Below, in pieces: positions 1 through 64,000 of a DNA stretch of 64,000 bases. The stretch comes from Ignavibacteriota bacterium. Lineage in GTDB: Bacteria > Bacteroidota > Ignavibacteria > UBA10030 > SZUA-254. The notes beneath the pieces were generated by a model that was not told the origin of the DNA, did not search any database, and saw nothing but the letters and a program-made list of their open reading frames with translations. Position 1 is the first letter of the stretch; the number at the start of each line of letters is the position of its first letter. The position numbers and the translations under genes are program-made. The stretch covers positions 24,178 to 88,177 of the forward strand of contig JACREZ010000040.1 in the NCBI GenBank assembly GCA_016212665.1, written 5' to 3'.

Positions 1-668
1 CATACGACAGGTCCTCGGGACTCGCCAGCGATTATGTGTTGTGCATGTTTCAGGACCGGGATGGATTCATTTGGTTTGGAACAGATAGGGGTGTGAGTAA
101 GTATGATGGAAGAGAATTCAGAACATACACACAACGAGACGGATTACCGGACAATTTTATTACCGCGATATTTCAGGATACTGAAGGATATATGTGGTTC
201 GGAACATACGAACGAGGCGTTGCACGCTTTGATGGAACATCATTTCAGGTGTATTCAACAAAGGAAGGATTGCGTGGAAATAGTGTCAGTAAAATTATCC
301 AGGATAGTAAGGGAAAAATTTATTTTCTGACAAATAACGGACCTTCCGTGTTATATCGAAACAGCTTCTCATCATTCCCTGTTGAAAATAAAACGTTGTA
401 TATGACCATGAATGATGATGGAAACGTTGTCCTTCATTCTAATAAATATCTCTATACATTTCTACCCTGCACCGACTGGAATACTTTCTCACTGTTTTCA
501 AACACGGTGAGCATAAGAATTTCAATCTCCGGGAGTAATTCTTTCAAGATGATGGTTGTTTCAATTCCGGACATTTTCGGAAGTTCTATATCCATGAGAA
601 CAATATTCGGAAGTTTACTCGGCGGCATTCTTCGCAAGCCCTCAATTGCCGCCTCACCCGTTGCATAA
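1..668 (+). CDS. Two-component regulator propeller (Reg_prop) repeat protein, 5'-partial (runs off window start); 3' end uncertain
   Basis: Frame is open from base 3 ('…GLASDYVLCMFQDRDGFIWFGTDRGVSKYDG…'). Repeated 'GLxxNxVxxIxQDxxGxxWFGT' units are typical of Reg_prop beta-propeller repeats. The last ~60 codons lie antisense to the receiver gene and do not look genuine. Confidence 0.5.
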   Translation, partial: YDRSSGLASDYVLCMFQDRDGFIWFGTDRGVSKYDGREFRTYTQRDGLPDNFITAIFQDTEGYMWFGTYERGVARFDGTSFQVYSTKEGLRGNSVSKIIQDSKGKIYFLTNNGPSVLYRNSFSSFPVENKTLYMTMNDDGNVVLHSNKYLYTFLPCTDWNTFSLFSNTVSIRISISGSNSFKMMVVSIPDIFGSSISMRTIFGSLLGGILRKPSIAASPVA

Positions 669-766
669 TCCGCAACGAGGTGAATATCGGGATAGAACGC
701 AAACTGTTGCCGAAAGTTTTTTCGGAGTGATGAATTGTCTTCTACAAGCGCTACGCGGATTTCCAT
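452..766 (-). CDS. Response-regulator receiver (CheY-like) domain, truncated at 104 aa, possibly a gene remnant
   Basis: Receiver hallmarks are present: 'IRVALVEDN…', 'IVLMDIELPKMSG', 'ILMLTVF'. The ORF stops where an output domain should follow, and all frames downstream are closed. Confidence 0.5.
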   Translation of the reverse strand: MEIRVALVEDNSSLRKNFRQQFAFYPDIHLVADYATGEAAIEGLRRMPPSKLPNIVLMDIELPKMSGIETTIILKELLPEIEILMLTVFENSEKVFQSVQGRNV

Positions 767-869
767 TACACTCTCAAGTTAGAAGAATGTACCGGTTACG
801 CAATACCCCATTCGTGGTATTTTGTTCGGTGAACTTCTGGTGAAATAAATCCAACAGTATCAAACATCG

Positions 870-1538
870 TTACAATCCTAACCGATGAAGCACATAATTC
901 AGATTGTCTTTCAAACCTAATTGATAACCGAAGCGACCAACGGTTCCTCTTCCTTCGTGTCGGATATAATCAAGCACTGGAAAATGAATGAGCGAAAAAT
1001 TTTGCTTCGCCGCCGCTCGCATCGTTTCCAAACAAGGACTTCCGTGTTTCCGAAACGGAGGAAGTTGTTTGTAGTTTTGTCTGTGAACGAGCATACAAAA
1101 CGGTCGAATGTAAGGAATTGCATTGTTCGATTCCTCAACATCAAATCCGCGTTTATTCATGAAAATTTTCTTTCCTACGGCAAATACATTCTTTTCTTGT
1201 TCTGCGAGTTCAAGCATCTGTTCCATAAACCCTCCTTGCATAACTTCGCAATCAGAATCGAGAAAGAATATATACTTTGAATTTCCTTGCCGAAGCATTG
1301 CATCCATCGCCGGACCGTGATGTATATTCTTGGGAAAATTTACAATAGAAATTTGTTCGGGATGAGAGCGTTGAATTTCAGCAAAAAGCGATTGACTGTT
1401 ATCCCGCGAGCCATTGTCAACAATCGTAACCGGAACCTTAGAGTAGAACTTGTGAAATGAGTTGAACGCCTGAAGAGTTAAATCGGGTGTTTGATAATTG
1501 ATGATGACAAGAACACAGGTTGTTTCAGCCGCGTTCAT
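870..1538 (-). CDS. Glycosyltransferase family 2
   Basis: 'CVLVIINYQTPDLTLQ…TIVDNGSRDNS…FFLDSDCEV' is the GT2 (DxD) Rossmann signature. It overlaps the upstream propeller gene by 4 bp. Confidence 0.75.
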   Translation of the reverse strand: MNAAETTCVLVIINYQTPDLTLQAFNSFHKFYSKVPVTIVDNGSRDNSQSLFAEIQRSHPEQISIVNFPKNIHHGPAMDAMLRQGNSKYIFFLDSDCEVMQGGFMEQMLELAEQEKNVFAVGKKIFMNKRGFDVEESNNAIPYIRPFCMLVHRQNYKQLPPFRKHGSPCLETMRAAAKQNFSLIHFPVLDYIRHEGRGTVGRFGYQLGLKDNLNYVLHRLGL

Positions 1539-3847
1539 TTTCTTACGACCGCCACTTTTCCTTTCCCAACCGCGGTACCATCTTTGGAAAACGCGGCGAC
1601 AATGTACACGCCGCTCGCAACAACATTTCCTTCTTCATCCAACCCGTCCCAAAATCCTACTCTGCCACCGGGCGTGGATATTTCTTTTACCAAATTTCCG
1701 GAGACTGTAAATACTTTGAGCGTTGAACCTTCAACGAGTCCGTCAATTGTCAGTTCGCTCGATGATGGAAGTAAAAACGGATTGGGGAATATTTTTAACT
1801 CACCGAACGATGGGACAGGCGCAACGGCAGGAGTTGTAAGCGTGGCAAGCCCTGCCTCCGTTGAGAAATACAACGTTCCCGTATTGTTATCAATGGTCAA
1901 AGAAGAAACTCTGTCATCCGGTAATTTCCCTTGTGTTGATTCGACCGTGAAATGTTCCAACACCGTCGTTCCATCGGGAGACCAGAGATAGACGCCTTGT
2001 TCCGTTGCAACCCACTTTTGATTGAGCGGGTCAACCAAAATATCGTTCACACGTTTTCCGCTCAAAGGATGATACGGAAGAATTCGATACGGAACTGCCG
2101 GGTCAACAATAATATTGATTCCCTGATTCGTACCGACCCATAAACTTCCATCATTATCAATGGCGACCGCAGTAACTTCATTGTCGGTCAATCCGTCGCG
2201 GTCTTTCGTGATGATTCCCCACCCTGTTGATGCGTCAATGCGTCGCGGCAACCGTTTCGTTTCATCATAAAAAACAAGCCCGGGAGAACTGTTTTCCGTT
2301 ACGGAAAGAGAGGTGAACCATTTCGTTCCATGGTTATCCATAATGATATTGGTCAGTATCGGCAATTTCGAACCGGTCGGATAATTTGCATAGCGAAACG
2401 TCCGGGTGCCGGGAGAGTATATCGCGAGCAAATTTCTATCGGCGGCTGAGCGAATGTTAATCCAAGCGTCTCCGCTTCTATCAACAACAACTCCGGTAAC
2501 GACAACAAACGTCCGATTGTTATGTGCGTTCTCCGTGTAAAAAAGCCCGTTTGTTGAATTGAAAATATGTTGGACGGAATTGTTTGCATCGAGATGGACA
2601 ACTCCTTCGCCGAACATGCTCACCCATTTCGAGTTATCGCTTCCGATATCAATCTGATAGGCGTAGCGTGCGCCGTTGAGCGACGGCAATGTTTGCGGAG
2701 TGAATGTTCGCCATGTATCGCCATTAAAACTAATGAATCCTTCGCCGCTTGCCTGTCCCGTACCCGACCAAAAAACGCTTTTGTCATCAACAGCCATTCC
2801 GAAAAATTTATTGACAGGTGGACCGGGAGGAATGATCTTTTGCCAATCTATTCCAAGAGGTCTCAGTAATACCGAAGTGTTAATAAACAAACCGTTATTA
2901 GTTGAACCAAGGACATCCATTTTCCCAATTGATGTTAGTTTTGAAGGGAAGTCGGACGCCAATATTCTGAAGTCTCCACTGGTATAAATCCAATATTCAT
3001 TGTCGGTTAGAAAGAAAATAGAAGGAGTTCCGATTAATCCTAAGTCTGAGTTGGTCGAAAGAGCAGTAATATCTTTGCCGGATGTTTCTGAAAGAGTATT
3101 CCAAGAAACTCCGTTAAAATAAACAATACCAAGAGATGTTGCAGCAAAAAGTGTATCATTGGAACAAGTAATATCCCGAATGGCGATTGAAGGTAAACCG
3201 TTGTTCATCACCTGCCATGAACTTGGCTCGGAAGGATTCGGATTTGTCATCGGCGTCGAAGCAATTCCGCTTGACGTCCCTACCCAAAACCTGTTATTGA
3301 AAATTTCAAACGAGGTGACTTTGCCTGTGAGTTGTGGTGAAGTTCCGAATCGACGGTAGGAATCACCAAATTCATTTCGTGAAACGAAAAACACACTTAC
3401 GCCAATATCGGAAAGTATGAACAACGAATCACCTGAAACATAGAATGAATTGATTCGCTTTGTCGGTTCATCCGTCATCGAAGCAATTCCGGCAACATAA
3501 TTCCATTCACGGTGGCGCGGGTTAAAGGATTGAACAAATCCGTTCGAGGCGCCAATCCAGATATTTCCGTTTTCATCCGCAGTTATTGCGGTCAAATCAA
3601 TTGTGCGCAAACCTTCGGAGGTTGTAAACTGCTCAAAATTTTTATCGGTAAGATTGTAGGAGAAAAGCCCGCCGCTTGTTGCCGCCCAAACGACATTATC
3701 AACTACTACAACATCCCGCACTTCTTTTTTTGATGTGTAGTTTTTCCATTTGCCGATGTTTCCGCCGTATGAACATTCAACAAAAAATAGGATGAACAGA
3801 ACTGCGCTGAAAGGACGCAGATACGCGAGCAAGAAGTTATATTTCAT
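1535..3847 (-). CDS. Secreted beta-propeller (Reg_prop-repeat) protein with T9SS C-terminal sorting domain
   Basis: N-terminal signal peptide 'MKYNFLLAYLRPFSAVLFILFF'. Many 'WxATxxGLxxY' propeller repeats. C-terminus 'LKIFPNPFLLPSSSELTIDGL…GVYIVAAFSKDG' is a T9SS CTD. Confidence 0.75.
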   Translation of the reverse strand: MKYNFLLAYLRPFSAVLFILFFVECSYGGNIGKWKNYTSKKEVRDVVVVDNVVWAATSGGLFSYNLTDKNFEQFTTSEGLRTIDLTAITADENGNIWIGASNGFVQSFNPRHREWNYVAGIASMTDEPTKRINSFYVSGDSLFILSDIGVSVFFVSRNEFGDSYRRFGTSPQLTGKVTSFEIFNNRFWVGTSSGIASTPMTNPNPSEPSSWQVMNNGLPSIAIRDITCSNDTLFAATSLGIVYFNGVSWNTLSETSGKDITALSTNSDLGLIGTPSIFFLTDNEYWIYTSGDFRILASDFPSKLTSIGKMDVLGSTNNGLFINTSVLLRPLGIDWQKIIPPGPPVNKFFGMAVDDKSVFWSGTGQASGEGFISFNGDTWRTFTPQTLPSLNGARYAYQIDIGSDNSKWVSMFGEGVVHLDANNSVQHIFNSTNGLFYTENAHNNRTFVVVTGVVVDRSGDAWINIRSAADRNLLAIYSPGTRTFRYANYPTGSKLPILTNIIMDNHGTKWFTSLSVTENSSPGLVFYDETKRLPRRIDASTGWGIITKDRDGLTDNEVTAVAIDNDGSLWVGTNQGINIIVDPAVPYRILPYHPLSGKRVNDILVDPLNQKWVATEQGVYLWSPDGTTVLEHFTVESTQGKLPDDRVSSLTIDNNTGTLYFSTEAGLATLTTPAVAPVPSFGELKIFPNPFLLPSSSELTIDGLVEGSTLKVFTVSGNLVKEISTPGGRVGFWDGLDEEGNVVASGVYIVAAFSKDGTAVGKGKVAVVRK

Positions 3848-3976
3848 ATTACGCTAACAGAAATTATTTTCAATGGAACAATCATTTTCCCGGATTCCAA
3901 ACGTCGAACAGTTCAGTTCACCAGAGCAAACCGGAAAGAATGTTTAATTAGTATCTATCGTGCGTAACAAGGTTCA

Positions 3977-4453
3977 TTATTTTTTCTTGGATAATTTTTT
4001 GAAAACGTCGGCAAGTTCAATAGCGGCGAGTGCTGATTCCCAACCTTTGTTTCCGCTCTTTGCGCCTGCCCGTTCGATTGCCTGTTCGAGCGAGTCGGTT
4101 GTCAGAACTCCGAACACGACCGGTGTTTGCGATGTGAGAGCGATGCGGTTGATACCGGCGCTGACAGCATTCGCAATGTATTCAAAGTGCGGAGTTTCTC
4201 CGCGTATGACACAGCCGAGACAAATGACGGCGTCATACTTATCACTCTGCACAAGTTGAAGCGCAAGTTGCGGGATTTCAAATGCGCCGGGGCATCGAAC
4301 AACGTCAACGGCATTTTCTTTCGCTCCGTGACGCGTCAGGCAATCGAGCGCGCCATCGAGCAATCGCCCGGTAATAAATTCATTAAACCGGCTGACAACA
4401 ATTCCGAAGCGGAACGGTGTCGCCGAGAGATTTCCTTCAATTATATTTGCCAT
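3977..4453 (-). CDS. ribH: 6,7-dimethyl-8-ribityllumazine synthase
   Basis: '[20 protein letters not shown]…[11 protein letters not shown]…[19 protein letters not shown]' is the canonical RibH sequence. Start placed at the ATG 'MANIIEG'; the tracked GTG at 4471 abuts the upstream stop. Confidence 0.9.
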
Positions 4454-4471
4454 TGTGTTTCTTTCGTTCAC

Positions 4472-5308
4472 TTACATAAGTTTGTTTCTGTGTAGTTGCT
4501 GTCTCATTCGCTCGACAGCGTGCGGAGAAATTCCGACCTGACCGAAATTCTTCTCGTCGCCGCGTAATCCGCCGTGAAAATCCGAACCGCCGCTTTCTAA
4601 CAAGAAATATTCGTTTGCAATTCCCCGATAATAATGCTGTGTTTCCTGATTGTGGCTCGGATGCACAACTTCAATTCCGTCAATTCCTGTCTTGAAGAGA
4701 TTAGCCAGTTCTTTTTCTGTGAAGTTTTTGCCCGGATGCGCCAGGAACATTAATCCTCCGGCTCTGGAAATTACTTCGACTGCTTTCTCCAACGGAAACT
4801 CCTGTTTCTTTTCGTATGCAGGTCCGTTGTCGTAAATGTACTTATTAAACACTTCACTGTACGAACCGACGAGTTTTTTTTCAACCAGCGCTTCGGCGAT
4901 ATGAGGACGGCACACGACACCGTTTGCCGCTTTCTCCATAACATCATTGAGTGTAACGGGAAGATTCATGGTGTTGAGTTTTTTCACCATCTTCTCTGCT
5001 CGTTGGATTCGCTGAACGCGGAACAATTCCAGGCAAGAACAAAGTTCAGCGTTGTGTTGGTCGAAACAATAAGCGAGCAGGTGAATTTCCTGATGATTCC
5101 ACGAGACGCTCATTTCGATTCCCGTAAGAACGGAAACGCCTAATTCCTTTCCGCGTGTTTGCGCGCGTTCAACTCCTTCGATTGTATCGTGGTCAGTGAT
5201 GCTGAGAATACTGATGCCCGATTCTTGCGCTTTCGCGACGAGTTGTTCGGGGGTCAGTGCGCCGTCTGAACAAGTCGTGTGTGTGTGTAAGTCGGCAATT
5301 GGATGCAT
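4472..5308 (-). CDS. PHP-domain metal-dependent phosphoesterase (TrpH/YciV-like)
   Basis: 'IADLHTHTTCSDGALTPEQLV…ISILSITDHDTIEG' is the PHP His-motif I/II pattern. Confidence 0.8.
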   Translation of the reverse strand: MHPIADLHTHTTCSDGALTPEQLVAKAQESGISILSITDHDTIEGVERAQTRGKELGVSVLTGIEMSVSWNHQEIHLLAYCFDQHNAELCSCLELFRVQRIQRAEKMVKKLNTMNLPVTLNDVMEKAANGVVCRPHIAEALVEKKLVGSYSEVFNKYIYDNGPAYEKKQEFPLEKAVEVISRAGGLMFLAHPGKNFTEKELANLFKTGIDGIEVVHPSHNQETQHYYRGIANEYFLLESGGSDFHGGLRGDEKNFGQVGISPHAVERMRQQLHRNKLM

Positions 5309-5359
5309 ACATTCCTCCCCGCGTTCTTACCGTTGTAACTCAATGCTATCACAACAGCA

Positions 5360-6085
5360 CTACAGGTATAGACTTTTGAATTTTTCATAGTCATTAATGA
5401 TAAGTTTGTTTCCTTGAAGTTCCACGTGACCTTTTTTAATAAACTGATGCAACATGCGCGAAATTGTTTCACGCGAAGTTCCTGCCATGTTGGCAAGGTC
5501 TTGTTGCAACGGCAACTCATCAATCTCGACGCGCCCTTTCCGAATCTTTCCGATATCATCCGCAATCTGGATGATGACATTTGCAACTCTGCCGTTTGCA
5601 TCTTTCAACGATAAGTTCTTAATCTGTGCATCTGCTTTTCTGAGTCGGGAGGTGAGTTCCCTGAGTAATGAAATCGCGACCGCGGGATATTCGTGCAACA
5701 ACTTGAGAAAATCCTGTCGGTGAATCATAAACAAATCTGTTTTCGTCGTAGCAACCGCTGTGGCAGAACGTGCCAATCCATCGAGGATTGCCATTTCTCC
5801 AAAGAAATCGTTTTCACCGAGAATGGAGAGAATCACTTCCCGTCCTTCATCATCGGTGCGGACAATTTTTATCTTGCCGGAGGCGATAATGAATAGCGCG
5901 GCGCCGGCTTCTTCTTCGAGAAGAATAATACTTCCCTTTTTATATTTTTTCCGAACGCCGACATGTACAATTCGTGCAAGTTCGGATTGGTCAATATCTC
6001 CGAAAATGGGAACGTTACGGAGAATTTTAATCGTCTCCGCTACTTCAGGAGTTATTGGCGGAAACGGTTGCGTAGTAAAAGCCAT
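5360..6085 (-). CDS. Crp/Fnr-family transcriptional regulator
   Basis: cNMP-binding beta-roll 'GSIILLEEEAGAALFIIASGKIKI…GENDFFGEMAIL' followed by a C-terminal HTH 'QQDLANMAGTSRETISRMLHQF'. Confidence 0.85.
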   Translation of the reverse strand: MAFTTQPFPPITPEVAETIKILRNVPIFGDIDQSELARIVHVGVRKKYKKGSIILLEEEAGAALFIIASGKIKIVRTDDEGREVILSILGENDFFGEMAILDGLARSATAVATTKTDLFMIHRQDFLKLLHEYPAVAISLLRELTSRLRKADAQIKNLSLKDANGRVANVIIQIADDIGKIRKGRVEIDELPLQQDLANMAGTSRETISRMLHQFIKKGHVELQGNKLIINDYEKFKSLYL

Positions 6086-6287
6086 GAATGACCTCGATAG
6101 TTCTTTTATTGATTACTTCATTGGACGAAAACAAGTGCCACAATATAAGGCAGTGCGTGTTGAAAATCAAGGAAAAATTGTAGAGAAATTTCTTTTTGTC
6201 GGTTCTTCTTTTTCTTTGTGAAAATTATCGGGTTTCGATTGTGTCTTAGTGGAGTTTTCCTTATTTTCCACACCTTAAAATCAGGAA

Positions 6288-8720
6288 ATGACTATGCGAA
6301 ACTCACTTTTTCTCCTACTTCTCTTCATTCTTGTTGTCGGCACCTGTTATACAGGCGATAACCCGAAATCCATTCGTGCGGTACGAACACCTTCCGCTCC
6401 GAATATTGATGGAGTTCTCTCTGACGAAGTTTGGAAACTCACCGAACCCGTGACCGATTTTACCCAGCGCGACCCCTCCGAAGGACAACCGGCAACCGAG
6501 CAAACAGAAATTCGTGTTCTCTATGATGAGAACGCTCTCTATTTCGCATGTATGTTTTTTGATTCTGAGCCGGACAAAATCGTGTCACGGCTTACTCGCC
6601 GCGATAATGAAATAGAATATGACCGCGGTTCTATCCGGATTGATTCGTACCATGACCACCAAACATCGTTCGAGTTTACCTTCAATCCTGCCGGAGTGAA
6701 GATTGATATTCTTCAGTATGATGATGCCAATCGAGAAGATGCGTCGTGGGATGTTGTGTGGGACCTCGAAACAAAAATTCTTCCGAACGGTTGGTCTGCT
6801 GAAGTAAAGATTCCGTTTCATGTTCTTCGATATAGAACAGAAGAAGGTGATACATCTGAACAGGATTGGGGAATAAATTTTCTTCGGTACATCAGCAGAA
6901 AACAGGAATCAACATGGTGGGCATTTCATCCGAAGAGCCAGAGCGGATTTGTTTCCCGCTTCGGTCATCTCAAAGGATTATCTGACTTACCCGTTCCGCG
7001 ATACATCGAATTGCTACCATTCGTCGTCGCCAGACATTCATCTCAGCCAGCATCATCAATAAGAAAAACGAATAATAAATTTATCGGTGATGCCGGATTG
7101 GATTTACGGTATGGAATCACTTCCAACTTCACGCTCGACCTCACTATCAATCCCGACTTCGGACAGGTTGAAGCCGACCCGGCAGTTTTGAATCTCTCAA
7201 CATTTGAAACGTTCTATCCTGAGAAGCGCCCCTTCTTTATTGAAGGAACACAAATTATTCGCTTCTCAACGTTCGGCGGAGATTTTGGTCCCGGCATGTT
7301 TTATTCACGTCGCGTCGGGCGTGCAATTTCTCCAGATGAAGTCAACCTTTCCGATATTCAAACAATTGACAACATTCCATCAAACGTAACAATCTTAGGA
7401 GCGGCAAAAATTACAGGGAAAACAAACTCCGGTTTGTCGGTAGGAATCATGCAAGCTCTTACTCAGGAAGAATCCGCAACGCTCATTGATACTTCCGGAC
7501 ATACAACCGAACAAATTGTCGAACCGTTCGCCCATTACGGAATATTGAGAATGAAACAGGATGTTCTTGAAAATTCCAATGTTGGATTCATTCTCACTTC
7601 GGTTGAAAAAGAACAACGTTACCCCGCGTTCACAGGCGGATTAGACTGGAACTTGAAATTCGACAACAGCACATATCAACTCGATGGGTTTCTCTCTCTT
7701 ACTCACACCACAAACAGAGAGCTCGACCGCATCACCGGCTCCGCTGGACGAGTCACATACGCGAAAATCGGTGGAGAGCATTGGCTCTGGTCGGTTGACC
7801 TTGATTTCACAAGCAAGAAATTCAACATCAACGACATCGGATTTTTCCGTCGCCCAAATGATTGGGGAAGTGTTGCAACGCTGACCTACAAAGAAGAAAA
7901 ACCGGCGAAAGTAATTCGAAACTACAACGTCGGATTGTTTTTGCATGAGCGAAGAAATTTTGATGAAGTGAATTTGTTCAGAGAAGCAAACCTCGGCACG
8001 GAATTTCTTTTTACAAATTACTGGAATGTAGAATTAAGCGGCGGCATTGAAGCGGGGTTGTATGACGATAGGGAAACTCGCGGAAACGGTTTGTATCGTA
8101 AACCAATAACGTACAATGCATCCTTCGACATTTCAACAGACCATCGAAACGATGTTATCGTTGCCTTTGAACAAAAAGCAAGTTCCAACAGCAAATCTGC
8201 AACACGAGCAGAAACTGAACTCCGGTTGTTGCTCAAACCTGTTTCGTGGATGGAATTTGAATTTGAATCCGAGGCAAGTCGTACCCGTGGATTCGAAGCA
8301 TGGTTAACAAATCTACCCGGGACAGGCATAAGTATTTTCGGAGACCGGAACATTGATGAAATGAATCTGACGCTCAGAAGCACTATCACCTTCACACGCG
8401 ATTTGACATTACAACTCTATGGACAATATTTCAGCGCAAAAGGATACCATGAAAATTTTCGTGAACTTGTCGGCACCTCTGATTTTGTTCCCACACTCAT
8501 TGCTGTCAATCAGGATTTCGTTGCGCAGTCATGGCATTCCAATGTTGTGCTTCGTTGGGAATATTTACCCGGAAGTACGTTATTTTTTGTTTGGTCTCAA
8601 GCGAGGGAAGACGAATCGTCGGATTATCTTCAGACATTCAAAAATGATTTTTACGATGCATTTCGCATACCTTCCTCAAATGTACTCTTGCTCAAAGCAA
8701 GCTATTATTTAGGTTTGTGA
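6288..8720 (+). CDS. DUF5916 / CBM9-like-domain outer-membrane-associated protein
   Basis: Signal peptide, then 'APNIDGVLSDEVWK…IRVLYDENALYFACMFFDSEPDKI…RDNEIEYD…IDSYHDHQTSFEFTFNPAGVKID' matches the N-terminal CBM9-like region of the ~800-aa DUF5916 family. Confidence 0.65.
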   Translation: MTMRNSLFLLLLFILVVGTCYTGDNPKSIRAVRTPSAPNIDGVLSDEVWKLTEPVTDFTQRDPSEGQPATEQTEIRVLYDENALYFACMFFDSEPDKIVSRLTRRDNEIEYDRGSIRIDSYHDHQTSFEFTFNPAGVKIDILQYDDANREDASWDVVWDLETKILPNGWSAEVKIPFHVLRYRTEEGDTSEQDWGINFLRYISRKQESTWWAFHPKSQSGFVSRFGHLKGLSDLPVPRYIELLPFVVARHSSQPASSIRKTNNKFIGDAGLDLRYGITSNFTLDLTINPDFGQVEADPAVLNLSTFETFYPEKRPFFIEGTQIIRFSTFGGDFGPGMFYSRRVGRAISPDEVNLSDIQTIDNIPSNVTILGAAKITGKTNSGLSVGIMQALTQEESATLIDTSGHTTEQIVEPFAHYGILRMKQDVLENSNVGFILTSVEKEQRYPAFTGGLDWNLKFDNSTYQLDGFLSLTHTTNRELDRITGSAGRVTYAKIGGEHWLWSVDLDFTSKKFNINDIGFFRRPNDWGSVATLTYKEEKPAKVIRNYNVGLFLHERRNFDEVNLFREANLGTEFLFTNYWNVELSGGIEAGLYDDRETRGNGLYRKPITYNASFDISTDHRNDVIVAFEQKASSNSKSATRAETELRLLLKPVSWMEFEFESEASRTRGFEAWLTNLPGTGISIFGDRNIDEMNLTLRSTITFTRDLTLQLYGQYFSAKGYHENFRELVGTSDFVPTLIAVNQDFVAQSWHSNVVLRWEYLPGSTLFFVWSQAREDESSDYLQTFKNDFYDAFRIPSSNVLLLKASYYLGL

Positions 8721-8723
8721 ATA

Positions 8724-8757
8724 AGAAAGGCGACTGAGGAGTGACTCAGCCGCCTTG
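8724..8757. terminator. Bidirectional hairpin between convergent genes
   Basis: 'AAGGCGACTGAGgagtgACTCAGCCGCCTT' is an 11–12-bp near-perfect inverted repeat between the stops at 8720 (+) and 8791 (-). Confidence 0.45.
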
Positions 8758-8790
8758 TTCGGAGGGTATATGTGTCTGGTCTATCTACAT

Positions 8791-9996
8791 TTATGGTCTT
8801 CGTCTTCCGCCGGAGTGTGATTCGCGTTGCGGCGCTTCTCTTTTCGGTTGGGGGGCGCGTTCGATTCGTTGCGGCGGATTAGTGCGACCACCGGTTTCAA
8901 ATCTTCGTTCGGTCCGTTGTGTTTCAGTTCTCCGTTCTGTTTGACTTTCACGTCGCTGGATTTCCCGCCGCTCCTGTCTTTGATATGAACGATTGACATC
9001 TGTTTGCCGGTTGTCGCGCAACCGTTCTTTTTGCTCGTACGTTTCGCGCTGAACCTGTCTGTCGCGTTGCACTTCATATCTTCTGTTCGGAACATATTCA
9101 CGGCGAACGGATTCCTCTGTTCCCTCGGTTCGTGTTTTCGAATCTCTGCCTTCGTATCGTTCACCGGTAACAGGTTCGCGTCGCTGATACTCGCGTTGAA
9201 CGTTTGAACTTCGTTCGCGTTGTTGCCGCATTTCTGTTTCCCGCAATGCACCTTCGACACGGGGACGATACACTTCAAGCCGTTGTCGTCCTTCACTTCG
9301 TATGAATTGTTCGCCCTCGCCGCGGTCACGCCCGACAACTTCTGTTCGTTCGATGCGTGAACGTGTTCGCCGTTCAACAAATCCAACATCAACTCCCCGA
9401 TTCATCACACGGTCGCCGTCTGCTTCAATAGTTCGTACACTTCGTGTACTTCCGAAAAATCTTCGCGTTCGTTCAACCGGCTGAATATAATTGTTAATCG
9501 TTACGGAAGTAAAACTTCTGCATGGAACAAAGTTCCAGTAATGTATGGGCGCATTCCAACCGGCATCAAACGAGAACCCGAAGGAAAAACTGAAGCGGGC
9601 AATTGGAGGTAACGGCGCCCAACCGATATAATCGTCGCTGTAACGCCACTCGACCCACGCTGGTCCCCACACATCATCAGGAATCCAAATCCATCCATAG
9701 TAATCATCGTATTGCCAGCGACCATAGTGAAACGTTGCCCAACCAAATGGTTCGCTTGAAAGCCAGTACCAGCCGTAATCTGTCCACACCCATCTGCCAT
9801 GCAAGTAGGGTCTCCACCCGTGTTGAACGTGCACCGGGCGCCAGACATTTCCATATGAACAATCAACCCACTCACCGTATTGCGAGAGCGAAGAATAAAA
9901 CACGGAAAAACCGCCGCCAAACTTGGAGTGAGCATTTGCACCGGAGATTCCGAGTAGCAGGGTTATTAATGTCGTAAAGAGTATTAACCGTTTCAT
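8791..9996 (-). CDS. Hypothetical secreted protein: Trp/Tyr/Gly-rich N-domain plus Arg/Glu/Gln-rich low-complexity C-terminal tail
   Basis: Signal peptide 'MKRLILFTTLITLLLGISGANA'. N-half 'YGNVWRPVHVQHGWRPYLHGRWVWTDYGWYWLSSEPFGWATFHYGRWQYDDYYGWIWIP…WAPLPP'. C-half (~230 aa) is dominated by R/E/Q/T ('…RETEMRQQRERSSNVQREYQRREP…ERRTETQRTERRFE…'). Confidence 0.6.
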   Translation of the reverse strand: MKRLILFTTLITLLLGISGANAHSKFGGGFSVFYSSLSQYGEWVDCSYGNVWRPVHVQHGWRPYLHGRWVWTDYGWYWLSSEPFGWATFHYGRWQYDDYYGWIWIPDDVWGPAWVEWRYSDDYIGWAPLPPIARFSFSFGFSFDAGWNAPIHYWNFVPCRSFTSVTINNYIQPVERTRRFFGSTRSVRTIEADGDRVMNRGVDVGFVERRTRSRIERTEVVGRDRGEGEQFIRSEGRQRLEVYRPRVEGALRETEMRQQRERSSNVQREYQRREPVTGERYEGRDSKTRTEGTEESVRREYVPNRRYEVQRDRQVQRETYEQKERLRDNRQTDVNRSYQRQERREIQRRESQTERRTETQRTERRFETGGRTNPPQRIERAPQPKREAPQRESHSGGRRRP

Positions 9997-10274
9997 TGAA
10001 GTATCTTTCTACAATTTTTTTATCCGGTTTGACTTTGTACAATAGCCGTGCCATTCATTTTTCTTGATTTGGAGACAAAATTAACATCTCCCCCGTTTTT
10101 CGTCTTGAATTCTACCCAAGTTTGTGGAGAAATAAATACGAAAATTTTTCTTAAAAGGATTGACTATTTGAAAAATTCTCTCTACCTTTACGGCGAACGG
10201 GGCAACTGCTGAAGCGTAAGGTGTAAAGCAGACGTCTTACTTTCTCGTCCAATGAAACATCTAACAGAAAATTT

Positions 10275-10664
10275 ATGAATCAACCGACAATATTAATTGT
10301 TGAAGATAGTCCGGGATTCGCCGAACTGCTCAAGTACGTAATAGAAGATGAAGGGTTCAAACCTGTCATATTTCCGCTCGAAGAAAATCTTATGGAGTGG
10401 GTCGAAAAGACGCACCCGACCGTCATCTGTATGGATCTCGCTCTCAACCGGATGAACGGGCTTGATTTTATTCATGAACTCAAGAAACATGCGAAACATA
10501 AACGCATACCGATTATTGTGATTACGGGACGGGACCTTTCTGTCAAGGAAATCACCGACCTAAAAGTTCATGAGGTAATGTATCTCAGGAAGGGAAGAGT
10601 TGACATGCATGAAATTCATCAGGCATTGAAAGAAGCAGTGAAGAAAACGAAAAACTCACACTAA
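10275..10664 (+). CDS. Stand-alone response-regulator receiver domain protein
   Basis: 'ILIVEDSPGFAELL…VICMDLALNRMNGLDFIHELKK…IPIIVITG' is a CheY-like receiver with no output domain. Confidence 0.8.
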   Translation: MNQPTILIVEDSPGFAELLKYVIEDEGFKPVIFPLEENLMEWVEKTHPTVICMDLALNRMNGLDFIHELKKHAKHKRIPIIVITGRDLSVKEITDLKVHEVMYLRKGRVDMHEIHQALKEAVKKTKNSH

Positions 10665-10686
10665 CTCTGTCAATGGGAGACAATCG

Positions 10687-12804
10687 TCATTCGTTCTTGG
10701 GTTTGAACCGAAGAACTCTCAGCCCGTTCAATATTACAACTAACGTCGCACCATCATCTGCGATGATTGCCATCCAGAGTGTTGCAACGCCGAACATTCC
10801 TAACACAAGAAACACAAGTTTTGTGAGTAGCGCTATGGCAATATTTTGTTTGATGATAGAAAGAGTTTTTTTGCTTAATGAAATGATGTGGGGAAGTTTT
10901 AATAACTCGTCCGACATCAACACAACATCAGACGCTTCAAGCGAAACATCGGTTCCGGTCTTTCCCATTGCAATCCCGACAGTTGCCGAAGCAAGCGCGG
11001 GGGCGTCGTTCACGCCGTCGCCAACCATCGCAACGGTGTTGTATTTCTCTTTTAACCTGTTGATATGGAGTAATTTCTCCTCCGGTAAGATTTGATACCA
11101 TACTTCATCAATGCCTACTCGCGCGGCGAATGGTCGCGCAATTGCTTCTGTGTCACCCGTTAACAAAATTATTTTACTCATTCCATCATCATGAAGTCTC
11201 TTGATAATGTGCGGCGCATCGGTTCGCATTTCATCCGCAATGGCGATTACTCCCAGGGGCTCCTGCTCAGTGGCAAGAATTACCGTTGATTTTCCTTCAC
11301 GTTCAAGTTCTTCCAACCGGTATTCTGTTTGTTGATTGCAAATGTTCATCTCTTCAATCAAGGAATGATTTCCAACAACATACAATTGTCCATCAACGAT
11401 AGCGCGAACTCCTTTTCCCGGAAGGGACTCGAACGAATGAACGAACATGTCGAATCGGGAAGTGTTGTGTTCGTTCGCTTTTTGAATGACCGCGTTTGCA
11501 AAATGATGTTCAGATTTCGATTCTACTGAGGCTGTAATTTTCAGTATTTCCTCTGCCGATAAGGAATTGAATGAAATGATGTCTGTGACAACCGGAGTTC
11601 CTTTTGTCAATGTTCCGGTTTTATCAAATGCTATTGCTCGTATTCTGCCGAGTAATTCCAAAAATTTTCCTCCTTTGATGAGAACTCCGTGACGAAGCGC
11701 GTTCGTCAATCCGCTCATAATGGTCACGGGAGTTGAAAGAACAAGCGCGCAGGGACAAGCAATGACTAATAACACTAAAGCCCGATACACCCACTCATCG
11801 AACGGTTGTCGGAACACAAGAGGCGGAATGAGAGCAATACAGCAAGCGAGTAGAAAAATTGCCGGAGAATAATACCGGGCAAATTGTTCGACGGTGTTTT
11901 GCATGGGAGCGCGGGATGATTGTGCATTCTCAACTAAGCGAATGACACGCGCAAGCATTGTGTCGGAGTATGGTTTTCTCACTTCCAGTTCAAGCGTTCC
12001 ACGTTCATTGAGGCTTCCTGCAAAAACTTCATCTCCAATGTTTTTTGCCGATGGCTTTGATTCGCCGGTGATTTGTGCCTGATTGACCGATGACGCGCCG
12101 GAAACCACAATACCATCCAACGGAATTCTTTCTCCCGGGCGGATGAGGATTCGTTCTTCAACATGAATGTCTCTTACATTGGCAACAACTTCTTTTCCGT
12201 CTCGTAGCACAATTGCAGTTTCCGGAGTCAATGACATCAGCGAGCGAAGCGCTCCGCGTGAACGTTTCAAACTCAGTTGTTCAAGAAGTTCTGCAAGTGC
12301 GAACAAAAACATCACCACTGCGGCTTCTTCCAATTTGTTGATAATGATTGCGCCGATGGTTGCAATCGTCATGAGAAAATTCATATCAAGGGAGAAGTTT
12401 TTCGCCGCCCTCACTCCTTTCCGAAGGACGTTCCATCCGCTGAGGAAAATGGAAAGAATGAATACAACCGTCGCAACGAATTCAAATTGAATCACAAAAG
12501 AAAAAAGGAAACCTGTCAACAACAATACTGATGAGGAAATCATCATTACCATTACGCCATGCAGTTTCCAAAAAGATTGTTCTTCGATGACGTCGTTTAA
12601 AAGTTCGACTTTGAATCCAACTTCGTTGAATGCGTTAAGAATGTTGTTGGTCAGACAGGTATGATGAACACTGACGGTTTTCTCGGCAAGATTTATCCCT
12701 CGCACTTCCGTGCCCGCGACGGTTTTTAGTTTTTTCCTGATGAGGAGTTCTTCCGTCGAACAGCAAAGATCGTTGACGACGAAGGTTGTTGTATGTGATT
12801 TCAT
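10687..12804 (-). CDS. cadA: Heavy-metal (Cd/Zn/Pb) translocating P1B-type ATPase
   Basis: TM 'CPC' ('IACPCALVLSTP'), 'DKTGTLT', 'GDGVNDAPAL', and an N-terminal metal-binding-like 'DLCCSTEE'. ATG at 12804 lies 1 nt after the arsR-family stop; the tracked TTG at 12834 is less likely. Confidence 0.9.
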   Translation of the reverse strand: MKSHTTTFVVNDLCCSTEELLIRKKLKTVAGTEVRGINLAEKTVSVHHTCLTNNILNAFNEVGFKVELLNDVIEEQSFWKLHGVMVMMISSSVLLLTGFLFSFVIQFEFVATVVFILSIFLSGWNVLRKGVRAAKNFSLDMNFLMTIATIGAIIINKLEEAAVVMFLFALAELLEQLSLKRSRGALRSLMSLTPETAIVLRDGKEVVANVRDIHVEERILIRPGERIPLDGIVVSGASSVNQAQITGESKPSAKNIGDEVFAGSLNERGTLELEVRKPYSDTMLARVIRLVENAQSSRAPMQNTVEQFARYYSPAIFLLACCIALIPPLVFRQPFDEWVYRALVLLVIACPCALVLSTPVTIMSGLTNALRHGVLIKGGKFLELLGRIRAIAFDKTGTLTKGTPVVTDIISFNSLSAEEILKITASVESKSEHHFANAVIQKANEHNTSRFDMFVHSFESLPGKGVRAIVDGQLYVVGNHSLIEEMNICNQQTEYRLEELEREGKSTVILATEQEPLGVIAIADEMRTDAPHIIKRLHDDGMSKIILLTGDTEAIARPFAARVGIDEVWYQILPEEKLLHINRLKEKYNTVAMVGDGVNDAPALASATVGIAMGKTGTDVSLEASDVVLMSDELLKLPHIISLSKKTLSIIKQNIAIALLTKLVFLVLGMFGVATLWMAIIADDGATLVVILNGLRVLRFKPKNE

Positions 12805-12805
12805 A

Positions 12806-13165
12806 TCAATCTTCCGAAACGTGCCTGATGGCAAACCGAAGAAGGTCTTCGATGTGTTCGTCGTCGAGCGTGTAATATGTCATTTTTCCTTTGCGGGTGA
12901 ACCGGACGAGGCGGAAATTTTTCAGGAGCCGGAGTTGGTGAGAAATTGCCGAATCAGTCATAGAAAGCAACGCCGCAATGTCGCAGACACACAGTTCTTC
13001 TTTGGAAAGTGCAAGCACGATTTTCAATCGGGTCGGGTCGCCGAGAATCTTAAACAATTCCGATAATTCAAATAGGGTTTCTTCATCATGGAGCGACTTC
13101 CGGGCAGAGTTGACCCTGTCCTTGTGGACATATTTTACTTCGCAGAGTTCATTTGATTTTTTCAT
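12806..13165 (-). CDS. ArsR/SmtB-family metal-sensing repressor (CadC-like)
   Basis: 'LFKILGDPTRLKIVLALSKEELCVCDIAALLSMTDSAISHQLRLLK' is a winged HTH with the CxC metal site. It sits directly upstream of the ATPase in the same operon. Confidence 0.85.
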   Translation of the reverse strand: MKKSNELCEVKYVHKDRVNSARKSLHDEETLFELSELFKILGDPTRLKIVLALSKEELCVCDIAALLSMTDSAISHQLRLLKNFRLVRFTRKGKMTYYTLDDEHIEDLLRFAIRHVSED

Positions 13166-13464
13166 ATCAGTAACATAAGAACGATTGAACAGTTATTCAT
13201 ACGTTGCAATATACGCGGCGGCTACGTTATTGCAAAATCATAAATGGATGGGGAAATTTTGTGCCGTTGCTTTTGAATATTGTTTTTAATACATTGACTG
13301 CCACTAAATTTGAGTGTACTTATGAAATCAATCAATATTCATGGCAACTTCCATTTCAGGAACGGAATGTCATGTTTGCGCGATTTCATTCACCCGGATT
13401 CTTCTCTCCTTACTCTGTACTTACAAAACACAACGATTCAATCTCAACTACATACTACTATCCT

Positions 13465-14562
13465 ATGAAACTGACTGAAAAATTCATCCGCACGTTACCG
13501 AAAGTTTTACTCCACGACCACCTCGACGGCGGCTTACGTCCGCAAACAGTTATCGAATTAGCAAAGGATGTTAAATACAAAAAACTCCCTACTTCCGATG
13601 CAGGCGAACTTGCCGAATGGTTTCATCAGGGCGCACAACGCGGGAGTTTGCCTCTGTACTTAGAAGGCTTCGACCACACATGCGGAGTGATGCAAACGGA
13701 AGACGCTCTCGAACGGGTCTCATATGAAATGATGGAAGATATGAAGAAGGATGGAGTTGTGTATGTGGAAACGCGGTTTGCGCCGGTGTTTCATACAAAG
13801 AAAAAACTTCATTGGGATGAAGTTGTATCAGCAGTGCTACGAGGACTTGAACGAGGGAAGAAAGATTTTGGTGTTGAGTATGGGTTGATTATCTGCGCAA
13901 TGCGGAACATGCAACTTTCACTGGAGATGGCGGAACTTGCAGTTGATTTCCGTGAACGTGGCGTTGTCGGGTTTGACCTTGCCGGCGAAGAAGGCGGTTA
14001 TCCTCCAAAGAAACATGTTGATGCATTCCATTTAATCCAACGGGAAAATTTTAATATCACCATTCACGCCGGGGAAGGATTCGGGAAAGAATCAATCTGG
14101 CAGGCGATTCAATGGTGCGGCGCACATCGCATCGGACATGCAACGCGTCTCATTGATGACATCAAACTTGCTGACGATGACCCGACGGAAATAGTGAATA
14201 TGGGCTATCTTGCTCAGTACGTGTTAGATAAACGTATTCCGCTCGAAATGTGCCTGACAAGCAATGTTGATACCGGCGCGGTGCGAAGTCTTGAAGAACA
14301 TCCGTTCGGAATTTACTACCGCTACAAATTCCGCGTTACGTTGAACACCGATGACCGGCTAATGAGCAATACCACGCTCTCGAAGGAATTTAAACTCGCC
14401 CAGGATGTGTTCGGCTTGAAGTTGGATGAATTGGAAAAACTATCCATCAACGCAATGAAGAGTGCGTTCCTTCCCTATAAAAAACGTATCGGGATTATTT
14501 ATGATGTAATTAAACCGGGATATAAAGCGGCGCGAGAAAAATTGAAATCAAAGAAAAAATAA
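13465..14562 (+). CDS. add: Adenosine deaminase
   Basis: 'LPKVLLHDHLDGGLRPQTVIELAK', 'ITIHAGE', 'HRIGHA…', 'SLNTDDRLMS' are ADA Zn-ligand motifs. Start set at the internal ATG 'MKLTEKF'; the tracked 5' extension from 13204 is non-conserved. Confidence 0.85.
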   Translation: MKLTEKFIRTLPKVLLHDHLDGGLRPQTVIELAKDVKYKKLPTSDAGELAEWFHQGAQRGSLPLYLEGFDHTCGVMQTEDALERVSYEMMEDMKKDGVVYVETRFAPVFHTKKKLHWDEVVSAVLRGLERGKKDFGVEYGLIICAMRNMQLSLEMAELAVDFRERGVVGFDLAGEEGGYPPKKHVDAFHLIQRENFNITIHAGEGFGKESIWQAIQWCGAHRIGHATRLIDDIKLADDDPTEIVNMGYLAQYVLDKRIPLEMCLTSNVDTGAVRSLEEHPFGIYYRYKFRVTLNTDDRLMSNTTLSKEFKLAQDVFGLKLDELEKLSINAMKSAFLPYKKRIGIIYDVIKPGYKAAREKLKSKKK

Positions 14563-14643
14563 ATCTGCATCCGAATTCTTTTTCGTCGTTTCCTTGGCGT
14601 GTCAGATTCAGAGATTCGGGGTAAGTATCCAATAAGATATTTG

Positions 14644-15777
14644 CTACTCCGTTTTCCCGGGCGTGGGTACGATTTGAGCATATACTGCTTCAATACTATC
14701 AACCATAATGTTGATGGTGAATTTCTGCAATAATATTTTCCGGCTCTGCTTTGCCATTATTTCGCGAACATCCTTGTTTACAATAAGAACACGTAACTTC
14801 TCGGTAATTGATTTCACATCTTTCTCGTTAAGTACAAATCCGTTCACTCCTTCCTCTACCATCGCGGCAACATCACCGACTCGAGTTACGACGACAGGAA
14901 GTTCCTGGGCAAGCGCCTGAAGCACGGCGAATGGAAATGTTTCGCCACATCCTTCGATGCTTGTATGTGCATACACATCAAACGCGGAGTAGCACGCAGG
15001 AAGGTCGTCGCGGAAACCGGCAAAGAAAATTTTATTTTCTGTTTGTAGTGTTGGGTTTATCGCTTTTAGTTTTTCGTGAAGTTCCCCATCGCCGATGATA
15101 AGGAGGCGCGCACGGGGATGGAGCAATGCAATTTCCGCAAATGCCTTGATAAGATATTCCTGTCCTTTCATAGGTACAAGCCGCCCGACATTTCCTACAA
15201 CAATATGCTCATCATTTAGACCAAACTCCGCTCGCACTCTACGCCGTTGCTCATCATTCCGAGACATAGATTCCGGGTCAACGCCAAGATACACAACCGA
15301 AATTTTATCCGTTGAAATTTTATCTCCCCGAACGAGTAACTCTTTCACACAAATACCATCAACAAGAAAATGGTCGGTTGCCCATTTGTTCCGTATCCAG
15401 TGCGTGAGATTATGCTGAAGCGAATGAAAACTGTGAACGTTCGTTACATGCTTCACTCCGCAAAGCCATGCGGCAAACGCTCCGGCTGTTCTATCGTAAT
15501 TCGTATTTGTGTGAACAATCTGAATGTTGTGTTGCTGAATAATGTGCTTTAGATTCATCACAAATGAAACGAGTTTTCCCTGCGGCGGGAAATCAAGCGG
15601 CAACGTGACTACACCGGCATCATTACATTTCTTACATAGCAAATTATCCGGTTTGCATGTAACAATGATGTTGTGTCCTCGTTTTTTTAGTTCGCACGCA
15701 AGTTCGAGAACGTAAAACTCTCCGCCTCCGTACATATCGGACGAGTTGGTGAGAAGAATGTTGAAGCGCGGTTTCAC
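14644..15777 (-). CDS. Glycosyltransferase family 4
   Basis: GT-B fold with 'EGCGETFPFAVLQALAQELPVVVTRVGDVAAMVEEGVNGFV', the E-x7-E-like motif region. Confidence 0.8.
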   Translation of the reverse strand: MKPRFNILLTNSSDMYGGGEFYVLELACELKKRGHNIIVTCKPDNLLCKKCNDAGVVTLPLDFPPQGKLVSFVMNLKHIIQQHNIQIVHTNTNYDRTAGAFAAWLCGVKHVTNVHSFHSLQHNLTHWIRNKWATDHFLVDGICVKELLVRGDKISTDKISVVYLGVDPESMSRNDEQRRRVRAEFGLNDEHIVVGNVGRLVPMKGQEYLIKAFAEIALLHPRARLLIIGDGELHEKLKAINPTLQTENKIFFAGFRDDLPACYSAFDVYAHTSIEGCGETFPFAVLQALAQELPVVVTRVGDVAAMVEEGVNGFVLNEKDVKSITEKLRVLIVNKDVREIMAKQSRKILLQKFTINIMVDSIEAVYAQIVPTPGKTE

Positions 15778-16619
15778 AATGAATATTGTTCCGGTCTTCG
15801 GTCGGCAAGCAGGTCGTTGAATTCGTTCAGCCGCTTGTTCTTTGCTTGCAACAAATCAACTTCGACGACGATAATTTCGGGTTTGTCATCGCTGCATCGG
15901 GCAAGAATTTTGCCTCTGTTCGACACAATCTGACTTGTTCCGATGTAGGTCATATTTATATCGTTGCGATTTTCAACACCAATACGATTTGCCGTTGCTG
16001 CGAAAATTTTATTTTCCAAACAACGTGTTATCATCGCATCGGGACAATACGGAAGAACGAGATTCGCCGGATGGGCGATTAACTGCGCGCCTTCTAACGC
16101 AAGTGTGCGTGCGCTTTCAGGGTAGAACCAATCGAAGCAAATCATCATCCCGATTGTTCCGAACGGTAAATCAAACACAGGAAATCCGAGATTTCCCGGA
16201 GAAAAGAAAAGTTTCTCCCGGTAATAAAGGTGAACTTTTCTGTACTTGCCTATCAATCCATCCGGACCGACGAGAGCGGAAGAGTTAAAATATTTTGGTT
16301 CTCGGTTGACAGTTAACGGTTGATTGTTTTCAATACTAATTACCGAGGACTTGCTACTGACTACTTTTTCAGCATATCCATACACAACGTAACAGGAATT
16401 CTTCGATGCAAATTCAGCAACGCGTTGCATCGTCAACCCGGAGTCATCTTCCGAACATTCTTCAATTTCGTTTTGGGTTTGAAAATTATATCCCGTATTA
16501 AACAATTCGGGAAGAACGAAGAGATTTGCTTCGACCGACTTCATCAGAGACAACGAGTCATCTACATTTTTTTGAATTTGACCAAAAACGGGGTTTGTTT
16601 GGACGATTGCGAGTTTCAT
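15774..16619 (-). CDS. Carbon-nitrogen hydrolase (nitrilase-superfamily) protein
   Basis: 'MKLAIVQTNPVFGQIQKNV…LFVLPELFNTGYNF…MMICFDWFYPE' gives the E-K-C catalytic-triad context. 4-bp overlap with the GT4 gene. Confidence 0.8.
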   Translation of the reverse strand: MKLAIVQTNPVFGQIQKNVDDSLSLMKSVEANLFVLPELFNTGYNFQTQNEIEECSEDDSGLTMQRVAEFASKNSCYVVYGYAEKVVSSKSSVISIENNQPLTVNREPKYFNSSALVGPDGLIGKYRKVHLYYREKLFFSPGNLGFPVFDLPFGTIGMMICFDWFYPESARTLALEGAQLIAHPANLVLPYCPDAMITRCLENKIFAATANRIGVENRNDINMTYIGTSQIVSNRGKILARCSDDKPEIIVVEVDLLQAKNKRLNEFNDLLADRRPEQYSL

Positions 16620-16900
16620 AGTGTGGCATGAAAATACAATTTCTGCGGGGGAGATTCAAATATCAAAAAAATTAGTGAAACCTATTGCTATTCAACCGAA
16701 AACTCCTTATGTTTCATGTGCAAATAACAGTACACCGTTGTTTACTCTGTTTTGATTCACGCTGTATCCCGTAACGTAATTGGTGCGTGTCGCAGTGAGA
16801 AGGAAAGTTCAGCCGGTCAATCACCGGAAATAATTTCCCGGATCAAGAGCAACAAGCAAGGCGTACACAATGTATCATCAATTACGAAAGGACGGTTCCT

Positions 16901-17104
16901 ATGGAACAAGGAACAGTCAAGTGGTTCAATCGGACCAAAGGCTTTGGCTTTATCGCACGTCAATCCGGTAGCGATGTGTTTGTTCATTTCAAATCGCTCG
17001 TCGGTGAGGGATTCAAAAACCTCAACGAAGGTGACAAAGTGGAATTTGAAGTCGAAGAAGGACCGAAAGGACTGCAGGCAGCAAAGGTTACTGTATTGAA
17101 ATAA
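16901..17104 (+). CDS. cspA: Cold-shock protein (CspA family)
   Basis: '[30 protein letters not shown]' contains the RNP-1 and RNP-2 motifs. It is preceded by a ~280-nt leader. Confidence 0.9.
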
Positions 17105-17127
17105 TCGCTACTGCTTTTTTACCTTAA

Positions 17128-17160
17128 AACCCCGTTTGTTGTACGACGGGGTTTTTTATT
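17128..17160. terminator. Rho-independent terminator (bidirectional) after cspA / amidohydrolase
   Basis: 'AACCCCGTttgttgtacgACGGGGTT' followed by 'TTTTATT', with an A/T run on the opposite side as well. Confidence 0.7.
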
Positions 17161-17164
17161 GAAC

Positions 17165-18502
17165 TCAAAGTTTTCTCAACCTCTCCCACAACTTCTTGGC
17201 TGATTTCCTTGCCTTGTTCATGATGCTCTCAACTTCAATTCCGGGAAACTGCCGGTTCCACACAATCCATTTCCCACCGACCATCACCGATTCAACATTC
17301 GCTGAACGCATGCCAAACAAAAAATGTCCGGCAAGATTTTCTTTTGTTACCGGTGTCGGTGATTGATAATCAAGCACGAGCAAATCAGCAACACTTCCAG
17401 CATTCAATGTTCCGAATTTTTGCTGAAAAATTTCGGAAATCAAAGTTTGCCCGCCAGTTGCTAACTTACTGAAGTCGGGTGATTGGTGAGTCGTGAATGG
17501 TGAGTGAGTTTTCCTGTTCATATCCCAAGACTCATATCTCATATCTTTGCTTTTGAAGAAAGCTGTTCTCGCTTCCTCAAACATATCTCCCGGAAAGCCA
17601 TCCGTCCCAAGCGCTACTCGCTCGCCGAAGAGATGAACCGGCGCATACCCAACCGCGTTGTTCATGTTCGAGCGGGGATTATGCACCAACCAACAGTTGT
17701 GTTGATGAATTGTCTGAAAATCTTTATGCGAATGATGAATACAGTGAGCAAGGATTGATTCTTTTTTCAAAATGTTCCATTGCTTCAATCGTTCAGCAAC
17801 TGATTGGCGATAGTTTTCTTCCGCATCAACAATATCGCATTTATCTTCTGCGGCGTGAATGTGAACACCGGTTTGATTTCGCTCAGCCATTTCTCCAAGC
17901 AACCGGAGCGACTCATTTCCAAGAGTGAACGAAGCATGTGCGCCAACCATTCCGCGAAACTGTTGATTGGTTTTGTTTGCCTGAATGAAACGCTCGTTTT
18001 CCAACAATCCCTTGTTCCGTTCGTTCATTCCGCCACGGTCGGTTACTTCGTAGCAAAGGACGCCGCGCAAACCAACTTCGTTCATCGCTTGTTTGATAAT
18101 ATCGAGCGAACCGTCAATTGCTTTTGGTGACGCGTGATGGTCAATCAACGTCGTGGTTCCGCAGAGAGCCGCTTCGATTGCGCCAACGAACGCACTATAA
18201 TAGATGGATTCTTCATCAAGCGCACGGTCAAGTTTCCACCAAATCTTCAGCAAAATTTCCAGAAAATTTTTCGGAGGAATTTTCGGCGCAGACATTCCCC
18301 TCGCAAGACTCGAGTACAAATGCGTATGCGCATTGACAAAACCCGGCATGACTATTTTTCCGGTAAGGTCAATAATTTCTTCACCACGTCGTGGAGTGAT
18401 TTGTTTCTTTTGTTCGGTTATTTTGCCGTTTTCGATTCTGACATCAACATTGATAACCTTCGATGAGGATAGAACGGCAAGTGAACAATTTTTTAAAATC
18501 AT
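17165..18502 (-). CDS. Metal-dependent amidohydrolase (SsnA/chlorohydrolase/aminohydrolase-like)
   Basis: 'IVMPGFVNAHTHLYSSLARGM' is the HxH motif of the TIM-barrel amidohydrolase superfamily, with downstream His/Asp ligands. Confidence 0.75.
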   Translation of the reverse strand: MILKNCSLAVLSSSKVINVDVRIENGKITEQKKQITPRRGEEIIDLTGKIVMPGFVNAHTHLYSSLARGMSAPKIPPKNFLEILLKIWWKLDRALDEESIYYSAFVGAIEAALCGTTTLIDHHASPKAIDGSLDIIKQAMNEVGLRGVLCYEVTDRGGMNERNKGLLENERFIQANKTNQQFRGMVGAHASFTLGNESLRLLGEMAERNQTGVHIHAAEDKCDIVDAEENYRQSVAERLKQWNILKKESILAHCIHHSHKDFQTIHQHNCWLVHNPRSNMNNAVGYAPVHLFGERVALGTDGFPGDMFEEARTAFFKSKDMRYESWDMNRKTHSPFTTHQSPDFSKLATGGQTLISEIFQQKFGTLNAGSVADLLVLDYQSPTPVTKENLAGHFLFGMRSANVESVMVGGKWIVWNRQFPGIEVESIMNKARKSAKKLWERLRKL

Positions 18503-18520
18503 AAATCTTGTTCGGTAGGA

Positions 18521-18925
18521 TTAAATAAAGTTTCGTTTACGAAGCCACTGATGCGCCCACGAAACAAACTCCTTGGCATCGTCACACATCAAACGGGCAT
18601 CGTTCTCGCTCACCGACATCCAATCATCATAGTCTCCCTGATTCCGCAATGTGAAAGCACGATGAAGCATCTTCGACCATGTTGTCTCAACTTCATTTGT
18701 CCTGACAAAATTTTTATCGAACAATGCCAGTACACCCGTATGCTTCGAACTTCCTAAATTCTTTGATAAGAGAATGGCAAGCGTTGCATAGAACATCGCG
18801 TAGTAAGCACGGTTCGCAGCGCCAAACGATTGACCGATTCCCAGCAATGTCTCTGCTTGTGTTACCGCATCGTTCGCTTGTTGCAAACGACGAGACATCA
18901 ACGCAGAAATATCGCCCTGATTCAT
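18521..18925 (-). CDS. HEPN-domain protein (HepT-like toxin)
   Basis: 'ANRAYYAMFYATLAILLSKNLGSSKHTGVLALF' is a HEPN helix pair. Start set at 'MNQGDISAL', giving the 4-bp ATGA overlap with the upstream MNT gene. Confidence 0.7.
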   Translation of the reverse strand: MNQGDISALMSRRLQQANDAVTQAETLLGIGQSFGAANRAYYAMFYATLAILLSKNLGSSKHTGVLALFDKNFVRTNEVETTWSKMLHRAFTLRNQGDYDDWMSVSENDARLMCDDAKEFVSWAHQWLRKRNFI

Positions 18926-19272
18926 AACGAAATTCCGGATTGATACACAGAAGTTATGAACGGTGAGGAGCGCCTTGGTGTTTTCCAAATCTCCGATGAA
19001 CCATAAACCCATACTTGGAACACGATATTATTTTCCATACCGGTCTTCCAGGCAAGGTCTTGTATTACCTGTTCAAGGGTTGATTTTTTTTCGGAATCGG
19101 GAACTTCGACCAACATATCCACATCGCTCTCTTCCAAGTTCGTTCTGTTTGCCGTCGAACCGTATAACAATATTTTTGCATCACGGCAATAAGAATGGAT
19201 AGCATCAGCAAGTTCTTTTGCAACAAGCACTCTGTCAGGTTTCGGAGATTGTGATTCAATAAGCATGGTCAA
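18922..19272 (-). CDS. Minimal nucleotidyltransferase (MntA-like antitoxin)
   Basis: 'AKILLYGSTANRTNLEESDVDMLVEV' is the GSx9-13DxD polymerase-beta-type NTase motif. Confidence 0.75.
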   Translation of the reverse strand: MTMLIESQSPKPDRVLVAKELADAIHSYCRDAKILLYGSTANRTNLEESDVDMLVEVPDSEKKSTLEQVIQDLAWKTGMENNIVFQVWVYGSSEIWKTPRRSSPFITSVYQSGISL

Positions 19273-19274
19273 TG

Positions 19275-20522
19275 TTACAGAGATTTTTCGAGAATATCAA
19301 CCAATGAATCCATCGTCGGTTTAACCTCTAACGCCTTCCCCGCCGCCTGCTTCGCCGATTGAATATCCTTCAACCCGTTTCCGGTTATCATCACCAACGC
19401 CGACTCGTGCGACTTGATGATATTTTGTTGAAGCGCTTTTTTCAATCCCGCCGTGCTTGCAATGCCTGCCGGTTCGCCAAACACGCCGCCAAGTCGAGCC
19501 GTTACTCGCATTGCTTCAAGAATTTCCTCGTCAGTTACGGCAATCATTTCTCCGTGAGATTGTTTGATGTGATGAATTGCCCGTCGCCAGTTGCGCGGCG
19601 TCCCGACAGCAATCGAATCGGCAATCGTGTTTGTGTCGGAAGGTACCAATTCTTTTCCTGTTTGAAATGCTTCAAGCAACGGCTTCGCGCCTTCTGCCTG
19701 AACGCCAAGTAATTTCGGAACTTGCTCGATGAAACCGAGTTGTTTCATCTCCTGCAATCCTTTTCCGATGCCGCCAATGGTGCAACCATCGCCTACAGAA
19801 ACACACACCCAATCAGGGACGTCATCTTTCATCTGTTCGGCGATTTCAAGCCCGGCAGTTTTCTTTCCTTCCACCAAATACGGATTTGTTCCGCTGTTAC
19901 GATTGTACCAGCCGAACTTCTCGCACGCTTCGCGACATAAATCGAACGCTTGTTCGTACGTTCCGAGAACCTTAATAACCGTCGCTCCGAAAATCAGCAA
20001 CTGTGTTACTTTCGGTTCCGGCGCACGCGCAGGAACAAAAATGAAACTCTGCAATCCCACCGCCGCAGACATGCACGCAAGCGAAGATGCCGCATTCCCT
20101 GTTGATGCACATGCAATCGTCTTGAATCCGAATTCGATTGCTTTCATCACGCCAACCGAGCTTGCCCTGTCTTTGAATGAATTGCTCGGATTTCGTCCGT
20201 CATCTTTCAGAAACACTTTTCTGATGCCGAGAAGTTTTGCCAGACGTTTGGCATCATACACCGGTGTCCAACCAACGTGAAGATGCGGAACGTTCAGGTC
20301 GGGAGAGATTGGAAGTAATTCTTTGTATCTCCAGTGGTTGAATTGTGAATTGCGAATTGTGAATTGCGAATTGTCAATGTTGTGGTAATTGTATTGGACA
20401 TCAAGGATGCCTTCGATACCGCACTTCAGGCAAGTGAAGACGTTGCCGTGCGGGTACGTTGCACCACAGATGAGGCATTTGAGTCCGGTTACATAAGGTG
20501 GTGGAGAAAAGTTCATGGTCAT
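19275..20522 (-). CDS. thrC: Threonine synthase
   Basis: N-terminal CxxC…CxxC Zn-ribbon-like region, PLP-lysine 'FKDRASSVGV' and 'GNAASSLA'. It carries an internal heptamer tandem repeat at 20340–20374. Confidence 0.9.
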   Translation of the reverse strand: MTMNFSPPPYVTGLKCLICGATYPHGNVFTCLKCGIEGILDVQYNYHNIDNSQFTIRNSQFNHWRYKELLPISPDLNVPHLHVGWTPVYDAKRLAKLLGIRKVFLKDDGRNPSNSFKDRASSVGVMKAIEFGFKTIACASTGNAASSLACMSAAVGLQSFIFVPARAPEPKVTQLLIFGATVIKVLGTYEQAFDLCREACEKFGWYNRNSGTNPYLVEGKKTAGLEIAEQMKDDVPDWVCVSVGDGCTIGGIGKGLQEMKQLGFIEQVPKLLGVQAEGAKPLLEAFQTGKELVPSDTNTIADSIAVGTPRNWRRAIHHIKQSHGEMIAVTDEEILEAMRVTARLGGVFGEPAGIASTAGLKKALQQNIIKSHESALVMITGNGLKDIQSAKQAAGKALEVKPTMDSLVDILEKSL

Positions 20523-20872
20523 TCTTATTTAGGTGGGATGAATGTACCAAGAATTCAAGTAAAAAGTAAAAAATACTAAAGGAAAAACTTTTTTAATTTT
20601 TCATTTTGACTTTTGCATTGATTAAAAGACGTGTCCCCTTTTGAATTGAATCACGCTCACCACGTTCACGAGTGCGGCGATGCCGAGGAGAATTCCGATG
20701 TTTGGAAGAATGGGAAGTGTGCCGACGCCGCGCCACAACACTTCGAGAAATCCATCCATGGACCAGTAAATGATGGTGAGTTTGCTATAGAGTTTTTGGA
20801 ACTACCCTTCATTGATTACTGAGCCGAATACGACTTCGAATGTCAGAAGGTTGCATCATCGAACATTGGATT

Positions 20873-22057
20873 TTATCTCAATAACAATAGTTTTTTCGTT
20901 TGGCTGAAATCTCCAACATTCAATTGATAATAATACACGCCGCTTGAGAACGATGAACCATCAAACCGTATTGATTTATACCCACCGCTCTGAATTTCAT
21001 TTACCAATGTAGCGACTTCTTTCCCAAGCACATCGTACAACTTCAACGTAACAAAATTTTTACCTTTTAACTGATAACTTATAACTGTTACCGGGTTGAA
21101 CGGGTTGGGATAATTTTGTTCGAGGAAAAATTCAGTTGGTGTGTGTAATTCATGTTCATCAACGCCTGTAACGGAAGTTGTATCGGCGAGCAGATTACTG
21201 CCAAGGGAATGCGGAGTTCCGAATGAAAGCAACTCTCCGATTGTTGTCGCGATATCCCGTTGTGTTCGTGTTGTTGTGACGGTTTTTCCGGCGGGAAATT
21301 TTTCTCCGATGGCAAGCAGCATGATGCGGCGACATCCCTCGCACGCGTCTCCGTGATTTTGAAATCCTCCGTGCGAGTTGTCATGTCGTCCGTGGTCGTT
21401 GGTGATGAACAACGTCGTGCTGTCTTTGTAAACAGAGTCGGCTTGAATTTTCTTCCACAACTCATACGTCAACGAATCGGCGACGCTGATTGCGGTGAGA
21501 TAATTGTTCCAGTTTCCTGCATGTCCCGCAACATCTACGCTTGGGAAATTTATTATCATCAATCTCGGTCGCTTCGTGTTCATGATGGAAAGAACGCCGC
21601 TGTAAACACTTGCATCACTTGAGCCGATAAACTGCGAGGCTTTGTAATTGATGCCGTAGTCTGCGTGTGTGCTGTAGGTGAGAACATTTAATTTCGGTTT
21701 CCCGACTGCGACATACACTGCTGAAGTATCCGCGCCGGTTTGTTTCCTGAAGTATTCAAACACGGTCGGCATCGTCGGGCGAAGTGTTCCGTTGTTATCA
21801 ATTGTCTGCCATGTGCCGGAAAGAATCGAAGCGTGTCCGGGGTTCGTCAGCGTGTACGCTTCGTTGCGGAAGTTTGACCATGTCGTTCCGAGCGGTTTCA
21901 TGTTCTTCCAGATTTTCGGCATGTACGTACTTTCCGCTCCGAACGACTCGGAGTATCTCGCGCCGTCTATCACCAACACAATGACCCGTTGGGAAAATGT
22001 TTGATGTGAAAAAATCAATAAGAAGAATAGCATCGAAAGTAATATTATTCGTCTCAT
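20873..22057 (-). CDS. Nucleotide pyrophosphatase/phosphodiesterase (alkaline-phosphatase superfamily) with T9SS C-terminal domain
   Basis: 'VIVLVIDGARY…TLTNPGHASILSG' is the NPP-type Thr nucleophile context. Signal peptide present. C-terminus 'EQNYPNPFNPVTVISYQLKGKNFVTLKLYDVLGKEVATL…GVYYYQL' is a T9SS CTD. Confidence 0.7.
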   Translation of the reverse strand: MRRIILLSMLFFLLIFSHQTFSQRVIVLVIDGARYSESFGAESTYMPKIWKNMKPLGTTWSNFRNEAYTLTNPGHASILSGTWQTIDNNGTLRPTMPTVFEYFRKQTGADTSAVYVAVGKPKLNVLTYSTHADYGINYKASQFIGSSDASVYSGVLSIMNTKRPRLMIINFPSVDVAGHAGNWNNYLTAISVADSLTYELWKKIQADSVYKDSTTLFITNDHGRHDNSHGGFQNHGDACEGCRRIMLLAIGEKFPAGKTVTTTRTQRDIATTIGELLSFGTPHSLGSNLLADTTSVTGVDEHELHTPTEFFLEQNYPNPFNPVTVISYQLKGKNFVTLKLYDVLGKEVATLVNEIQSGGYKSIRFDGSSFSSGVYYYQLNVGDFSQTKKLLLLR

Positions 22058-22058
22058 C

Positions 22059-22598
22059 TTATCTCCATTTAATTGTACATCCGATGGAATACGTTTCCTG
22101 CACGTTCACTTCCTTCCCTGCAAGCAATGCGTCAACTGCATCGCGAAGATAATTCTCTTTTACCGCCTGAGTATCTTTCCAACTATCATCGAACTTGCCG
22201 GAGTAACAGAGTGTCCGTGCTTTATCAAACACAAAAAACTGTGGCGTATGTGTTGCGCCAAATGCTTTCGCTACCGTTTGATTCTCATCCCGCAAATAGA
22301 TGAAGTTGAATCCTTTCAACTTCGCCCGCTTTACCATGCTCTCGAAATTATCGTCCGGGTAATTTATTTCATCGTTTGAATTGATAGCGACAAGTTGAAC
22401 ACCTTTTGGAGCGTACTCACTTTGAAATGCAATCATCCGTTCTTCGTACGCCTGCACATACGGACAATGATTGCACGAGAAAACGATAACGAGAATTTCG
22501 TTTGTAAAATCGTTTGATGAATAATTTTTTTCGTCGGTGGCGGGAAGGTGGGAAAATGAAGGGAGTGGGTTCCCAGTTTTGAGTTGTTGCTCTGTCAT
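22059..22598 (-). CDS. Thioredoxin-fold redoxin (AhpC/TSA/thiol-disulfide oxidoreductase-like)
   Basis: 'LVIVFSCNHCPYVQAYE…GVQLVAINSND' is a CxxC-type redoxin motif. Confidence 0.8.
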   Translation of the reverse strand: MTEQQLKTGNPLPSFSHLPATDEKNYSSNDFTNEILVIVFSCNHCPYVQAYEERMIAFQSEYAPKGVQLVAINSNDEINYPDDNFESMVKRAKLKGFNFIYLRDENQTVAKAFGATHTPQFFVFDKARTLCYSGKFDDSWKDTQAVKENYLRDAVDALLAGKEVNVQETYSIGCTIKWR

Positions 22599-22845
22599 AC
22601 CATTCTTTCATTGTTCGTGTTGAATATCGTATATCCTTTTGTTCAAATCAAATATTCTTGTCGGAAAGATACGTTTGCAAATGATTTTGTAGAAATATGA
22701 TTAGAACCTGAATAATCTCACGGAACTAAGAGATAGAAAATCCTTCGTAAGGTTACAATTATTGCTTTGCTTCTCTCCAAAAGTCTTAGTAACTTCTCAT
22801 CGTCAGACGATGATGAAAAATCAATTTCTATGAAGGTATATACGT

Positions 22846-23034
22846 ATGCTTGATACAAAAGAACAAGTAATCGAAATGATTAAAAAACTTCCCGATGATG
22901 TAACAGTTGACGATATCATGGGGGAATTATATTTCAAGATGCAAGTAGATTCGGGATTGAAAGAACTTGATGATGGGAAAGGAATTCAACACGAAGAAGT
23001 TGAGCGGCGGTTCTCTGCATGGCAAGCAAAATAA
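22846..23034 (+). CDS. Putative type II antitoxin (addiction-module component)
   Basis: 62-aa acidic protein immediately upstream of, and overlapping, a RelE/ParE toxin gene. Confidence 0.5.
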   Translation: MLDTKEQVIEMIKKLPDDVTVDDIMGELYFKMQVDSGLKELDDGKGIQHEEVERRFSAWQAK

Positions 23035-23312
23035 GGTGGTCGCCACGCGCCATCTCAAATCTTGAACATATCTACAAATATATAGCGACCGATTCTGAGT
23101 ATTATGCTTCATCGTTCATACGGCGATTGCTTTCAATCATCAGGGCAATACTAAGCTTCCCGTTTGCTGGACGCATCGTTCCTGAGTACAGCGATTATTT
23201 CCTCCGCGAAAAAATCTTCAAAAACTACCGAATAGTTTACCGAGTAAAAGAACCGCTCATCGAAATCGTTGCAATATGTCATTGCTCGAAACCATTGGAG
23301 GAAATACTGTAA
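23019..23312 (+). CDS. RelE/ParE-family toxin
   Basis: 'RWSPRAISNLEHIYKYIATDSEYYA…FREKIFKNYRIVYRV…IEIVAICH' is the ParE/RelE fold pattern. 16-bp overlap with the antitoxin gene. Confidence 0.7.
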   Translation: MASKIRWSPRAISNLEHIYKYIATDSEYYASSFIRRLLSIIRAILSFPFAGRIVPEYSDYFLREKIFKNYRIVYRVKEPLIEIVAICHCSKPLEEIL

Positions 23313-23452
23313 CTGTCTTTACGTATTTTTGTTACACTAAGAATTTTATAGACATGGGCTTGATTGGCAATACAATCTTTGAATGAATCTCTTTGTTCCT
23401 CACCCAAAGAATTGGTAACTTTGCATAGTATTTTTCAACTGGAACCCAGACA

Positions 23453-24979
23453 ATGAACCAATTCAAAGACAGCATTTACAAACTTATCGTAGAAACCTCC
23501 ACTAATTTACCGCTCGATGTTCGTCGGGCATTTACCCAAGCAATGAAACGCGAGATTCCCGGAACACAATCCTCTCTTGCATTGCAAACCATGGCAATCA
23601 ATACCGACATGGCGTGCGACAGCGAAGCGCCGATTTGTCAGGACACGGGAATGCCGACGTTTGAAATCAAAACTCCCATTGGCGCGAACCAACTTGCGAT
23701 GAAGAAACAAATTCTCGAAGCGATCGCCGACGCGACGAAGAACGGAAAACTTCGTCCCAATTCGGTGGATTCGCTCACCGGAAAAAACAGCGGCAACAAT
23801 CTCGGCGCAGGAACTCCGGTCGTTCACTTCGAGCAATGGGAAGAGCATGATATTGAAGTGAAACTGCTTCTTAAAGGGGGCGGATGCGAAAATAAAAATA
23901 TCCAATATTCTCTTCCATGCACACTTGAACATCTTGGACGTGCGGACAGAGACATCGAAGGAATTCGGAAGTGTATCATGCACGCAGTGTGGCAGGCACA
24001 GGGACACGGGTGCAGTGTCGGGGCGATTGGTGTCGGCGTTGGCGGCGACAGAACGTCCGGGTACTCGCTTGCAAAAGCACAACTCTTCCGCGAACTCGAC
24101 GACATCAATCCAAATCCCGAACTTGCAAAACTGGAAAACAGAATCATGGAAGATGCGAACAAACTCGGAGTCGGTGCGATGGGGTTTGGCGGCGCAGCGA
24201 CATTGATTGGCTGTAAAATCGGCGCATACAATCGCCTGCCTGCAAGTTTCTTTGTTTCCGTTGCGTATGATTGCTGGGCGTTTCGTCGTCTCGGCGTTGT
24301 GCTTGATGCGCAATCAGGCTCAATCAAACAATGGCTATACAAAGGCGATTCATCAACCATGAAGATGGCTTCGCTTGAAGAACTTCCTCTCACCGGAAGA
24401 GAAATCCGGTTGACAACGCCGCTTTCAGAAGCACAAGTACGAAGTTTGAAAGTCGGAGATGTTGTGTTGCTCAGCGGAAAGATTGTCACCGGACGCGATA
24501 TGATTCATCATCATTTAATAACGCATGATGCACCGGTTGATTTGCGCGGCATGGCGTTGTATCATTGCGGACCGGTCGCGCTGAAGCAAGGCGACAAGTG
24601 GTTCATCAACGCGGCGGGACCGACGACAAGTAGTCGCGAAGAACCGTATCAGGCAGACGTGATTAAGAAATTCGGTTTGCGTGCGGTGATTGGCAAAGGC
24701 GGCATGGGAGCGAAGACACTTGCCGGACTGAAAGAGTTCGGCGCTGTCTATTTGAATGCCATCGGCGGCGCGGCACAATATTACTCAAAGTGCATCGTTG
24801 AAGTGACACGCGTGGATTTCCTTCAGGAGTTCGGTGTGCCAGAAGCGATGTGGCACATGACCGTGAAAGATTTCCCCGCCATCGTCACGATGGATTCACA
24901 CGGTAACAGTCTTCATGCGGATGTTGAGAAAGTTTCGGGTGTTGAACTGGAAAAGTTCCGCGAACCGATGATGGTGTAA
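23453..24979 (+). CDS. fumA: Fumarate hydratase class I (Fe-S, fused alpha/beta)
   Basis: 'CQDTGMPTF', 'HFEQWEEHDIEVKLLLKGGGCENK' and a C-terminal beta-subunit domain; ~508 aa as in FumA/FumB-type enzymes. Confidence 0.9.
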   Translation: MNQFKDSIYKLIVETSTNLPLDVRRAFTQAMKREIPGTQSSLALQTMAINTDMACDSEAPICQDTGMPTFEIKTPIGANQLAMKKQILEAIADATKNGKLRPNSVDSLTGKNSGNNLGAGTPVVHFEQWEEHDIEVKLLLKGGGCENKNIQYSLPCTLEHLGRADRDIEGIRKCIMHAVWQAQGHGCSVGAIGVGVGGDRTSGYSLAKAQLFRELDDINPNPELAKLENRIMEDANKLGVGAMGFGGAATLIGCKIGAYNRLPASFFVSVAYDCWAFRRLGVVLDAQSGSIKQWLYKGDSSTMKMASLEELPLTGREIRLTTPLSEAQVRSLKVGDVVLLSGKIVTGRDMIHHHLITHDAPVDLRGMALYHCGPVALKQGDKWFINAAGPTTSSREEPYQADVIKKFGLRAVIGKGGMGAKTLAGLKEFGAVYLNAIGGAAQYYSKCIVEVTRVDFLQEFGVPEAMWHMTVKDFPAIVTMDSHGNSLHADVEKVSGVELEKFREPMMV

Positions 24980-25017
24980 GAAAACAATTTGAGTTTATTC
25001 AAATAAAAAAAAGACCG

Positions 25018-25112
25018 TCACGCTGAGCGAAGTCGAAGCGTACTCTCAGTCTTCGACTTCCTGCCCGCCGTTACACTATGGCAGGCGGGCGCTCAGGCTG
25101 ACGAGATATTTT
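25018..25112. repeat. GC-rich palindromic structured element / terminator downstream of fumA
   Basis: 'GAAGTCGAAGcgtactctcagtCTTCGACTTC' and 'GCCCGCCgttacactatgGCAGGCGGGC' are nested hairpins. 'CGCTGAGCG…CGCTCAGG' motifs recur at 35285–35330. Confidence 0.45.
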
Positions 25113-25137
25113 CTTCATAATATAAAAAGGAATAGGT

Positions 25138-27699
25138 ATGATTCGACCTATCCATACACATACTGTCGCGCCTTCGCTTCCGAAGGAACTGCAATGTTTA
25201 CAATTCATTGCCTACAATCTTCTCTGGGTGTGGGACCATGACCTGATGGAATTATTCTTTCGCATGGACCCGGACCTGTGGGAACTCACCAACCACAACC
25301 CGGTGATGATGCTCGGCACAATGAGTCAGCAACGACTGAACATACTTTCCCACGACGACGCATTCATGTCGCAGGTGGAGCGATGCTGCGGCAAACTGAA
25401 ATCGTATCTTACAACATCTTCGAGTTGGTTTAAGAAAAGTCATCCCGACGCGGAGAAACTTCAAATTGCATATTTCTCTGCCGAGTTCGGCTTGACGGAA
25501 TGCCTGCAAAATTATTCCGGAGGATTGGGAGTGCTGGCAGGCGACCATCTCAAATCGGCAAGCGATTTGGGACTTCCGATTATCGGTATCGGGTTACTCT
25601 ATCAGCAAGGATATTTCCGACAATATTTAAACGCCGACGGCTGGCAACAGGAACGGTATCCTGAAAATGATTTCTACACGTTGCCGCTTCATCTCGAACG
25701 AAACGAAAACGGCAAACCCAAAACAATTTCCATCGAACTTCCCGGTCGTTCGGTCGCGGCGCAAATCTGGAAGGTACAGGTCGGGCGCAATCCGTTGTAC
25801 CTGCTCGACACGAACATCCCGCAGAATAATCCCGCCGACCAAAACATCACCGACCAACTCTACGGCGGCGACAAGGAAATGCGCATCAAACAGGAAATTC
25901 TTCTCGGCATCGGCGGGTACAGGGCGTTACACTTGCTCGGCTATTCTCCGACGGTGTATCATATCAACGAAGGACATTCCGCATTTCTCACGCTCGAACG
26001 AAGCCTTGATTTGATGAAGGCGCAGAACCTTTCATTCGCACAGGCGGCGGAAGCCACGATGGCGAGCATGGTCTTCACAACGCACACGCCCGTGCCTGCC
26101 GGCAACGATTACTTCCCGCCCGAGTTGATGAAAAAATATTTTTCGTTCATGGCAGAACAACTTGGGTTGGAGATTGATGAATTTCTCGCGCTCGGCAGAC
26201 AAAATCCCGAAGACGAAACGGAACATTTCTGCATGACGGTTCTTGCGCTTCGAATGTCAGATTTCAGTAACGGGGTGAGCAAGTTACATGGACAGGTTTC
26301 GCGCAAACTCTGGCAAAAAGTGTGGGAAGGAATTCCCGTGAACGAACTTCCGATTTCTTCGATTACCAACGGTGTTCACGCTCCTTCGTGGATCAGCCGC
26401 GACATTGCCGGTTTGTACGACAGATATTTGGGACCGACATGGCGTGAAGACCCGGGGCATCACGGAATGTGGAGTCGCGTTCTTCATATTCCCGATGAAG
26501 AACTCTGGCGAACGCATGAACGACGGCGTGAACGGCTCGTCGCGTTTGCGCGTCAACGATTGGGAAATCAATTAACAGCGCGCGGAGTACCGGCATCAGA
26601 AATTGCACAGGCGCGTGAGGTGCTGAATCCCGACGCTCTCACGATTGGTTTTGCACGACGGTTTGCAACGTACAAACGCGCTGCATTACTTCTCAGAAAT
26701 CCTGAACGACTCATCAAAATTCTTTCCAACAAAGAACGACCGGTACAAATTATCTTTGCGGGGAAAGCGCACCCGATGGATAATGAAGGCAAAGATATTA
26801 TCCGACAAATAGCTCACTTCGAGCGGAATCCTGAAGTGCGGCGGCGCATGGTGTTCATTGAAGATTATGATATGGTGGTAGCGCGGTATCTTGTGCAGGG
26901 AGTTGATATTTGGCTGAACACGCCGCGCCGTCCGCTGGAAGCGAGCGGCACAAGCGGAATGAAAGCAACGCTCAACGGCGCGCTCAATGTCAGCATCCTC
27001 GATGGTTGGTGGGATGAAGCGTATAACAGCGGCAACGGTTGGGCAATCGGGCAGGGAGAGGAATACGCGGAAGAAAAATATCAGGACGATGTTGAATCGA
27101 ATTTGCTCTATGATTTACTGGAAAAAGAAATTGTTCCGTTGTATTATTCGCGCGGCGAAGATGATTTACCTCGTCAATGGATTGCGCGGATGAAAACCGC
27201 GATGCGAACCATCGGACCGGAATTCAACAGCAACCGGATGGTGCGGCAATACACGGAAGAGATGTACCTCCACGCCGCAAAACGGGAAGCGAGTCTGAGC
27301 GCGAACAATTTCGAGCGTGCGAAATCATTCGCCGTGTGGCTCGAACACATTCAGGAACATTGGGAAGAACTGAAAATTGCCGGTGTCCATGTTGACGGCG
27401 ACGATGGAATGAAAGTCGGAGATACGCTTGCCGTGAAAGCGACGATAGAACTCGGTGCGTTGAACGCTTCCGATATTTCCGTTGAACTCTATTACGGACA
27501 ACTCAATGCAAAAGGAGAAATCGAAGAGCCGAAAATGATTGCGATGAAACCGGTCAGTGCATCCAAAGGAAAACCTGCAACATTCGAAGGCACAATCAGA
27601 TTGGATTCGAGCGGAAGAATGGGGCACACCGTACGCGTTCTCCCTCTTCATCCCGACTTACATAGTCCGTTTCGGTTAGGGTTGATTTTGTGGGCGTGA
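25138..27699 (+). CDS. glgP: Alpha-glucan phosphorylase (GT35, DUF3417-containing GlgP family)
   Basis: N-terminal '[20 protein letters not shown]' (DUF3417) and PLP site '[17 protein letters not shown]'; ~850 aa. Confidence 0.9.
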
Positions 27700-27731
27700 G
27701 TTGGAAGAAATAAAATTGTGGACCATTTTAA

Positions 27732-28367
27732 CTATTTAAATTCACTCCATGCATTTTTTTGCAACCACGTTGCAACTAACCAGACATAATCCCCAAAAAT
27801 CAAATTGCTATGGTCAAGATTTGAACGAGAACAAAGTTCTGGTAATTGACTCTTAAAAATTGAAAATCGTCGAAAGATGAAACTCCCGGATGGGATTAAA
27901 TTAGAATTACTATTCTTTGATTCAGTTTGAAGCCAATTCCTGATAAGATTAATTGCTTCGTGTTGGTTGTTTTGGTGCGATTGAATGTCTTGACCAGAAA
28001 TGTCTGAAATGAATTTTTGATAACGATACCGTTCTTTATCGAGGATGAGACAAATTTTTCGCTTTTGCTTTTTTGAGCCATATGCTTTCGCTCCAAGGAA
28101 AATCCCTAATTCTAAAGGCATATTGAATCGGGGTAATCTTGTCCTTGTATCAAGCTCAGTTCTTGAAATATCGTGAACTCCAAACTGACAGTTCTTGATA
28201 ATTGAATACAACTTTTCTATGCGAACCTGACTTCCATCATCGGATTCCCATGCACATCGTGCTATATAACCGCAGTCAAAAACAGCAAACACGATTGCTT
28301 CAAAGATATTACTATATTTTGAATCAAACGGACAATTAATAAAAACATTGAGAGAATACTTATCCAT
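27732..28367 (-). CDS. TIR-like domain protein (PF10137/Cap12-type 'predicted nucleotide-binding' TIR-like) with ~60-aa C-terminal extension
   Basis: 'NVFINCPFD…', 'QVRIEKLYSII…FGVHDISRTELDTRTRLPRFNMPLELGIFLGAKAYGSKKQKRKICLIL…ISDISG' fits the TIR-like consensus (VFIxHG…iEKf…RARQNVxFELGyFxGxLGR…vCxL…PSDxxG). It lies in a ~35% GC islet. Confidence 0.6.
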   Translation of the reverse strand: MDKYSLNVFINCPFDSKYSNIFEAIVFAVFDCGYIARCAWESDDGSQVRIEKLYSIIKNCQFGVHDISRTELDTRTRLPRFNMPLELGIFLGAKAYGSKKQKRKICLILDKERYRYQKFISDISGQDIQSHQNNQHEAINLIRNWLQTESKNSNSNLIPSGSFIFRRFSIFKSQLPELCSRSNLDHSNLIFGDYVWLVATWLQKNAWSEFK

Positions 28368-28374
28368 GAATTAA

Positions 28375-28674
28375 TCAAACAGCTATTAATAACTCCTGAT
28401 ACGATCGATGATTATCCAACAAGTATTTTCGTTGTTTACTGATAGCGGCCATTACATTTACTGCACGAATAATTGCTCGTTGATTTTTTGTCGGAACTGC
28501 AAGGGGTCTTTGAACTGTACGAACGCTCTGTGGTACGGGTCTTTGTATGGTTGTAATTCTTACTTGTGTCCCGTCCGAAAGCTTGATAATATTCCCCCTT
28601 TTACTAACTATAAATAGTTGTTCTCTCTTTTTTTTTCTTTTTGATGTTTTCTTTGATGTGCGATTATAACGCAT
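28375..28674 (-). CDS. Hypothetical small basic protein (possible partner of the TIR-like gene)
   Basis: 99 codons with a Lys-rich N-terminus 'TSKKTSKRKKKRE'. Stop lies 7 nt before the TIR-like ATG. The AT-rich context makes a chance ORF possible. Confidence 0.3.
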   Translation of the reverse strand: MRYNRTSKKTSKRKKKREQLFIVSKRGNIIKLSDGTQVRITTIQRPVPQSVRTVQRPLAVPTKNQRAIIRAVNVMAAISKQRKYLLDNHRSYQELLIAV

Positions 28675-29186
28675 AAAAATTCCTGAGTAATTATATCACA
28701 AATAATATACTTAATGGAATCTACGAAATCAAGTACTTCATCTAAAATATTTCCCGGATTGAAATAAGAAGTGTGTTATCCCTGAGCCGAAGCGCCGATG
28801 AGAAGATGAATCCTTGTTTCTTTTCCGATGGCATTAAATGCGGTGTCGGAAGTTTCCTTCCGAAACGAGAGCCACTCAAATTCATTCTGTTTTGACTGTA
28901 ATTCATTTCCCGCGAATATACATCATTCCTTTTTTCAATCAAACAAAAACTGTAGTGTTGCTATCAAAAAAATATGTAGTGACTCCCAACCAATCAGGAC
29001 GATTGGACACAACGAATGCAGAACAATTCCGTTTTCTATTTTCGTCCGAGTACGAATCGGACTCTCCAACGAAAAAATGTAGATGTCTCAAAAGCACGGT
29101 TTACGACAGCCCGACCTAAAAAACCCACAACCTGTGGGACAAATGATTTCTTCAAAAATGATTACATTCAGCAGAGAAAACCATAA

Positions 29187-29690
29187 ATGAAATTCCTTGC
29201 TATAGATTTTGAAACTGCCGACTACGGGCGCGATAGCGCGTGCGCTGTCGGGTTGGTGCGCGTGGAGAATAATATCATCGTGAAGAAAGAGACACACCTG
29301 ATTCGCCCGCCGAGAAGAAATATTCACTTCTCTTATCTTCATGGAATTACATGGGACGATGTGAAGCATCAACCAACATTCGGAGAGTTATGGGAAGAGA
29401 TTCATGCAATGATGCACGATGTAGATTTTCTCGTCGCTCATAATGCAAGTTTCGACAAAGGCGTGCTTTATGCGTGTTGTCAATCGGCAGGAATAACACC
29501 GCCGGATATCCCGTTTAAATGTACCGTGAAACTCTCGCGGCAATTATGGAAATTGAAACCGGCAAATCTTGCGGCCGTGTGCCGGCATTTCGGAATTCCG
29601 CTCAGGCACCACGATGCGGCTTCGGATACGGAAGCGTGTGCGAAAATTATGATTCGCGCGTTAGAGACGATGAAGCAATCTCCGGGTTGA
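29187..29690 (+). CDS. DEDDh 3'-5' exonuclease (DnaQ/PolIII-epsilon-like)
   Basis: Exo I 'LAIDFETAD', Exo II 'LVAHNASFDKGVL' and Exo III 'HHDAASDTEACAKI'. Confidence 0.8.
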   Translation: MKFLAIDFETADYGRDSACAVGLVRVENNIIVKKETHLIRPPRRNIHFSYLHGITWDDVKHQPTFGELWEEIHAMMHDVDFLVAHNASFDKGVLYACCQSAGITPPDIPFKCTVKLSRQLWKLKPANLAAVCRHFGIPLRHHDAASDTEACAKIMIRALETMKQSPG

Positions 29691-29825
29691 ATTTTTCAAA
29701 ACAGAGTCGTACATTACCCCATCATTTTTGTCATCCGTTCTTTTGAACCAACCGTCATTGAGAATCCCGTTCATCATGTATCAGAACGGGATGAAGCAAT
29801 CTCTCCGCCGAGATAGAAACACAAC

Positions 29826-29905
29826 GCGGGATTGTGAGCGCCTTGCGCCAGCCCTTTGGGACTTCGTCGTTCCAACTCTAACGGAACTCCTCGCAAAGAC
29901 GCTTT
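29826..29905 (+). repeat. Intergenic repeat element copy A (~75 nt, family shared with 34306–34375)
   Basis: 'GGGATTGTGAGCGCCTTGCGCCAGCCCTTTGGGACTTCGTCG…CTCCTCGCAAAGACGCTTT' is ~85% identical to copy B apart from an 11-nt indel. The two copies are open in different frames, so the element is non-coding. Confidence 0.6.
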
Positions 29906-29935
29906 ACGTGAACAATATTTATAAAAGGAAAATTT

Positions 29936-30325
29936 ATGGACGACAATTCATCACGCATACTCATGATCATCATTGCATTGCTGATAGGCATCAGCAGTGT
30001 TTCATTTCTTTTGTTCTTTCTTTTCAAAACATACAAACGCAACAACAGGGTGATTGACGAAGCGGAGGATATTCAGGGCGCGGTTCATTATCAATGCCCG
30101 AAGTGCAATCAGCACATGGAGCGGGGAATGGCGTTAGCCGGACGGGGTATCATTTACAAAGCCGACGACGGAAAACCCATCAGCTCGTTTTCAACCATCA
30201 ATCAGGTGTTGGAAAACACCTTGAGCATGTCGCTTCCTCCCGCGTTTAACCGGGCATGGCATTGCAACAACTGTAAATATTTGTTGCTGGACCATAGCGT
30301 GTTGGTGAAGAAGAAAAAGAAATAA
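29936..30325 (+). CDS. Hypothetical membrane-anchored protein with two CxxC pairs (Zn-ribbon-like)
   Basis: One N-terminal TM helix, then 'YQCPKCNQHM…WHCNNCKYLL', ending in a poly-Lys tail. Confidence 0.5.
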   Translation: MDDNSSRILMIIIALLIGISSVSFLLFFLFKTYKRNNRVIDEAEDIQGAVHYQCPKCNQHMERGMALAGRGIIYKADDGKPISSFSTINQVLENTLSMSLPPAFNRAWHCNNCKYLLLDHSVLVKKKKK

Positions 30326-30714
30326 GGATGCCGGAAAAATTTATCGCACCCTCCCCGTGATAACGTTGTAGATTTCTTTGCAGAGAAAAAACGGGGTGCG
30401 GCCGTCCCACGAAAACTCAAAGGAAGACAATTGGTTTACGGGATTCAACACACAATTAATCGGCGTGGTAGTTGTCGGTAGTTGATACAGAGGACTTTTC
30501 TCAAGCGATGTGAGATTCAAAATCATCAAATTGTAGAGAGTGAATAAATGAGACCAAGCCTCTTGTTGATAATCGCCACTAAGCGTACGCTCATCTCAAT
30601 CCGGGTTTGTGTCCTCGCTGCTTCCGTGCCGCACCATACAATTGTTTGTCACAAGCGTCAGACGAAACTCAGGGCTTCATCATAAAACTTTACTAAACTC
30701 CAAAAACGAGAGTA

Positions 30715-31932
30715 TTAGTATTCTTTCCGATTCGCGTACATATTCAACAACAGCCCGACCATAAGTAGATTGGTAATCATGTTTGAGCCGCCGTAACTCA
30801 TAAGCGGAAGCGGAACACCGATAACCGGAACAATTCCCATGCACATGCCGATGTTGATGGCAACATGTACGGTGAACGTTGCGACGATACCGATTGCAAC
30901 GATACTTGCAAACTTATTTTTTGCAAGCGATGCAATCTTGATTCCCCGAAAGAGTAACAGGGCGAGTAATATCAGCACGAAACACGCTCCAAGAAACCCG
31001 AACTCTTCACTCGGAACGCAGAAAATAAAATCAGTCCATTGTGCGGGGATAAAGTTGAGTTGCGTCTGTGAACCTTGCAGGTATCCTTTCCCGGTGAAGC
31101 CGCCGGAACCGATGGCAATTTTCGCCTGAATGATATTGTACCCCGCGCCGAGCGGGTCTGCTTCGTTATTGATGAAGGTAAGAATACGGTTCTGTTGGTG
31201 CGGTGCGAGCCGCGCAAAAATAAACTGCACGGAAACACCGACCAACGTTGTCAGCGAGAAGACGATGGCAGAGCCGAGTTTGTTTTCGCGAAGAAGAAGC
31301 AACACAACAAACGTAAGCGCGGTGACGATGAGAAACGGAGTTGTTCCGAACAGCGCGGCGATCGCGGCGGCGCCGGGTGCAATTACCGCAAGCACGAATA
31401 AGACTGATAATCCCGACCAATACATCAGCAAGAGCAACATGCCGAGATAAATAATCGCCGTTCCGACATCGGGCTGTAACACAATCAACCCGACAGGAAT
31501 GAGGACGAATCCCGCCGCCATGACGATGTGTTTGAACCGGAACAGGTACACATTGCCGCGGGAAAGAAATGTTGCCAAAGCGAGGATGGTCGTCGCTTTC
31601 ACAAGTTCCGATGGTTGCAATCCGAATCCGCTGACACCGAACCAACTCGTCGAGCCGGCGATACTGCGACCGAGAACCAACACGGCGGCAAGCAAGAGCA
31701 ACGAAATTCCGTACGCCGGATACGACCATTGCTGAATTGTCCGGAACGGAATGAACATGACTATCATCATCCCAAGCAAGCCGACACCAATCCACATCAG
31801 TTGGCGATAGAAGACGACCGACGCGCCAGCATCATACGTTGCACTATACACCGAGAGCGCGCTCATCGAGACGAGCAACAACACAACGAGTAGCGTTACG
31901 CCGTCAATGCTCTCTTTGAACCAGTTGTCCAT
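30715..31932 (-). CDS. rodA: Rod-shape-determining protein RodA (FtsW/RodA/SpoVE family)
   Basis: Ten-TM SEDS protein placed immediately downstream of mrdA in the mre cluster. Confidence 0.9.
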   Translation of the reverse strand: MDNWFKESIDGVTLLVVLLLVSMSALSVYSATYDAGASVVFYRQLMWIGVGLLGMMIVMFIPFRTIQQWSYPAYGISLLLLAAVLVLGRSIAGSTSWFGVSGFGLQPSELVKATTILALATFLSRGNVYLFRFKHIVMAAGFVLIPVGLIVLQPDVGTAIIYLGMLLLLMYWSGLSVLFVLAVIAPGAAAIAALFGTTPFLIVTALTFVVLLLLRENKLGSAIVFSLTTLVGVSVQFIFARLAPHQQNRILTFINNEADPLGAGYNIIQAKIAIGSGGFTGKGYLQGSQTQLNFIPAQWTDFIFCVPSEEFGFLGACFVLILLALLLFRGIKIASLAKNKFASIVAIGIVATFTVHVAINIGMCMGIVPVIGVPLPLMSYGGSNMITNLLMVGLLLNMYANRKEY

Positions 31933-33738
31933 TTGTTTCTTTCACTGTTTTGTTTTCTGCCTGCGCGGGTGCAGGTTTGTCGCGGTTGATAAATCTGTTC
32001 AGATATTTTTCGATGCAGAGTCCGGCAATCGGAGCGGCTTCCACTCCGCCGTATCCCGCATTTTCCACCAGCGCGCAAATTGCAATCTTCGGATTTTCCG
32101 ATGGCGCATAACCGACAAACCACGCGTGGTCTTTCCCGTGCGGATTCTGCGCTGTTCCCGTTTTTCCCGAAACAGAAATCCCGCTCACCTTTGCCGAACT
32201 TCCCGTTCCACCCGGTTCCATCACTGCGCGGCGCAATCCTTCCTGAATCAATTCCCATGTTTGATGTTTCATTTCAAATTTCCTGCCCGGTACAGAAACA
32301 TCAAACACTTTTCCGTTCTCTTTTTCTTTCACGCTCTTCACCACGTGCGGCGTGTAGAACGTTCCCCGGTTTGCCAGCATCGCCGAGTACGCCGCCATCT
32401 GTAACGGCGACACGCCGACTTCTCCCTGACCGATAGACAAACTAATGAGATATCCCTTCGTCCATTTTCCTTTGCCATACACTTTATCAAAAAATTCTTT
32501 CGAGGGAAGCAAGCCCGGGTCTTCTTCAAAAATATCGAGTCCGGTTTTTTGTCCGAAACCGAATTGCGCACCGTACTCTGTCCACCGCTCGAAGCCGACC
32601 TTCAACATCAACTGATAAAAAAAGACGTTGCATGAACGCTGAATCGCTTCAACAACATTCGTCGAGCCATGCACATGCAAATCTTTAAACACATGGTCGC
32701 CAAAACGAAACGCGCCGGAACAGTTCACGCGCCAATCCTGTGTGATGATTCCTTCGTTCAGCGCGGCGGCGGCAAGTACCATTTTGAATGTCGAGCCGGG
32801 AGGATAACGCGTCAGCGTCGCGCGGTTGAAGAGCGGTTTTGCAGGGTCGTTATTCAATGCAGACCAGACTGCTTGCGAAGTAAATCCGGTGAGAAGCGCC
32901 GGGTCGAAATCAGGCTTACTGACCATGGCGAGAATTCCGCCGTCCGTCGGGTCAATGGCTACAACCGCGCCCTGTTTTCCGAGAGCAACGATTCGGCAAA
33001 TGCCTGCAAATCAACATCAATCGTCAGCAATAAATCGTTTCCTTCTTTATCGGGAATATCATTCTTCCCTTCGTTGAAGGATTGAACTTTTTGTCCCCAC
33101 GCATTCACGGTGATGAACTCGAATCCTTTTTTGCCGCGAAGTTCCCTTTCATACTTCGCTTCGATTCCTGTCGCGCCAATCATATCGCCCGGCTGATATT
33201 CGGACGTAACGGAGAGAAGTCGTTCGGGAATTTCTTTCGTGTAACCGACAAGGTGAGCAAGTTTCGCTTTGGTCGGCAAGTATCGTTTTGTTTCTGTTTG
33301 ATAATCAACGCCGGGAAGTTTGTCACGGTGTTCTTCCAGAACGGAAAGCGTTTTGAAATCAATGTCGCGTTTGATTTTTGTCGGGGCGAAGCGGTTGTAG
33401 CGGATTCCCCGTTTTACTCTGTCGAAAATAAACACCGGGTCAAGCCGCAACGTCGAAGAGAGAAATGAGGCCGCTTCCGATTTGAACTCCGAGGGCGTAA
33501 TCGTCATCGTGTATGCGGGGCGATTATCAACAATTATTTTTCCGTTCCGGTCAAGGATGTACCCGCGAATCGGGTCACGCGCAATCGGTCGGATGCTGTT
33601 CTCCTCCGATTTTTTTCCATACACATCGTGATAGAGAATCTGAAGTTGCAGGAGTCGCCCGAAAAAGAGAACGAACATCATCGCTATTCCCCACACAAAC
33701 AGCCGCTTCCTGTTTGATTCTTCAAAACTATTCCACAT
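31904..33738 (-). pseudogene. mrdA: Penicillin-binding protein 2 (MrdA) interrupted by a frameshift near 32965–32972; tracked as ORFs 32959..33738 (N-terminal dimerisation domain) and 31904..32926 (transpeptidase domain)
   Basis: N-part ends '…DVDLQAFAESLLSENRARL*'. The adjacent frame continues '…IVALGKQGAVVAIDPTDGGILAMVSKPDFDP…' with SxxK and the KTG triad ('GKTGTAQ'). Removing 2 nt in 'CGCGCC' restores '…SENRAVVAIDP…'. Confidence 0.8.
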
Positions 33739-34234
33739 TGACCTTCACCGATGTTCGTGCAACAATCATAACAGGAAATAACGAGACGAGCGTTGTGTAG
33801 AGTGTTGTCGTGACGCCATACTCGACAATCGCCGACACCAAGCCGATGTCTGAGCCGCGCGTGAAGAGAAGAAAGTAGAGAATGTTCTGCGCGAACGAAG
33901 AAAGAAAAACGACAATCAGAAACCGGTAACTTCCAAGCGTAAATTTGTTTTGACCTTCTTCGTGAAAGTAACCGGCGATGAACCCGCCGAATGTTTTCGT
34001 CAGCGCGGATAGACCTATAAAACTTCCCGCCATCATATCAATTCCCAACCCGACGAGAAACCCCCACATAGTTCCGCTTAGTTGTCCTTCCTTCACGGCG
34101 AGGTACACGATAAAAATTGCAAGCAAATCGGGAGCGATGTCTGCGACGCTGAGATAGCGCGCAATCGTCGTCTGCACAACGATGAGAAGAAACCCTACAA
34201 ACGCAAAACGAAATTGCCGCGCTATCATGAGCAT
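33728..34234 (-). CDS. mreD: Rod-shape-determining protein MreD
   Basis: Small polytopic membrane protein between mreC and mrdA, with an MreD-like hydrophobic pattern. Confidence 0.75.
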   Translation of the reverse strand: MLMIARQFRFAFVGFLLIVVQTTIARYLSVADIAPDLLAIFIVYLAVKEGQLSGTMWGFLVGLGIDMMAGSFIGLSALTKTFGGFIAGYFHEEGQNKFTLGSYRFLIVVFLSSFAQNILYFLLFTRGSDIGLVSAIVEYGVTTTLYTTLVSLFPVMIVARTSVKVNVE

Positions 34235-34305
34235 ACTGCTGAATTGTCTTTGCGAGTCCCGCTTTTATCGGGGCGAAGCAATCTCACTATTGAAAGTAGA
34301 ATCAA

Positions 34306-34375
34306 ACGTGGGATTGTGTACGCAATGCGCCATCCCATTGGGACTTCGTCGCTTCGCTCCTCGCAAAGACACTTT
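34306..34375 (+). repeat. Intergenic repeat element copy B, inside the mreC–mreD spacer
   Basis: 'GGGATTGTGTACGCAATGCGCCATCCCATTGGGACTTCGTCGCTTCGCTCCTCGCAAAGACACTTT'. Flanked by the inverted repeat 'GTCTTTGCGAGTCCC' (34244–34258) / 'GGGACT…CTCGCAAAGAC'. Confidence 0.6.
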
Positions 34376-34397
34376 TTAGTATTTGGTAACACACCCA

Positions 34398-35231
34398 TCA
34401 TTTGCCTTCAGGTGATTGATGTTCAATGACGGTACGGCTCGTATCCGGTGTGAGGAGAACGATGAATGCCTGTTCAAGGCGAATGAAATCCACGCTCGGC
34501 TCGATTTCAATATCTTTGAAGAGCGACGCGGGTTTTTCTTCGACATGAACGACGCGCCCGATTCGAACACGGGGAGGAAACACATTGCTGTACTCTGAGG
34601 TGACAACGATGTCTCCCTGAACGACATCCTGCTTTTTCGGAACGTTCTTCAGGCGGACAAACTCGCCGCCATCCCACGCGATAATTCCATCCACGCGGCT
34701 TCGCTCCACTTTTGCGCTCGCCCGAAAATCTTTGTTGAACATCAACTGCCCGACGGAAAAACGACTGCTCGTCGTTGTAATTTTCCCGACCAATCCTGCT
34801 TCGGAGATGATTGGCATATCGGGTTTCACTCCATCCGCTTCGCCGACGTTGAGCGTGATGGTGTTTCTCAGCATGTGCGTACTTTTTGCCACAACGTCCG
34901 CGGCGAGAATCGGGTACGGACTCGACTCACGCAGCCCCAGCATTTCTCTCAGTTTGATGTTTTCCAGCCGCGCTTCGCGCAAGCGGCTCACTTCATCAGC
35001 AAGATTCACATTCAACTGCCGGAGAATTTCGTTCTCTCGTTGCAACTGAAATACATTGGGTATGACCGAGAGCGCATCCTGTACAAGTCCGATAAACCCG
35101 ACAGTGTATGCGCGCACTTCCCGCAACTGCGGATTATCATTTGCGCTGAGAAGAAGTAATGAAACGAGAATGAGGAGGGAGAAAACGAGATATTCTCTGA
35201 GAGAACGAACTAAACCGAAAAGTCTTTGCAT
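34398..35231 (-). CDS. mreC: Rod-shape-determining protein MreC
   Basis: N-terminal TM helix, coiled-coil region and C-terminal beta domain; located directly downstream of mreB. Confidence 0.85.
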   Translation of the reverse strand: MQRLFGLVRSLREYLVFSLLILVSLLLLSANDNPQLREVRAYTVGFIGLVQDALSVIPNVFQLQRENEILRQLNVNLADEVSRLREARLENIKLREMLGLRESSPYPILAADVVAKSTHMLRNTITLNVGEADGVKPDMPIISEAGLVGKITTTSSRFSVGQLMFNKDFRASAKVERSRVDGIIAWDGGEFVRLKNVPKKQDVVQGDIVVTSEYSNVFPPRVRIGRVVHVEEKPASLFKDIEIEPSVDFIRLEQAFIVLLTPDTSRTVIEHQSPEGK

Positions 35232-35346
35232 TTTTTAGCAGTGAGCAATGAGTGGTGCGCGGTGAGCAGCAATTAGTGTTGAAAAAAATCTCATAACTCT
35301 GCGCTCAGCGCTTTCACCCGCCAAAGGCGGGCAAGCACCCCACTGC

Positions 35347-36372
35347 TCAATATCTCCTTGTCTTAATCAACACCTTCGAGTAGTGTCCGAGATTTTCAAG
35401 AACTTTTCCGGTGCCGCGAACAACTGCTGTGAGCGGGTCTTCGGCGACGTGAACGGGTAAACTTGTGTCGCGGCGAATGCGTTCATCCAAATGTTTGATG
35501 AGCGCGCCGCCGCCGGAGAGCATGATACCCCGGTCAAGAATATCGGCAGAAAGTTCAGGGGGCGTTCGTTCAAGCGTCAGTTTGATGGCATCAACAATGG
35601 ATTGAATTGCCTCATTCAGACATTCGCGTATTTCAGCAGAGTTGGTTTCGACCGTTTTTGGAATGCCGTTCACCAAATCGCGCCCTTTTACCTGAATTGA
35701 AATTTCCTCCTTCAGCGGCATCGCAGAACCGACTTCGCATTTGATTGCTTCGCCGGTCCGTTCGCCAATCAGCATGTTATAATTCTTTTTGAAAAACTGA
35801 ATGATGGCGTTGTTCATCTCGTCGCCCGCCACACGGATGGATTCCATGTTTACAATTCCCGAAAGAGCAATGACGGCAATTTCGGTTGTGCCGCCGCCAA
35901 TATCCACCACCATGTTTCCGACAGGCGCGTCAACATCCATCCCGATACCAATTGCCGATGCCATCGGTTCTGCAATCAGGTGAACTTCTTTTGCCCCTGC
36001 ATGCTCGGCAGAATCGCGGACAGCGCGCTTCTCTACTTCCGTCACGCCGCTCGGGACGCAGACAACAATGCGCCTGCTCGGAAATAATCCTGCATGAATT
36101 TTTTTAATGAACTCGCGCAACATTCCTTCTGCGATTTCAAAGTCGGCAATCACACCGTCCTTCATCGGGCGAATTGTGCGGATGTCGCGGTGTGTGCGCC
36201 CCAACATCTCACGCGCTTCGTTGCCGATTGCAACGATGCGTTTCGTGTTTCTGTCGAACGCGACAATCGAAGGTTCGTTCAGCACCACGCCTTTTCCCTT
36301 CATGTAAATGAGGGTGTTTGCCGTGCCGAGGTCAATTGCTAAATCAGGACAAAAAAGGGAGAGCATTCCCAT
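35347..36372 (-). CDS. mreB: Rod-shape-determining protein MreB (actin homologue)
   Basis: 'IDLGTANTLIYMKGKGVVLNEPSIVAF…DIGGGTTEIAVI…' is the actin-fold phosphate-1/2 and adenosine motif set. Confidence 0.95.
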   Translation of the reverse strand: MGMLSLFCPDLAIDLGTANTLIYMKGKGVVLNEPSIVAFDRNTKRIVAIGNEAREMLGRTHRDIRTIRPMKDGVIADFEIAEGMLREFIKKIHAGLFPSRRIVVCVPSGVTEVEKRAVRDSAEHAGAKEVHLIAEPMASAIGIGMDVDAPVGNMVVDIGGGTTEIAVIALSGIVNMESIRVAGDEMNNAIIQFFKKNYNMLIGERTGEAIKCEVGSAMPLKEEISIQVKGRDLVNGIPKTVETNSAEIRECLNEAIQSIVDAIKLTLERTPPELSADILDRGIMLSGGGALIKHLDERIRRDTSLPVHVAEDPLTAVVRGTGKVLENLGHYSKVLIKTRRY

Positions 36373-36384
36373 AGGAGTTTTTTC

Positions 36385-37932
36385 TTAATGTTTAAAATGT
36401 CTGATACCGGTAAAAAGCATTGCTATGTTGTGTTCGTCGGCGGCGCGTATAACTTCTTCGTCACGAACCGAACCGCCGGGTTGTATGACCGCTGTCGCGC
36501 CGACCTTCACCGCTTCAAGCAAGCCATCGGCAAACGGGAAGAAGGCATCGGAGGCGACTGCTGTTCCGCGTAACTCCAATCCGGCTTCTTTTGCTTTCAT
36601 TGTTGCAAGCTGTGATGAATCAACACGTGACATTTGTCCCGCGCCAATACCGATGGTTCTGTCGCTTCGTGCATAAATAATCGCATTTGATTTGACATGC
36701 TTTGCAACGCGCCATGCGAACATCATAGCGGAGTGTTCTTCTTCTGTTGGAGTACGTTTCGTTACAACACGAAGTTTCTCTTCTTCAAGAAGCAGAACAT
36801 CGGGAGATTGAACAAGCAGACCGCCTGCAACACTCCGTACATTCATTTGATGCAACGACTGAAGCAGCTTTCTCTGAAGAATCAAACGACGGTCTTTTTT
36901 CTTTTTGAGAAATTCAAGAACATCGTTCGGAATTTCCGGTGCGATAATAACTTCCGTGAAAACCGAATCAATCAACCTCGCCGCTTCTAAATCCAACGGA
37001 CGATTCATGCAGACAATTCCGCCGAACGCTGAAGTTTTGTCGGTTGCGAGCGCTTTCTCGTATGCTTCGGCAAGCGTTGTTCCCGAACCAACGCCGCACG
37101 GATTCGTGTGCTTGATAATCGCAACCGTCGGTTCGTCAAACTCTTCCACCAATTCCGCGGCGCCTTGAATATCAACAATATTATTGAAAGAAAGTTCTTT
37201 TCCGTGCAGTTTTTCAAATATTTCGTTGAACGTTCCGTACAACGAGGCAGACTGATGCGGATTCTCTCCGTACCGTAAATCAAAACTTTTCGGAAGTGAA
37301 AGAGAAAAAGTCTCAGGTAACGCTGAGCCAGTCGCGCCTGAACGTTGAAGATACCCGGCAATTGCCGTGTCATATCGTGCTGTATGGTGAAACACTTCCG
37401 TTGCAAGGGCAAATCTTGTTTCTTCGGTGACGCATCCATTGTGCGCTTCCATCTCGGAAAGAACTCGTGCGTAATGTTGCGGATTGACGATGACTGTTTT
37501 GCTCGAAAAGTTTTTTGCCGCAGAGCGAAGCATTGTCGGTCCGCCGATATCAATCTGTTCGATTGCATCATCAAGCGAGACTCCGCTCTTCTCGATTGTC
37601 TGTTCAAACGGATAGAGATTCACCACGACCAAATCAATCGGTTCGATATTCAACTCGGCGAGTTGCTGAACGTGAGAAGGATTTTCTGTAACCGCAAGCA
37701 AGCCCGCGTGAATGTTCGGATGAAGCGTCTTCACTCTGCCGTCAAGAATTTCGGGGAAGCCTGTGAGTTCAGAAACTGAGCAAGCGGTAATTCCTGCTTC
37801 ATGCAATGTCTTCAGCGTTCCGCCTGTCGAGATGATTTCGACATTCCATTTTTGTAACGAGCGAGCGAACTCAACGATGCCTGTTTTATCTGACACACTG
37901 ATGAGTGCGCGTTTGATTTCAACCAATTTCAT
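36385..37932 (-). CDS. purH: Bifunctional AICAR transformylase / IMP cyclohydrolase
   Basis: '[16 protein letters not shown]…ISTGGT' is the MGS-like IMPCH domain, followed by a C-terminal AICARFT domain; 515 aa. Confidence 0.95.
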
Positions 37933-38582
37933 TTCTGTTCAATCGTCACTTGTTGACCATTCACATGAATTCTTCCTTGCGCGAATAAATTAATTGCCTT
38001 AGGATACAACGTATGTTCAATCTTCAAAACTTTTTCCGCCAACGATTCGGGTGTGTCCGTCGTTGAAACATCAACCCGTTCCTGCAACACAACCGGACCA
38101 CGGTCATATTCTTCATCAACCAGATGTACCGTAGCGCCGGAAACAGAATCACGATTGGCAATCACTGCTTCATGCACGTGCATCCCGTACATTCCTTTTC
38201 CACCATACGCGGGCAAGAGCGCAGGATGGATATTGATGATTCGGTTTTTGAACGATGAAATAATTGTTGGGTCGAGTTTCTTCATGTATCCGGCAAGGAC
38301 GATAAAATTATTGTTGTGTTCCCTAAGCGTTTGCATCATCGCCGCGACGAATTCTGCATCGGAAGAAAACTGAAGTCGGCTGCAATGCACGGCGGGAATT
38401 CCCTGCTGACGAGCAAACTCCAGCGCGCCGGAAGAACTATTGTTACTGAGGACAAGAGAAACTTTGGCGTTGGAAATGATTCCGGCATGGATGGCGTCAA
38501 CAATCGCCCGCAAATTAGAGCCGCGACCGGACGCAAGTACAGCAATTCTTAGTCCGCCCGAAGCGGACTTACTTTCATTCAA
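37929..38582 (-). CDS. purN: Phosphoribosylglycinamide formyltransferase
   Basis: '[19 protein letters not shown]', then '…[10 protein letters not shown]…'. 4-bp overlap with purH. Confidence 0.9.
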
Positions 38583-38659
38583 TGTAAATTATTCGAGAAC
38601 GATTCAGAGCAAACGCGGGGAAAATGTAGTGAGAATTCGAGCAATATCAAAACACGATT

Positions 38660-39598
38660 TTATCGCGTTACGGCATTTTCGAGGAAGGAAAGCCGCCCGC
38701 GCGTTGCATCCAATCGAACCCGCACACCGAACGGAATGGTCAACAAATTATCAACATGTCCGTTGTGGAAGTGACCTGCAACGGGGAAATTGTACCCCTG
38801 AAACGAATCTTCAAACACCTGCTGAAGCGTGAGTGATGGTTTCCCCGCCTCTGCTTCACAACCCGTAAATTCCCCAAGCGCAATTCCTGCACTTCGCTTG
38901 AACACGTTCGCTAATCGGAGTTGGTTGAGCATTCGGTTCACCCGGTACGGTCGCTCTTCAATTTCTTCGAGCATAAGAATTGATGGTTTGACCCTGGGAA
39001 CATACTCGGTTCCAACAAGCGAGGCTACGAGCGAGAGATTTCCCCCCAACAGAATTCCCTCACCAATTCCTTTTTGAATGATTCTTTTTTTTGTTTGATT
39101 TAGATGAACAGATGGTAACTTCGCCGTTGAGGTCAGACAACGCCAGAATTGCTCTTCCGTTTCTCCCTGTAGTTTTCCTGCCATTTCAACAGCAACCATA
39201 GGACCGGAAAAGGAAACCAAACCCGATTTGGAAAGAAGGGCGAGTTGGAGAGCCGTGATGTCGCTGTACCCGACAAGTATTTTGGGATTCCGTCGTATCA
39301 ATCGATAATTCAATTGAGGAAGAATGCGAGTACAGCCGTAGCCGCCGCGGACTGTAAAAATAGCTTTGACCTTCGGATTGGAGAATAAATCATGTAAATC
39401 GGAAACCCGCTCGCGGTCGGTTCCTGCGAGATACCCTCTGCGTTTGAGCACATATTTGCCAAGTTCGATTCTGAAGCCGAGCGATTCCAAATACCTGACC
39501 CCGCGCGTGAGATGTTCTTCCGACGCAGGCGGACTTGCAGGTGCGGCAATCCCAATTACTTCGCCCCGTTTCAGGGCTTTTGGTTTGATAATTTGCAT
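38660..39598 (-). CDS. ldcA: LD-carboxypeptidase (muramoyltetrapeptide carboxypeptidase, peptidase S66)
   Basis: 'LKRGEVIGIAAPASP', Ser nucleophile 'VGYSDITAL' and His/Glu context. Start set at the internal 'MQIIKPK'. Confidence 0.8.
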   Translation of the reverse strand: MQIIKPKALKRGEVIGIAAPASPPASEEHLTRGVRYLESLGFRIELGKYVLKRRGYLAGTDRERVSDLHDLFSNPKVKAIFTVRGGYGCTRILPQLNYRLIRRNPKILVGYSDITALQLALLSKSGLVSFSGPMVAVEMAGKLQGETEEQFWRCLTSTAKLPSVHLNQTKKRIIQKGIGEGILLGGNLSLVASLVGTEYVPRVKPSILMLEEIEERPYRVNRMLNQLRLANVFKRSAGIALGEFTGCEAEAGKPSLTLQQVFEDSFQGYNFPVAGHFHNGHVDNLLTIPFGVRVRLDATRGRLSFLENAVTR

Positions 39599-39853
39599 TG
39601 ATTGGATGGCAAAATAACGAGATGGAGAACGATTTGCAACAAAAGTTTGGAAGTAGGACGGGAAGGAAGTACCTTCATGGAAATAAGAAACCGACATCTG
39701 AATGTTGCATCATCTTCGAAGCCCCCGAAGCACAGCTTCAACATTCAGAGTCGGTTACGTTATTCCACTATATATTTCGCGTTGCGGTGCGTTGGATGAG
39801 ACGGACATTCACTAGCGTTGCCGCAATTTCTACATTCAATAAACTCATAAAAT

Positions 39854-40558
39854 TTGACAATGCCTGTGCGAAAACTCACAAAACAAAGTGGCTCACGACG
39901 AACCTCACACGTTCACGATTCAGCTACGCATCTCAGCAAACGAAACCAACCGAATCGTTTCAGATACATTGTATTTTTCAAACCGTATGGAGTTCTATGT
40001 CAATTCACCGATGAAGAGGGGAGAAAAACTTTTTCTGATTTCGGACCGTTTCCACCCGATGTGTATGCGGCAGGCAGACTTGATTTTGACAGCGAGGGAT
40101 TAGTTCTATTGACAAACGATGGGACAATGAAACATCGTTTACTCGAACCAAAATTTCACCACCCGCGAACATATATGGTGCAAATCGAGCGAATTCCCGA
40201 TGAAACTGTCTTGACTCAATTAAAAGGTGGGGTTGTAATTGAAGGGAAGAAAACGCTTCCTGCTATTGTGAAATTATTATCGGAAGAACCAAACCTGCCG
40301 GAGCGCCCTGTTCCAATCCGGTTCAGAAAAACTGTTCCGACTGCTTGGTTGGAGATAACATTGAAAGAAGGAAGAAATCGTCAGGTTAGAAAGATGACTG
40401 CCGCGGTTGGTCATCCGGCGTTGCGTTTGGTGCGAATCAAAATTGCTAATCTCACGATTGGAAAGTTAGTTCCCGGTCAGCATCGCGAAGTGAGCGTAGC
40501 GGAACTTACGGAGTTGAAGAAGATTCTTTATCAGGGAAGTACGTCGGGAAAAAATTAA
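39854..40558 (+). CDS. Pseudouridine synthase (RluE/RsuA family, no S4 domain)
   Basis: Catalytic Asp motif 'AAGRLDFDSEGLVLLTNDG' plus 'YMVQIE…'. The N-terminal ~45 codons of the tracked ORF may be non-coding. Confidence 0.8.
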   Translation: MTMPVRKLTKQSGSRRTSHVHDSATHLSKRNQPNRFRYIVFFKPYGVLCQFTDEEGRKTFSDFGPFPPDVYAAGRLDFDSEGLVLLTNDGTMKHRLLEPKFHHPRTYMVQIERIPDETVLTQLKGGVVIEGKKTLPAIVKLLSEEPNLPERPVPIRFRKTVPTAWLEITLKEGRNRQVRKMTAAVGHPALRLVRIKIANLTIGKLVPGQHREVSVAELTELKKILYQGSTSGKN

Positions 40559-41027
40559 CGATGCCGCCTTTCCTCAACTTCGTGATATACACAATCTGTG
40601 CTGTGTGTTGAGCAAAATGTTCTACAACGTGAGAGATAGCATCGAGATACGTGAGGTCATAGCGTTGGATGTGTTTCACCTCAAGAAACTTCGCAACATC
40701 AAATCGTTCAAGAACTTTGTCGGTTTCAAGAAGCGTCTCTTGCATCTTCGTGAGGAGTGTTGATTTGGGAAGCGGTCCCCGTTCAGAAAATTCAACGTCG
40801 CGAACGCGTTTGTCCTCCGCGCCTCCTATTCCGTGAATAATCCACTGTCGCACGTTGCCGCAAAGATGAAGCAGAAGATTGCCAATGCTGTTGCTTTCCT
40901 CATTCGGACGCCACCACACATCTTCTTCCGAAAGTTCTTCGAGACATTTCTGAATGCGTGGAAAATATTCTTGCAACAATCTTCGCCGGCAATAGGCGAG
41001 ATATTCTTGTTCGATTGAAATGGCCAT
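40506..41027 (-). CDS. DinB/YfiT-like four-helix-bundle protein
   Basis: 'IGNLLLHLCGNVRQWI…HVVEHFAQHTAQIVYI' is the His-triad pattern of the DinB_2/DUF664 family. Confidence 0.65.
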   Translation of the reverse strand: MAISIEQEYLAYCRRRLLQEYFPRIQKCLEELSEEDVWWRPNEESNSIGNLLLHLCGNVRQWIIHGIGGAEDKRVRDVEFSERGPLPKSTLLTKMQETLLETDKVLERFDVAKFLEVKHIQRYDLTYLDAISHVVEHFAQHTAQIVYITKLRKGGIVNFFPTYFPDKESSSTP

Positions 41028-41037
41028 TTGTTATTTG

Positions 41038-41784
41038 TTAAAGAAATAATCCATCAACGAAAGCAATTTGATACCCGAAGAAAATTCCGAAACAAATACT
41101 CAGAATTCCCGAAACTAATCTCACGCCATTATTCAGTTTGTGCGATGCTTTTGCTGAGAGAAAAAAAGGAACACTAATGAGCGCACTCATCATCAACATC
41201 CCGAGCATCGAACCAACACCGAACGTTCCGATGTACAACAACCCCATTGCTGTTGAGGGAATCGTTGATAAAATCAGAAGCATCAACGCGCCGCTTCCTG
41301 CAAGTCCGTGAACCATCCCGATATACAACGGCTTCTTACTTCCCGCGATCAAACTGAGGCGCGTAAAAAGAGGAAGCTCGTGATGATGTTTCTCTTGTAT
41401 CTGATTTTCGGAATGGTTGTGAACATGCAAGTGAATGTGTCTGCGCCCTTCATGTTCGTGTTGATGGATGTGAACTGAATCTCCTCGTGCAACTTTTTTG
41501 ATTGCGATAATGCCAAGAATGATAAGCATGAGCGCAACAACAAATTCCATAACATGAGAAAATGTTTCGGGAAGTTGAATATCAAACAGAAGAATGACAA
41601 GTCCGACGGCAAGAAGTGAAGCAGTGTGCCCGATTCCCCACAGCGCACCGACAAGCGATGAACTCAGCATGTTTTTTCGCTCACTGACTATTGCCGCGAC
41701 CGCGACGAGATGGTCGGTATCAAGCGCGTGCTTGACGCCAAGTCCGAAGCCGAGAGCGAGAATGGAAAATGTTTCTGTTGCCAT
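41038..41784 (-). CDS. NicO-family nickel/cobalt transporter (RcnA-like, His-rich loop)
   Basis: Signature 'HALDTDHL' and a central His-rich loop 'HIHQHEHEGRRHIHLHVHNHSENQIQEKHHHE'. Start set at 'MATETFS' to avoid a large overlap with the divergent trmH. Confidence 0.75.
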   Translation of the reverse strand: MATETFSILALGFGLGVKHALDTDHLVAVAAIVSERKNMLSSSLVGALWGIGHTASLLAVGLVILLFDIQLPETFSHVMEFVVALMLIILGIIAIKKVARGDSVHIHQHEHEGRRHIHLHVHNHSENQIQEKHHHELPLFTRLSLIAGSKKPLYIGMVHGLAGSGALMLLILSTIPSTAMGLLYIGTFGVGSMLGMLMMSALISVPFFLSAKASHKLNNGVRLVSGILSICFGIFFGYQIAFVDGLFL

Positions 41785-41876
41785 TATTGTTGATTCGATT
41801 GCGAACCAATATACAAACATCGGAATTGAGAGAAAAGAAATTGCTTCTCTCATCCGAATACTGTACTTTTCTACCC

Positions 41877-42719
41877 GTGAAAGAAACGAACATACAATCG
41901 GTCAACTCATTGGATTTGCCTGAGTTGCAACCGTACAGAACGCTCCGCCGTCCGCTTGAACATATTCAACAGGGAATTTTCGTCGCGGAAGGAGAAAAAG
42001 TTGTGAGACGTTTACTCGCCTCCAATCTCTCCATTATTTCATTATTGATGACTCCCGAATGGCTCGATGCATTATCAACCGACTCACAACTAACTACTCA
42101 CCATTCACCAATCACTGTTTACCTTGCTGACCACAAACTTGTCGAGACCATCGTCGGCTACAATCTCCACCAAGGTATCATGGCGGTTGCGAGAGTTCCT
42201 GAAAATCCGACGCTCGAATCATTAATGAATACAATCCCGTCACCGTTTCTCCTCGTCGCGCTCGACGGACTTGTTAACTCGGAAAACATCGGCGTCATTG
42301 TAAGAAACTGCGCAGCGTTCGGAGTTCAGGGAATCATCGTCGGTGAAACATCAAGCAGTCCGTATTTGCGGCGCGCTGTAAGAAACTCAATGGGAACGGT
42401 GTTCAAAATTCCCGTCGTTCATGTTCTTCACTTAGCGGAGACTTTGACAACTCTTCAACAGAAATATTCAACAACAGTTATCGCCGCGCATCCGCATGAA
42501 CAGTCGTCAATTCATCAAACAGACTTATCTCAAAATACTTGCATTGTGTTCGGACATGAAGGGCTTGGCATCTCGAAAGAAATTCTCGATGTCTGCTCAA
42601 AGCATGTTGCAATCCCGATGGAGAATGAAACTGATTCGCTGAACGTTTCAAGTGCGAGCGCTGTGTTTTTATATGAAGCACATAAGCAAAGAGCTAAGGG
42701 CGTAGAGTGTAGGGCGTAG
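41877..42719 (+). CDS. TrmH/SpoU-family RNA 2'-O-methyltransferase
   Basis: 'LVALDGLVNSENIGVIVRNCAAFGVQGIIV…CIVFGHEGLGIS' is the SPOUT knot motif set. Start is uncertain: GTG at 41877 is chosen, and the tracked ATG at 41769 would overlap the divergent gene. Confidence 0.75.
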   Translation: MKETNIQSVNSLDLPELQPYRTLRRPLEHIQQGIFVAEGEKVVRRLLASNLSIISLLMTPEWLDALSTDSQLTTHHSPITVYLADHKLVETIVGYNLHQGIMAVARVPENPTLESLMNTIPSPFLLVALDGLVNSENIGVIVRNCAAFGVQGIIVGETSSSPYLRRAVRNSMGTVFKIPVVHVLHLAETLTTLQQKYSTTVIAAHPHEQSSIHQTDLSQNTCIVFGHEGLGISKEILDVCSKHVAIPMENETDSLNVSSASAVFLYEAHKQRAKGVECRA

Positions 42720-42720
42720 A

Positions 42721-43302
42721 GTGATAAATATTTCTATTGAAAAAATAAAAAAAGCCGTGTCTCAACATCAACGGCAAGTTGCCACAACGTCTACCGAGAA
42801 CGAAATTATTCGTGCGTCCGTTCTTGTGCCGTTGGTGGTTCTCAACAATGAATTGCATGTATTGCTGACCGTGAGAACGCACGAAGTAGAAACGCACAAA
42901 GGACAAATTTCATTCCCCGGCGGCATGTGTGATGAAAAAGATGCGAACGAAACAGAAACGGCGTTGCGTGAAGCGAAAGAAGAAATCGGATTGCCCAAAT
43001 CTTCTGTTGAAATTCTCGGTATTCTTGATGATTTTGTAACGCCAACCGGCTTTTTGATTACTCCCGTTGTTGGCTACATCCAATCGCTCCCGCTATTGAA
43101 ACCAAATCCCGAAGAAGTTGCCGAGGTGTTGTTTGTCCCTCCTTCCTTTTTTGCCGATGAACAAAACGGGAGAACAGAAGAGCGAACGGTGAACGGAAAA
43201 CATTTGAAAGTTTGGTTTTTCGATTATCAACAGCATGCTATTTGGGGGGCGACCGCGGGAATAATCAAACATTTTCTCAACATTATTCAAGATAAGCCAT
43301 GA
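42721..43302 (+). CDS. NUDIX hydrolase (CoA-pyrophosphatase-like)
   Basis: Nudix box 'GGMCDEKDANETETALREAKEEIGL'. Confidence 0.8.
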   Translation: MINISIEKIKKAVSQHQRQVATTSTENEIIRASVLVPLVVLNNELHVLLTVRTHEVETHKGQISFPGGMCDEKDANETETALREAKEEIGLPKSSVEILGILDDFVTPTGFLITPVVGYIQSLPLLKPNPEEVAEVLFVPPSFFADEQNGRTEERTVNGKHLKVWFFDYQQHAIWGATAGIIKHFLNIIQDKP

Positions 43303-44579
43303 ACACAACTCGAAGGACATTCGTAAAGAAGGTTGTCGGTGGAATTTCCGGCAGTCTTCTCCTCTCCAATCTTTTTGATTCATCACAGGCGTTTTCCTTT
43401 CCTGAAATTGGTCAGGACATCGAACCGGAGAATGAACAGTTTTGGAAACTTGTGCGGGAACAATTTCCTCTTACTCACGAACGAATCTATTTCAATAACG
43501 GGACGATTGGACCATCACCGTATATCGTTCGTGAAGCAGTGAAAGCGGCAATTGATGATTTGGACAGGCGGGGCGAGTACGGCGGATGGGAAGTTGCGCG
43601 CACAAAACTCGCTGAGTTTGTTCGCGTAAAGGAATCGGAAATTTCTCTCACGCACAACACAACCGAAGGAATCAACGTTGTTGTGTGGGGACTTCCTCTC
43701 AAACGGGGCGACGAGGTGATTCTTACAACGCACGAACATGTCGGCAACGCATTGCCGTGGCTTAACCGTTCGAAGGTTGACGGCATCGTCATCAAAACAT
43801 TTCAACCCGCACAAACTGTTTCGGAAAATCTTAACCGCATCAACGATTTGCTCACGAAGAAAACCCGCGTCATCGCGATTCCACACATTACCTGCACCAC
43901 CGGACAAGTTTTTCCGGCAAAAGAAATTTCTCAACTCGGACACGACAAAGGATTGTTCGTCTGTTTCGATGGAGCGCACGGGCCGGGGATGACGAATCTG
44001 AACCTTGCGGAAATTGGTTGCGACACATATTCGGCGTGCAGTCATAAATGGCTTTGCGGACCGAAAGGAACCGGATTTTTGTATGTGAGAGAAGGATTGC
44101 TCGAAACTCTTCAACCGAAATTCGTCGGCGGTTACACCGACCTCGGATGGGATTTGACGACGAACCCGATTGAGTTCAAAGGATTTGTTCCAACCGCGCA
44201 TCGGTACGATTACGGAACACAGAATGCTGCGCTGTACATCGGTGTTGCTTCTGCTGTGGATTTCTTTTCCAAGATTGGAGTAGAGAATATTGTCCGACGC
44301 GGAAACTCCCTCGCTTCAACTCTTCAACAAAAACTTCTTGAACTTGGGGACAAGATTGAAATGCTTACACCAACAGAAGAACAATCACGCGGTTCGATGA
44401 TTGGTTTTTGTTTGAAAAATATCCCGTACGACAAATTCGGAGAACACGCATCGAAGAAAGGATTTCGTATTCGCCTTGTTCCGGAAAGTCATTTGAATTC
44501 GATTCGCGTGTCAACACATCTTTATAATAATTTCGATGAAGTGGAGAGGTTTGTGGAAGCGGTGAAGGAAGTCGCTTAA
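43299..44579 (+). CDS. Class-V aminotransferase-fold PLP enzyme with twin-arginine (Tat) signal
   Basis: 'MNTTRRTFVKKVVGGISGSLLL' is a Tat motif (T-R-R-x-F-V-K). PLP-lysine context 'SACSHKWLCGPKGTGFLYV'. Cysteine-desulfurase/epimerase-like fold. Confidence 0.8.
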   Translation: MNTTRRTFVKKVVGGISGSLLLSNLFDSSQAFSFPEIGQDIEPENEQFWKLVREQFPLTHERIYFNNGTIGPSPYIVREAVKAAIDDLDRRGEYGGWEVARTKLAEFVRVKESEISLTHNTTEGINVVVWGLPLKRGDEVILTTHEHVGNALPWLNRSKVDGIVIKTFQPAQTVSENLNRINDLLTKKTRVIAIPHITCTTGQVFPAKEISQLGHDKGLFVCFDGAHGPGMTNLNLAEIGCDTYSACSHKWLCGPKGTGFLYVREGLLETLQPKFVGGYTDLGWDLTTNPIEFKGFVPTAHRYDYGTQNAALYIGVASAVDFFSKIGVENIVRRGNSLASTLQQKLLELGDKIEMLTPTEEQSRGSMIGFCLKNIPYDKFGEHASKKGFRIRLVPESHLNSIRVSTHLYNNFDEVERFVEAVKEVA

Positions 44580-44618
44580 CTTCGATATGAGATTTGGGAT
44601 ATATGCCCGCGAATCAAA

Positions 44619-45227
44619 CTACGGTGCAAGCCGTTGTATTTTCCACTCTCCACTCTCTTGCAAAACACATTCAACTCTGTCATGCAAACGCCCTTCACGT
44701 CCCTGCCAAAACTCCATTCGATTTGGTTTGACGAGATAGCCGCCCCAATGTTCAGGACGAGAAACTGCTGCTCCTTCAAATTTCTTTTCCGCTTCTGAGT
44801 ACAATCGTTCTAATTCTTCCCTGCTTGAAACGACTTCGCTTTGCGCGGAGATGAATGCACTCAATTGACTGTTTCTTGGTCGCGTCTGAAAATACGCGTC
44901 TGAATGTTCAGCAGAAACTTTTTCCACCGTTCCTTCGATTCTCACTTGCCGTTCCAACGGCTGCCAATAAAACAATAACGCAACATTCGGATTTTGTTCA
45001 AGTTCTTTTCCTTTCCTGCTGTTATAGTTGGTGAAGAACATAAATCCATGTTCGTTCACTTCTTTCAACAACACCATCCGCGACGATGGTTTTCCGTCTA
45101 TTGAAACGGTTGCGAGCGACATCGCTTCGGGCATGGCGATGCCGGATGTTTGTGCTTCTTCAAACCAATTCTTGAATTGCTGAATCGGATTCGGATGAAT
45201 AGTTGTTGTATCGAGGGAGTGGTTCAT
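44619..45227 (-). CDS. pdxH: Pyridoxamine 5'-phosphate oxidase
   Basis: '…LERQVRIEGTVEKVSAEHSDAYFQTRPRNSQLSAFIS…FWQGREGRLHDR' carries the canonical PdxH C-terminal motifs. Confidence 0.9.
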   Translation of the reverse strand: MNHSLDTTTIHPNPIQQFKNWFEEAQTSGIAMPEAMSLATVSIDGKPSSRMVLLKEVNEHGFMFFTNYNSRKGKELEQNPNVALLFYWQPLERQVRIEGTVEKVSAEHSDAYFQTRPRNSQLSAFISAQSEVVSSREELERLYSEAEKKFEGAAVSRPEHWGGYLVKPNRMEFWQGREGRLHDRVECVLQESGEWKIQRLAP

Positions 45228-45412
45228 TGTTTAACTTCTTATTATAGTGGATGTTATCAAAACAAATCTATGATTGAATCATGCCAATGGCAATATATCA
45301 AATAAGAAAATAAATCAAGAAAAACTGAACAACTCTCTTGACCGTTTCCCAAATTTTTCTTAGGTTCAATCAGTCGAACGGATTCATCATTTCCCGCTCG
45401 CGAAAACTACGA

Positions 45413-46480
45413 ATGGATGTGTTGACGTTAATATTGCTCGGGGCGGTTGTCATTCTTGTTGTTATTCTCCTTTCGCGGAAACCCACTCCAGCGCAAACAG
45501 ATTATTCCCAAACTCTTCAACTTATGCAACAACAGGTCGAAGCGTTGCGCGGCGACATGCGAACAAGTTTACAGCATGTTTCGGAAAATCTTAATCAACA
45601 ACTCAACAGTGTTACGCAACAACTGCAAACGCAAACCACTTCCGTCGGCAGCCGTCTCGATAATGCGACGCGGGTGATAGGCGATGTTCAGAAAAATCTC
45701 GGGCAACTCGGACAGGCGACGCAGGAGATTAAAGAGTTGGGACAAAGCGTTTCCAAGTTGGAAGAACTGCTTCGCGCTCCGAAACTTCGCGGCGGTTTGG
45801 GCGAATTGCTTCTCGAAGATTTGCTGAAACAGGTGTTACCGTCGGAACATTTTGAAATGCAATACAAATTCAAAAACGGACAGACGGTTGATGCAATCAT
45901 TCGGACATCGGAAGGAATCGTTCCGGTGGATTCAAAATTTCCGCTCGAAAATTTCAGAAAATATTATGAAACATCAACCGAAAGCGAGAAGAAACAGTTT
46001 CAGAAAACATTTCTCAGCGATGTGAAGAAACATATCGAAGCCATTGCAGGGAAATATATCCTTCCGGATGAAGGAACCTTTCCGTTTGCGTTGATGTATA
46101 TTCCTGCAGAGAATATTTATTATGAAGTCATCATCAAAGCCGAAGGCGCAGACGTGTATCAACTTGCGTTAAGCAACAATGTTGTGCCGGTTTCGCCGAA
46201 CAGTTTCTACGCGTACTTACAGGTGATTGCTCTTGGCTTGCGCGGATTAAAAATCGAACAGAGCGCAAAACAGATTTTGAACACACTCGGTCGTTTGCAA
46301 GGCGACATCGGAAAAGTGCGCGATGCGTTCGAGACGCTTGGTGCGCATCTCAACAACGCGCACAACAAATACGACGAAGCAGACAAACGGCTTTCACTAT
46401 TCGAAAACAAATTGGAAGGAATTGCAGAACGAACCAACACCAATGAACAATCAGAATCGAATTACCAATTGTTACGCTGA
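45413..46480 (+). CDS. rmuC: DNA recombination protein RmuC
   Basis: N-terminal TM helix, long coiled coil, and a C-terminal RmuC nuclease-like domain ('VDAIIRTSEGIVPVDSKFPLENF'). Confidence 0.85.
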   Translation: MDVLTLILLGAVVILVVILLSRKPTPAQTDYSQTLQLMQQQVEALRGDMRTSLQHVSENLNQQLNSVTQQLQTQTTSVGSRLDNATRVIGDVQKNLGQLGQATQEIKELGQSVSKLEELLRAPKLRGGLGELLLEDLLKQVLPSEHFEMQYKFKNGQTVDAIIRTSEGIVPVDSKFPLENFRKYYETSTESEKKQFQKTFLSDVKKHIEAIAGKYILPDEGTFPFALMYIPAENIYYEVIIKAEGADVYQLALSNNVVPVSPNSFYAYLQVIALGLRGLKIEQSAKQILNTLGRLQGDIGKVRDAFETLGAHLNNAHNKYDEADKRLSLFENKLEGIAERTNTNEQSESNYQLLR

Positions 46481-46531
46481 CCGCAGTGCGGTCAGTCGCT
46501 CTTTACCAACTACAATTACAAGGAAATTTCT

Positions 46532-47164
46532 ATGTATCTACAAGTTCATCCTGATAATCCTCAAGGTCGCCACATCGAACACGCGGTTGACGTGTTAAAG
46601 CATGGCGGCGTCATCATTTATCCGACCGATACCGTGTATGGCATCGGCTGTAGCATTTACAGCACTCATGCAATTGAGCGGATTTATCAAATCAAACAAC
46701 AAGACCCGGCGAAGCCGTTCAGTTTTGTCTGTTCCGATTTGAGCCACATCAGCGAGTATGCGAAAGTATCGAACCCCGCGTTCCGGTTGATGAAGCATCT
46801 CGTGCCGGGACCGTTCACGTTTGTACTTCCAGCAAGCCGGCTGAAACAACTTCCGAAATCGCTCATCAGCAAACGAAAGACGGTCGGCATCCGCGTACCG
46901 AACAATAAAATTTGTATCGAGATTGTGAAGCAACTCGGTCATCCGATTCTCAACGCGAGCGTGGACGGCACGAACGAACAACTGCCGAACGACCCGGAAC
47001 TCATCAAACGCGCGTACGACGAGCGAGTGGATGTAATTCTCGATGGCGGAATAAGCGGGCTCGAACTTTCGACCATTCTGGATTTGACGGAAGACCAACC
47101 ACTTGTTGTCCGCGAAGGAGCGGGGGACATCAGCAATTTAATCATTACCGAACAAGTGGCGTGA
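46532..47164 (+). CDS. tsaC: L-threonylcarbamoyladenylate synthase (YrdC/Sua5/TsaC family)
   Basis: 'GGVIIYPTDTVYGIGCSIYSTHAIERIYQIKQQDPAKPFS' is the YrdC fold signature. Confidence 0.85.
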   Translation: MYLQVHPDNPQGRHIEHAVDVLKHGGVIIYPTDTVYGIGCSIYSTHAIERIYQIKQQDPAKPFSFVCSDLSHISEYAKVSNPAFRLMKHLVPGPFTFVLPASRLKQLPKSLISKRKTVGIRVPNNKICIEIVKQLGHPILNASVDGTNEQLPNDPELIKRAYDERVDVILDGGISGLELSTILDLTEDQPLVVREGAGDISNLIITEQVA

Positions 47165-47173
47165 GGAACAACG

Positions 47174-47614
47174 TTGCGTTTCTTTGACGAAACACCTGCG
47201 ATGGGAATCCTGCGGAATTGTGTCTATGCAATCATTATCATGGCGCTCTATTCGTTCACGATGATGTTGCTCGGACACTTCGACGCGGGGTTCCTTGCCG
47301 CGTATGGTTTGGTCGGAATCGGATTTTCATTTTTCGGGTGGGGAGGCGAGCGGCTTTGGTACGCCACGATTGCAAATTATTTCAATCAACCGCATCGTTG
47401 GTACGCCATCCTCTCCCATGTTCCGCTCTGGGGAATGTTTGGCGGTATGAGTTACACGATTGCGCTTCTCATTTCTAAAAATTTTTCTTTATTATTGCTT
47501 GATGAAATACCTGTGAAAAATCTGTTCTTCACAGGCGCCGCGATTGGGGCGCTTATTCAATACATTCTGTACCTGCTTGATGTACGAATCAAACAACAAA
47601 AAACTATAAACTAA
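47174..47614 (+). CDS. Hypothetical integral membrane protein
   Basis: Four predicted hydrophobic helices; 10 nt downstream of tsaC. Confidence 0.45.
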   Translation: MRFFDETPAMGILRNCVYAIIIMALYSFTMMLLGHFDAGFLAAYGLVGIGFSFFGWGGERLWYATIANYFNQPHRWYAILSHVPLWGMFGGMSYTIALLISKNFSLLLLDEIPVKNLFFTGAAIGALIQYILYLLDVRIKQQKTIN

Positions 47615-47621
47615 AAACATT

Positions 47622-47813
47622 ATGACAAAAAGCGAACAACATTCGATGGTGGAGTCACTGAGAGAATACTCACACAAGATGAAGGGAAAAGATTACGATG
47701 AATTTGAAGTCCTCCGTAAGCGCGACCGCGACGACGAAGACTTCGATTCCATTTCACGAAACAAACTCACCGAGTTGTTTGTGAAGTATGTGCCGGAGAG
47801 ATTTAGAAGATAA
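47622..47813 (+). CDS. Hypothetical small acidic protein; its 3' end is duplicated at 49577–49690
   Basis: 63 codons. The final ~38 codons recur about 90% identical and in frame 1.76 kb downstream. Confidence 0.45.
   Translation: MTKSEQHSMVESLREYSHKMKGKDYDEFEVLRKRDRDDEDFDSISRNKLTELFVKYVPERFRR
47700..47813 (+). repeat. Direct repeat copy 1 (flank of hipBST cassette)
   Basis: 'GAATTTGAAGTCCTCCGTAAGCGCGACCGCGACGACGAAGACTTCGATTCCATTTCACGAAACAAACTCACCGAGTTGTTTGTGAAGTATGTGCCGGAGAGATTTAGAAGATAA'. Confidence 0.8.
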
Positions 47814-47858
47814 CGTTCTCGTTCCTACGGTATGCGGAGTGTGAGAACAAGAACAAGT

Positions 47859-48866
47859 TTATCCGTTCTCTGTATTCAAATAATTCCTTTTCGTTCGATA
47901 CATCAACAAATATCCACGTTTGCTTGGTTCATCCAAAAAGGAACGATTTGTCAGCGTTACAACCATGCGTTGTTCCTCCAAGAAAGGAATTAACAATTTT
48001 TCAATCCTGCCTTCTGTTACTCCAATACGTTTTCCGAATTCAATAAAATCCGCTTTGGATGGATGTCCGCTCTTACCTCGGTAACGTTTTGCATCGGCAA
48101 ACAATCCTTTACTCAAAGCAAAATCAGAATCGTCCACATGCAGTCTTGTATTGATTACATCATACGCAGGGCTGAGAAGGTAATCACCTTTCGAGGATTC
48201 GAGAAGCGAAATGTTTTTCAAGTGTGCATCTCCGTTCGAGAACAAATAGTTGAACACTACTAACAAGAAAAATTTTTCTATTTCCACGCGCCACGCAGGG
48301 ACGTATTGTTGTATCAGGAATCCAATCTCTTCGTAACTGAACTCATACTTGAAATTCGCGCCTGCATTATCTTTCGTTTTTCCAGCAAGCGAGGCAAAAT
48401 CTTCTTTCCCTCGTTTTCTTCCATTATCATCCACATCAAACCGCTTGGTGATGTAAGCGTGTGTGCCATCTTTGAAAAATATCATAGCATTTTCAGCGGT
48501 GGTTATTCCATACACTTGCTTTGCGATTTGCATGGTCAGATGTTCGTTTGCCGGGACCTGAGTAACATTCTTCAAATCTCTCGGAATCGGTTTCAGGATG
48601 TATGTTCCTTGTTCGCCTTCGTTCGTCAACCGCAACACATTTTTCTCTAAGATGAAACTCAACTTTTCCTGAACGCCTGAGATAGAGATGCGTTTACGAT
48701 TATCTCTGAACTGCTCAGCCACCTCTTCGTTTTGTTCCGGCGCGTCGTAGGGCAATACATGGCTTACTTTCTTCCCATGAAAGAGATTCCGCAAACAACC
48801 CGGACTGTAGGTAGAAAATCCTTCTGCCAATGTTCCGGGACAATATGGTATCTGCACTCCGCTCAT
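47859..48866 (-). CDS. hipT: HipT-type toxin kinase (HipA C-terminal kinase domain, 335 aa)
   Basis: Gly-rich loop with the 'SIS' motif ('KRISISGVQEKLSF') and catalytic 'FSNGDAHLKNISLL'. Length matches HipT of tripartite HipBST systems. Confidence 0.85.
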   Translation of the reverse strand: MSGVQIPYCPGTLAEGFSTYSPGCLRNLFHGKKVSHVLPYDAPEQNEEVAEQFRDNRKRISISGVQEKLSFILEKNVLRLTNEGEQGTYILKPIPRDLKNVTQVPANEHLTMQIAKQVYGITTAENAMIFFKDGTHAYITKRFDVDDNGRKRGKEDFASLAGKTKDNAGANFKYEFSYEEIGFLIQQYVPAWRVEIEKFFLLVVFNYLFSNGDAHLKNISLLESSKGDYLLSPAYDVINTRLHVDDSDFALSKGLFADAKRYRGKSGHPSKADFIEFGKRIGVTEGRIEKLLIPFLEEQRMVVTLTNRSFLDEPSKRGYLLMYRTKRNYLNTENG

Positions 48867-49192
48867 TGCATCGCAATCGGTTTTACCGTAACGGCTCCGA
48901 TTGTATCGTATTGTGCCGTTGCCATCAGCAGACCAAAATTATCTTCTTCATCAATTTTCAGATGTGTACATTGCAATTTCCTGTTCACCCCCTCGCTCAA
49001 CATGTTGAAGAAATACGGAAACAAAATTTCGCTCCGGTATTCCTGTTGAGTCTTTGGAAGCGTTACACTGATTGCCGGTTTGCTGTTGTCGTTGAAGTAG
49101 GCATCATCATAGCGGAAAACAAAATGATGCCGGTCGTCCTCCGCCAGAATACCTGCAAATATTCCGTTGCGATATACGTTTGCCTGTCTCAT
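48863..49192 (-). CDS. hipS: HipS (HipA N-terminal-domain homologue; antitoxin of HipBST systems)
   Basis: 109 aa, 'VYRNGIFAGIL…FRYDDAY…' is a HipA_N/couple_hipA fold. 4-bp ATGA overlap with hipT. Confidence 0.8.
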   Translation of the reverse strand: MRQANVYRNGIFAGILAEDDRHHFVFRYDDAYFNDNSKPAISVTLPKTQQEYRSEILFPYFFNMLSEGVNRKLQCTHLKIDEEDNFGLLMATAQYDTIGAVTVKPIAMQ

Positions 49193-49196
49193 GGAA

Positions 49197-49427
49197 TTAC
49201 AGTTTTCCCGCTTTCCCCGCAGGCAGATTCATGACTTCAAGTTTCAATTCCATGCCGAGCACTTCTGCTAATTTGTTCAAGACATCTAACGAAGGATTGC
49301 CCTGACCTCTCTCCAATTTATACAACGTGTTCGTGCTGATGTTGGCTAACTCTGCAAGATGCGGCTGAGTGATTCCAAGTTCTTTTCTCCGGCGCTTTAT
49401 CGTTTCACCGATATATTTGGCTAACAT
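49197..49427 (-). CDS. hipB: HipB (XRE-family HTH protein)
   Basis: 'IKRRRKELGITQPHLAELANISTNTLYKLERGQGNPSLDVLNKLAEVLG' is an XRE HTH. Start set at the internal ATG; 4 nt upstream of hipS. Confidence 0.8.
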   Translation of the reverse strand: MLAKYIGETIKRRRKELGITQPHLAELANISTNTLYKLERGQGNPSLDVLNKLAEVLGMELKLEVMNLPAGKAGKL

Positions 49428-49505
49428 TATAGTGTGATTTTTTGAGCAAATGTAATAAGAAAAGCCTGACTTTGCAAGTAAAATCACAGTATAGTGTGAT
49501 TTAAT
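49428..49505. promoter_or_regulatory. Putative hipBST operator/promoter region
   Basis: 'TGTGATTTT'…'AAAATCACA' inverted repeat (49433–49441 / 49481–49489) and duplicated 'TAGTGTGATT' boxes (49430, 49493) directly upstream of hipB. Confidence 0.5.
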
Positions 49506-49576
49506 TACCGTGGGGAAGCGGTTAATATGTTACGCTTAAAAAGAATGTTGAGGGGGAAGAGGAATAATATTAGGTC

Positions 49577-49690
49577 GAATTTGAAGTCCTCCGCAAGCGA
49601 AACAGCGACGACGAAGACTTCGATTCCATTTCACGCAACAAACTCACCGAGTTGTTTGTGAAGTACGTGCCTGAGAGATTCGGGCGATAA
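49577..49690 (+). repeat. Direct repeat copy 2 (diverged 3' fragment of the 47622–47813 gene)
   Basis: 'GAATTTGAAGTCCTCCGCAAGCGAAACAGCGACGACGAAGACTTCGATTCCATTTCACGCAACAAACTCACCGAGTTGTTTGTGAAGTACGTGCCTGAGAGATTCGGGCGATAA'. Confidence 0.8.
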
Positions 49691-49883
49691 ATTTACTTCA
49701 AAAAGACTGGCTCCTGCTAATACTGATTTTTCAATCAGGAATTCTGTAATTAATGGTCTTTACATACGGGAGATTACCTGAGACGAAACAAGTGTGGTTA
49801 AGATGAAGCGAATGGTTGATTTTTGTCAAGTAAAGTAGTAACTTCTCTCAAAATGAACGCTTCACTTTTTTGCTAAAGATATT

Positions 49884-52511
49884 ATGAAAAAGATTCTAAG
49901 CATCATATGTTTCTTTGTTTTTACTTGGTTGCCTTCTAACGGACAAGAATGGGAATGGCAGTATCCAAAACCGCAGGGAAATTGGCTCAACAGTGTTTGG
50001 GTTTTCGATTCAAATAATGTAGTAACTGTAGGAGGGAACGGAACGGTATTGAAAACCACGGATAAAGGAGTAACTTGGAGAATTCTTTACCAAATAGATA
50101 GTGCTTCTGCTAACCTAACATCGCTTCAATTCATTAATCGGTGTGTAGGATGGTGCGTAGGAGGTAAGTCATTATTCCAAACATCAGATGGAGGACAAAC
50201 ATGGTTTCGCCATACAAATAATTTCGGCATTAATCTATCCTCTGTGTTTTTTATTGATGATATTCACGGATGGGTGTCAGGAGAAAATACCGTATGGCGC
50301 ACTATAAATGGTGGTGTGACATGGGATTCGAGTATAATTTCAGATTATTACACTATCTCGTCAATCTACTTTGTTAACGAACGATTGGGATGGGTGGCAT
50401 TACAGACAAAAGTTTATAAAACAACCAATGGAGGTTCTACATGGTTTCTCTCATTGAGTAGTAACGATGATTATGATTATTCCGTGTTCTTTGCTGACAG
50501 TTTGCATGGATGGGTAGGTGGTAAACGAGGGCAATGGTTTGCTGCTCATTTATTAACCACTGATGGTGGTACAAGCTGGATTGATCGTTCATGGGATGAG
50601 GTTATCTATGATCGTCTTCAGTCAATACAATTTGTTAATTCTATGCATGGATGGGCAATGGCGTCGAATTATCTCTATGAATCTGTTGATGGTGGTTGGA
50701 CGTGGGATTCTGTGGCTTCGATCGGTTCACTGAGTTCCCTCCATGTCACACGGGATGGATCTCATCTATGGGCAGTGGGTGGCCAAGGGTTTATTACCTC
50801 CTCAACAAATGGTGGTATCGAGTGGAACAATATTTCAAGTCATGCTGGTAGTTCGTTCGATGTAAAATTTTGTAATCCGTTAGTTGGGTGGGCGGTTGGT
50901 GGTGGGATACTGAAAACAACTAATGGTGGAAAAGAATGGTTTCCACAATATCAACCCGGCGGTACATTACATTCACTCTTTGTCCTTGATACACTTACTG
51001 CATGGTGTGTTGGTGAAGAATGGTCTGTGGTTTATCATACGACTGATGGGGGCGAACAATGGACAAAACAGTATGCTCCACAAAATTTTCGTGGCTGGTA
51101 CAAGGTCTTTTTTCTTAATAAGAATCTTGGTTGGCTCGCTGGAAGATTTGGTTCGTATGCAAAAACAACCGATGGAGGAAATCAATGGATAGCGATTAAT
51201 TCAGGAACCCCGGATGATTTAGGCTCGGTTTTTTTTCTTGATTCTTTGAATGGGTGGCTGGTAGGAAATGGAGGAAGTATTATGAAATCAACTGACGGCG
51301 GAATGACATGGACTGAAGTATCTACGGTCGCTTTTCCGCATCAGTTGTCAGATATCTCCTTTACATCAAATCAAATTGGATGGGTTTCAGGAACAAGTAC
51401 TCTCTTGAAAACGACTAATGGTGGAGTAAGTTGGTTTGACATCAATTCACTTCACATTACATCTTGGCAACATAAATTTCTCAGTGATGATGTCGGTTGG
51501 GCTGTTGGTCCGCAAGGTATTATTGCTACTGTTGACGGTGGAAAAAAATGGCAGTTTCTTCCGAATTCACCAAGCGGCTATGGCGTTGATATTTTCGATA
51601 GTGTTTCTATCTGGGTTGCTTGTGGTGCAGGCATTCTTCATACACCTGCGTCATCAGTAATCCAACCGCCCTATGTACAATGTTTCATACCCGGTCGCGG
51701 AGTACTTTTTTCAACAGGATGGAATTTGATATCGTTACCATTGGAAACCTCTGAAAGAAACCCGTCAATTGTTTTTCCTAATATCTCATCAAAAGCATAT
51801 CGGTACAATAAGGGTTACCAAATAACGGACACGCTGGAAATTGGAAAAGGGTATTGGGTAAAATCACAGGATGAACGTTTTCATTTTTTACACGGAGATA
51901 GTATGGAATCTGTTATGGTAGAGTTGTCCCAAGGATGGAATCTGATAGGAGGAATTACACAACAGATAAATGTCAGTAATGTAATTCAAGATTCGGCTGA
52001 CCTTATCATATCTCCATTTTATGAATACACGTCTGGCACGTATCAACTATCGAACGTACTTTCTCCAGGAAAAGGTTATTGGATAAAGACTCAAAGAAAT
52101 GGATCTATCACGCTCGCTTCTGATACAGGTTCGATCTTACTACAATCATTGGTCCGTTATCTTCCGATTAATCCGCTGAGTTTTCATGAATTACCCCCAT
52201 CACCACCATGGCAAATAGAAGATTTTCCTTCACCGCCTGAGATTACAGTTGCATTAAGGCTTGAGCAAAGTTACCCCAATCCATTCAACTCTTTGACAGA
52301 AATTAAATACACTCTTGCTAAAGAAATGTATGTTACGTTGAAGGTGTATAATGTATTGGGAGAAGAAATCATTACTCTCGTTGAGGGAGTAGTAAGTGCA
52401 GGAGATAAGCATGTACAATGGGATGCATCTCATGTTCCAAGCGGGATCTATTTTTACAAACTCACATCAGGTATATCTTTTGATGTAAAAAAGGCAGTTA
52501 TCTTGAAATAG
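49884..52511 (+). CDS. BNR/Ycf48-like repeat protein with T9SS C-terminal sorting domain
   Basis: Signal peptide. More than 12 'TTDGGxTW/ TTNGGxTW' sialidase-type BNR propeller repeats. A ~130-aa 'GWNLIS…GKGYWVK…GWNLIGG…GKGYWIK' module. CTD 'LEQSYPNPFNSLTEIKYTL…GIYFYKL'. Confidence 0.75.
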   Translation: MKKILSIICFFVFTWLPSNGQEWEWQYPKPQGNWLNSVWVFDSNNVVTVGGNGTVLKTTDKGVTWRILYQIDSASANLTSLQFINRCVGWCVGGKSLFQTSDGGQTWFRHTNNFGINLSSVFFIDDIHGWVSGENTVWRTINGGVTWDSSIISDYYTISSIYFVNERLGWVALQTKVYKTTNGGSTWFLSLSSNDDYDYSVFFADSLHGWVGGKRGQWFAAHLLTTDGGTSWIDRSWDEVIYDRLQSIQFVNSMHGWAMASNYLYESVDGGWTWDSVASIGSLSSLHVTRDGSHLWAVGGQGFITSSTNGGIEWNNISSHAGSSFDVKFCNPLVGWAVGGGILKTTNGGKEWFPQYQPGGTLHSLFVLDTLTAWCVGEEWSVVYHTTDGGEQWTKQYAPQNFRGWYKVFFLNKNLGWLAGRFGSYAKTTDGGNQWIAINSGTPDDLGSVFFLDSLNGWLVGNGGSIMKSTDGGMTWTEVSTVAFPHQLSDISFTSNQIGWVSGTSTLLKTTNGGVSWFDINSLHITSWQHKFLSDDVGWAVGPQGIIATVDGGKKWQFLPNSPSGYGVDIFDSVSIWVACGAGILHTPASSVIQPPYVQCFIPGRGVLFSTGWNLISLPLETSERNPSIVFPNISSKAYRYNKGYQITDTLEIGKGYWVKSQDERFHFLHGDSMESVMVELSQGWNLIGGITQQINVSNVIQDSADLIISPFYEYTSGTYQLSNVLSPGKGYWIKTQRNGSITLASDTGSILLQSLVRYLPINPLSFHELPPSPPWQIEDFPSPPEITVALRLEQSYPNPFNSLTEIKYTLAKEMYVTLKVYNVLGEEIITLVEGVVSAGDKHVQWDASHVPSGIYFYKLTSGISFDVKKAVILK

Positions 52512-52624
52512 TAACCTACACAATTCTTTGTATAACTTTCCTATTTTATAGTATCGGATTAAAGATCAAAGAAATTTCTTACATTCTTCCTCATTCATTT
52601 GTTTGATTTCAGAAAAGGAAACCT

Positions 52625-53716
52625 ATGCCCAAAACATTGAAACGAGTCGGAATTCTCACCGGTGGCGGAGACTGCCCCGGACTCAACGCCGTCATCCGAA
52701 GCATCGCCAAACCGGCGATGTCGTTCTTCAATGCAAAAGTCATCGGTATCGTGGATGGCTTCGAAGGATTTGTCGAAGGAAAAATGCGTGAGTTGACAAA
52801 ACTCGACATTCTCGGAATTGTCAATCTCGGCGGAACAATTCTCGGCACATCGAACAAAGGCGACCCGTTCCACTATCCCGTCGAAGGACCGAAAGGAATT
52901 ACCACGCTCGATTACTCGGAACACGCGCTCATCAATTATCAGAAATGGGAACTCGATGCGCTCTTTGCCATCGGCGGCGACGGGACGATGAACATCGCAT
53001 ACAAATTTTCCAAGATGGGAATGAACATCATCGGCGTTCCGAAAACAATTGATAACGACCTCGAAGCAACCGACGTAACGTTCGGGTACGATTCCGCTCT
53101 TTCGATTGCTACGGAAGCGATTGACCGTCTCCACACTACCGCGTCTGCGCATCACCGCGTCATGGTGATTGAAGTGATGGGACGCTACGCAGGATGGATT
53201 GCACTCGGCGCAGGACTTGCCGGCGGCGCGGATATTATCCTCATTCCTGAAATTCCATTCAAGTGGGATTCGATTTTTGAAACGGTTCTCAAGCGAAGTA
53301 AAGGCGCGCGGTTCAGCATCGTGTGCGTTGCGGAAGGTGCGAAACCGGAAGACGGCCAGATTGTCGTCAAAGAACATGATACAAAGCGAACCGACCCGTT
53401 GCGTCTCGGCGGTATCGGCGACCTTGTTGCACGGAAAATCACCGAACATACCGGATTGGAAACACGCACGACTGTGCTTGGTCACTTACAGCGCGGCGGA
53501 AGTCCGACAGCATACGATAGAATTCTCGCCACGAAATTCGGTTCGATGGCGTTGCAAGCGGCATCGGAAGGAAAATTCGGACAGATGGTCAGTCTGCGCG
53601 GGCGCGATGTTGAATTAGTGAAACTCGAAGATGCCATTAGTCGTCAGCGACTTGTGCCGTTGGATTCGCAGTTGATATTGACAGCGAGAGCGGTGGGAAC
53701 GAGTTTTGGTGATTAA
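52625..53716 (+). CDS. pfkA: 6-phosphofructokinase (PfkA family)
   Basis: 'GILTGGGDCPGLNAVIR', 'IGGDGT', 'PKTIDNDL', 'MGRYAG', 'VLGHLQRGGSPTAYDR'. Confidence 0.9.
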   Translation: MPKTLKRVGILTGGGDCPGLNAVIRSIAKPAMSFFNAKVIGIVDGFEGFVEGKMRELTKLDILGIVNLGGTILGTSNKGDPFHYPVEGPKGITTLDYSEHALINYQKWELDALFAIGGDGTMNIAYKFSKMGMNIIGVPKTIDNDLEATDVTFGYDSALSIATEAIDRLHTTASAHHRVMVIEVMGRYAGWIALGAGLAGGADIILIPEIPFKWDSIFETVLKRSKGARFSIVCVAEGAKPEDGQIVVKEHDTKRTDPLRLGGIGDLVARKITEHTGLETRTTVLGHLQRGGSPTAYDRILATKFGSMALQAASEGKFGQMVSLRGRDVELVKLEDAISRQRLVPLDSQLILTARAVGTSFGD

Positions 53717-55346
53717 TTGGATTTCGAATTTCGGATTACCAATTGCGGATTTACAATGTAGACTGATAACTTTAGTTTGCTCGATTGTTCTGTTCATTGT
53801 ATTTTTCCCTTTGTCTCAATTCGTTCAAGCACAGGAAAATCCTAGCTTAGTACAAACAGAAGAAGTGACGTTAATTCCGGGTGGAAACATTCTGCCATCC
53901 GGGTTTGCTTCGGAAATACTGTTTGAAGCAATCAACATTCCTATGAACAACGTTGAGCCGTTCTTGTCCATGGCAATAGTGTGGGAGATGAATAACATCG
54001 AACAAGACGAAGTAACGCTTTTCATTCGCTCCCACGACGGAGTGAAATGGAGCGAATGGCAAATAGTTCACCGCGATGAAGACGTTGTGTCCTCGACCGA
54101 AAATCTTTCGAGTGCATTGCTGTTTCTGGGAAAAGAGACACAGTCAATTCAATGTAAACTTCGTTTCACCATCCCCGTTTCCAATGGTTCATCAACGATA
54201 AAAAGTTTGAAGTTCACGTTCATCAACCCGGGAACAACGCCTCAACCAATCAAGCAAACGAATTCTTCACATCGCACTTTCAACGTCGTTCCTTCATTTC
54301 TTTCCCGCACTGATTGGTCATGTCCCGAAGGGCAATCATCTCCGCGATGGTCTCCGTTGCAAACTAATGTTACGCATCTCATTGTTCATCATACGGCAGA
54401 TTCAAATAATCATTCTGATTGGGCGGCAGTTGTCCGTTCGATTTGGGTGTATCATGCAAACACGCTCGGCTGGGGCGACATCGGATACAACTGGTTGATT
54501 GACCCGAACGGCGTATTATATCAAGGACGAGCATGGTATGGCGATTCGATTTCAAATATTCGGGGCGGACATTTCTGCGGCATCGCTCCCGACCCGAACG
54601 GCATTAACAATAACGAGCAGACGATGGGTGTTTCGCTACTCGGAACGTTTACATCTATCGCACCGACCGATACTGCGTTGGAAATATTACGAAACGTTCT
54701 TGCATGGAAAGCATACGAGAGAACAATTGCGCCGTTGGATACTTCGTTTCATTCACCAACCGGGTTGACTATTCCGAACATCAGCGGGCATCGAGTTGGA
54801 TGCTCGACAGAGTGTCCGGGCGAGAGTCTGTATACGCGGCTTTCTTCTCTTCGCATCGCAGTTGATTCTGTCATAAAAACGTTTCCTGTAACTCTCACCC
54901 GAGAAGCAAACGCAGGATGGAATATGTTTTCTTTTCCCGTAGAGTTGAATGATGAAAGCACGATTGATATTCCTGCCGGAACATCTTCCCTTACAAGATA
55001 TAATTGCAACGGTGGATATTTCGTCGAAGACACTTTGAAATCGGGTAAAGGATATTGGATGAAACTTCCATCGGAAGGAACGGTAAGCGTTTCTGGAATG
55101 CCGATGAGAAGTGATACTCTTGAAGTCAACTGCGATTGGAATTTTATCGGGACACTTTCCGAACCAATCTCTGTCGGTTCTGTGCAAACAATCCCCGATG
55201 GAATTCTTACTTCTTCTTTTTTCGGATACGCACAGGGAACCGGTTACTTCGCGGCAGATACACTTATGCCGTTTCAGGCATATTGGATAAAAGTGAATCA
55301 GCCTGGAAAAATCGTTCTCTTTGCATGGCCTCCCTCTTCGCGTTGA
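53706..55346 (+). CDS. N-acetylmuramoyl-L-alanine amidase (Amidase_2/PGRP) domain protein with C-terminal 'GWN…GKGYW' module
   Basis: 'THLIVHHTADSNNHSDWAAVVRSIWVYHANTLGWGDIGYNWLIDPNG' is an Amidase_2 Zn site. N-terminal TM/signal. The C-terminal ~130-aa module is shared with the two neighbouring T9SS proteins. Confidence 0.7.
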   Translation: MVINWISNFGLPIADLQCRLITLVCSIVLFIVFFPLSQFVQAQENPSLVQTEEVTLIPGGNILPSGFASEILFEAINIPMNNVEPFLSMAIVWEMNNIEQDEVTLFIRSHDGVKWSEWQIVHRDEDVVSSTENLSSALLFLGKETQSIQCKLRFTIPVSNGSSTIKSLKFTFINPGTTPQPIKQTNSSHRTFNVVPSFLSRTDWSCPEGQSSPRWSPLQTNVTHLIVHHTADSNNHSDWAAVVRSIWVYHANTLGWGDIGYNWLIDPNGVLYQGRAWYGDSISNIRGGHFCGIAPDPNGINNNEQTMGVSLLGTFTSIAPTDTALEILRNVLAWKAYERTIAPLDTSFHSPTGLTIPNISGHRVGCSTECPGESLYTRLSSLRIAVDSVIKTFPVTLTREANAGWNMFSFPVELNDESTIDIPAGTSSLTRYNCNGGYFVEDTLKSGKGYWMKLPSEGTVSVSGMPMRSDTLEVNCDWNFIGTLSEPISVGSVQTIPDGILTSSFFGYAQGTGYFAADTLMPFQAYWIKVNQPGKIVLFAWPPSSR

Positions 55347-55363
55347 CCCATTGACATTCCTGC

Positions 55364-58300
55364 TTACTTCAAAACGGTCATCCGTTTCACTTCTGTTACG
55401 TTCCCCGCTGTTAAGCGATACACGTACACACCGCTCGAAAGTTTATCGGCGAAAAACTCCACGCTCTTCGTTCCAGCGTCCTGCACTTCGTTGACAAGCG
55501 TTGCAACTTCCTCTCCAAGAAGATTGAACACCTTCAAGGAGACAAAAGTATTAACCGACAACCGGTAACTGATAACCGTAACCGGATTGAACGGGTTTGG
55601 ATAATTCTGACCAAGAGAAATCTGTTGAGGAAGTTCAGACGAGTTACCGGTTTCGATGGTCAACGTTCCTTCCGGCCCTGATGAGAGCGAAATGACGGGT
55701 AATGTATTGAAATCATATTCATGTATGATTACACCCTGTTTCCGCTCGACAAGTTTGTATGAACCATGTTGGTTGCCCGCCAATGTTAAGTTCAACGGAT
55801 ATTCCGCCGAACGAATTTCGATAGTGGCTTTTGATGTCGCTTCAGAAAGTGATTCCGTATTTCGCTGAGAAGCAAACCGCACATCGAACACGCCCGATGG
55901 CGGAATAGGCGGCAATTCATTCATCACTGTTGTTCGTTGACTTGCTTCGGCATCCCGGAGATATAATGTTCGCACTCTGCCTTTGTTATCCTTGAAGTTC
56001 AGAGAAGCCTGTCCGTTGTTCTCATCAACAGGCATTGTTTTGGAAGCGATGAGAGAACTGTTCAACACAAGTGAACCGGCTTCTGAGGCTTTCAGCCAAT
56101 ATCCTTTTCCCGGCTGAATCGTTCCGGCAATGGTATAACCCGAATCGGGATGATAGCCGAAAAGTTGTGAGAGTGTCATCGTCGGAGGAATCGGTTCAAG
56201 CGTTGATGCAGAGAAGGATGAACTGAGTGAGCCGATGATATTCCACTTTTCTCTCACCGCAATCGTTTCCTGTGATGTTGATAATCCATAAATCGGGAAT
56301 GTTAATGCAGAAGCATATTTTATCCAGAAACCATTTCCGATGATTGCTGTATCGAGCGTTTCATACCCACCGACATATTTGAATGCTTCTGAAGCCGCAC
56401 CTGAAAAAATATTGCTGATGAGTTCGTTCTCATACCGTGCAGGAACCGACACAAGATTCCATGACGGCAACACAGAGACTGCAAGCACCGGCATTTCAAA
56501 TACGGCATTGCTCTGGTCGAGCAATGTTGAATCGGCTGAGTTTTTCAATCGGACCAATGCTGTTGTTGTTCCTTCTCCATCAACCGTCCACAAGTATGAA
56601 CCGGACGATGCCGGAAGATTCGCAACAATGGTTGCCCACGTCGTTCCGTTATCAACCGAAAGTTCAATCGTAATTGAATCAACAAGTAAACTTGACCATG
56701 AAATTGTTTGCTGAGTTCCAATCTGCCAGACCTCTCCTCCGTTGGGAACGAGAAGATGAAGCTGCGGCTGGATTTTAATTATCGTGAAGGTGGCGTCGCT
56801 TGTATCGGCAATTGAAGAATTGCTGAGATTTATGATTCGCACCAGCGCTTCGGTCGTATCGGGAACATTCGGCAATTGCCAGTCAATAGTTCCCGTTGAT
56901 GCTGAAGTATCTGCAATGATAGTCGTCCACGTTCCGCCTGCATCCAAAGAATATTCAATGGTAACGTTACTCACATTTTCATACGACCATGAGATTTGAT
57001 GCATGCTCTCACTTTCCCAGATTTCTCCGCCATTCGGAACAAGCACGGTAACATTCACTGAAACAAAAATCGTAAATGAAGAACTGCTCAAATCAAGAAG
57101 CGTCGTGTCGGAAACATCGCGGACACGAATTCTTCCCTGCGTTGTCGGCGTGTTCGGAACATTCCACGTGTACGTTCCGCCCGATGCCGGAAGGGATGAT
57201 TGTATGATATTCCATGTCGAACCATCGTCCGTTGAGTAGGAGATTTCCACGCTGTCAACACACGCGGCAGACCAATTGATGTTCACGTTTGATTGCGCTT
57301 TCAGCAATTCGCTTCCGTTGGGAGAAGAAAGAGAAAGTGAACGTGTGGTTTTCACAAACGAAAACGTGTCACGTGTTGCAATTTGTGTCGCTTCATCTTT
57401 TGTGGTGATGTACCATTTGTATGTTCCGTTCGCCAGTGAAGCAACATTATTCAGAGTGAAGGATGTGTCGGTAGTAAGAACATACATTGTATCAACTCCC
57501 GGTCCTTTCAGAGAAAACCAATACGCGTGCGGATCTTTCGCCGGGTCTGCAACTCTTGACCATTTGAAATTAATCGGATTGTTCGAACAGAACGCTTGTT
57601 GGTTCGCGGGTTCAAGTAAACTGACCGGGGTGCGCGGAGCGAGATTATTAAACCGAAATACAAACAAGCCGTTCTGCATATCGCCTGCAATCACTTTGCC
57701 CGACCAGAAATACGGATAGACAGCCCATACACCATTGTACCCGGGGGCGGGTTCTAACGATGTATCATAATATCCCGCCGTTGTAGGTGAATATGGATTT
57801 GAAATGTCAACAACCTGAATACCTGCTGTGTACCATGCTACATAAGCATAATTACCGCGCACAAAAACATTGTGTACGATATCGTCACCTCCAACTCTAT
57901 ATGTTGCAATCGGCGAAGTTGGTGCTGGTGGAATATTTTGCACATCCCAGAACTTCAAATTTTTTACTGAATTGCCGACTTCATCGGTTGTAATGACAAA
58001 ATTGCCATCGGTTGTTGTCCATGCATTATGCGTTCCGGCATTGCTGTACGTTATTTTTGTAATATGTGTTGGGTTAGCCTTGTTAGTAATGTTTGCTACA
58101 TTCAATCCGCCCGGGGTATAAATGCTCGCCGAATACAATCGGTTTCCATGCACGTAACTGTCATGCGCATATTCCTGTTGGTATTGACCGACATAGGTTG
58201 GCGTATCAACGTTTGCTAGACTAAAAATCAGTACGCCTCCTGGCGACCAATTCGCGCTTCCATTGAGATACATGTATCCATCGAAAATTTCGATGCTGTG

Positions 58301-58729
58301 ATTTCTCAAAATATTTTTCGAGCCACTTGTGTAATTGAATGAGCGAACAAGGTTTGCAGAGTTGGGAAGGTTTTCGAGATTGATGATTTGTACACCACTT
58401 CCTCCTTCGCTGACGACATATGCGCGTTGCTTGTAGGTTCGCATCTCACGCCAGATAGAGGATGGTCCGCTGATGTGCGTAATTTCCCGGATTGAATCGG
58501 TGCTGGTTATATCGATGATTTGCGTGCCGGTGTACGTCCCGACGATTGCATATTCACGACCGTTCGGAGCGACATACCCCCAACATGCAGAATATGAAAT
58601 GTTATCTCCCGACGTACCATGCTTTTGGTCAAGATGACCGACGAACGAAAGACCGTTTTGCGAGAAAAGAGAGGAAGTGAAAAGAACAACCAACGAAACA
58701 ATGATAAAAAGGAGTTGAACGAATTTCAT
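55364..58729 (-). CDS. Large secreted LVIVD-repeat / tandem Ig-like-repeat protein with T9SS C-terminal domain
   Basis: Signal peptide. LVIVD-type propeller repeats ('YAYVAWYTAGIQVVDISNPYSP'). Three ~90-aa tandem repeats ('LLVPNGGEVWQ…ISWS…IEYS.D.G.TW'). 'GWNLVSVP…GKGYWLK' module. CTD 'QNYPNPFNPVTVISYRL…GVYVYRL'. Confidence 0.7.
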   Translation of the reverse strand: MKFVQLLFIIVSLVVLFTSSLFSQNGLSFVGHLDQKHGTSGDNISYSACWGYVAPNGREYAIVGTYTGTQIIDITSTDSIREITHISGPSSIWREMRTYKQRAYVVSEGGSGVQIINLENLPNSANLVRSFNYTSGSKNILRNHSIEIFDGYMYLNGSANWSPGGVLIFSLANVDTPTYVGQYQQEYAHDSYVHGNRLYSASIYTPGGLNVANITNKANPTHITKITYSNAGTHNAWTTTDGNFVITTDEVGNSVKNLKFWDVQNIPPAPTSPIATYRVGGDDIVHNVFVRGNYAYVAWYTAGIQVVDISNPYSPTTAGYYDTSLEPAPGYNGVWAVYPYFWSGKVIAGDMQNGLFVFRFNNLAPRTPVSLLEPANQQAFCSNNPINFKWSRVADPAKDPHAYWFSLKGPGVDTMYVLTTDTSFTLNNVASLANGTYKWYITTKDEATQIATRDTFSFVKTTRSLSLSSPNGSELLKAQSNVNINWSAACVDSVEISYSTDDGSTWNIIQSSLPASGGTYTWNVPNTPTTQGRIRVRDVSDTTLLDLSSSSFTIFVSVNVTVLVPNGGEIWESESMHQISWSYENVSNVTIEYSLDAGGTWTTIIADTSASTGTIDWQLPNVPDTTEALVRIINLSNSSIADTSDATFTIIKIQPQLHLLVPNGGEVWQIGTQQTISWSSLLVDSITIELSVDNGTTWATIVANLPASSGSYLWTVDGEGTTTALVRLKNSADSTLLDQSNAVFEMPVLAVSVLPSWNLVSVPARYENELISNIFSGAASEAFKYVGGYETLDTAIIGNGFWIKYASALTFPIYGLSTSQETIAVREKWNIIGSLSSSFSASTLEPIPPTMTLSQLFGYHPDSGYTIAGTIQPGKGYWLKASEAGSLVLNSSLIASKTMPVDENNGQASLNFKDNKGRVRTLYLRDAEASQRTTVMNELPPIPPSGVFDVRFASQRNTESLSEATSKATIEIRSAEYPLNLTLAGNQHGSYKLVERKQGVIIHEYDFNTLPVISLSSGPEGTLTIETGNSSELPQQISLGQNYPNPFNPVTVISYRLSVNTFVSLKVFNLLGEEVATLVNEVQDAGTKSVEFFADKLSSGVYVYRLTAGNVTEVKRMTVLK

Positions 58730-58779
58730 AGCGAGGATAAAACTTTTTGATTACTGAAGAACAAAAATATCAGGTAGAA

Positions 58780-58822
58780 ATAAAACGGCACGGAGTCCCG
58801 TACAACGGGATTCTCCGTGCCG
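58780..58822 (-). terminator. Rho-independent terminator after the giant T9SS gene
   Basis: 'CGGCACGGAGtcccgtacaacgggattCTCCGTGCCG' is a 10-bp stem with a T-run on the minus strand. Confidence 0.6.
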
Positions 58823-58857
58823 ATAATGTAATTATTTACTTGATGACGTTACGTGAC

Positions 58858-61800
58858 TTACTTCATCAAGAGGAGTTTCTTGACATCCTGATATGTCTTC
58901 ACTCCGACAACGCCGTTTTCATCTTCAATGCCATTCGGCGCTTCGACGACGATGCGATAGAAGTACACACCACTGACGAGATTGGTTGCAACGAACTCGA
59001 ATTCATGTTCACCTTCGTACATCTCTTCACGATTAATGAGTGAAGCGACTTCACGACCGAGCATGTCGAATACTTTCAACGTTACCATTCCATCTTCCGG
59101 CAGCGAGAATTTAATCGTCGTGCTTGGGTTGAACGGGTTAGGATAGTTCTGTTCGAGCGCAAACGCAACCGGAGTCTCGGACACAACTTCATCTTCATTG
59201 AGAGTGATGACCGTGCGTTCTCCCGTCAGGTTCAGATGCAAATAAGGAACTTCGTACAACCGTCTTGTACCTTTGAACACCGTCTTTCGGGCGAAGCTGA
59301 CTGTATCAACCGTCCCCTGGAACGATGTGTTGAGCATCTTCACAACATCGTAATACAGTTGTGCGGTTGCGGGAGATTCCAGCACTCCAAAGGTAGCAAA
59401 ACTATCTGCCTTCGATGCAATCTGGATAACTGATTTACCGCAGAACATATTTCCGCTTTCATCATCGAAGATGAGGTCGCCGAATCCGTTCGGAGTTTTT
59501 CCTGCTGCACTGGCTACAATGTTAATTCGCAATGCGGCAAGTTCGGCAAAGAACGCGTTGTTGTGTTTCTTCGGAGAAACACTCGCTTGCTTTCCGACAA
59601 ACGGCTTCGAGCCAATTAAATCGAAGGCACGCGGTGTTCCCTGGTGACGTCGTCCGCCATCATAGAACGATTTCGATGCATCGGAGAATCGTGTAATCTG
59701 TGCCCAACCATAACGCAAGGCAAGCGTTCCGGTAAGCGCAACACCGGTTTTCAATCCCGTGCTTCCAAATGCGTTCTGTTGATAGAGTTCTTCAATCAAA
59801 TTGAGTGCGTTCGGCTGCGGTAATCCCGGCTGATTTCGCAAGAACGAGGAAACGCTCACTTTATCTGCAGCATTCCACTTATAGGTTGCTTTAATCGGAT
59901 TCCCGGAACTGCCGACACCTTCAACAAAGACAGTATCGCCATTGGCAACGCTCAAGTTCACCGGTCCGAATCGCTTGCTGTTAAAGACGCCAACAACTGT
60001 ATCGTTAGCACCTCGAACGCGATGAATCTTTCCGTTTGCCGAGACATTAAAGTCTAATTGCAGGAAATGCGAAGCGGAATTCGGCGTAATCAATTTGAAC
60101 CTGAAGTTCACAATATTTGCAACGCGCTTCACCGGCTTTCCGATTTTTCCTCTTGCATCTTTTGAAAGAGCAATCGTATCGCCGCTGAACGTTCGGAAGG
60201 CGCCGGTATCGGGTGAGAAGTTTCCGAAATCTTTTCCGGTTACATTCGTCCCGCTGGTGATTGTAATAGAGTACATTCCACCCGGCGGATATGTTTGTGT
60301 ATATCCGTCCTGCTGAACTTCGGTGACTGTATACGTATCATAGAACAAACCATCAAACATAAAGTTGCCGTTCGCATCCGTCATCAACTGATGAGAATTG
60401 CCCGGCTTCGTACCGACTGCGTTAATCGTCCAATCAGACATCCCGATTTCACCCGCATCCTTCACGCCGTTGCCATTGAAGTCTTTCCACTTCATACCGC
60501 TGATGGAGCCGAATTCGAAGTTCCCGAAGTTATATCCGGTACGAGCCTGACCTGATTGCAGATTCACCTGATACACACCGCTTGCAGGTTGCGTTACCGT
60601 CCATCCGGCAGATTGGTTTTCGGAAATCGTATACGTTCCCGGTCTCAATCCACTGAAGAGATACGCACCTGCGGCATCGGTCATCATTGTATCGGACGTA
60701 GTTCCGTTGATATAGATTGCCCAGTTTTGAATTCCGGCATCATTCGTTCCGGTGCTATCACCGTTTGCATCTTCATATTTTCTTCCTGCAAGAGATGCAA
60801 GACGGTAGTTTCCGAAGTCAACTCCGGTTTGCGCCTGACCTGCGGTAAGCGAAATTGAATGTGTTCCGTTTGCAGGATAACTTTGATACCAGCCCTGTTG
60901 CATACCTTCTGACACAACATAGTCGCCTTCATCAATATCTTCAAACGCGTACGCGCCGTTTGCATCAGTTGTTGTTGAATCGGTCATCGCTCCGGAAATG
61001 TAAATCTTCCAACCGCTTAATCCGGGTTCACCGTTGTCTTTCACACCATCGGCATCAAGGTCTTCGAACTTCATACCGCTGATGGAACCTGCTGTAACCG
61101 GGAGATATTCCGTGTATTTTGAAATTTGTCCAGACGCGCCAACGGCATATCCGACAATAACACCTGCGCCAGAAACAACTTTCATTTGCATATGATTGAA
61201 CGCGCCTGAACGACTATGGTCTGTCGTCCAACTGGCACCCTGGTCTGTTGTTTTGTAAAGCGTTGTACCGCTTGCCATCCACCATCGTTGTGTCGGGATT
61301 GAAACACCAGCCGGGAACAATGCGCTACCCGAACCTGCGTTTGCGGTCGCACTCCATGATGTACCACCGTTGTTCGATGCGGCGGTAACACCGGTTGCGG
61401 CGCCAAGCATGCCCAGTTGTGAATTGATGAATGAAACACCATACGAATTTGGCGCCGGCGTTGCAGAATATTGCCACGACGCTCCGCCATTGGTTGTGTA
61501 ATAGACACGTGAGTTATTCGTTCCGTACCAACCGAGTTGTGATCCTTTCCATTCAAATGAGTTGTTCCATCCCGCTTCTGTTCCTGCTTGTGCTAACGTT
61601 CCATACGGTGTCCATGAAGTTCCGCCGTTGGTAGTTTGTAAGAGAGTCCACTGACTGTTGACCGGGTCGCCCATCGCCAAACCGTTCGTTGCATCAAACA
61701 TATATACCGCGTTGATAAACGCGCCTGTACCTGTATTTTGGTACACCATTGACCAACTTGTTCCACCAGTCGTTGTACGATAGATTCTGCCATCGTTTCC

Positions 61801-64000
61801 TGCTGATGGATTAACGCAAACAAACGCAACATCACCGCTTACTGCAAACACCTGATGATTGGGTTGTCCGCTTAACGGAATTGCCGTAGCCGACCATGTA
61901 GCACCGCCGTTCGTTGTTCTGCGAACAACACCTGCATCACCGACTGCCCATGCAACTTGATCATCTACCACAGAAACACTGTACAACGCCGAAGTTGTAC
62001 CGCTTGTCTGCGTTGCCCATGTCGCCGGCGGCGATGAAGAAATTGTGAAGTTACCATTACTCATGTCTGTAATTGAAGAGTTATTCTTGTCAGACACACG
62101 AACTCTGCCCATCGTTGTTGGCGCATTCGGAATGGTCCACAGGTACGAACCCGTTTCATTGAGACTCGTTGCACCGCGCAATGCATCTTTCGGATGCGTT
62201 CCATCAACGATTAACGATGCAGGAACTCCTGCGTTGATAAGTAACCATGTAGTTCCCGCGTCAGTTGAATATTCAATCTTCACAGAATCAACAAGATTTT
62301 TATTCCATGTAATATTATATGACTGTCCGACGATGAACGATTCACCACCGTTCGGATACGTTACCTGCACCCAGGGTGAACCGCCGGTAACATCCATTCG
62401 CACACCGATATTCTTTGTATCGGTTGTGTTGCCGGAGAGACGGAGCCGACCGCTGTATGTTCCTGCCGGAAGTTCAATCCCGGGATGTGTACGAACCTGA
62501 ACCGTATGGCTTGCACCCGGAGCGAGTGTTCCGGTTGTTACGTTTGTGGAAAGCCACGGATACAAATCTGCTGTGAACATCAGCGCGAGATTGTTATGGA
62601 CATAGGTATTGTTGTACACTACTTGCAGTCCATCTGTTCCTGTTGCGTTCTCAATTCCAATTGATGACGAGTTCAACGGGTTGGTCATTGTCAGATACTG
62701 ACAGAGAATTTCGCCACTCGGTTTGAGAATAATCTGGAACGTGTACGGTCCGCCGGTACTGAAATGTGGCGCGTTGTAATACTCAATGATGTAGCGGTTA
62801 TTTGTTGCATCATGGTAGTAATAAACACCGCCGGAAGTGCGTACATCCAAGTCATCCCAGAATCCGAAGATGTTGAGATTCGGTTCGCCCGTAGATGGAA
62901 TTGCTACGTTTGAAAATGTATGATTTGTCGAAACGACATCGAAACTAATAAATCCGTTTGTAGTAATCTTCACGGAGTTATAGGTATTTCCATAGAACGG
63001 GAAGTTGAACGGCAACGTCTGGATATTATGACCTTCATCGCCCGTACCGCTACCCCAATCGGTAATCTGCGTACCAACGGTTGTAATATCAACCCAGTTA
63101 AACGCCGGACCTCCGGGTTCATCGCTGTCAATCCAGCGATACCCGAATGCATCGGGACCACCTGCGCCCATCAACTGCGGCGTTCCACTCCTCGGGTCTT
63201 CGACGCCTTTGGGTAATTCATACGCCGGTTCCGGGTTCGGAACAATTACGCTTGAAACAACACCGGTTCCTGCTTCATCAATGCGATAGCGTAATGTATC
63301 GGTTCCCGTGTTGTTGATTGTCAGATTCTGAGATAACGTATCAGGTCCTGAAGGATGACTGACATAGAATGAATCCGGTGAAGCGGTGAAGTGTGCAACG
63401 CCAATGCTTCGTCCGCTCAATTTCACTGTTGGAGCGGAAGCATCATTAGAAACAAAACTCATCACACTACTGTACAAACCACCGGGAGACGGCGCTGTAA
63501 ATGTCACGGTGACGCGTTGTGTATCAAGTGAGTTCAACGTAAAGTTTGCCGGCGATGCCGAGAAACCGGAATTGGTCAATTGAATATCTGTCACGTTCAA
63601 AGAACCGCCGCCGATATTTTTCACCAATACCGACAATGATGTATTCGCGCCAATCTCAACATTCCCAAAGCCGAGTGAATCGGGAGTCACCGCTAATCGT
63701 GCGCCTGCAGGAGGAACGACAAATAAGTGAGCGGGAATATTGAGACTGTCTGCTAACGTTGAGTTCGTTGCAGTGATTTCAATCCTGCCGTAGTAATCGC
63801 CCGGATTATTATAGATGCTCGGGTCGGTTGCATCAAATGTCGCGGCAAGTTGTGTTGAGTCGTTGATGAGAACCGTTCCCGTTGTTGGATTGATACTTAA
63901 CCATGTCCCACCACCACCATTTACACCCGGAGGACTAAACAGAATTGCTAAATTATCATGAACATACGTATTATTGAAAACAACCTGTAAGCCTATTGTA
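58858..64000 (-). CDS. Giant (>1700 aa) T9SS cargo protein, 5'-partial (continues beyond window end)
   Basis: The frame is open to position 64000. Repeated ~100-aa Ig-like modules. Tandem SdrD-B/Cna-B-type domains ('GMKFEDLDADGVKDNGEPGLSGW…DANGAYAFEDI'). BNR-like 'TTNGGATWSAT' repeats. C-terminal T9SS CTD 'ALEQNYPNPFNPSTTIKFSL…GVYFYRIV'. Confidence 0.75.
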   Translation of the reverse strand, partial: TIGLQVVFNNTYVHDNLAILFSPPGVNGGGGTWLSINPTTGTVLINDSTQLAATFDATDPSIYNNPGDYYGRIEITATNSTLADSLNIPAHLFVVPPAGARLAVTPDSLGFGNVEIGANTSLSVLVKNIGGGSLNVTDIQLTNSGFSASPANFTLNSLDTQRVTVTFTAPSPGGLYSSVMSFVSNDASAPTVKLSGRSIGVAHFTASPDSFYVSHPSGPDTLSQNLTINNTGTDTLRYRIDEAGTGVVSSVIVPNPEPAYELPKGVEDPRSGTPQLMGAGGPDAFGYRWIDSDEPGGPAFNWVDITTVGTQITDWGSGTGDEGHNIQTLPFNFPFYGNTYNSVKITTNGFISFDVVSTNHTFSNVAIPSTGEPNLNIFGFWDDLDVRTSGGVYYYHDATNNRYIIEYYNAPHFSTGGPYTFQIILKPSGEILCQYLTMTNPLNSSSIGIENATGTDGLQVVYNNTYVHNNLALMFTADLYPWLSTNVTTGTLAPGASHTVQVRTHPGIELPAGTYSGRLRLSGNTTDTKNIGVRMDVTGGSPWVQVTYPNGGESFIVGQSYNITWNKNLVDSVKIEYSTDAGTTWLLINAGVPASLIVDGTHPKDALRGATSLNETGSYLWTIPNAPTTMGRVRVSDKNNSSITDMSNGNFTISSSPPATWATQTSGTTSALYSVSVVDDQVAWAVGDAGVVRRTTNGGATWSATAIPLSGQPNHQVFAVSGDVAFVCVNPSAGNDGRIYRTTTGGTSWSMVYQNTGTGAFINAVYMFDATNGLAMGDPVNSQWTLLQTTNGGTSWTPYGTLAQAGTEAGWNNSFEWKGSQLGWYGTNNSRVYYTTNGGASWQYSATPAPNSYGVSFINSQLGMLGAATGVTAASNNGGTSWSATANAGSGSALFPAGVSIPTQRWWMASGTTLYKTTDQGASWTTDHSRSGAFNHMQMKVVSGAGVIVGYAVGASGQISKYTEYLPVTAGSISGMKFEDLDADGVKDNGEPGLSGWKIYISGAMTDSTTTDANGAYAFEDIDEGDYVVSEGMQQGWYQSYPANGTHSISLTAGQAQTGVDFGNYRLASLAGRKYEDANGDSTGTNDAGIQNWAIYINGTTSDTMMTDAAGAYLFSGLRPGTYTISENQSAGWTVTQPASGVYQVNLQSGQARTGYNFGNFEFGSISGMKWKDFNGNGVKDAGEIGMSDWTINAVGTKPGNSHQLMTDANGNFMFDGLFYDTYTVTEVQQDGYTQTYPPGGMYSITITSGTNVTGKDFGNFSPDTGAFRTFSGDTIALSKDARGKIGKPVKRVANIVNFRFKLITPNSASHFLQLDFNVSANGKIHRVRGANDTVVGVFNSKRFGPVNLSVANGDTVFVEGVGSSGNPIKATYKWNAADKVSVSSFLRNQPGLPQPNALNLIEELYQQNAFGSTGLKTGVALTGTLALRYGWAQITRFSDASKSFYDGGRRHQGTPRAFDLIGSKPFVGKQASVSPKKHNNAFFAELAALRINIVASAAGKTPNGFGDLIFDDESGNMFCGKSVIQIASKADSFATFGVLESPATAQLYYDVVKMLNTSFQGTVDTVSFARKTVFKGTRRLYEVPYLHLNLTGERTVITLNEDEVVSETPVAFALEQNYPNPFNPSTTIKFSLPEDGMVTLKVFDMLGREVASLINREEMYEGEHEFEFVATNLVSGVYFYRIVVEAPNGIEDENGVVGVKTYQDVKKLLLMK

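Follow-up and report, generated by a model that had tools for sequence, protein, structure and literature searches.

The two genes of a short AT-rich islet in the window (the whole 64-kb stretch of DNA analysed here, 64,000 nucleotides) form a real, conserved and undescribed two-gene module, a candidate for a defence or toxin–antitoxin-like (TA-like) role, this function being what we infer. We lean towards viewing the islet as a horizontally acquired, self-contained cassette that consists of an enzyme with a TIR or nucleoside 2-deoxyribosyltransferase (NDT) fold and a tag-bearing partner, and that acts in abortive infection with TA-like logic. The initial annotation of this DNA had proposed a horizontally acquired two-gene candidate defence module matching no named system. 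That proposal finds support at the level of the protein family, in the fold, the pairing of the genes, their genomic contexts and the lack of a name in our searches. The main features are as follows.

27700–29186, unstranded: AT-rich islet lying between the end of glgP and the start of the exonuclease gene
27732–28367, minus strand: gene A (211 aa), member of a large unannotated TIR/NDT-fold family
27975–28367, minus strand: N-terminal alpha/beta domain of A (about aa 1–131), predicted TIR / nucleoside 2-deoxyribosyltransferase-type fold
28104–28133, minus strand: codons for PRFNMPLELG (aa 79–88 of A), with Glu86, the candidate catalytic residue, where helix 3 begins
27753–27965, minus strand: C-terminal region of A, from about aa 135 to 205, conserved and predicted to be helical
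28375–28674, minus strand: ORF B (99 aa, K+R 24%), 7 nt upstream of A, a canonical site of the partner gene
28447–28533, minus strand: ORF B segment aa 48–76, PQSVRTVQRPLAVPTKNQRAIIRAVNVMA, aligned to the partner motif

The AT-rich islet

Over positions 27700–29186 the GC content is 36.0%, compared with 48.4% and 48.8% in the two 5-kb flanks and 45.6% in the whole window, and it is the lowest among 626 windows of the same size within the 64 kb. The earlier estimate of about 35% against about 48% was close to the measured values. A comparison of codon usage, also suggested with that estimate, places the GC3 of A (0.30) and of B (0.26) below that of glgP (0.55), the exonuclease gene (0.50) and rodA (0.62). 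The islet was probably acquired horizontally. Both open reading frames reported before (211 and 99 aa, with a 7-nt spacing) were recovered, and every peptide string quoted for them is present. The naming of the flanking genes as glgP and an exonuclease gene is backed by Phosphorylase and DUF3417 matches for the former and an RNase_T match (1.3e-18) for the latter. These two genes of the window constitute a housekeeping context.

An empty insertion site was sought among 80 metagenomic loci carrying relatives of the flanking exonuclease (39–63% identity), none of which keeps the synteny with glgP, rodA or DUF6487. The direct and inverted repeats of 11–12 nt found at the islet edges agree in length and number with chance expectation.

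The part of the islet upstream of ORF B contains the following elements.

28675–29186, unstranded: upstream non-coding DNA, with no recognisable element
28704–28732, minus strand: weak sigma-70-like promoter match TTGATT-17-TATATT (9/12 positions), about 30 nt upstream of ORF B
About 28864–28847: second hairpin, with a 7-bp stem and a GAAA loop
29118–29138, minus strand: terminator-like hairpin, stem CCCACAGGTTGTGGG (6 bp with 4 GC pairs), followed by the T-run TTTTTT (hairpin and T-run also given as 29138–29124)

This region had been described as structured DNA with two hairpins. Both hairpins exist, but the description as structured is not supported: the folding of the 512 nt has z = −0.25, with 40 of 100 shuffled sequences folding as well, and a search of the same 512 nt against Rfam matched no family. 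The terminator-like hairpin, at the far end of the islet, may serve to insulate the cassette; one such site was observed in the region versus 1.5 ± 1.2 in shuffles, which is within chance. Similarly, the sigma-70-like match is a possible promoter of a B–A operon, the four promoter-like sites of the region standing at chance level (4.9 ± 2.2 expected).

Gene A and its family

At least 7,979 homologues of A were found, with about 60% identity and 95–98% query coverage, and none of them carries a Pfam domain. Clustering at 50% identity leaves 3,411 representatives, and the family comprises thousands of sequence clusters, from at least 576 species in many phyla. It is scattered unevenly over the taxa, about 60% identity being maintained across phyla. 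The window protein scores E 2e-107 against the family HMM and has all 45 invariant family columns intact, being itself the reference sequence for those columns.

Conservation within the family is centered on a small group of residues. Among 155 diverse representatives, Glu86, Asn82, Gly88, Arg49 and Asp66 are conserved in all, and His65, Ser68, Asn11, Ser121 and Gly125 in at least 98%. The initial annotation had named the lack of a significant match to TIR-like/STIR families together with a non-conserved catalytic Glu as grounds for abandoning the TIR-like assignment; the candidate, Glu86, is invariant in 155 of 155 homologues. The invariant set of Glu, Asn, His and Asp looks catalytic.

The AlphaFold2 (AF2) model of A (pLDDT 81, pTM 0.83) predicts that the fold is a flavodoxin-like parallel beta-sheet, closest to TIR or NDT structures. 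In the model, a strand at residues 62–66 is followed by a helix (84–96) that starts at residue 84, with Glu86 at the helix start. When the model was compared with the PDB by Foldseek, nothing was obtained at E ≤ 1e-3, and the top of the list also includes CheY-like receivers and flavodoxins. A search of PDB sequences with the family profile of A gave no match even at E ≤ 10. We considered whether A is a relative of DNPH1 by sequence and rejected this, as hhalign against human DNPH1 (sequence verified against the PDB) gives a probability of 0.14; the same value rules out a sequence-based claim that Glu86 is equivalent to the ELG nucleophile. Because hhalign finds no DNPH1 sequence link, the assignment of Glu86 as the TIR/NDT catalytic Glu is based on its position in the predicted structure.

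The assignment of A to the TIR-like PF10137/Cap12 type stands at the level of the superfamily, in that the predicted fold is of the TIR/NDT type. Membership in PF10137 itself is not supported. The profile matches aa 41–126 of A with 17.9 bits (E 0.0031), below its gathering threshold of 24.7 bits, and it matches 15 of 44 relatives of A with a best E of 0.0031, none of them listed above the cut-off. The C-terminal extension of about 60 aa was also reinterpreted. The sequence is present, but it is not an add-on, since it is conserved throughout the family and the homologues cover 95–98% of the query. It is modeled as three helices (135–150, 161–181 and 191–204; pLDDT about 90 or more), and its residues Arg143, Trp145, Pro176, Asp193 and Trp201 are 77–86% conserved among the 155 representatives. 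In some relatives, canonical TIR_2/SEFIR domains are fused to the N-terminus of A.

In 97% of 73 loci, A has a lower GC content than the flanking DNA (p = 3e-13), and the same is true of the window. Homologues of A occur beside genes for SIR2, Eco57I-type restriction–modification, AbiJ/Abi_C, NACHT, OLD-like ATPase and DprA-like proteins and beside transposases, as seen in a qualitative survey of about 8 neighborhoods. These contexts are variable and rich in defence genes and mobile elements, and some are plainly housekeeping. The family is scarce on viral contigs (11 loci), which fits a host defence function without proving it.

Neither A, B nor the family has a name in the searches of Pfam, NCBIfam, PADLOC, PHROGs and PDB sequences, and the family is missing from PADLOC 2.0. 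Likewise, it is undescribed in the literature that we consulted on PF10137, on TIR-like proteins with toxin–antitoxin systems or NDT, on DUF2188, on N-terminal extensions of CD-NTases and on small basic TIR partners.

The partner and possible modes of action

The second element of the module is a basic motif of about 25 aa (consensus RTIKxPxKxGTVSRxxIRxAVxxV), which we refer to as the tag. At 81 of 102 A loci, an adjacent ORF on the same strand carries the motif at 10 bits or more (57 upstream, 24 downstream), and the gaps between A and the partner range from −14 to +60 nt. Among distant control ORFs, 3 of 8,646 reach the same score, two of which are obvious extra copies. When the search was run in reverse, beginning with the partner, each of 3 cases led back to A or its remnant: in two, A lay 3 nt downstream, and in the third a decayed A was present. 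In one lineage, A is pseudogenised and the partner is retained. The question raised earlier, whether the pair co-occurs in other genomes, is answered positively in both directions for A and tag-bearing partners at the level of the family. It had also been envisaged that homologues of A might always be solitary and in housekeeping contexts. They are not always solitary, given the 81 of 102 loci with a partner, and their contexts are variable; the housekeeping part of that expectation applies to some of them.

At about 60% of the loci the partner is a bare basic peptide with no enzymatic or effector domain. The tag is also borne by larger heads, namely a CBASS-type CD-NTase, a TPR array, DUF2188 and an S11-like domain. 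The fusion to a CD-NTase (PADLOC cyclase, E ~1e-125) forms a two-gene operon with A. A CD-NTase adjoins A only in three Poribacteria loci (L033, L047 and L049), and there the partner tag sits on the cyclase itself. The absence of a nearby cyclase, emphasized in the initial annotation, is therefore correct for the window and does not extend to these other genomes, in which the partner is the CD-NTase. DUF2188 is a recurrent partner of the family with or without the tag (L045, L026, L067, L093 and P0347), and the DUF2188 fusion matches PADLOC PDC-S16. The AF2 model of the partner has an extended segment and a helix and no globular fold; the tag itself is predicted to form an extended stretch leading into an amphipathic helix. 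No known antitoxin domain was detected in the partner among the family libraries searched, and the motif is absent from the interior of long A-family fusion proteins.

ORF B probably represents a divergent form of this partner. We regard it as the likely cognate partner of A because of its position, its composition (A-like GC3) and its weak, order-specific similarity to partners. In the phmmer list of ORF B, partner-slot ORFs occupy 12 of the top 30 places versus 4.5 ± 2.1 for shuffled versions, a count that none of the 200 shuffles attains, and the alignments to partner ORFs cover aa 41–82 of B. Aligned by hhalign to the partner alignment A3, ORF B places aa 48–76 on the motif columns (31% identity over 29 columns, E 0.09). 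The canonical motif HMM gives ORF B 1.0 bit, where at least 10 bits are needed, a score reached by 16% of its own shuffles and by 5–8% of control ORFs. A by-eye alignment of ORF B to the canonical motif was not accepted, the HMM score being only 1.0 bit. A six-frame scan of 27600–29300 for a hidden or decayed canonical partner found no motif above 1.3 bits. The earlier suggestion that the 99-aa ORF is a partner of A agrees with the slot, the GC3 and the weak similarity, but not with the motif model or with the search for homologues, none of which was found among 5.8 billion proteins.

It is possible, though rather doubtful, that A is solitary here and that ORF B is a chance ORF or a wrecked former partner, in which case this copy may be inactive or differently regulated. 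ORF B has neither a homologue among those 5.8 billion proteins nor a family-library match, its 1.0-bit motif score is matched by shuffles and controls at the rates given above, and 17 of the 102 loci lack a strong motif. Furthermore, ORFs of 99 codons can still arise in AT-rich DNA, even with few stop-free frames. However, ORF B lies exactly at the partner position, on the same strand, with a 7-nt gap, and is small and basic. At most of the motif-less loci, too, a small basic ORF with a degenerate motif occupies the partner slot. Additionally, partner-slot ORFs are more frequent among the best matches of ORF B than in any of the 200 shuffles, these matches are aligned on the motif, and hhalign independently picked the same segment.

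For the cassette reading, which we prefer, we propose the following mechanism. The family protein A (about 205 aa) consists of an N-terminal domain with the TIR/NDT fold and a conserved helical "stalk" made up of its C-terminal third, and in the window ORF B would fill the partner slot as a strongly diverged version. The tag would dock on A, and would either keep the enzyme inactive or couple it to the partner head or to nucleic acid. Phage infection or stress would disturb the complex between A and its partner, and A would then cut an N-glycosidic bond in NAD+ or in a nucleotide, leading to growth arrest. The outcome would be abortive infection with toxin–antitoxin-like logic. The fold class, the conserved residues, the neighbourhood of the two genes seen from either side, the foreign base composition and the lack of an entry in the annotation libraries searched are results of this analysis; binding of the tag to A, enzymatic activity and its substrate, toxicity and a part in phage defence are inferences.

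A broader and more tentative idea, which we think rather unlikely, is that the motif of about 25 aa works as a portable docking tag, by which a single conserved TIR/NDT-fold enzyme would be linked in trans to a range of exchangeable heads, a hitherto unrecognised plug-and-play architecture of bacterial immunity. The heads may then comprise the bare nucleic-acid-binding tail, DUF2188, the S11-like domain, the TPR sensor and the CBASS cyclase. A might also switch the partner on or off through a covalent modification of the tag, such as ADP-ribosylation of the invariant Arg. If this idea holds, the copy in the window would belong to the docking-tag system as a rapidly evolving member.

It is improbable that A is the signalling or sensing part and not the killer, whether as a ThsB-like TIR that makes a signal or as a SLOG/LOG-like protein that binds one. 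On this view, a SLOG/LOG-like A would bind a signal from the tagged CD-NTase or from the fused canonical TIR, and the output would lie in the C-terminal helices of A or in another protein. Signal generators do occur among the partners and fusions (the CD-NTase and the N-terminal canonical TIR_2/SEFIR), and DUF2188 is listed as a putative Thoeris effector beside canonical TIRs (Yirmiya et al. 2025 preprint). Conversely, the bare basic peptides at about 60% of loci are unable either to produce a signal or to act on one, the catalytic appearance of the invariant Glu, Asn, His and Asp speaks for an enzyme, and neither the window nor any of the sampled loci has a known Thoeris or CBASS effector adjacent to A. 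Finally, it is very unlikely that A is an ordinary nucleotide-salvage or nucleotide-modification enzyme (NDT, DNPH1 or LOG-like) with no role in conflict and with merely incidental small ORFs, since the family is unevenly distributed while keeping about 60% identity between phyla, the gene consistently has less GC than the host DNA, its genomic context varies, its close linkage is to a tag that CBASS cyclases also carry, it is pseudogenised in one lineage, and hhalign shows no DNPH1 link.

Significance and comparison with known systems

The DUF4062 proteins illustrate that new TIR-like families are still emerging and include proven active NADases. The A family is large, strongly conserved and unannotated in every library searched. 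A short tag shared by a neighboring gene, CBASS cyclases and TPR sensors offers a testable handle on how a sensorless TIR-like enzyme is controlled. If the pair defends against phage, it would represent a new and widespread system concentrated in poorly studied environmental phyla. If true, it could also explain some two-gene cyclase operons that work without a classical receptor domain.

The TIR domains of CAP12 and Pycsar (PF10137), which are the NADase effectors of CBASS and Pycsar, are the best match to A at the sequence level, although below threshold. The alpha/beta fold and, going by the predicted structure of A, a conserved Glu after strand 3 are common to both, and in the three Poribacteria loci A occupies the effector position of CBASS, in a two-gene operon with a CD-NTase. 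Unlike these effectors, A has no fused STING, SAVED or cNMP-binding sensor and no extra Pfam domain. A conserved helical C-terminus of its own and a tag partner encoded in trans set its family apart from PF10137 proteins. Moreover, unlike CBASS and Pycsar, most A loci lack a cyclase, including the window, where a CD-NTase is absent from the islet and the neighbors are glgP and the RNase_T exonuclease.

The DUF4062 systems Swarozyc and Evangelion contain a recently recognised TIR-like domain that is distant from canonical TIR and NDT and has a conserved catalytic Glu (bioRxiv 10.64898/2026.05.01.722283, 10.64898/2026.06.25.731849). They resemble A in that a TIR-like head leads into helical stalks, all within about 205 residues, and in their association with defence islands and mobile elements. 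DUF4062 was not matched in the window protein (Pfam, E ≤ 1) and is absent from the six families listed for 44 relatives (E ≤ 0.1). Each DUF4062 system is encoded by one gene, to which the auxiliary sensor region is fused, whereas the variable part of the A system is a separate neighboring gene with a short tag. The N-glycosidases of the NDT superfamily (NDT, DNPH1/Rcl and the CMP hydrolases MilB/BcmB) are comparable in the predicted fold, but A has no Pfam NDT match, its hhalign probability with DNPH1 is 0.14 and, unlike these enzymes, it behaves genomically as a mobile accessory gene.

The Thoeris configuration of a TIR with DUF2188 (putative, Yirmiya et al. 2025 preprint) and PDC-S16 share with the A family the recurrent use of DUF2188. 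The TIRs paired with DUF2188 in that preprint are canonical, and the NCPFD and PRFNMP motifs of A are absent from the accessible part of its supplementary tables. PADLOC assigns neither A nor B to Thoeris, and the islet contains no ThsA SIR2-SLOG, Macro or other Thoeris effector.

In organization, the module resembles type II TA modules and two-component abortive-infection systems of the retron or Thoeris type, being a compact, mobile two-gene operon with a small, basic and probably partly disordered partner. The genes are adjacent and co-oriented in 81 of 102 A loci and in the window, and the putative toxin gene A has decayed in one lineage that kept the partner. Unlike classical TA systems, the partner has no recognisable DNA-binding antitoxin fold, the gene order is variable (partner upstream in 57 loci and downstream in 24), and the tag has also been grafted onto large sensor and signalling proteins.

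The islet and its composition

The source contig measures 163.5 kb and belongs to an Ignavibacteriae MAG. The islet at 27700–29186 holds two ORFs, whose proteins carry the locus tags HY960_14380 and HY960_14385 in their database names:

25138–27699, plus strand: glgP (matches to Phosphorylase and DUF3417), whose stop borders the islet
27732–28367, minus strand: ORF A, 211 aa
28375–28674, minus strand: ORF B, 99 aa, K+R 24%, ending 7 nt before the start of ORF A
29187–29690, plus strand: RNase_T/DEDDh exonuclease gene, whose start borders the islet

The GC content of the islet, 36.0% compared with 48.4% and 48.8% in the 5-kb flanks, is the lowest among 626 same-size windows over the 64 kb. GC3 is 0.30 in ORF A and 0.26 in ORF B, versus 0.50–0.62 in the neighboring genes. 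The GC, GC3, and ORF data confirm the AT-rich, two-ORF islet proposed in the initial annotation. The description of the ~510 nt of noncoding DNA upstream of ORF B as structured found no support: shuffled versions of these 512 nt fold just as well (z = −0.25), an Rfam search of the region gave no match, and promoter-like and terminator-like sites are about as frequent as chance predicts, with a single terminator-like hairpin at 29138–29124.

Elsewhere in the window, the following genes were noted:

23019–23312, plus strand: ParE toxin, 97 aa (PF05016, E 1.5e-15), within a second low-GC patch (~22600–23350, GC 0.32–0.38); its antitoxin gene presumably lies just upstream
29936–30325, plus strand: 129-aa protein with a DUF6487 zinc-ribbon-like domain (E 2e-7) and, by eye, an N-terminal hydrophobic segment, between the exonuclease gene and rodA
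47859–48866, minus strand: HipA_C (E 1e-37)
48863–49192, minus strand: Couple_hipA (E 5.6e-20)

The last two constitute a HipA-type kinase toxin split in two ORFs (47859–49192), beside another low-GC stretch at ~49–51 kb.

Family A: fold, conservation, and spread

The assignment of protein A as TIR-like stands for the fold class and not for membership in PF10137. The PF10137 (CAP12/Pycsar TIR) model scores A at E 0.0031 and 17.9 bits, below its 24.7 cutoff, and the PADLOC TIR effector model gives a sub-threshold hint (E 0.003); NCBIfam and PHROGs searches with A returned nothing useful. In the AF2 model (pLDDT 81, pTM 0.83), residues 1 to ~131 form a five-strand α/β domain, and three long helices come after it. 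Foldseek supports this fold class, with CheY-like receivers mixed in and no match at E ≤ 1e-3. Profile searches of PDB sequences with the family gave no match, and hhalign found no link to verified human DNPH1. By fold class A belongs with the TIR/NDT proteins, among which it forms a new family, and it cannot be shown to belong to PF10137 or DUF4062.

Among 155 diverse representatives, Glu86, Asn82, Gly88, Arg49, and Asp66 are 100% conserved, and His65, Ser68, Asn11, Ser121, and Gly125 at least 98%. Glu86, within PRFNMPLELG, lies where the helix that follows strand 3 begins, the position occupied by the catalytic Glu in TIR and NDT enzymes. The model suggests that the two glutamates are equivalent, and A is very probably an enzyme. 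The C-terminal third, previously regarded as an extension, is conserved across the whole family and is not an add-on.

At least 7,979 homologues from many phyla (202–228 aa, coverage 95–98%, ~60% identity) were found, all unnamed and none with a Pfam domain. An exhaustive profile search gave 3,411 representatives (50% identity level), of which 817 reach E ≤ 1e-30; when one genome was scanned for each species, the family turned up in at least 576 species. Hosts include Poribacteria, Acidobacteriota, Thermoanaerobaculia, Planctomycetota, Gemmatimonadota, Verrucomicrobiota, cyanobacteria, Geomonas, and Microbulbifer; 2.9 million viral contigs contained only 11 loci. The sole archaeal-labeled copy, with a very basic upstream ORF, is on a 2.7-kb contig of a Promethearchaeota MAG (L079), and on so short a contig the label may reflect binning contamination. 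Six proteins (P0140, P0182, P0215, P0216, P0247, P0264) have an N-terminal canonical TIR_2/SEFIR domain fused to A via a basic linker, and another six (P0125, P0146, P0151, P0170, P0189, P0212) have in common a C-terminal extension of ~100 aa to which no Pfam family matches. The basic partner motif described below is absent from both groups.

In 97% of 73 nonredundant loci, A has a lower GC content than its flanks (by a mean of 9.1 points, p = 3e-13), which agrees with the horizontal acquisition suggested for the islet. The sampled neighborhoods contained SIR2_2 with vWA and adenosine deaminase genes, an Eco57I-type RM enzyme with AbiJ/Abi_C and DUF433, a NACHT NTPase, an OLD-like AAA_15/21 ATPase with a DprA-like gene, a contractile-injection locus, and several transposases. 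Housekeeping genes flank some copies, that of the window among them. No genes beyond the pair of A and its partner were conserved in these neighborhoods, and relatives of the flanking exonuclease (39–63% identity) keep no synteny with the window. The family keeps ~60% identity across phyla, with a patchy distribution and occasional decay, and so behaves as a mobile, self-contained accessory cassette, as defence and TA modules do.

The basic tag and the place of ORF B

The small basic ORFs that adjoin A in unrelated contexts are related to one another. Iterative searches across all ORFs of the collected loci defined a motif of ~25–30 aa, R-[TI]-[IV]-K-x-P-x-K-x-G-[TSK]-[VL]-[ST]-R-x-x-[IV]-[RK]-x-A-V-x-x-V, here called the tag. 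At a threshold of 10 bits, it is present in a same-strand ORF directly adjoining A at 81 of 102 loci, upstream at 57 (spacing about −14 to +80 nt) and downstream at 24 (1–41 nt). Only 3 of 8,646 control ORFs more than 1.5 kb from A reach this threshold, two being obvious extra motif copies. At most of the remaining loci, the upstream slot is filled by a small, basic ORF with a degenerate motif (for example, NPSRQRAIQKAVDELAALRK at L082) or a DUF2188-like domain.

The linkage was also examined in reverse. A partner-protein profile retrieved 78 small hypothetical proteins, and three, on long contigs new to the analysis, were inspected. Two are followed, after 3 nt, by an intact A (E 1e-92 and 1e-97). 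At the third (L108, ~3241–3520; also L109), the partner is intact and A is reduced to codons 1–21, an inverted internal fragment, and codons 175–205 (about the last 30), in the synteny of L107, where the pair is intact. The two-gene arrangement recurs in other genomes, and the pair is real at the family level. Extra tag-bearing small ORFs away from A were seen at L042 (6609–8950, three in a row, downstream), L028 (1752–1895), and L104 (~739–930).

The motif is modular. It occurs as a 44–90-aa Lys/Arg/Ser/Ala-rich protein, or joined to a 14-repeat TPR protein, to DUF2188 in either order (a match to PADLOC candidate PDC-S16), to uncharacterised 418–601-aa proteins, or to a divergent ribosomal-S11-like domain. 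The last form (Pfam E 1.5e-27; L023 5488–5958, Planctomycetota MAG) is outside any ribosomal operon, and the S11-like part is an unusual RNA-binding "head" to find joined to the tag. The motif also forms a ~45-aa N-terminal extension on a CBASS-type CD-NTase (PADLOC cyclase, E ~1e-125); in three genomes of Poribacteria (L033, L047, L049; genes ~6624–7932), the tagged cyclase gene and A make up a two-gene operon, and no classical effector is present at these operons. An AF2 model of one canonical partner (pLDDT 76, pTM 0.40) shows an extended segment, then an amphipathic helix, and lacks a globular fold, as would fit a peptide that folds on binding.

ORF B occupies the partner slot, which is conserved across family neighborhoods, and its own sequence is not: no homologue was found among 5.8 billion proteins. 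By the refuting condition of the initial annotation, a nonconserved 99-aa ORF, this would count against a two-gene system, but the loci of A homologues point the other way. The motif model gives it 1.0 bit, a score equaled by 16% of shuffles and 5–8% of control ORFs. Accordingly, A could be solitary here, with ORF B nonfunctional. In favor of partnership, ORF B is small, basic, in the canonical slot, and as unusual in GC3 as A. Used as a query against 7,267 nonidentical locus ORFs, it ranks slot ORFs as 6 of the top 20 (p = 1e-7) and 15 of the top 100 (p = 1e-12), with residues 41–82 aligned on the partner motif. In a composition-matched database, slot ORFs were 12 of the top 30 and 17 of the top 50 for the real sequence, versus 4.5 ± 2.1 and 7.5 ± 2.8 for 200 shuffles, none of which equaled it, and 3 and 4 for the reversed sequence. 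Finally, hhalign against an independently built partner alignment places residues 48–76 on the motif columns (31% identity, E 0.09). ORF B is probably a strongly diverged partner of A, and this divergence makes the window copy atypical in its family.

Proposed mechanism and relation to known systems

In the best-supported reading, A would be an N-glycosidase effector of the TIR/NDT fold, with NAD+ or a nucleotide as its substrate, controlled in trans by the tag-docked protein. Infection or stress would disturb the complex, and the freed A would cause growth arrest. The analysis establishes the fold class, the invariant polar residues, the linkage of the two genes in both directions, the modularity of the tag, and the foreign base composition; docking, enzymatic activity, toxicity, and a role in defence are inferred. 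Alternatively, A may make or receive a signal rather than act as the effector; its cyclase and TIR partners point that way, but bare peptides make up most of the partners. A plain salvage enzyme is unlikely, given the distribution of the family. The pair is a candidate immune module that is unannotated and very widespread, occurs mostly in environmental phyla that have been little studied, and has an unusual portable tag; simple genetics and biochemistry could test it directly.

The earlier proposal of a candidate two-gene defence module outside the named systems holds at the family level: neither A nor the tag is covered by a model in Pfam, NCBIfam, PADLOC 2.0, or PHROGs, and the literature searched contained no description of either. 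Among the closest systems are the PF10137 effectors of CBASS and Pycsar, although A scores below threshold and has no sensor domain. The DUF4062 TIR-like NADases Swarozyc and Evangelion (bioRxiv 10.64898/2026.05.01.722283, 10.64898/2026.06.25.731849) have a similar head-plus-stalk layout but no sequence match to A, and are single genes rather than a pair. The "TIR + DUF2188" configuration of Yirmiya et al. (2025 preprint) is a candidate system with canonical TIRs, unlike A, and the supplementary tables examined contain no family A motifs. NDT-family N-glycosidases resemble A in fold only, and type II TA modules resemble the pair in logic only. The pair is a variant on a known theme, a putative TIR-like effector with a regulatory partner.

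Follow-up and report, generated by a model that had tools for sequence, protein, structure and literature searches.

Two copies of an inverted-pair element

The window, by which we mean the whole 64-kb stretch of Ignavibacteriota DNA analysed, contains two copies of a repeat, each located between co-directional genes. Copy A lies between an exonuclease gene and a DUF6487 gene, and copy B between the cell-shape genes mreC and mreD. A repeat-family search of the window pairs 29823-29869 with 34305-34351 at 85% identity over 47 nt. With copy A as a blastn query against the whole window, copy B is matched over 84 nt (78.6% identity, E 4.5e-13), while all other matches have E values of 0.1 or higher. 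There are two copies per 64 kb and no further ones. They have the same orientation to each other in the window, as the first-pass annotation had reported for these matching stretches. Its estimate of about 85% identity holds for the 47-nt stretch, but the indel it gave as 11 nt measures 12 nt, a 17-nt hairpin in copy A being replaced by 5 nt in copy B. The repeat of about 75 nt it described is real but too short, corresponding only to the right-hand unit of a larger element. The left-hand part is also common to both copies, giving shared cores of 147 nt in copy A (29754-29900) and 125 nt in copy B (34246-34370). At full size, copy B is a 168-nt insert and copy A measures around 150-170 nt (Table 1).

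Two hairpin units, inverted relative to each other and each built as YGTC-(A/T)TTGCGAG-(variable hairpin)-CGAAGCAAT-C, make up every copy; the tags are on the outside and the tails face each other. In both copies the left unit has a tail of the CTC type and the right unit a CCC tail. The unit tails of copy B are 28 nt apart and a central stem of 9 bp is formed across them, CAATCTCAC (34279-34287) pairing with GTGGGATTG (34308-34316). The closing stems within its units are degenerate, with T-T and C-A mismatches, the first pair being T-T. Perfect inverted repeats of 11-12 nt, GTCTTTGCGAG and CTCGCAAAGAC, are present in copy B; by direct reading its outermost ends, which start with GAGCATAC and finish with ACACACCC, are not inverted repeats. 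In the right unit of copy B, GCTTCGC at 34351-34357 is the complement of a GCGAAGC mini-hairpin, and the right unit of copy A has a TTCC/GGAA hairpin at 29870-29886.

Table 1. Positions of the two element copies and their parts in the window
Feature	Position	Strand	Remarks
Copy A with flanks	29753-29922		No counterpart in relatives; alignment with relative L144 stops at 29752 and resumes at 29923
Copy A, left unit	29754-29803	+	Degenerate head GTCATTGAGAA, 7-bp hairpin TCCCGTT/AACGGGA (29765-29791), TGAAGCAATCTC; preceded by C, giving tag CGTC
Copy A, right unit (copy A of the first-pass annotation)	29828-29900	-	Contains the 27-nt insert (29835-29861); ends in CTCGCAAAGAC, then G, giving GACG, the tag complement
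Left ATCAT duplication, 5 nt	34224-34228		Reads ATGAT on the gene strand; the original ATG of mreD is retained
Copy B, whole inserted segment	34229-34396		168 nt between mreC stop and mreD start; blastn alignment with relatives L138/L139 stops at 34397 and resumes at 34228, in agreement with direct inspection of an alignment
Copy B, left extension GAGCATACTGCTGAATT, 17 nt	34229-34245	+	Part of the element; conserved in L132, whose alignment covers 34229-34371
Copy B, left unit	34246-34285	+	GTCTTTGCGAG, hairpin CCCG/CGGG (34258-34272), CGAAGCAATCTC; preceded by T, giving tag TGTC
Copy B, spacer between units	34286-34309	+	Folds; inner TTGA/TCAA stem
Copy B, right unit (second copy of the first-pass annotation)	34310-34370	-	GTCTTTGCGAGGA-GCGAAGC-GACGAAG-(27-nt insert)-CAATCCC on the minus strand
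Copy B, lineage-specific insert, 27 nt	34317-34343	+	Two small hairpins, CGC-AAT-GCG and TCCC-ATT-GGGA; compare canonical GATTGCTTCGTCGCTTCGCTCCTCGCAATGAC
Copy B, right extension ACTTTTTAGTATTTGGTAACACACCC, 26 nt	34371-34396	+	Within the inserted segment; L132 lacks it
Right ATCAT duplication, 5 nt	34397-34401		Keeps the mreC stop codon (34398-34400)

The 27-nt double-hairpin insert sits between the GATTG and CTTCG of the canonical unit and is common to copies A and B and to L132, the one full-length relative outside the window, which is found at an unrelated locus and is 80% identical over 143 nt. An analogous form occurs in the Ignavibacteriaceae contig L124. The ends of the element vary: copy A is without the left extension and L132 without the right one, while the right extension of copy B shows partial similarity to sequence just right of copy A (GCTTTAC..GTGAAC). 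A pattern for the insert variant gave no match among viral contigs and five among species-representative genomes, all of them other mosaic variants; seven of its eight matches in metagenomes are chance ones in coding DNA. The literal motif strings, sought in the literature, gave chance matches to primers only. The variant is known from three independent copies (A, B and L132), and since there are only three, its copy number and covariation are weakly supported.

A 14-mer, GATGAAGCAATCTC, at 29669 and 29790 had suggested that a third, incomplete copy overlaps the 3' end of the exonuclease gene, and CCCATCATTT matches near both copies. This reading was rejected, as both are native sequence, found in relatives without the element (L144 and L141). 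That copy A belongs to a 3-kb islet inserted relative to L136 is unsupported in that form: beyond rodA there is just no more synteny, and the 854-amino-acid gene of L136 is not an orthologue of the 853-amino-acid phosphorylase of the window.

Filled and empty sites

Both copies are missing from the homologous sites of relatives with 83-89% DNA identity in which the same genes are present. At the site of copy A, the exonuclease and DUF6487 genes of these relatives are just 84-87 nt apart, and the alignment with L141 and L143 stops at 29745 and resumes at 29925. At the site of copy B, mreC and mreD of L138 and L139 overlap by ATGA and the empty site contains a single GCAAATGATAACG, whereas in the window ATGAT, read on the gene strand, is found on either side of the insert. 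The absence from homologous sites means that we are dealing with insertion and not with a chance match, and both insertions, into intergenic DNA, are younger than the divergence from these relatives. The first-pass annotation had held that such absence would speak against a repeat family; the element is indeed absent there, but the conclusion is the opposite one. Its suggestion of a REP/MITE-like element is supported, both copies being intergenic, palindromic and missing at the relatives' sites, and copy B having a 5-nt duplication. The borders of copy A repeat at most AAC, so a clear duplication is seen at the copy B site only.

The insertion point of copy B coincides exactly with the overlap of the mreC stop and the mreD start. 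Because 5 nt were duplicated, both genes are intact, now 163 nt apart; a REP-like element thus occupies precisely the overlapping stop and start codons of two translationally coupled cell-shape genes without damage to either. For annotation, it is a repeat to be masked: it introduces a spurious 58-codon open reading frame across copy B and has changed the annotated start of mreD. Short-read assemblies are also broken by it, as Logan contigs of the same strain end at both copies. A strain of 99.9-100% identity is present in the reads SRR12113407. A putative frameshift in the PBP2 gene lies around 32978.

The hairpin unit and its conservation

The building block is very widespread, with at least 120 IMG/VR contigs containing it and nhmmer matches to both halves of the element, including matches of the left unit of copy B to canonical units in IMG/VR loci. 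The "novel family" of the first-pass annotation is therefore only partly upheld: the 27-nt-insert variant is rare, but its building block is extremely widespread and has the hallmarks of the CGTC-tagged REPs (PMC3733652). The repeat is real but of a fairly ordinary kind. In 176 of 183 canonical units GTC is preceded by T or C, and tails are CCAG or CTC, with 40 of the 183 ending in GCAATCCAG and a comparable number in GCAATCTC(A/C/G). Tail-to-tail dimers account for 19 of 29 close pairs in IMG/VR loci, with gaps mostly of 22-28 nt, a range at the upper end of which copy B lies. Canonical units are surrounded by co-directional gene pairs in 50 cases, by convergent ones in 15 and by divergent ones in four.

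The canonical helix consists of 5 bp (ATTGC/GCAAT) and an internal GAG/CGAA loop, beyond which a nested hairpin varies in length from 5 to 35 nt. The commonest cores, CGAAG, CGCAG, CGTAG and CGGAG, create GCGNAGC, the motif of the extraordinarily stable DNA mini-hairpin. The core stems are of Watson-Crick type on both strands, with few G-T pairs, and the variable cores show no G-T asymmetry. Relative to the genes, 26 units have the same and 24 the opposite orientation, so there is no bias. Watson-Crick cores on both strands, together with the lack of orientation bias, favour constraint at the level of DNA over constraint at the level of RNA. Folding of the units does show a strand asymmetry (the head strand folds better in 97 of 103), but this was discounted, as the flanks are fixed by the search pattern.

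In the window, copy B folds as one long hairpin, with the 9-bp central stem and side hairpins, and does so far better than shuffled sequences (z-scores of -4.6 and -6.0 as DNA, and of -5.3 and -6.3 for the two strands as RNA). The individual hairpins are kept among the copies, with changes mainly in the loops and one compensatory pair, GCGC/GCGC becoming GTGT/GCAC in L132. These features would fit a structured small RNA or a cis-regulatory RNA (terminator, attenuator or riboswitch-like) conserved for its fold. The overall folds of copy A and L132 are poor, however (z-scores of -1.2 to -2.3), and covariation is limited to individual compensatory changes, pair counts from three independent sequences being without power. 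The Rfam scan proposed in the first-pass annotation was run, and no family is matched at gathering thresholds by the window or by 14 loci with canonical units, local E-value scans giving chance-level matches only (E > 1). No promoter- or terminator-like sites were found at the element. Copies A and B have opposite orientations relative to their flanking genes and host operons, canonical units show no strand bias, and relatives have the same genes without the element at those sites. The small structured RNA of the first-pass annotation is not supported by these observations, and we regard an RNA-level function as very improbable. A protein-coding remnant or small gene is less probable still, to the extent that we give it hardly any credence. 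The 58-codon frame through copy B (34225-34401, minus strand) was created by the insertion itself, and none of 5.8 billion predicted proteins share three 5-residue words with it, so that a census of further copies by way of this frame gave no candidates. No frame is free of stops in all three copies, and which frames are open varies from copy to copy. The earlier claim that translation of the copies requires different frames is inaccurate, as the 47 nt they share have a reading frame in common; four of the six codon differences between A and B in that frame are non-synonymous. Conservation at the nucleotide level, also claimed, still holds.

Two other readings concern how the element may move. 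A classical MITE would derive from an insertion sequence by deletion and be moved, by cut-and-paste or copy-paste, by a DDE transposase whose gene lies elsewhere and which recognises the ends of the element and makes a 5-bp staggered cut; the likeness to REP/SRM would be in its body only. This would account for the ATCAT direct duplication, which borders the 168-nt insert precisely, and for the perfect inverted repeats of copy B. The size, the intergenic location and the presence/absence polymorphism are typical too: Correia/NEMIS, ERIC and RUP elements are likewise 100-170 nt long, largely palindromic and non-coding, with a short target duplication, and lie between or inside operon genes with similar polymorphism. 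Unlike in those families, 17 and 26 nt separate the inverted repeats from the duplication, there is no inverted repeat at the outermost ends, and no parent insertion sequence is known, with neither one nor a transposase in the window. The ends also differ among A, B and L132, and the duplication is clear at one site only. On balance, we consider a MITE rather unlikely. A strict REPIN, in which a RAYT (a Y1 HUH transposase like those of IS200/IS605) moves a REP doublet in single-stranded form, is more doubtful. The layout is that of a REPIN, two inverted hairpin units each having a conserved, unpaired tetranucleotide at the base of its hairpin (PMC3733652, PMC6006769), and the REPINs and BIMEs of Pseudomonas and E. 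coli similarly combine two inverted units and a short spacer into one long hairpin, as intergenic mosaics of conserved motifs and variable hairpins. Their tag is GTAG, though, and here it is CGTC or TGTC, a type of repeat for which no associated tyrosine transposase was found (Di Nocera et al., PMC3733652). Pfam scans of 56 window ORFs gave no Y1_Tnp domain, and a regular expression for HUH...Y proteins, of limited sensitivity, had no match in either the window or the 1.2 Mb of loci scanned. Y1 transposition also leaves no target duplication, while one is present at copy B. This duplication points to an enzyme that makes staggered cuts; a 5-nt target duplication is not known from either a single-strand nuclease or a Y1 transposase.

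Relation to CGTC-tagged REPs and NTS/SRM repeats

The element is probably a non-coding, non-autonomous palindromic DNA repeat, an inverted REP-like pair related to the CGTC REP, NTS and SRM repeats, which would act as single-stranded DNA hairpins for an enzyme encoded in trans. It would function as DNA, its units folding into hairpins once single-stranded, and a hairpin-specific enzyme would recognise these hairpins together with the unpaired 5' GTC and the 3' C. The likeliest candidate would be a small single-strand endonuclease of the GIY-YIG Ssn type, encoded elsewhere in the genome. Such an interaction between enzyme and hairpin, rather than an RNA product, would account for the conservation of head and tail across phyla. 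In the mre messenger RNA, the element may at most be a passive stable hairpin uncoupling the translation of mreC and mreD.

The CGTC-tagged REPs comprise CGTC-1 to CGTC-4, Neisseria dRS3 and Rickettsia RPE-4 and RPE-6 (Di Nocera, De Gregorio and Rocco 2013, PMC3733652). They have a CGTC tag (also TGTC or CCTC), a regular stem of 8-9 bp opening with A-T pairs, a loop of 4-5 nt and a 3-nt tail with consensus CCA; one type of inverted (HH) dimer predominates, and tens to thousands of copies per genome are found, mainly between co-directional or convergent genes and with no associated transposase, tyrosine transposases included (PMC3733652). The tags of the window copies agree with this (CGTC at 29753-29756 and GACG at 29898-29901 in copy A; TGTC at 34245-34248 and GACA at 34368-34371 in copy B). 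The canonical stem also opens with A-T pairs (ATTGC...GCAAT), and the units mostly form inverted dimers able to make a long hairpin, both window copies being tail-to-tail. The short tail agrees in part, being CCA in some canonical units and CTC in others. Units of this type too occur in many phyla, mainly between co-directional or convergent genes, without a transposase. In contrast, the regular stem and loop are replaced by 5 bp, the GAG/CGAA loop and the nested hairpin; the window variant adds the 27-nt insert and the 17- and 26-nt extensions, and a 5-nt target duplication accompanies one window copy. Peptides given for units of CGTC-1 to CGTC-4 that lie inside genes do not correspond to the window unit, as far as a comparison by peptides goes. 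How CGTC-type REPs spread has been a standing question since 2013, as they have no associated transposase. The present lineage, in which filled and empty sites are cleanly told apart and a target duplication can be seen, should be useful for this question and for that of Ssn action on this type of unit.

NTS/SRM repeats are bound and cut solely as single-stranded DNA by small single-domain GIY-YIG (cd10448) Ssn nucleases, whose ssn genes they flank; the critical bases of the NTS are the three nucleotides that precede the palindrome and the C that follows it, and a role in natural transformation has been shown for Neisseria only (Chenal et al. 2025, PMC11893778). As in the NTS, CGTCATTCCCGCGMAVGCGGGAATCYRG, where GTC directly precedes a palindrome starting with AT and C directly follows it, GTC|(A/T)TTGC...GCAAT|C is found in the left units of copies A and B and in all canonical units, the right units having ACAAT|C. 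SRM units are also hairpin-forming, multi-copy and often in inverted pairs. The published SRM pattern, HGTCWYN(0-2)YYVSBRHN(0-5)WNVSBRGN(0-2)RNCYNB (PMC11893778), differs in having no match in the 64-kb window, although the same expression does recover the repeats around an Ssn-like gene in L124. As they fail both this pattern and the rule of an 8-9 bp stem, the window units are an undescribed member or a relative of these repeats, not a proven member.

The window contains no Ssn, RAYT, GIY-YIG or other transposase gene, and no ssn gene was seen with ATTGCGAG-type units directly beside it. A motif scan for a possible flanking of GIY-YIG genes by the units gave only two GIY-YIG-like ORFs in 1.18 Mb of unit-selected loci, and among 120 viral contigs chosen for the unit a single one has such an ORF, which does not establish a direct association. 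The lead is partly rescued by the literature, by L124 and by the loci L145-L149. In L124, which was fetched with the window-unit pattern, a single-domain GIY-YIG gene flanked by SRMs (PF01541, E 1.3e-15) lies about 370 nt from a unit of the same double-hairpin variant. It is possible, if tentative, that the ATTGCGAG-type unit, YGTC-ATTGCGAG-(GCGNAGC or other hairpin)-CGAAGCAAT-C, is a distinct, undescribed and very widespread branch of the CGTC/SRM repeats, missed by SRM searches, present in several bacterial phyla and in many phage-like contigs and served by its own cognate enzyme for single-stranded hairpins. If so, the 168-nt derivative in Ignavibacteriales, with datable insertions and a 5-nt duplication, would be a rare handle on the movement of "transposase-less" repeats. 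The Ssn-like genes in L145-L149 are flanked by units of the CGTC/SRM class, and the CGTC-3-like units of L149 (GTCATTGCCGGGCTTGACCCGGCAATCCAT) have a head, GTCATTGC, and a tail, GCAATCCA, identical to those of the window-type unit.

Two inverted pairs of one hairpin unit

Repeat finding in the window paired 29823-29869 with 34305-34351 at 85% identity across 47 nt, and a blastn search of the whole 64-kb window with copy A as the query returned copy B (84 nt, 78.6% identity, E 4.5e-13). The remaining matches of copy A in the 64 kb all had E values of at least 0.1, and sequence searches of the same stretch, including nhmmer, gave no third copy. The two matching stretches described in the first-pass annotation thus exist, with a similarity far above chance. 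The repeat of about 75 nt reported there is real, but it is the right-hand half only; a left-hand part is also common to both copies, and the cores are therefore longer (see table). The indel noted in the right part is present as well, but measures 12 nt rather than 11 (a 17-nt hairpin in copy A versus 5 nt in copy B).

Coordinates and composition of the two copies, their units and their sites
Feature	Position	Strand	Description
Copy A, core	29754-29900	+	147 nt
Copy A, left-hand part	29754-29803	+	GTCATTGAGAA-hairpin-TGAAGCAATCTC
Copy A, site			between RNase_T-type exonuclease gene (29187-29690, +) and DUF6487 gene (29936-30325, +)
Copy B, core	34246-34370	+	125 nt
Copy B, left-hand part	34246-34285	+	GTCTTTGCGAG-hairpin-CGAAGCAATCTC
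Copy B, site			gap between mreC (34398-35231, -) and mreD (33728-34234, -), mreBCD-pbp2-rodA cluster
Left unit		plus	(C/T)GTC-(A/T)TTG(C/A)GA(G/A)-[hairpin]-(C/T)GAAGCAAT-CTC
Right unit		reverse complement of such a unit	ends in CTCGCAAAGAC

Both copies are an inverted pair of one kind of unit. In A and in B, the right unit contains 27 extra nucleotides between the GATTG and CTTCG of the canonical sequence, forming two small hairpins (GCGC-CTT-GCGC or CGC-AAT-GCG, plus CCC-WTT-GGG). The outer 11 nt of copy B are perfect inverted repeats, its inner tails pair over 9 bp (CAATCTCAC/GTGGGATTG) and its whole core forms one branched hairpin, with z-scores against shuffles of -5.3 and -6.3 as RNA and -4.6 and -6.0 as DNA. 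The left end of copy A is degenerate and its fold only moderate (z -1.2 to -2.3). Differences between the copies are mostly located in hairpin loops and junctions. A single-nucleotide difference from the near-identical strain of contig L121 is found in the left-unit hairpin of copy B, at 34268, where the T of the window instead of G leaves a stem of 4 bp rather than 5 bp. The left unit of copy A (29790-29803) and the exonuclease gene at its 3' end (29669-29682) share an identical 14-mer, GATGAAGCAATCTC. The genic one was ruled out as a remnant of the element, since it is native (the related contig L144 has GATGAAGAAATCTC); the match is therefore due to chance or micro-homology.

Insertion sites and genomic neighbourhood

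To judge by its genes, the window comes from an Ignavibacteriales bacterium; the best matches of MreC carry the names Ignavibacteriales or Ignavibacteriae. In all relatives compared at the copy B site (L138/L139, L136/L137 and L140, with MreC 96%, 90% and 89% identical to that of the window), mreC and mreD overlap by ATGA, with zero intergenic DNA. When L138/L139 are aligned to the window by blastn, the match breaks at 34397 and restarts at 34228. Comparing the empty site on the gene strand, GCAAATGATAACGCG, with the filled site, GCAAATGAT / 168 nt / ATGATAGCGCG, reveals a 168-nt insertion (34229-34396) accompanied by a duplication of 5 nt (gene strand ATGAT, plus strand ATCAT) that keeps both the mreC stop and the mreD start. 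At the copy A site, the gap between the exonuclease and DUF6487 genes is 84-87 nt in L144 and L141-L143 (exonucleases 95% and 85% identical) versus 245 nt in the window, and the alignments break at 29752/29923 and 29745/29925. This site looks older, with AAC at most repeated. Both copies are insertions and, since the relatives are 83-89% identical to the window at the DNA level, these are lineage-specific and not very recent. The near-identical strain in read set SRR12113407 contains both; its contigs stop at or within the elements, as repeats or strong hairpins would lead one to expect. The effect of copy B in the mre operon is most likely passive only, adding a stable hairpin and 163 nt between formerly overlapping genes.

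Both copies are oriented along the plus strand, but the host genes of one are on the strand opposite to those of the other. The 56 larger ORFs of the window, all scanned against Pfam, are ordinary genes of a chromosome, with no candidate for a transposase or nuclease, and motif scans of the window found no GIY-YIG or HUH/Y1 proteins. The PBP2 gene (mrdA, 31904-33738) is divided into two ORFs of 340 and 259 amino acids, split at about 32978 by a run of four A residues; the 99.945% identical contig L121 has five and an intact 611-residue gene, so the split may be a real frameshift or may stem from an error in sequencing or assembly. The exonuclease and DUF6487 pair (29152-30325) adjoins rodA in the window; in L141-L143, an 81-90% identical relative, it lies between A2M-like and DHDPS genes, and this two-gene block is all that is common with the window. 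Synteny with L136 also stops directly after rodA. Toxin-antitoxin-like genes are scattered in the window (18521-19012, 23019-23312 and 47859-49487), encoding a HEPN-domain protein, a ParE toxin, and HipA with an adjacent HTH_3 protein.

Distribution and nature of the element

The pattern GATTGCTTCG-N5-35-CTCGCAAWGAC for the canonical unit matches at least 120 IMG/VR contigs. Among the matches listed, which contain 183 units, the base 5' of GTC is T or C in 176, the tails are CCAG or CTC, and the variable cores are Watson-Crick paired on both strands, with few G-T pairs. The most frequent cores in this set (CGAAG, CGCAG, CGTAG and CGGAG) create GCGNAGC, an exceptionally stable DNA mini-hairpin. 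Also among the matches listed, 19 of 29 close pairs are arranged tail-to-tail, with gaps mostly of 22-28 nt (28 nt in copy B); flanking ORFs are co-directional at 50 units, convergent at 15 and divergent at four, and units show no orientation bias with respect to genes (26 same, 24 opposite). An nhmmer model built from three copies matches canonical units with each of its halves separately. The phage-like IMG/VR contigs L016 and L037 contain six and five copies of the ATTGCGAG-type unit in a single orientation, most of them shortly before a ribosome-binding site with its start codon.

The pattern specific to the variant with the 27-nt insert was absent from viral contigs, and species-representative genomes yielded only five others, all mosaic variants; the genome to which the window belongs was not among these matches. 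In metagenomes, a single match proved to be a genuine relative over the full length: L132, with 80% identity to copy B across 34229-34371. As this alignment begins at 34229, the 17 nt to the left of the inverted repeat are part of the element. The ends vary: the 26-nt right extension is missing from L132, and the left one from copy A. In L132, one of the three independent copies, the inner hairpin has a compensatory change, from GCGC/GCGC to GTGT/GCAC. In the region 1827-2504 of L132, the 3' end of a tyrS-like ORF is present twice, as an 89-nt direct repeat (96% identical), and the element abuts the orphan copy; 589 nt with small membrane ORFs separate the start points. The arrangement resembles the insertion of a small cassette accompanied by a long duplication of the target. 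The 90% relative L136 has a degenerate element of this kind at 13919-14077, downstream of a PIN-domain gene; it reads GTCATTGCGAT ... CCTTTGGGACTTGTC ... AGAAGCAATCTCAC, with about 140 nt from head to tail.

In the one reading frame common to the 47-nt stretch, six codons differ, four of them non-synonymously, and no frame is free of stop codons in all copies; the repeat sequence is therefore not coding. We conclude that the element is a palindromic DNA repeat of the REP-like kind. It consists of an inverted dimer of CGTC/SRM-related units, to which lineage-specific parts have been added, and this lineage has acquired it by insertion at two sites. The earlier REP/MITE-like reading was thus right, the element being a palindromic inverted dimer inserted in both places relative to relatives. 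The accompanying description as a novel family is overstated: the unit is widespread, and only the variant with the 27-nt insert is rare. The other reading offered, a structured small RNA, is not supported: neither canonical units nor the variant match an Rfam family, and no promoter-like or terminator-like sites are present within the elements.

The conserved head and tail, the GCGNAGC cores and the absent RNA-level signal suggest that the element may act as single-stranded DNA, recognized by a trans-encoded enzyme of the Ssn type (or another hairpin-specific one). Such a model leaves unexplained the 5-nt duplication, the variable element ends and a window without a candidate enzyme, so that movement by a plain MITE mechanism retains some probability, though a low one.

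Relation to known repeat systems

In the CGTC-tagged REP superfamily, as far as its published description goes, the tag is CGTC, often TGTC, the stem opens with A-T pairs and a 3-nt tail, usually CCA, follows; mainly one type of inverted (HH) dimer is described, between co-directional or convergent genes, in five phyla that include Chlorobi and Bacteroidetes, and without an associated transposase (Di Nocera et al. 2013, PMC3733652). On that description, the tag, the AT start and the layout of the dimer recur in the present unit, but not the regular stem of 8-9 bp with a loop of 4-5 nt; a short tail is present too, of the CTC type in the left units of the window and CCC in the right ones; nor do the peptides listed for intragenic units of CGTC-1 to CGTC-4, which together with the description were the basis of comparison, fit it.

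Neisseria NTS repeats (CGTCATTCCCGCGMAVGCGGGAATCYRG), and SRM repeats in general, flank genes for Ssn, small single-domain GIY-YIG proteins that bind and cut them only in single-stranded form, and on one of the two strands; the critical positions are the three bases on the 5' side of the palindrome and the C on its 3' side, and in Neisseria this action restricts transformation with DNA that carries NTS (Chenal et al. 2025, PMC11893778). The window units retain GTC|...|C, although they do not fit the published SRM pattern (0 matches). An Ignavibacteriaceae MAG contig retrieved with the unit pattern (L124, 400-1120) contains a gene for a single-domain, Ssn-like GIY-YIG protein with TGTCATTCCGGGCGAGCGAAGCGAGACCCGGAATCCAG-type SRM repeats on both sides; the same double-hairpin variant as in the window lies some 370 nt upstream of it. 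CGTC-type units flank each of five IMG/VR homologues of this protein; one type among these units, GTCATTGCCGGGCTTGACCCGGCAATCCAT, has head and tail in common with the window unit. L124 and these homologues link the window unit, indirectly, to Ssn genes.

Follow-up and report, generated by a model that had tools for sequence, protein, structure and literature searches.

An apparently intact HipBST-type toxin–antitoxin islet between direct repeats of a neighbouring gene tail in an Ignavibacteriota bacterium

Introduction

Tripartite HipBST toxin–antitoxin (TA) systems have been described in Escherichia coli O127 and Legionella pneumophila, and their mechanism is treated in several reports (PMC6581861, PMC10627512, PMC9325769, bioRxiv 10.1101/2022.11.26.518041). 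In E. coli O127 the target of HipT is an aminoacyl-tRNA synthetase, the tryptophanyl-tRNA synthetase TrpS, and Trp65 of HipS, a residue shared by many orthologues though not by all, is essential for neutralization. In Legionella the role of antitoxin belongs to HipS, which acts on the P-loop (PMC9325769). The Legionella kinase, HipT(Lp), which is the closer relative of the protein described here, is not rescued by TrpS or GltX. Chromosomal TA modules that lie between genes, such as ccdAB and parE/yiaG of E. coli, have also been discussed as 'genomic islets', a concept of Hayes and Van Melderen (cited in PMC7232551).

Here we describe a hipBST locus in a 64 000-nucleotide stretch of DNA from an Ignavibacteriota bacterium (the window, to the whole of which all coordinates refer). 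The module itself adds little to what is known of the family; its one mildly informative feature is the footprint of repeats around it, which bears on the movement of such modules.

Gene organization of the module

The three co-oriented open reading frames listed by an earlier reading of the letters alone (hereafter the sequence-only reading) were found on the minus strand at the coordinates that it gave. The gene hipB (49197–49427, minus strand) encodes a 76-residue XRE-family helix–turn–helix (HTH) protein, presumed to act as repressor and to enhance neutralization; it matches Pfam HTH_3 (9e-15) and NCBIfam TIGR03070 (couple_hipB; 2e-17, which is under the cut-off of the model), and its ATG start codon at 49427 agrees with the starts of its homologues. 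A spacing of 4 nt separates it from hipS (48863–49192, minus strand), whose 109-residue product resembles N-subdomain 1 of HipA and is the presumed antitoxin (Pfam Couple_hipA, 6e-20; NCBIfam TIGR03071, 7e-27). This gene overlaps by 4 nt (ATGA, 48863–48866) with hipT (47859–48866, minus strand), which encodes a 335-residue HipA-core Ser/Thr kinase toxin in which the Pfam HipA_C domain (1e-37) spans residues 60–291.

Among the solved structures in the Protein Data Bank (PDB), HipT is closest to HipT(Lp) (1e-28), followed by HipT(O127) of E. coli (1e-16), with HipA reaching only 1e-4. HipS matches HipS(Lp) (4e-11), HI_0666 (3e-10) and HipS(O127) (6e-9), and HipB matches HipB(Lp) (2e-6). These matches, together with the domains and the gene order, bear out the HipBST assignment of the sequence-only reading. 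Of 80 related loci, 72 show the order hipB–hipS–hipT and eight are truncated by contig ends, and nucleotide homology across the hipBST family ends at 47871 and 49507, which delimit the module as a unit. Homologues of hipBST are also carried by 11 Bacteroidota plasmids. The locus is a genuine, complete and apparently intact tripartite TA module of the split-HipA (HipBST) type; it is an ordinary representative of a very common, characterized family.

The earlier reading had raised the possibility that hipS and hipT are in fact one hipA, divided at the ATGA junction by a frameshift error in sequencing. The 109 and 335 residues together come near the 440 residues of E. coli HipA, and the domains stand in the HipA order. 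However, 65 of 80 independent loci have the identical 4 nt overlap and read hipT in a different frame from hipS, and gaps of 1–565 nt separate the two genes in other loci. The same split is seen in the two contigs discussed below (L003 and L005), HipT homologues of about 334 residues, annotated as HipA-domain proteins, number in the thousands, and HipS and HipT are separate chains in the solved structures. As far as sequence data go, a single frameshifted hipA is refuted, and we give it a negligible probability.

Sequence motifs of HipT and HipS

The Gly-rich loop string KRISISGVQEKL is present in HipT and includes Ser61-Ile62-Ser63, the 'SIS' motif that had been picked out in the kinase at first reading; it aligns in register with Ser57-Ile58-Ser59 of the O127 protein, and an SIS loop is found in 73 of 77 relatives. 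The recognizable motifs are SISGVQEK (residues 61–68), NGDAHLKN (211–218, with the catalytic Asp213) and PAYD (233–236, with the Mg-binding Asp236), of which the second and third are conserved in the alignment to HipT(Lp) and HipT(O127).

In HipS, Val69 occupies the column of Trp65 of O127 HipS. This column holds Val in 70 and Ala in five of the 77 relatives, and Trp in none. With Val here and Ile in Legionella, the Trp wedge marks a subgroup and not the whole family. Within a very large clade of HipBST systems from Bacteroidota/Ignavibacteria, the dual-serine SIS loop of the E. coli system is retained but the HipS Trp65 wedge never occurs, and the detail of neutralization established in E. 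coli therefore does not generalize.

By analogy with the two characterized systems, free HipT would phosphorylate an essential translation factor, thereby arresting growth, and would autophosphorylate within the Ser61-Ile62-Ser63 loop. HipS, as the detached N-subdomain of HipA, would bind beside this loop and hold it in an ATP-incompatible state, which would make HipS the antitoxin in the proposed mechanism. Neutralization would proceed without the Trp65 wedge, using Val69 where the Legionella counterpart has Ile. The HTH protein HipB would be the repressor, most likely binding two sites of the ATCACA-N6-TGTGAT type, O1 and O2. Since the target of HipT(Lp) is neither TrpS nor GltX, the target in the window is not transferable from Legionella. 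In L005 an in-frame stop interrupts hipT at codon 285, a sign of possible decay of the module in at least one lineage.

The hipB promoter region

The operator-like palindromes reported upstream of hipB in the sequence-only reading lie where it placed them, and across the family (67 loci) they are conserved and co-vary. O1 (49481–49502, minus strand) is the palindrome AAATCACA-N6-TGTGATTT, and O2 (49421–49438, minus strand), with the sequence ATCACA-N6-TGTTAG, overlaps the hipB start codon. The element TGTGATTTT is found at 49433–49441, AAAATCACA at 49480–49488 and TAGTGTGATT twice, at 49430–49439 and 49492–49501. Between the two sites, with O1 just upstream of its −33 box, lies a candidate promoter of the Bacteroidota type (49447–49477, minus strand), with TTG at −33 (49475–49477) and TAcaTTTG at −7 (49447–49454) separated by a spacer of 20 nt; we take these boxes to be a promoter from their likeness to the Bacteroides consensus. 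A sigma-70 promoter scan gave nothing relevant on the minus strand.

Comparison of the 67 related loci places the TTG and TAnnTTTG boxes at the same positions, and the ATCACA of O2 stands 11 nt upstream of the hipB ATG in nearly all of them. A perfect ATCACA-N6-TGTGAT is present at the O1 distance in 33 loci and a near-perfect one in most others, while in two loci (L107 and L088) O1 and O2 switch together, to GAGCA/TGCAC types. On this comparative evidence, O1 and O2, which flank the promoter in most of the 67 loci, look like real operators, and the strikingly fixed two-operator arrangement with co-varying sites offers a ready specificity code for experiments on HipB binding.

Empty sites and extent of the insert

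The hipBST genes follow an intact, conserved gene of 63 codons, small63 (47622–47813, plus strand). Its 38 homologues, all from Ignavibacteria/Bacteroidota metagenomes, share 19 invariant columns; no match to it was found in Pfam or NCBIfam. The sequence-only reading had interpreted the cassette as an insertion at this gene. Empty sites with a single small63 and no cassette occur in three related lineages (L001/L002/L004, L124/L125 and L126–L131), from which we conclude that the insertion is real, and in the more distant L006, L009, L014 and L020 small63 is followed directly by pfk. Every empty site consists of small63, a spacer of 80–100 nt and pfk. The empty site that had been predicted, with the small gene running into the BNR/T9SS gene, was not found among the empty sites in relatives; the BNR gene instead lies inside the variable segment.

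According to the BLASTN break points (L001 6447/6463, equivalent to window 47821/52562, and L124 706, equivalent to window 52532), the segment missing from the island-free relatives L001, L002, L004 and L124 runs from 47822 to 52531. This 4.7 kb insert comprises hipBST, copy B of the repeat described below and a second, lineage-specific cargo gene (49884–52511, plus strand) for an 875-residue BNR/YCF48-like protein with a T9SS sorting domain (Pfam PSII_BNR and Por_Secre_tail), and it extends 2.8 kb past copy B. The BNR gene is absent from all related loci, and its best homologue elsewhere in the database is 47% identical. The native small63–pfk spacer has been pushed away from small63 and now stands at the right-hand end of the insert (52532–52624, plus strand), where it aligns locally to the spacer of L001 with a score of 71, the highest score from shuffling being 52; pfk, identified by tblastn, begins at 52625.

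Both flanks of the insert are collinear with those of the island-free relatives. The only open reading frames in 47814–52531 are hipB, hipS, hipT and the BNR gene, with no recombinase among them, and no integrase was found in the island or in 6–10 kb of collinear flanks, in agreement with the earlier remark that none remains. Neither an integrase nor a tRNA gene was found at the window locus or at the other loci, and no third repeat bounds the second cargo or the outer end of the variable segment. The hipBST genes are a TA islet of 1.75 kb directly after the small63 stop codon. The phylogeny of the genomes with and without the island is close to a star, and island loss may lie behind the island-negative state in some individual lineages.

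The direct repeats

The islet is bracketed by two direct repeats, copy A (47683–47813, plus strand), which is the last 131 nt of small63, and copy B (49560–49690, plus strand). The in-frame repeats of about 114 bp and 90% identity described in the sequence-only reading are present at 47700–47813 and 49577–49690, and form the well-conserved core (11 differences in 114 nt) of a full repeat of 131 nt with 87% identity. The copies lie 1877 nt apart and are the sole long repeat in the region. The intact small63 terminates with copy A, and the cassette is placed after its stop codon. Copy B is a start-less pseudocopy in frame with the last 37 codons and the stop codon of small63; there are in-frame stops upstream of it and no start codon, and near-invariant residues are altered (D35N, R36S and R62G in the window; D38N and D40Y in L005).

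The differences between copies A and B fall at eight synonymous and three nonsynonymous sites (pS 0.35, pN 0.03), and their mostly synonymous nature suggests recombination with a related functional allele. An independent case is provided by locus L091, in which hipBST is flanked by a 165 nt copy of the tail of an MMPL gene, with pS 0.60 and pN 0.12, and in which the orientation of the module relative to the repeats is opposite to that in the window. Flanking repeats, of 75–170 nt and 81–91% identity, are enriched around hipBST modules, with eight instances in 61 loci compared with four in 192 controls.

An assembly chimera of two strains has to be considered, as the source is a metagenome-assembled genome (MAG) and the repeats share an exact core of 29–31 nt, which breaks de Bruijn assemblies. 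Against this, the Logan contig L003 is 100% identical to 47729–49634, a stretch that begins within copy A, crosses the cassette and reaches into copy B, and L005, an independent groundwater MAG of a different species-level lineage, has the same architecture with the parts in the same order (small63–hipTSB–copy B). Hence the arrangement did not arise in assembly, and we regard a chimera as extremely improbable. Positions 1–4347 of L005 align continuously to window 45346–49680 (86% nucleotide identity) and then diverge, and copy B of the window is orthologous to L005 4230–4356. After copy B, L005 carries Vsr, a restriction enzyme candidate and a Dcm methylase instead of the BNR gene, so that in two lineages a second cargo starts at nearly the same point, right after the copy B stop codon. 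Because L005 shares hipBST and copy B next to other cargo, the insertion event is old; a private recent insertion is excluded by this sharing.

Pairs of A and B copies within one genome are the most similar, with 11 and 16 differences compared with 23 between the orthologous B copies, and copy B of L005, the divergent copy, is a mosaic of two allele classes. Copy A of L005 differs from the empty-site gene of L124 at three of 114 positions (97% identity) and its copy B at 19, while copies A and B of the window differ from L001 at 12 and 17 positions, respectively, in a polarity test that gene conversion between the copies blurs. It is copy A, not copy B, that resembles the empty-site alleles, and the proposal that copy A is a replacement 3' end brought by the element is consequently unsupported.

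Origin of the insertion

In our view it is probable that an intact HipBST module arrived as an islet after small63 by the following history. The comparisons show that the ancestral state was small63–spacer–pfk and that hipBST, with a partial second small63 tail, entered before the split between L005 and the window lineage. They also show that cargo was added later between copy B and the spacer, the BNR/T9SS gene in the window and Vsr, the restriction candidate and Dcm in L005, and that gene conversion has since moved sequence between the two repeat copies. The repeat would have come from recombination with DNA in which the small63 tail was a diverged but functional allele, most likely through a single-crossover 'insertion-duplication' or a homology-facilitated event with DNA of a related strain, and no dedicated integrase would be required. 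No donor genome, circular form or recombinase was found. The earlier statement that the element integrated into the 3' end of the gene holds as one possible reading, but homologous single crossover fits the data at least as well.

A site-specific element could have recombined in the 3' end of small63, with copy A as its own replacement end, copy B as the displaced host tail and its integrase lost or acting in trans. Direct repeats that bracket the cassette and leave the gene intact, the existence of empty sites and the mostly synonymous divergence expected of two once-functional alleles all fit such an event, and the entry of a second cargo at almost the same point in two lineages hints at a preferred site. 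It is countered by the lack of an integrase in the island and its collinear flanks and by the near-identity of L005 copy A to an empty-site gene, with copy B the odd one. Moreover, the native spacer of the window lies not after copy B but 2.8 kb further on, the second cargo has no third bounding repeat and the analogous module of L091 is oppositely oriented relative to its repeats. On balance we think a site-specific element unlikely. We judge it distinctly less probable still that the small63 tail was duplicated in situ, by slippage, unequal crossing-over or repair, that hipBST landed between the copies and that copy B then decayed. The missing start codon and altered near-invariant residues of copy B would be expected from decay, and the repeats are old enough to be common to two species. 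However, a ratio of eight synonymous to three nonsynonymous differences is unlikely for one decaying copy (binomial P = 0.007, a test on 11 differences whose outcome could in part be produced by recurrent conversion from copy A, the copy under selection), and the excess in L091 is more so (P = 0.001); furthermore, we know of no transposition mechanism that yields target duplications of 75–170 nt. In-situ duplication and decay is thus probably not the origin of the repeat.

A bolder extension of the homologous insertion that we favour is that the hipBST modules of this Bacteroidota/Ignavibacteria clade are non-autonomous mobile cassettes which spread between related genomes by insertion-duplication. 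The module would loop out through its flanking repeats as a circle of about 1.9 kb with one repeat copy, and a single crossover with the homologous gene tail would return it to a related chromosome, leaving direct repeats of 75–170 nt whose divergence is that between donor and recipient, while the toxin would penalize loss. If true, this would account for the enrichment of diverged repeats around the modules, for the mostly synonymous differences of both independent cases, for the mosaic alleles and for the lack of any recombinase. We consider the proposal rather unlikely.

The locus forms a natural series, from the empty site through hipBST with its repeat to the further addition of restriction-modification genes or of a surface protein, and this series shows a TA islet seeding a small variable region. 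It is evidence for homologous recombination and gene conversion, not a dedicated integrase, as the shaping force.

Comparison with known systems

The canonical HipBA system of E. coli K-12 shares with the window the kinase core and its motifs and an HTH repressor with palindromic operators. Its HipA is one chain of 440 residues and HipB is the antitoxin, whereas the N-subdomain is a separate gene in the window; the E. coli hipBA operator, TATCC-N8-GGATA, also differs from ATCACA-N6-TGTGAT. The HipBST system of E. coli O127:H6 (PDB entries 7AB3–7AB5) is, as here, a tricistronic hipB–hipS–hipT with an HTH HipB, and it has the S-I-S dual-serine loop in exact register (Ser61/Ser63 of the window being Ser57/Ser59) as well as the catalytic and Mg-binding aspartates. 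Its HipT is more distant (1e-16) than that of Legionella, and its HipS Trp65 is replaced by Val in the window and most relatives, and never retained.

The closest solved relative of all three window proteins is the HipBST of L. pneumophila (Lpg2368–2370; PDB entries 7VKB, 8EZR and 8EZT), which has the same gene order and similar sizes. At the position of O127 Trp65 the Legionella HipS has Ile and the window Val, both aliphatic. The similarity of HipT to HipT(Lp) is modest (103 bits over about 290 residues), the Gly-rich loop of Legionella is S-V-Q with a single phosphoserine, Ser54, in place of S-I-S, and the two systems come from different phyla.

As an insertion, the locus resembles the TA genomic islets, being a TA-only insert at a collinear intergenic spot that is polymorphic for presence or absence and has no mobility gene. 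It differs from them in being bracketed by a diverged 131 nt copy of the tail of a neighbouring gene and in acting as the nucleus of a variable region with changing second cargo. Islands at the 3' ends of tRNA, tmRNA or protein genes, and Campbell-type insertion-duplications, likewise keep the target gene intact in one repeat, place a partial copy at the far side and have single-copy empty sites. The present case differs in having no integrase or tRNA gene, in the length (75–170 nt) and the 81–91% identity of the repeats, and in that the repeat stops short of the outer end of the variable segment.

Extent and age of the insertion

Related contigs were obtained by homologue look-up of the protein encoded by small63, the 63-codon gene at 47622–47813 (plus strand). 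Three of them (L001, L002 and L004; 80–86% nucleotide identity) are collinear with the window over 41468–47821 and again from 52562 onward, with only 15 nt between the points that match 47821 and 52562. Further empty sites were found in the related contigs L124/L125 and L126–L131, and all empty sites contain one small gene, a spacer of 80–100 nt and then pfk. Among distant Ignavibacteria, pfk follows small63 directly in L006, L009, L014 and L020, while an AddB-like nuclease gene lies between the two in others. These arrangements show that the empty state is ancestral and that the insertion proposed in the sequence-only reading is real.

The inserted segment spans 47822–52531 and comprises the hipBST module, a second copy of the small63 3′ end (copy B) and the BNR/T9SS gene (49884–52511); the native spacer, which begins at the stop codon, is found in the window at 52532, adjoining pfk. 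The view that the insert is the hipBST cassette alone is not borne out by these limits, and the corresponding empty site, with the small gene directly before the BNR gene, was not found among the related genomes retrieved. The best homologue of the BNR protein among 5.8 billion proteins shares 47% identity over 65% of its length; none is closer, and no BNR relative was seen beside small63. In this orphan protein, residues 610–746 resemble the C-terminus of the neighbouring Amidase_2 protein (approximately 35% identity). The island is slightly AT-richer than its flanks (0.38–0.45 versus 0.43–0.53), which is not diagnostic.

A second lineage bearing the island is represented by L005, a groundwater Ignavibacteriae MAG, which aligns continuously with window 45346–49680 (86% identity) through RmuC, Sua5, a membrane protein, small63, hipT, hipS, hipB and copy B. 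The alignment breaks just past the copy B stop. The place of the BNR gene is taken in L005 (4444–6692) by genes for Vsr, a 249-aa protein without annotation and a C5 methylase of the Dcm type. These resemble a type II restriction-modification unit, and the spacer and pfk come next. Since hipBST and copy B are common to the window and L005, they are older than the split of these two species-level lineages, and a recent age for the insertion is not supported. The interval between copy B and the spacer took different cargo later. Family-wide nucleotide homology of the module ends at 47871 and 49507, so that the recurring unit is hipBST with its own promoter and the repeats are local.

Logan contig L003, which is independent of the window assembly, matches window 47729–49634 at 100% identity, and L005, also an independent assembly, has its parts in the same order; the arrangement is therefore not an assembly artefact. 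The first and last 29 nt of L003 (1906 nt) are identical, in agreement with the distance of 1877 nt between the repeats (1906 − 1877 = 29). Such ends would result equally from a de Bruijn assembly breaking at the core that the repeats share and from a 1877-bp circle.

Identity of the module

The three minus-strand ORFs noted in the sequence-only reading were confirmed by ORF calling and by Pfam and NCBIfam matches. They are hipT (47859–48866; 335 aa; Pfam HipA_C, 1e-37), hipS (48863–49192; 109 aa; Pfam Couple_hipA, 6e-20; NCBIfam couple_hipA) and hipB (49197–49427; 76 aa from the ATG; Pfam HTH_3, 9e-15; NCBIfam couple_hipB). Compared with all solved structures, the kinase is nearest to HipT of Legionella pneumophila (1e-28) and then to HipT of E. 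coli O127 (1e-16), with a far weaker match to canonical HipA (1e-4). The 109-aa protein is nearest to L. pneumophila HipS, HI_0666 and O127 HipS, and the HTH protein matches L. pneumophila HipB. In a residue-by-residue alignment Ser61-Ile62-Ser63 falls in exact register with positions 57–59 of O127 HipT, which form the S-psi-S motif (PMC10627512). SIS is kept in 73 of 77 sequences from 80 related hipBST loci (L044–L123) fetched from metagenomes, and the catalytic NGDAHLKN (Asp213) and PAYD (Asp236) motifs are conserved in the window kinase. These features support the HipBST assignment.

The alternative of a single frameshifted hipA is ruled out as far as sequence goes, as the split recurs across loci: a 4-nt ATGA overlap with hipT in another frame is present in 65 of the 80 loci, with other spacings in the rest, and the protein database holds thousands of ~334-aa homologues (74–80% identity) from Saprospiraceae, Chitinophagaceae, Flavobacteriales and Ignavibacteria. 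A few relatives have a hipS–hipT gap of 78–565 nt, which in locus L109 (5621–5971) holds a 116-aa ORF. In the L005 hipT orthologue (2520–3524, minus strand) codon 285 is an in-frame stop, with a run of lysine codons after it (T*KKKKK); either the toxin has been inactivated in the L005 lineage or the MAG contains a homopolymer error. PADLOC gave weak matches of HipT (1.6e-6) and HipS (4e-4), over window 47859–49192, to the two components of PDC-M03, a candidate defence system; we treat this as no more than a lead, namely that Hip-like kinase pairs have been listed among possible phage-defence systems. The module had no match in 50,697 phage records, and homologues also occur on Bacteroidota plasmids.

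Promoter and operator-like sites

The minus strand upstream of hipB was read in 67 loci and shows a single fixed promoter architecture. In the window this consists of the O1 palindrome AAATCACA-N6-TGTGATTT (49481–49502), a TTG box directly after it (49475–49477), a TAnnTTTG box 20 nt beyond TTG (49447–49454) and O2, ATCACA-N6-TGTTAG (49421–49438), the right half of which includes the hipB ATG. O1 is a perfect palindrome in 33 of the 67 loci and near-perfect in most others, and ATCACA lies 11 nt before the hipB ATG in nearly all. The operator-like palindromes noted in the sequence-only reading are thus both supported and sharpened, being fixed in position and co-varying. In two loci, L107 and L088, GAGCA/TGCAC-type sequences stand in place of both ATCACA/TGTGAT-type sites within the 110 nt upstream of hipB, a joint change expected if a single protein reads both. 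We infer from this pattern that HipB would bind O1 and O2, and the two loci offer a natural specificity switch with which HipB recognition could be tested. The TTG/TAnnTTTG pair corresponds to the Bacteroides-type promoter consensus, and the putative hipB promoter is of the Bacteroidota type. Searches for sigma-70 promoters and intrinsic terminators gave nothing meaningful, with fewer matches than in shuffled sequences.

The small gene and the direct repeats

The direct repeats said to bound the cassette are present at 47683–47813 (copy A) and 49560–49690 (copy B). They are 131 nt long, 87% identical and 1877 nt apart, and a repeat search found no other long repeat in the region; within a 114-nt core the copies differ at 11 sites. 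The gene ending in copy A, small63, is real and conserved: its 38 homologues all come from Ignavibacteria/Bacteroidota metagenomes, 19 alignment columns are invariant, and no known domain was found in Pfam or NCBIfam. Copy B translates in frame as EFEVLRKRNSDDEDFDSISRNKLTELFVKYVPERFGR followed by a stop, but it lacks a start codon and is closely preceded by in-frame stops. It does not appear to be a decayed full-length gene, as the sequence upstream of the core aligns to the 5′ part of small63 no better than shuffles do (P = 0.35 in the window and 0.10 in L005); in L005 tblastn extended the match back to residue 15, without nucleotide-level support upstream of the core. A search of 47000–53000 for RNA families returned one sub-threshold chance match only. 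In most other Ignavibacteria (L006–L039) small63 is separated by approximately 10–30 nt from a ~1100-aa AddB-like helicase-nuclease gene (PDDEXK_1, ADDB_N, UvrD_C), which is absent from this position in the window's clade; this neighbour may hint at what the small63 protein does.

Of the metagenome loci, 61 had sufficient flanking sequence at either end, and direct repeats (35–796 nt, 75–93% identity) surround hipBST in 8 of these. The control rates were 3 of 78 for pseudo-cassettes placed in these contigs and 1 of 114 for the Ignavibacteria loci (pooled, 4/192; Fisher P = 0.002). Without a duplicate locus and the 35-nt case P is approximately 0.003–0.01, the count of unique loci being approximate. 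The repeats are locus-specific, each pair being unique to its own locus, which rejects copies of a dispersed element; the exception is L108/L110, where extra partial copies occur within the same contigs. No tRNA genes were found as repeats in the other repeat-flanked loci. L091 and its relative L101 are a true parallel to the window: a second copy of the final ~55 codons of a gene for an MMPL-family transporter lies beyond hipT, and the L091 copies differ at 25 synonymous and 14 non-synonymous sites (pS 0.60, pN 0.12, P = 0.001). Here the module faces the other way with respect to its repeats. The remaining cases involve intergenic repeats (L067, L086, L108/L110) or whole duplicated genes (L089, L096). 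Taken together, this small and heterogeneous sample hints that hipBST modules may spread by recombination.

Origin of the second copy

The copies within a genome are the most alike (11 differences in the window and 16 in L005, versus 23 of 114 sites between the orthologous B copies), and L005 copy B is a mosaic, of window/L001 type at positions 9–33 and 69–75 and of L005 copy A type at 53–60 and 111. Sequence has therefore been exchanged between the copies by gene conversion. The small63 gene of L005 (copy A) shares 97% identity with its counterpart at the empty site L124, compared with only 82% for the membrane-protein gene next to it, and window copy A is nearest to small63 of the empty site L001. 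When the window gene (47622–47813) is compared with those of L001, L005 and L124, two classes of small63 allele emerge whose distribution does not follow the divergence of the flanks, which indicates recent allelic recombination at this locus.

The sequence-only reading had an element integrating into the 3′ end of small63 and bringing a replacement 3′ end with it. The polarity seems to be the opposite: copy A resembles a local allele and copy B stands apart, to the extent that conversion, which weakens this comparison, permits. Such classical site-specific integration is ranked second because, in addition to this failed polarity test, the island contains no recombinase, as had been noted at the outset, and the second cargo is not bounded by a third repeat. 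Alignments of copies A and B to the right end of the 4.7-kb insert, where tandem att sites would place one, were no better than shuffles in both the window and L005; an 8-nt match, AGATTTAG, beside the spacer in L005 is an unsupported hint of it. An integron cassette was likewise rejected, as attC-like inverted repeats were not found around the cassette and an integrase is absent.

Duplication of the small63 tail in situ, with copy B decaying in place, predicts that approximately two thirds of the differences would be non-synonymous. The window copies instead show eight synonymous and three non-synonymous differences (pS 0.35, pN 0.03; binomial P = 0.007), making this origin less likely. The synonymous excess implies that most of the divergence arose while both copies were in functional genes, i.e. 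in different genomes. The explanation we favour is therefore import through recombination with a related strain's DNA, which could have proceeded by a single-crossover insertion-duplication or by a homology-facilitated event.

Comparison with known HipBST systems

The window object is an ordinary chromosomal toxin–antitoxin islet in a small variable region, and its module is a further member of the already known and very populous HipBST family. HipT targets TrpS in O127 and neither TrpS nor GltX in Legionella, so the target in the window module is not inferable from these systems. Its modest interest lies in the repeat footprint, the conserved and co-varying operators and the missing Trp65. 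The E. coli system depends on this HipS residue, a wedge blocking the Gly-rich loop. In contrast, the corresponding residue is Val69 in the window HipS, and among 77 relatives it is valine in 70 and tryptophan in none; Legionella HipS has isoleucine at this position. Neutralisation in Legionella is described as a switch of the P-loop from loop to helix, which prevents ATP binding (PMC9325769), and this switch is more likely than the E. coli wedge to be the template for the window module.
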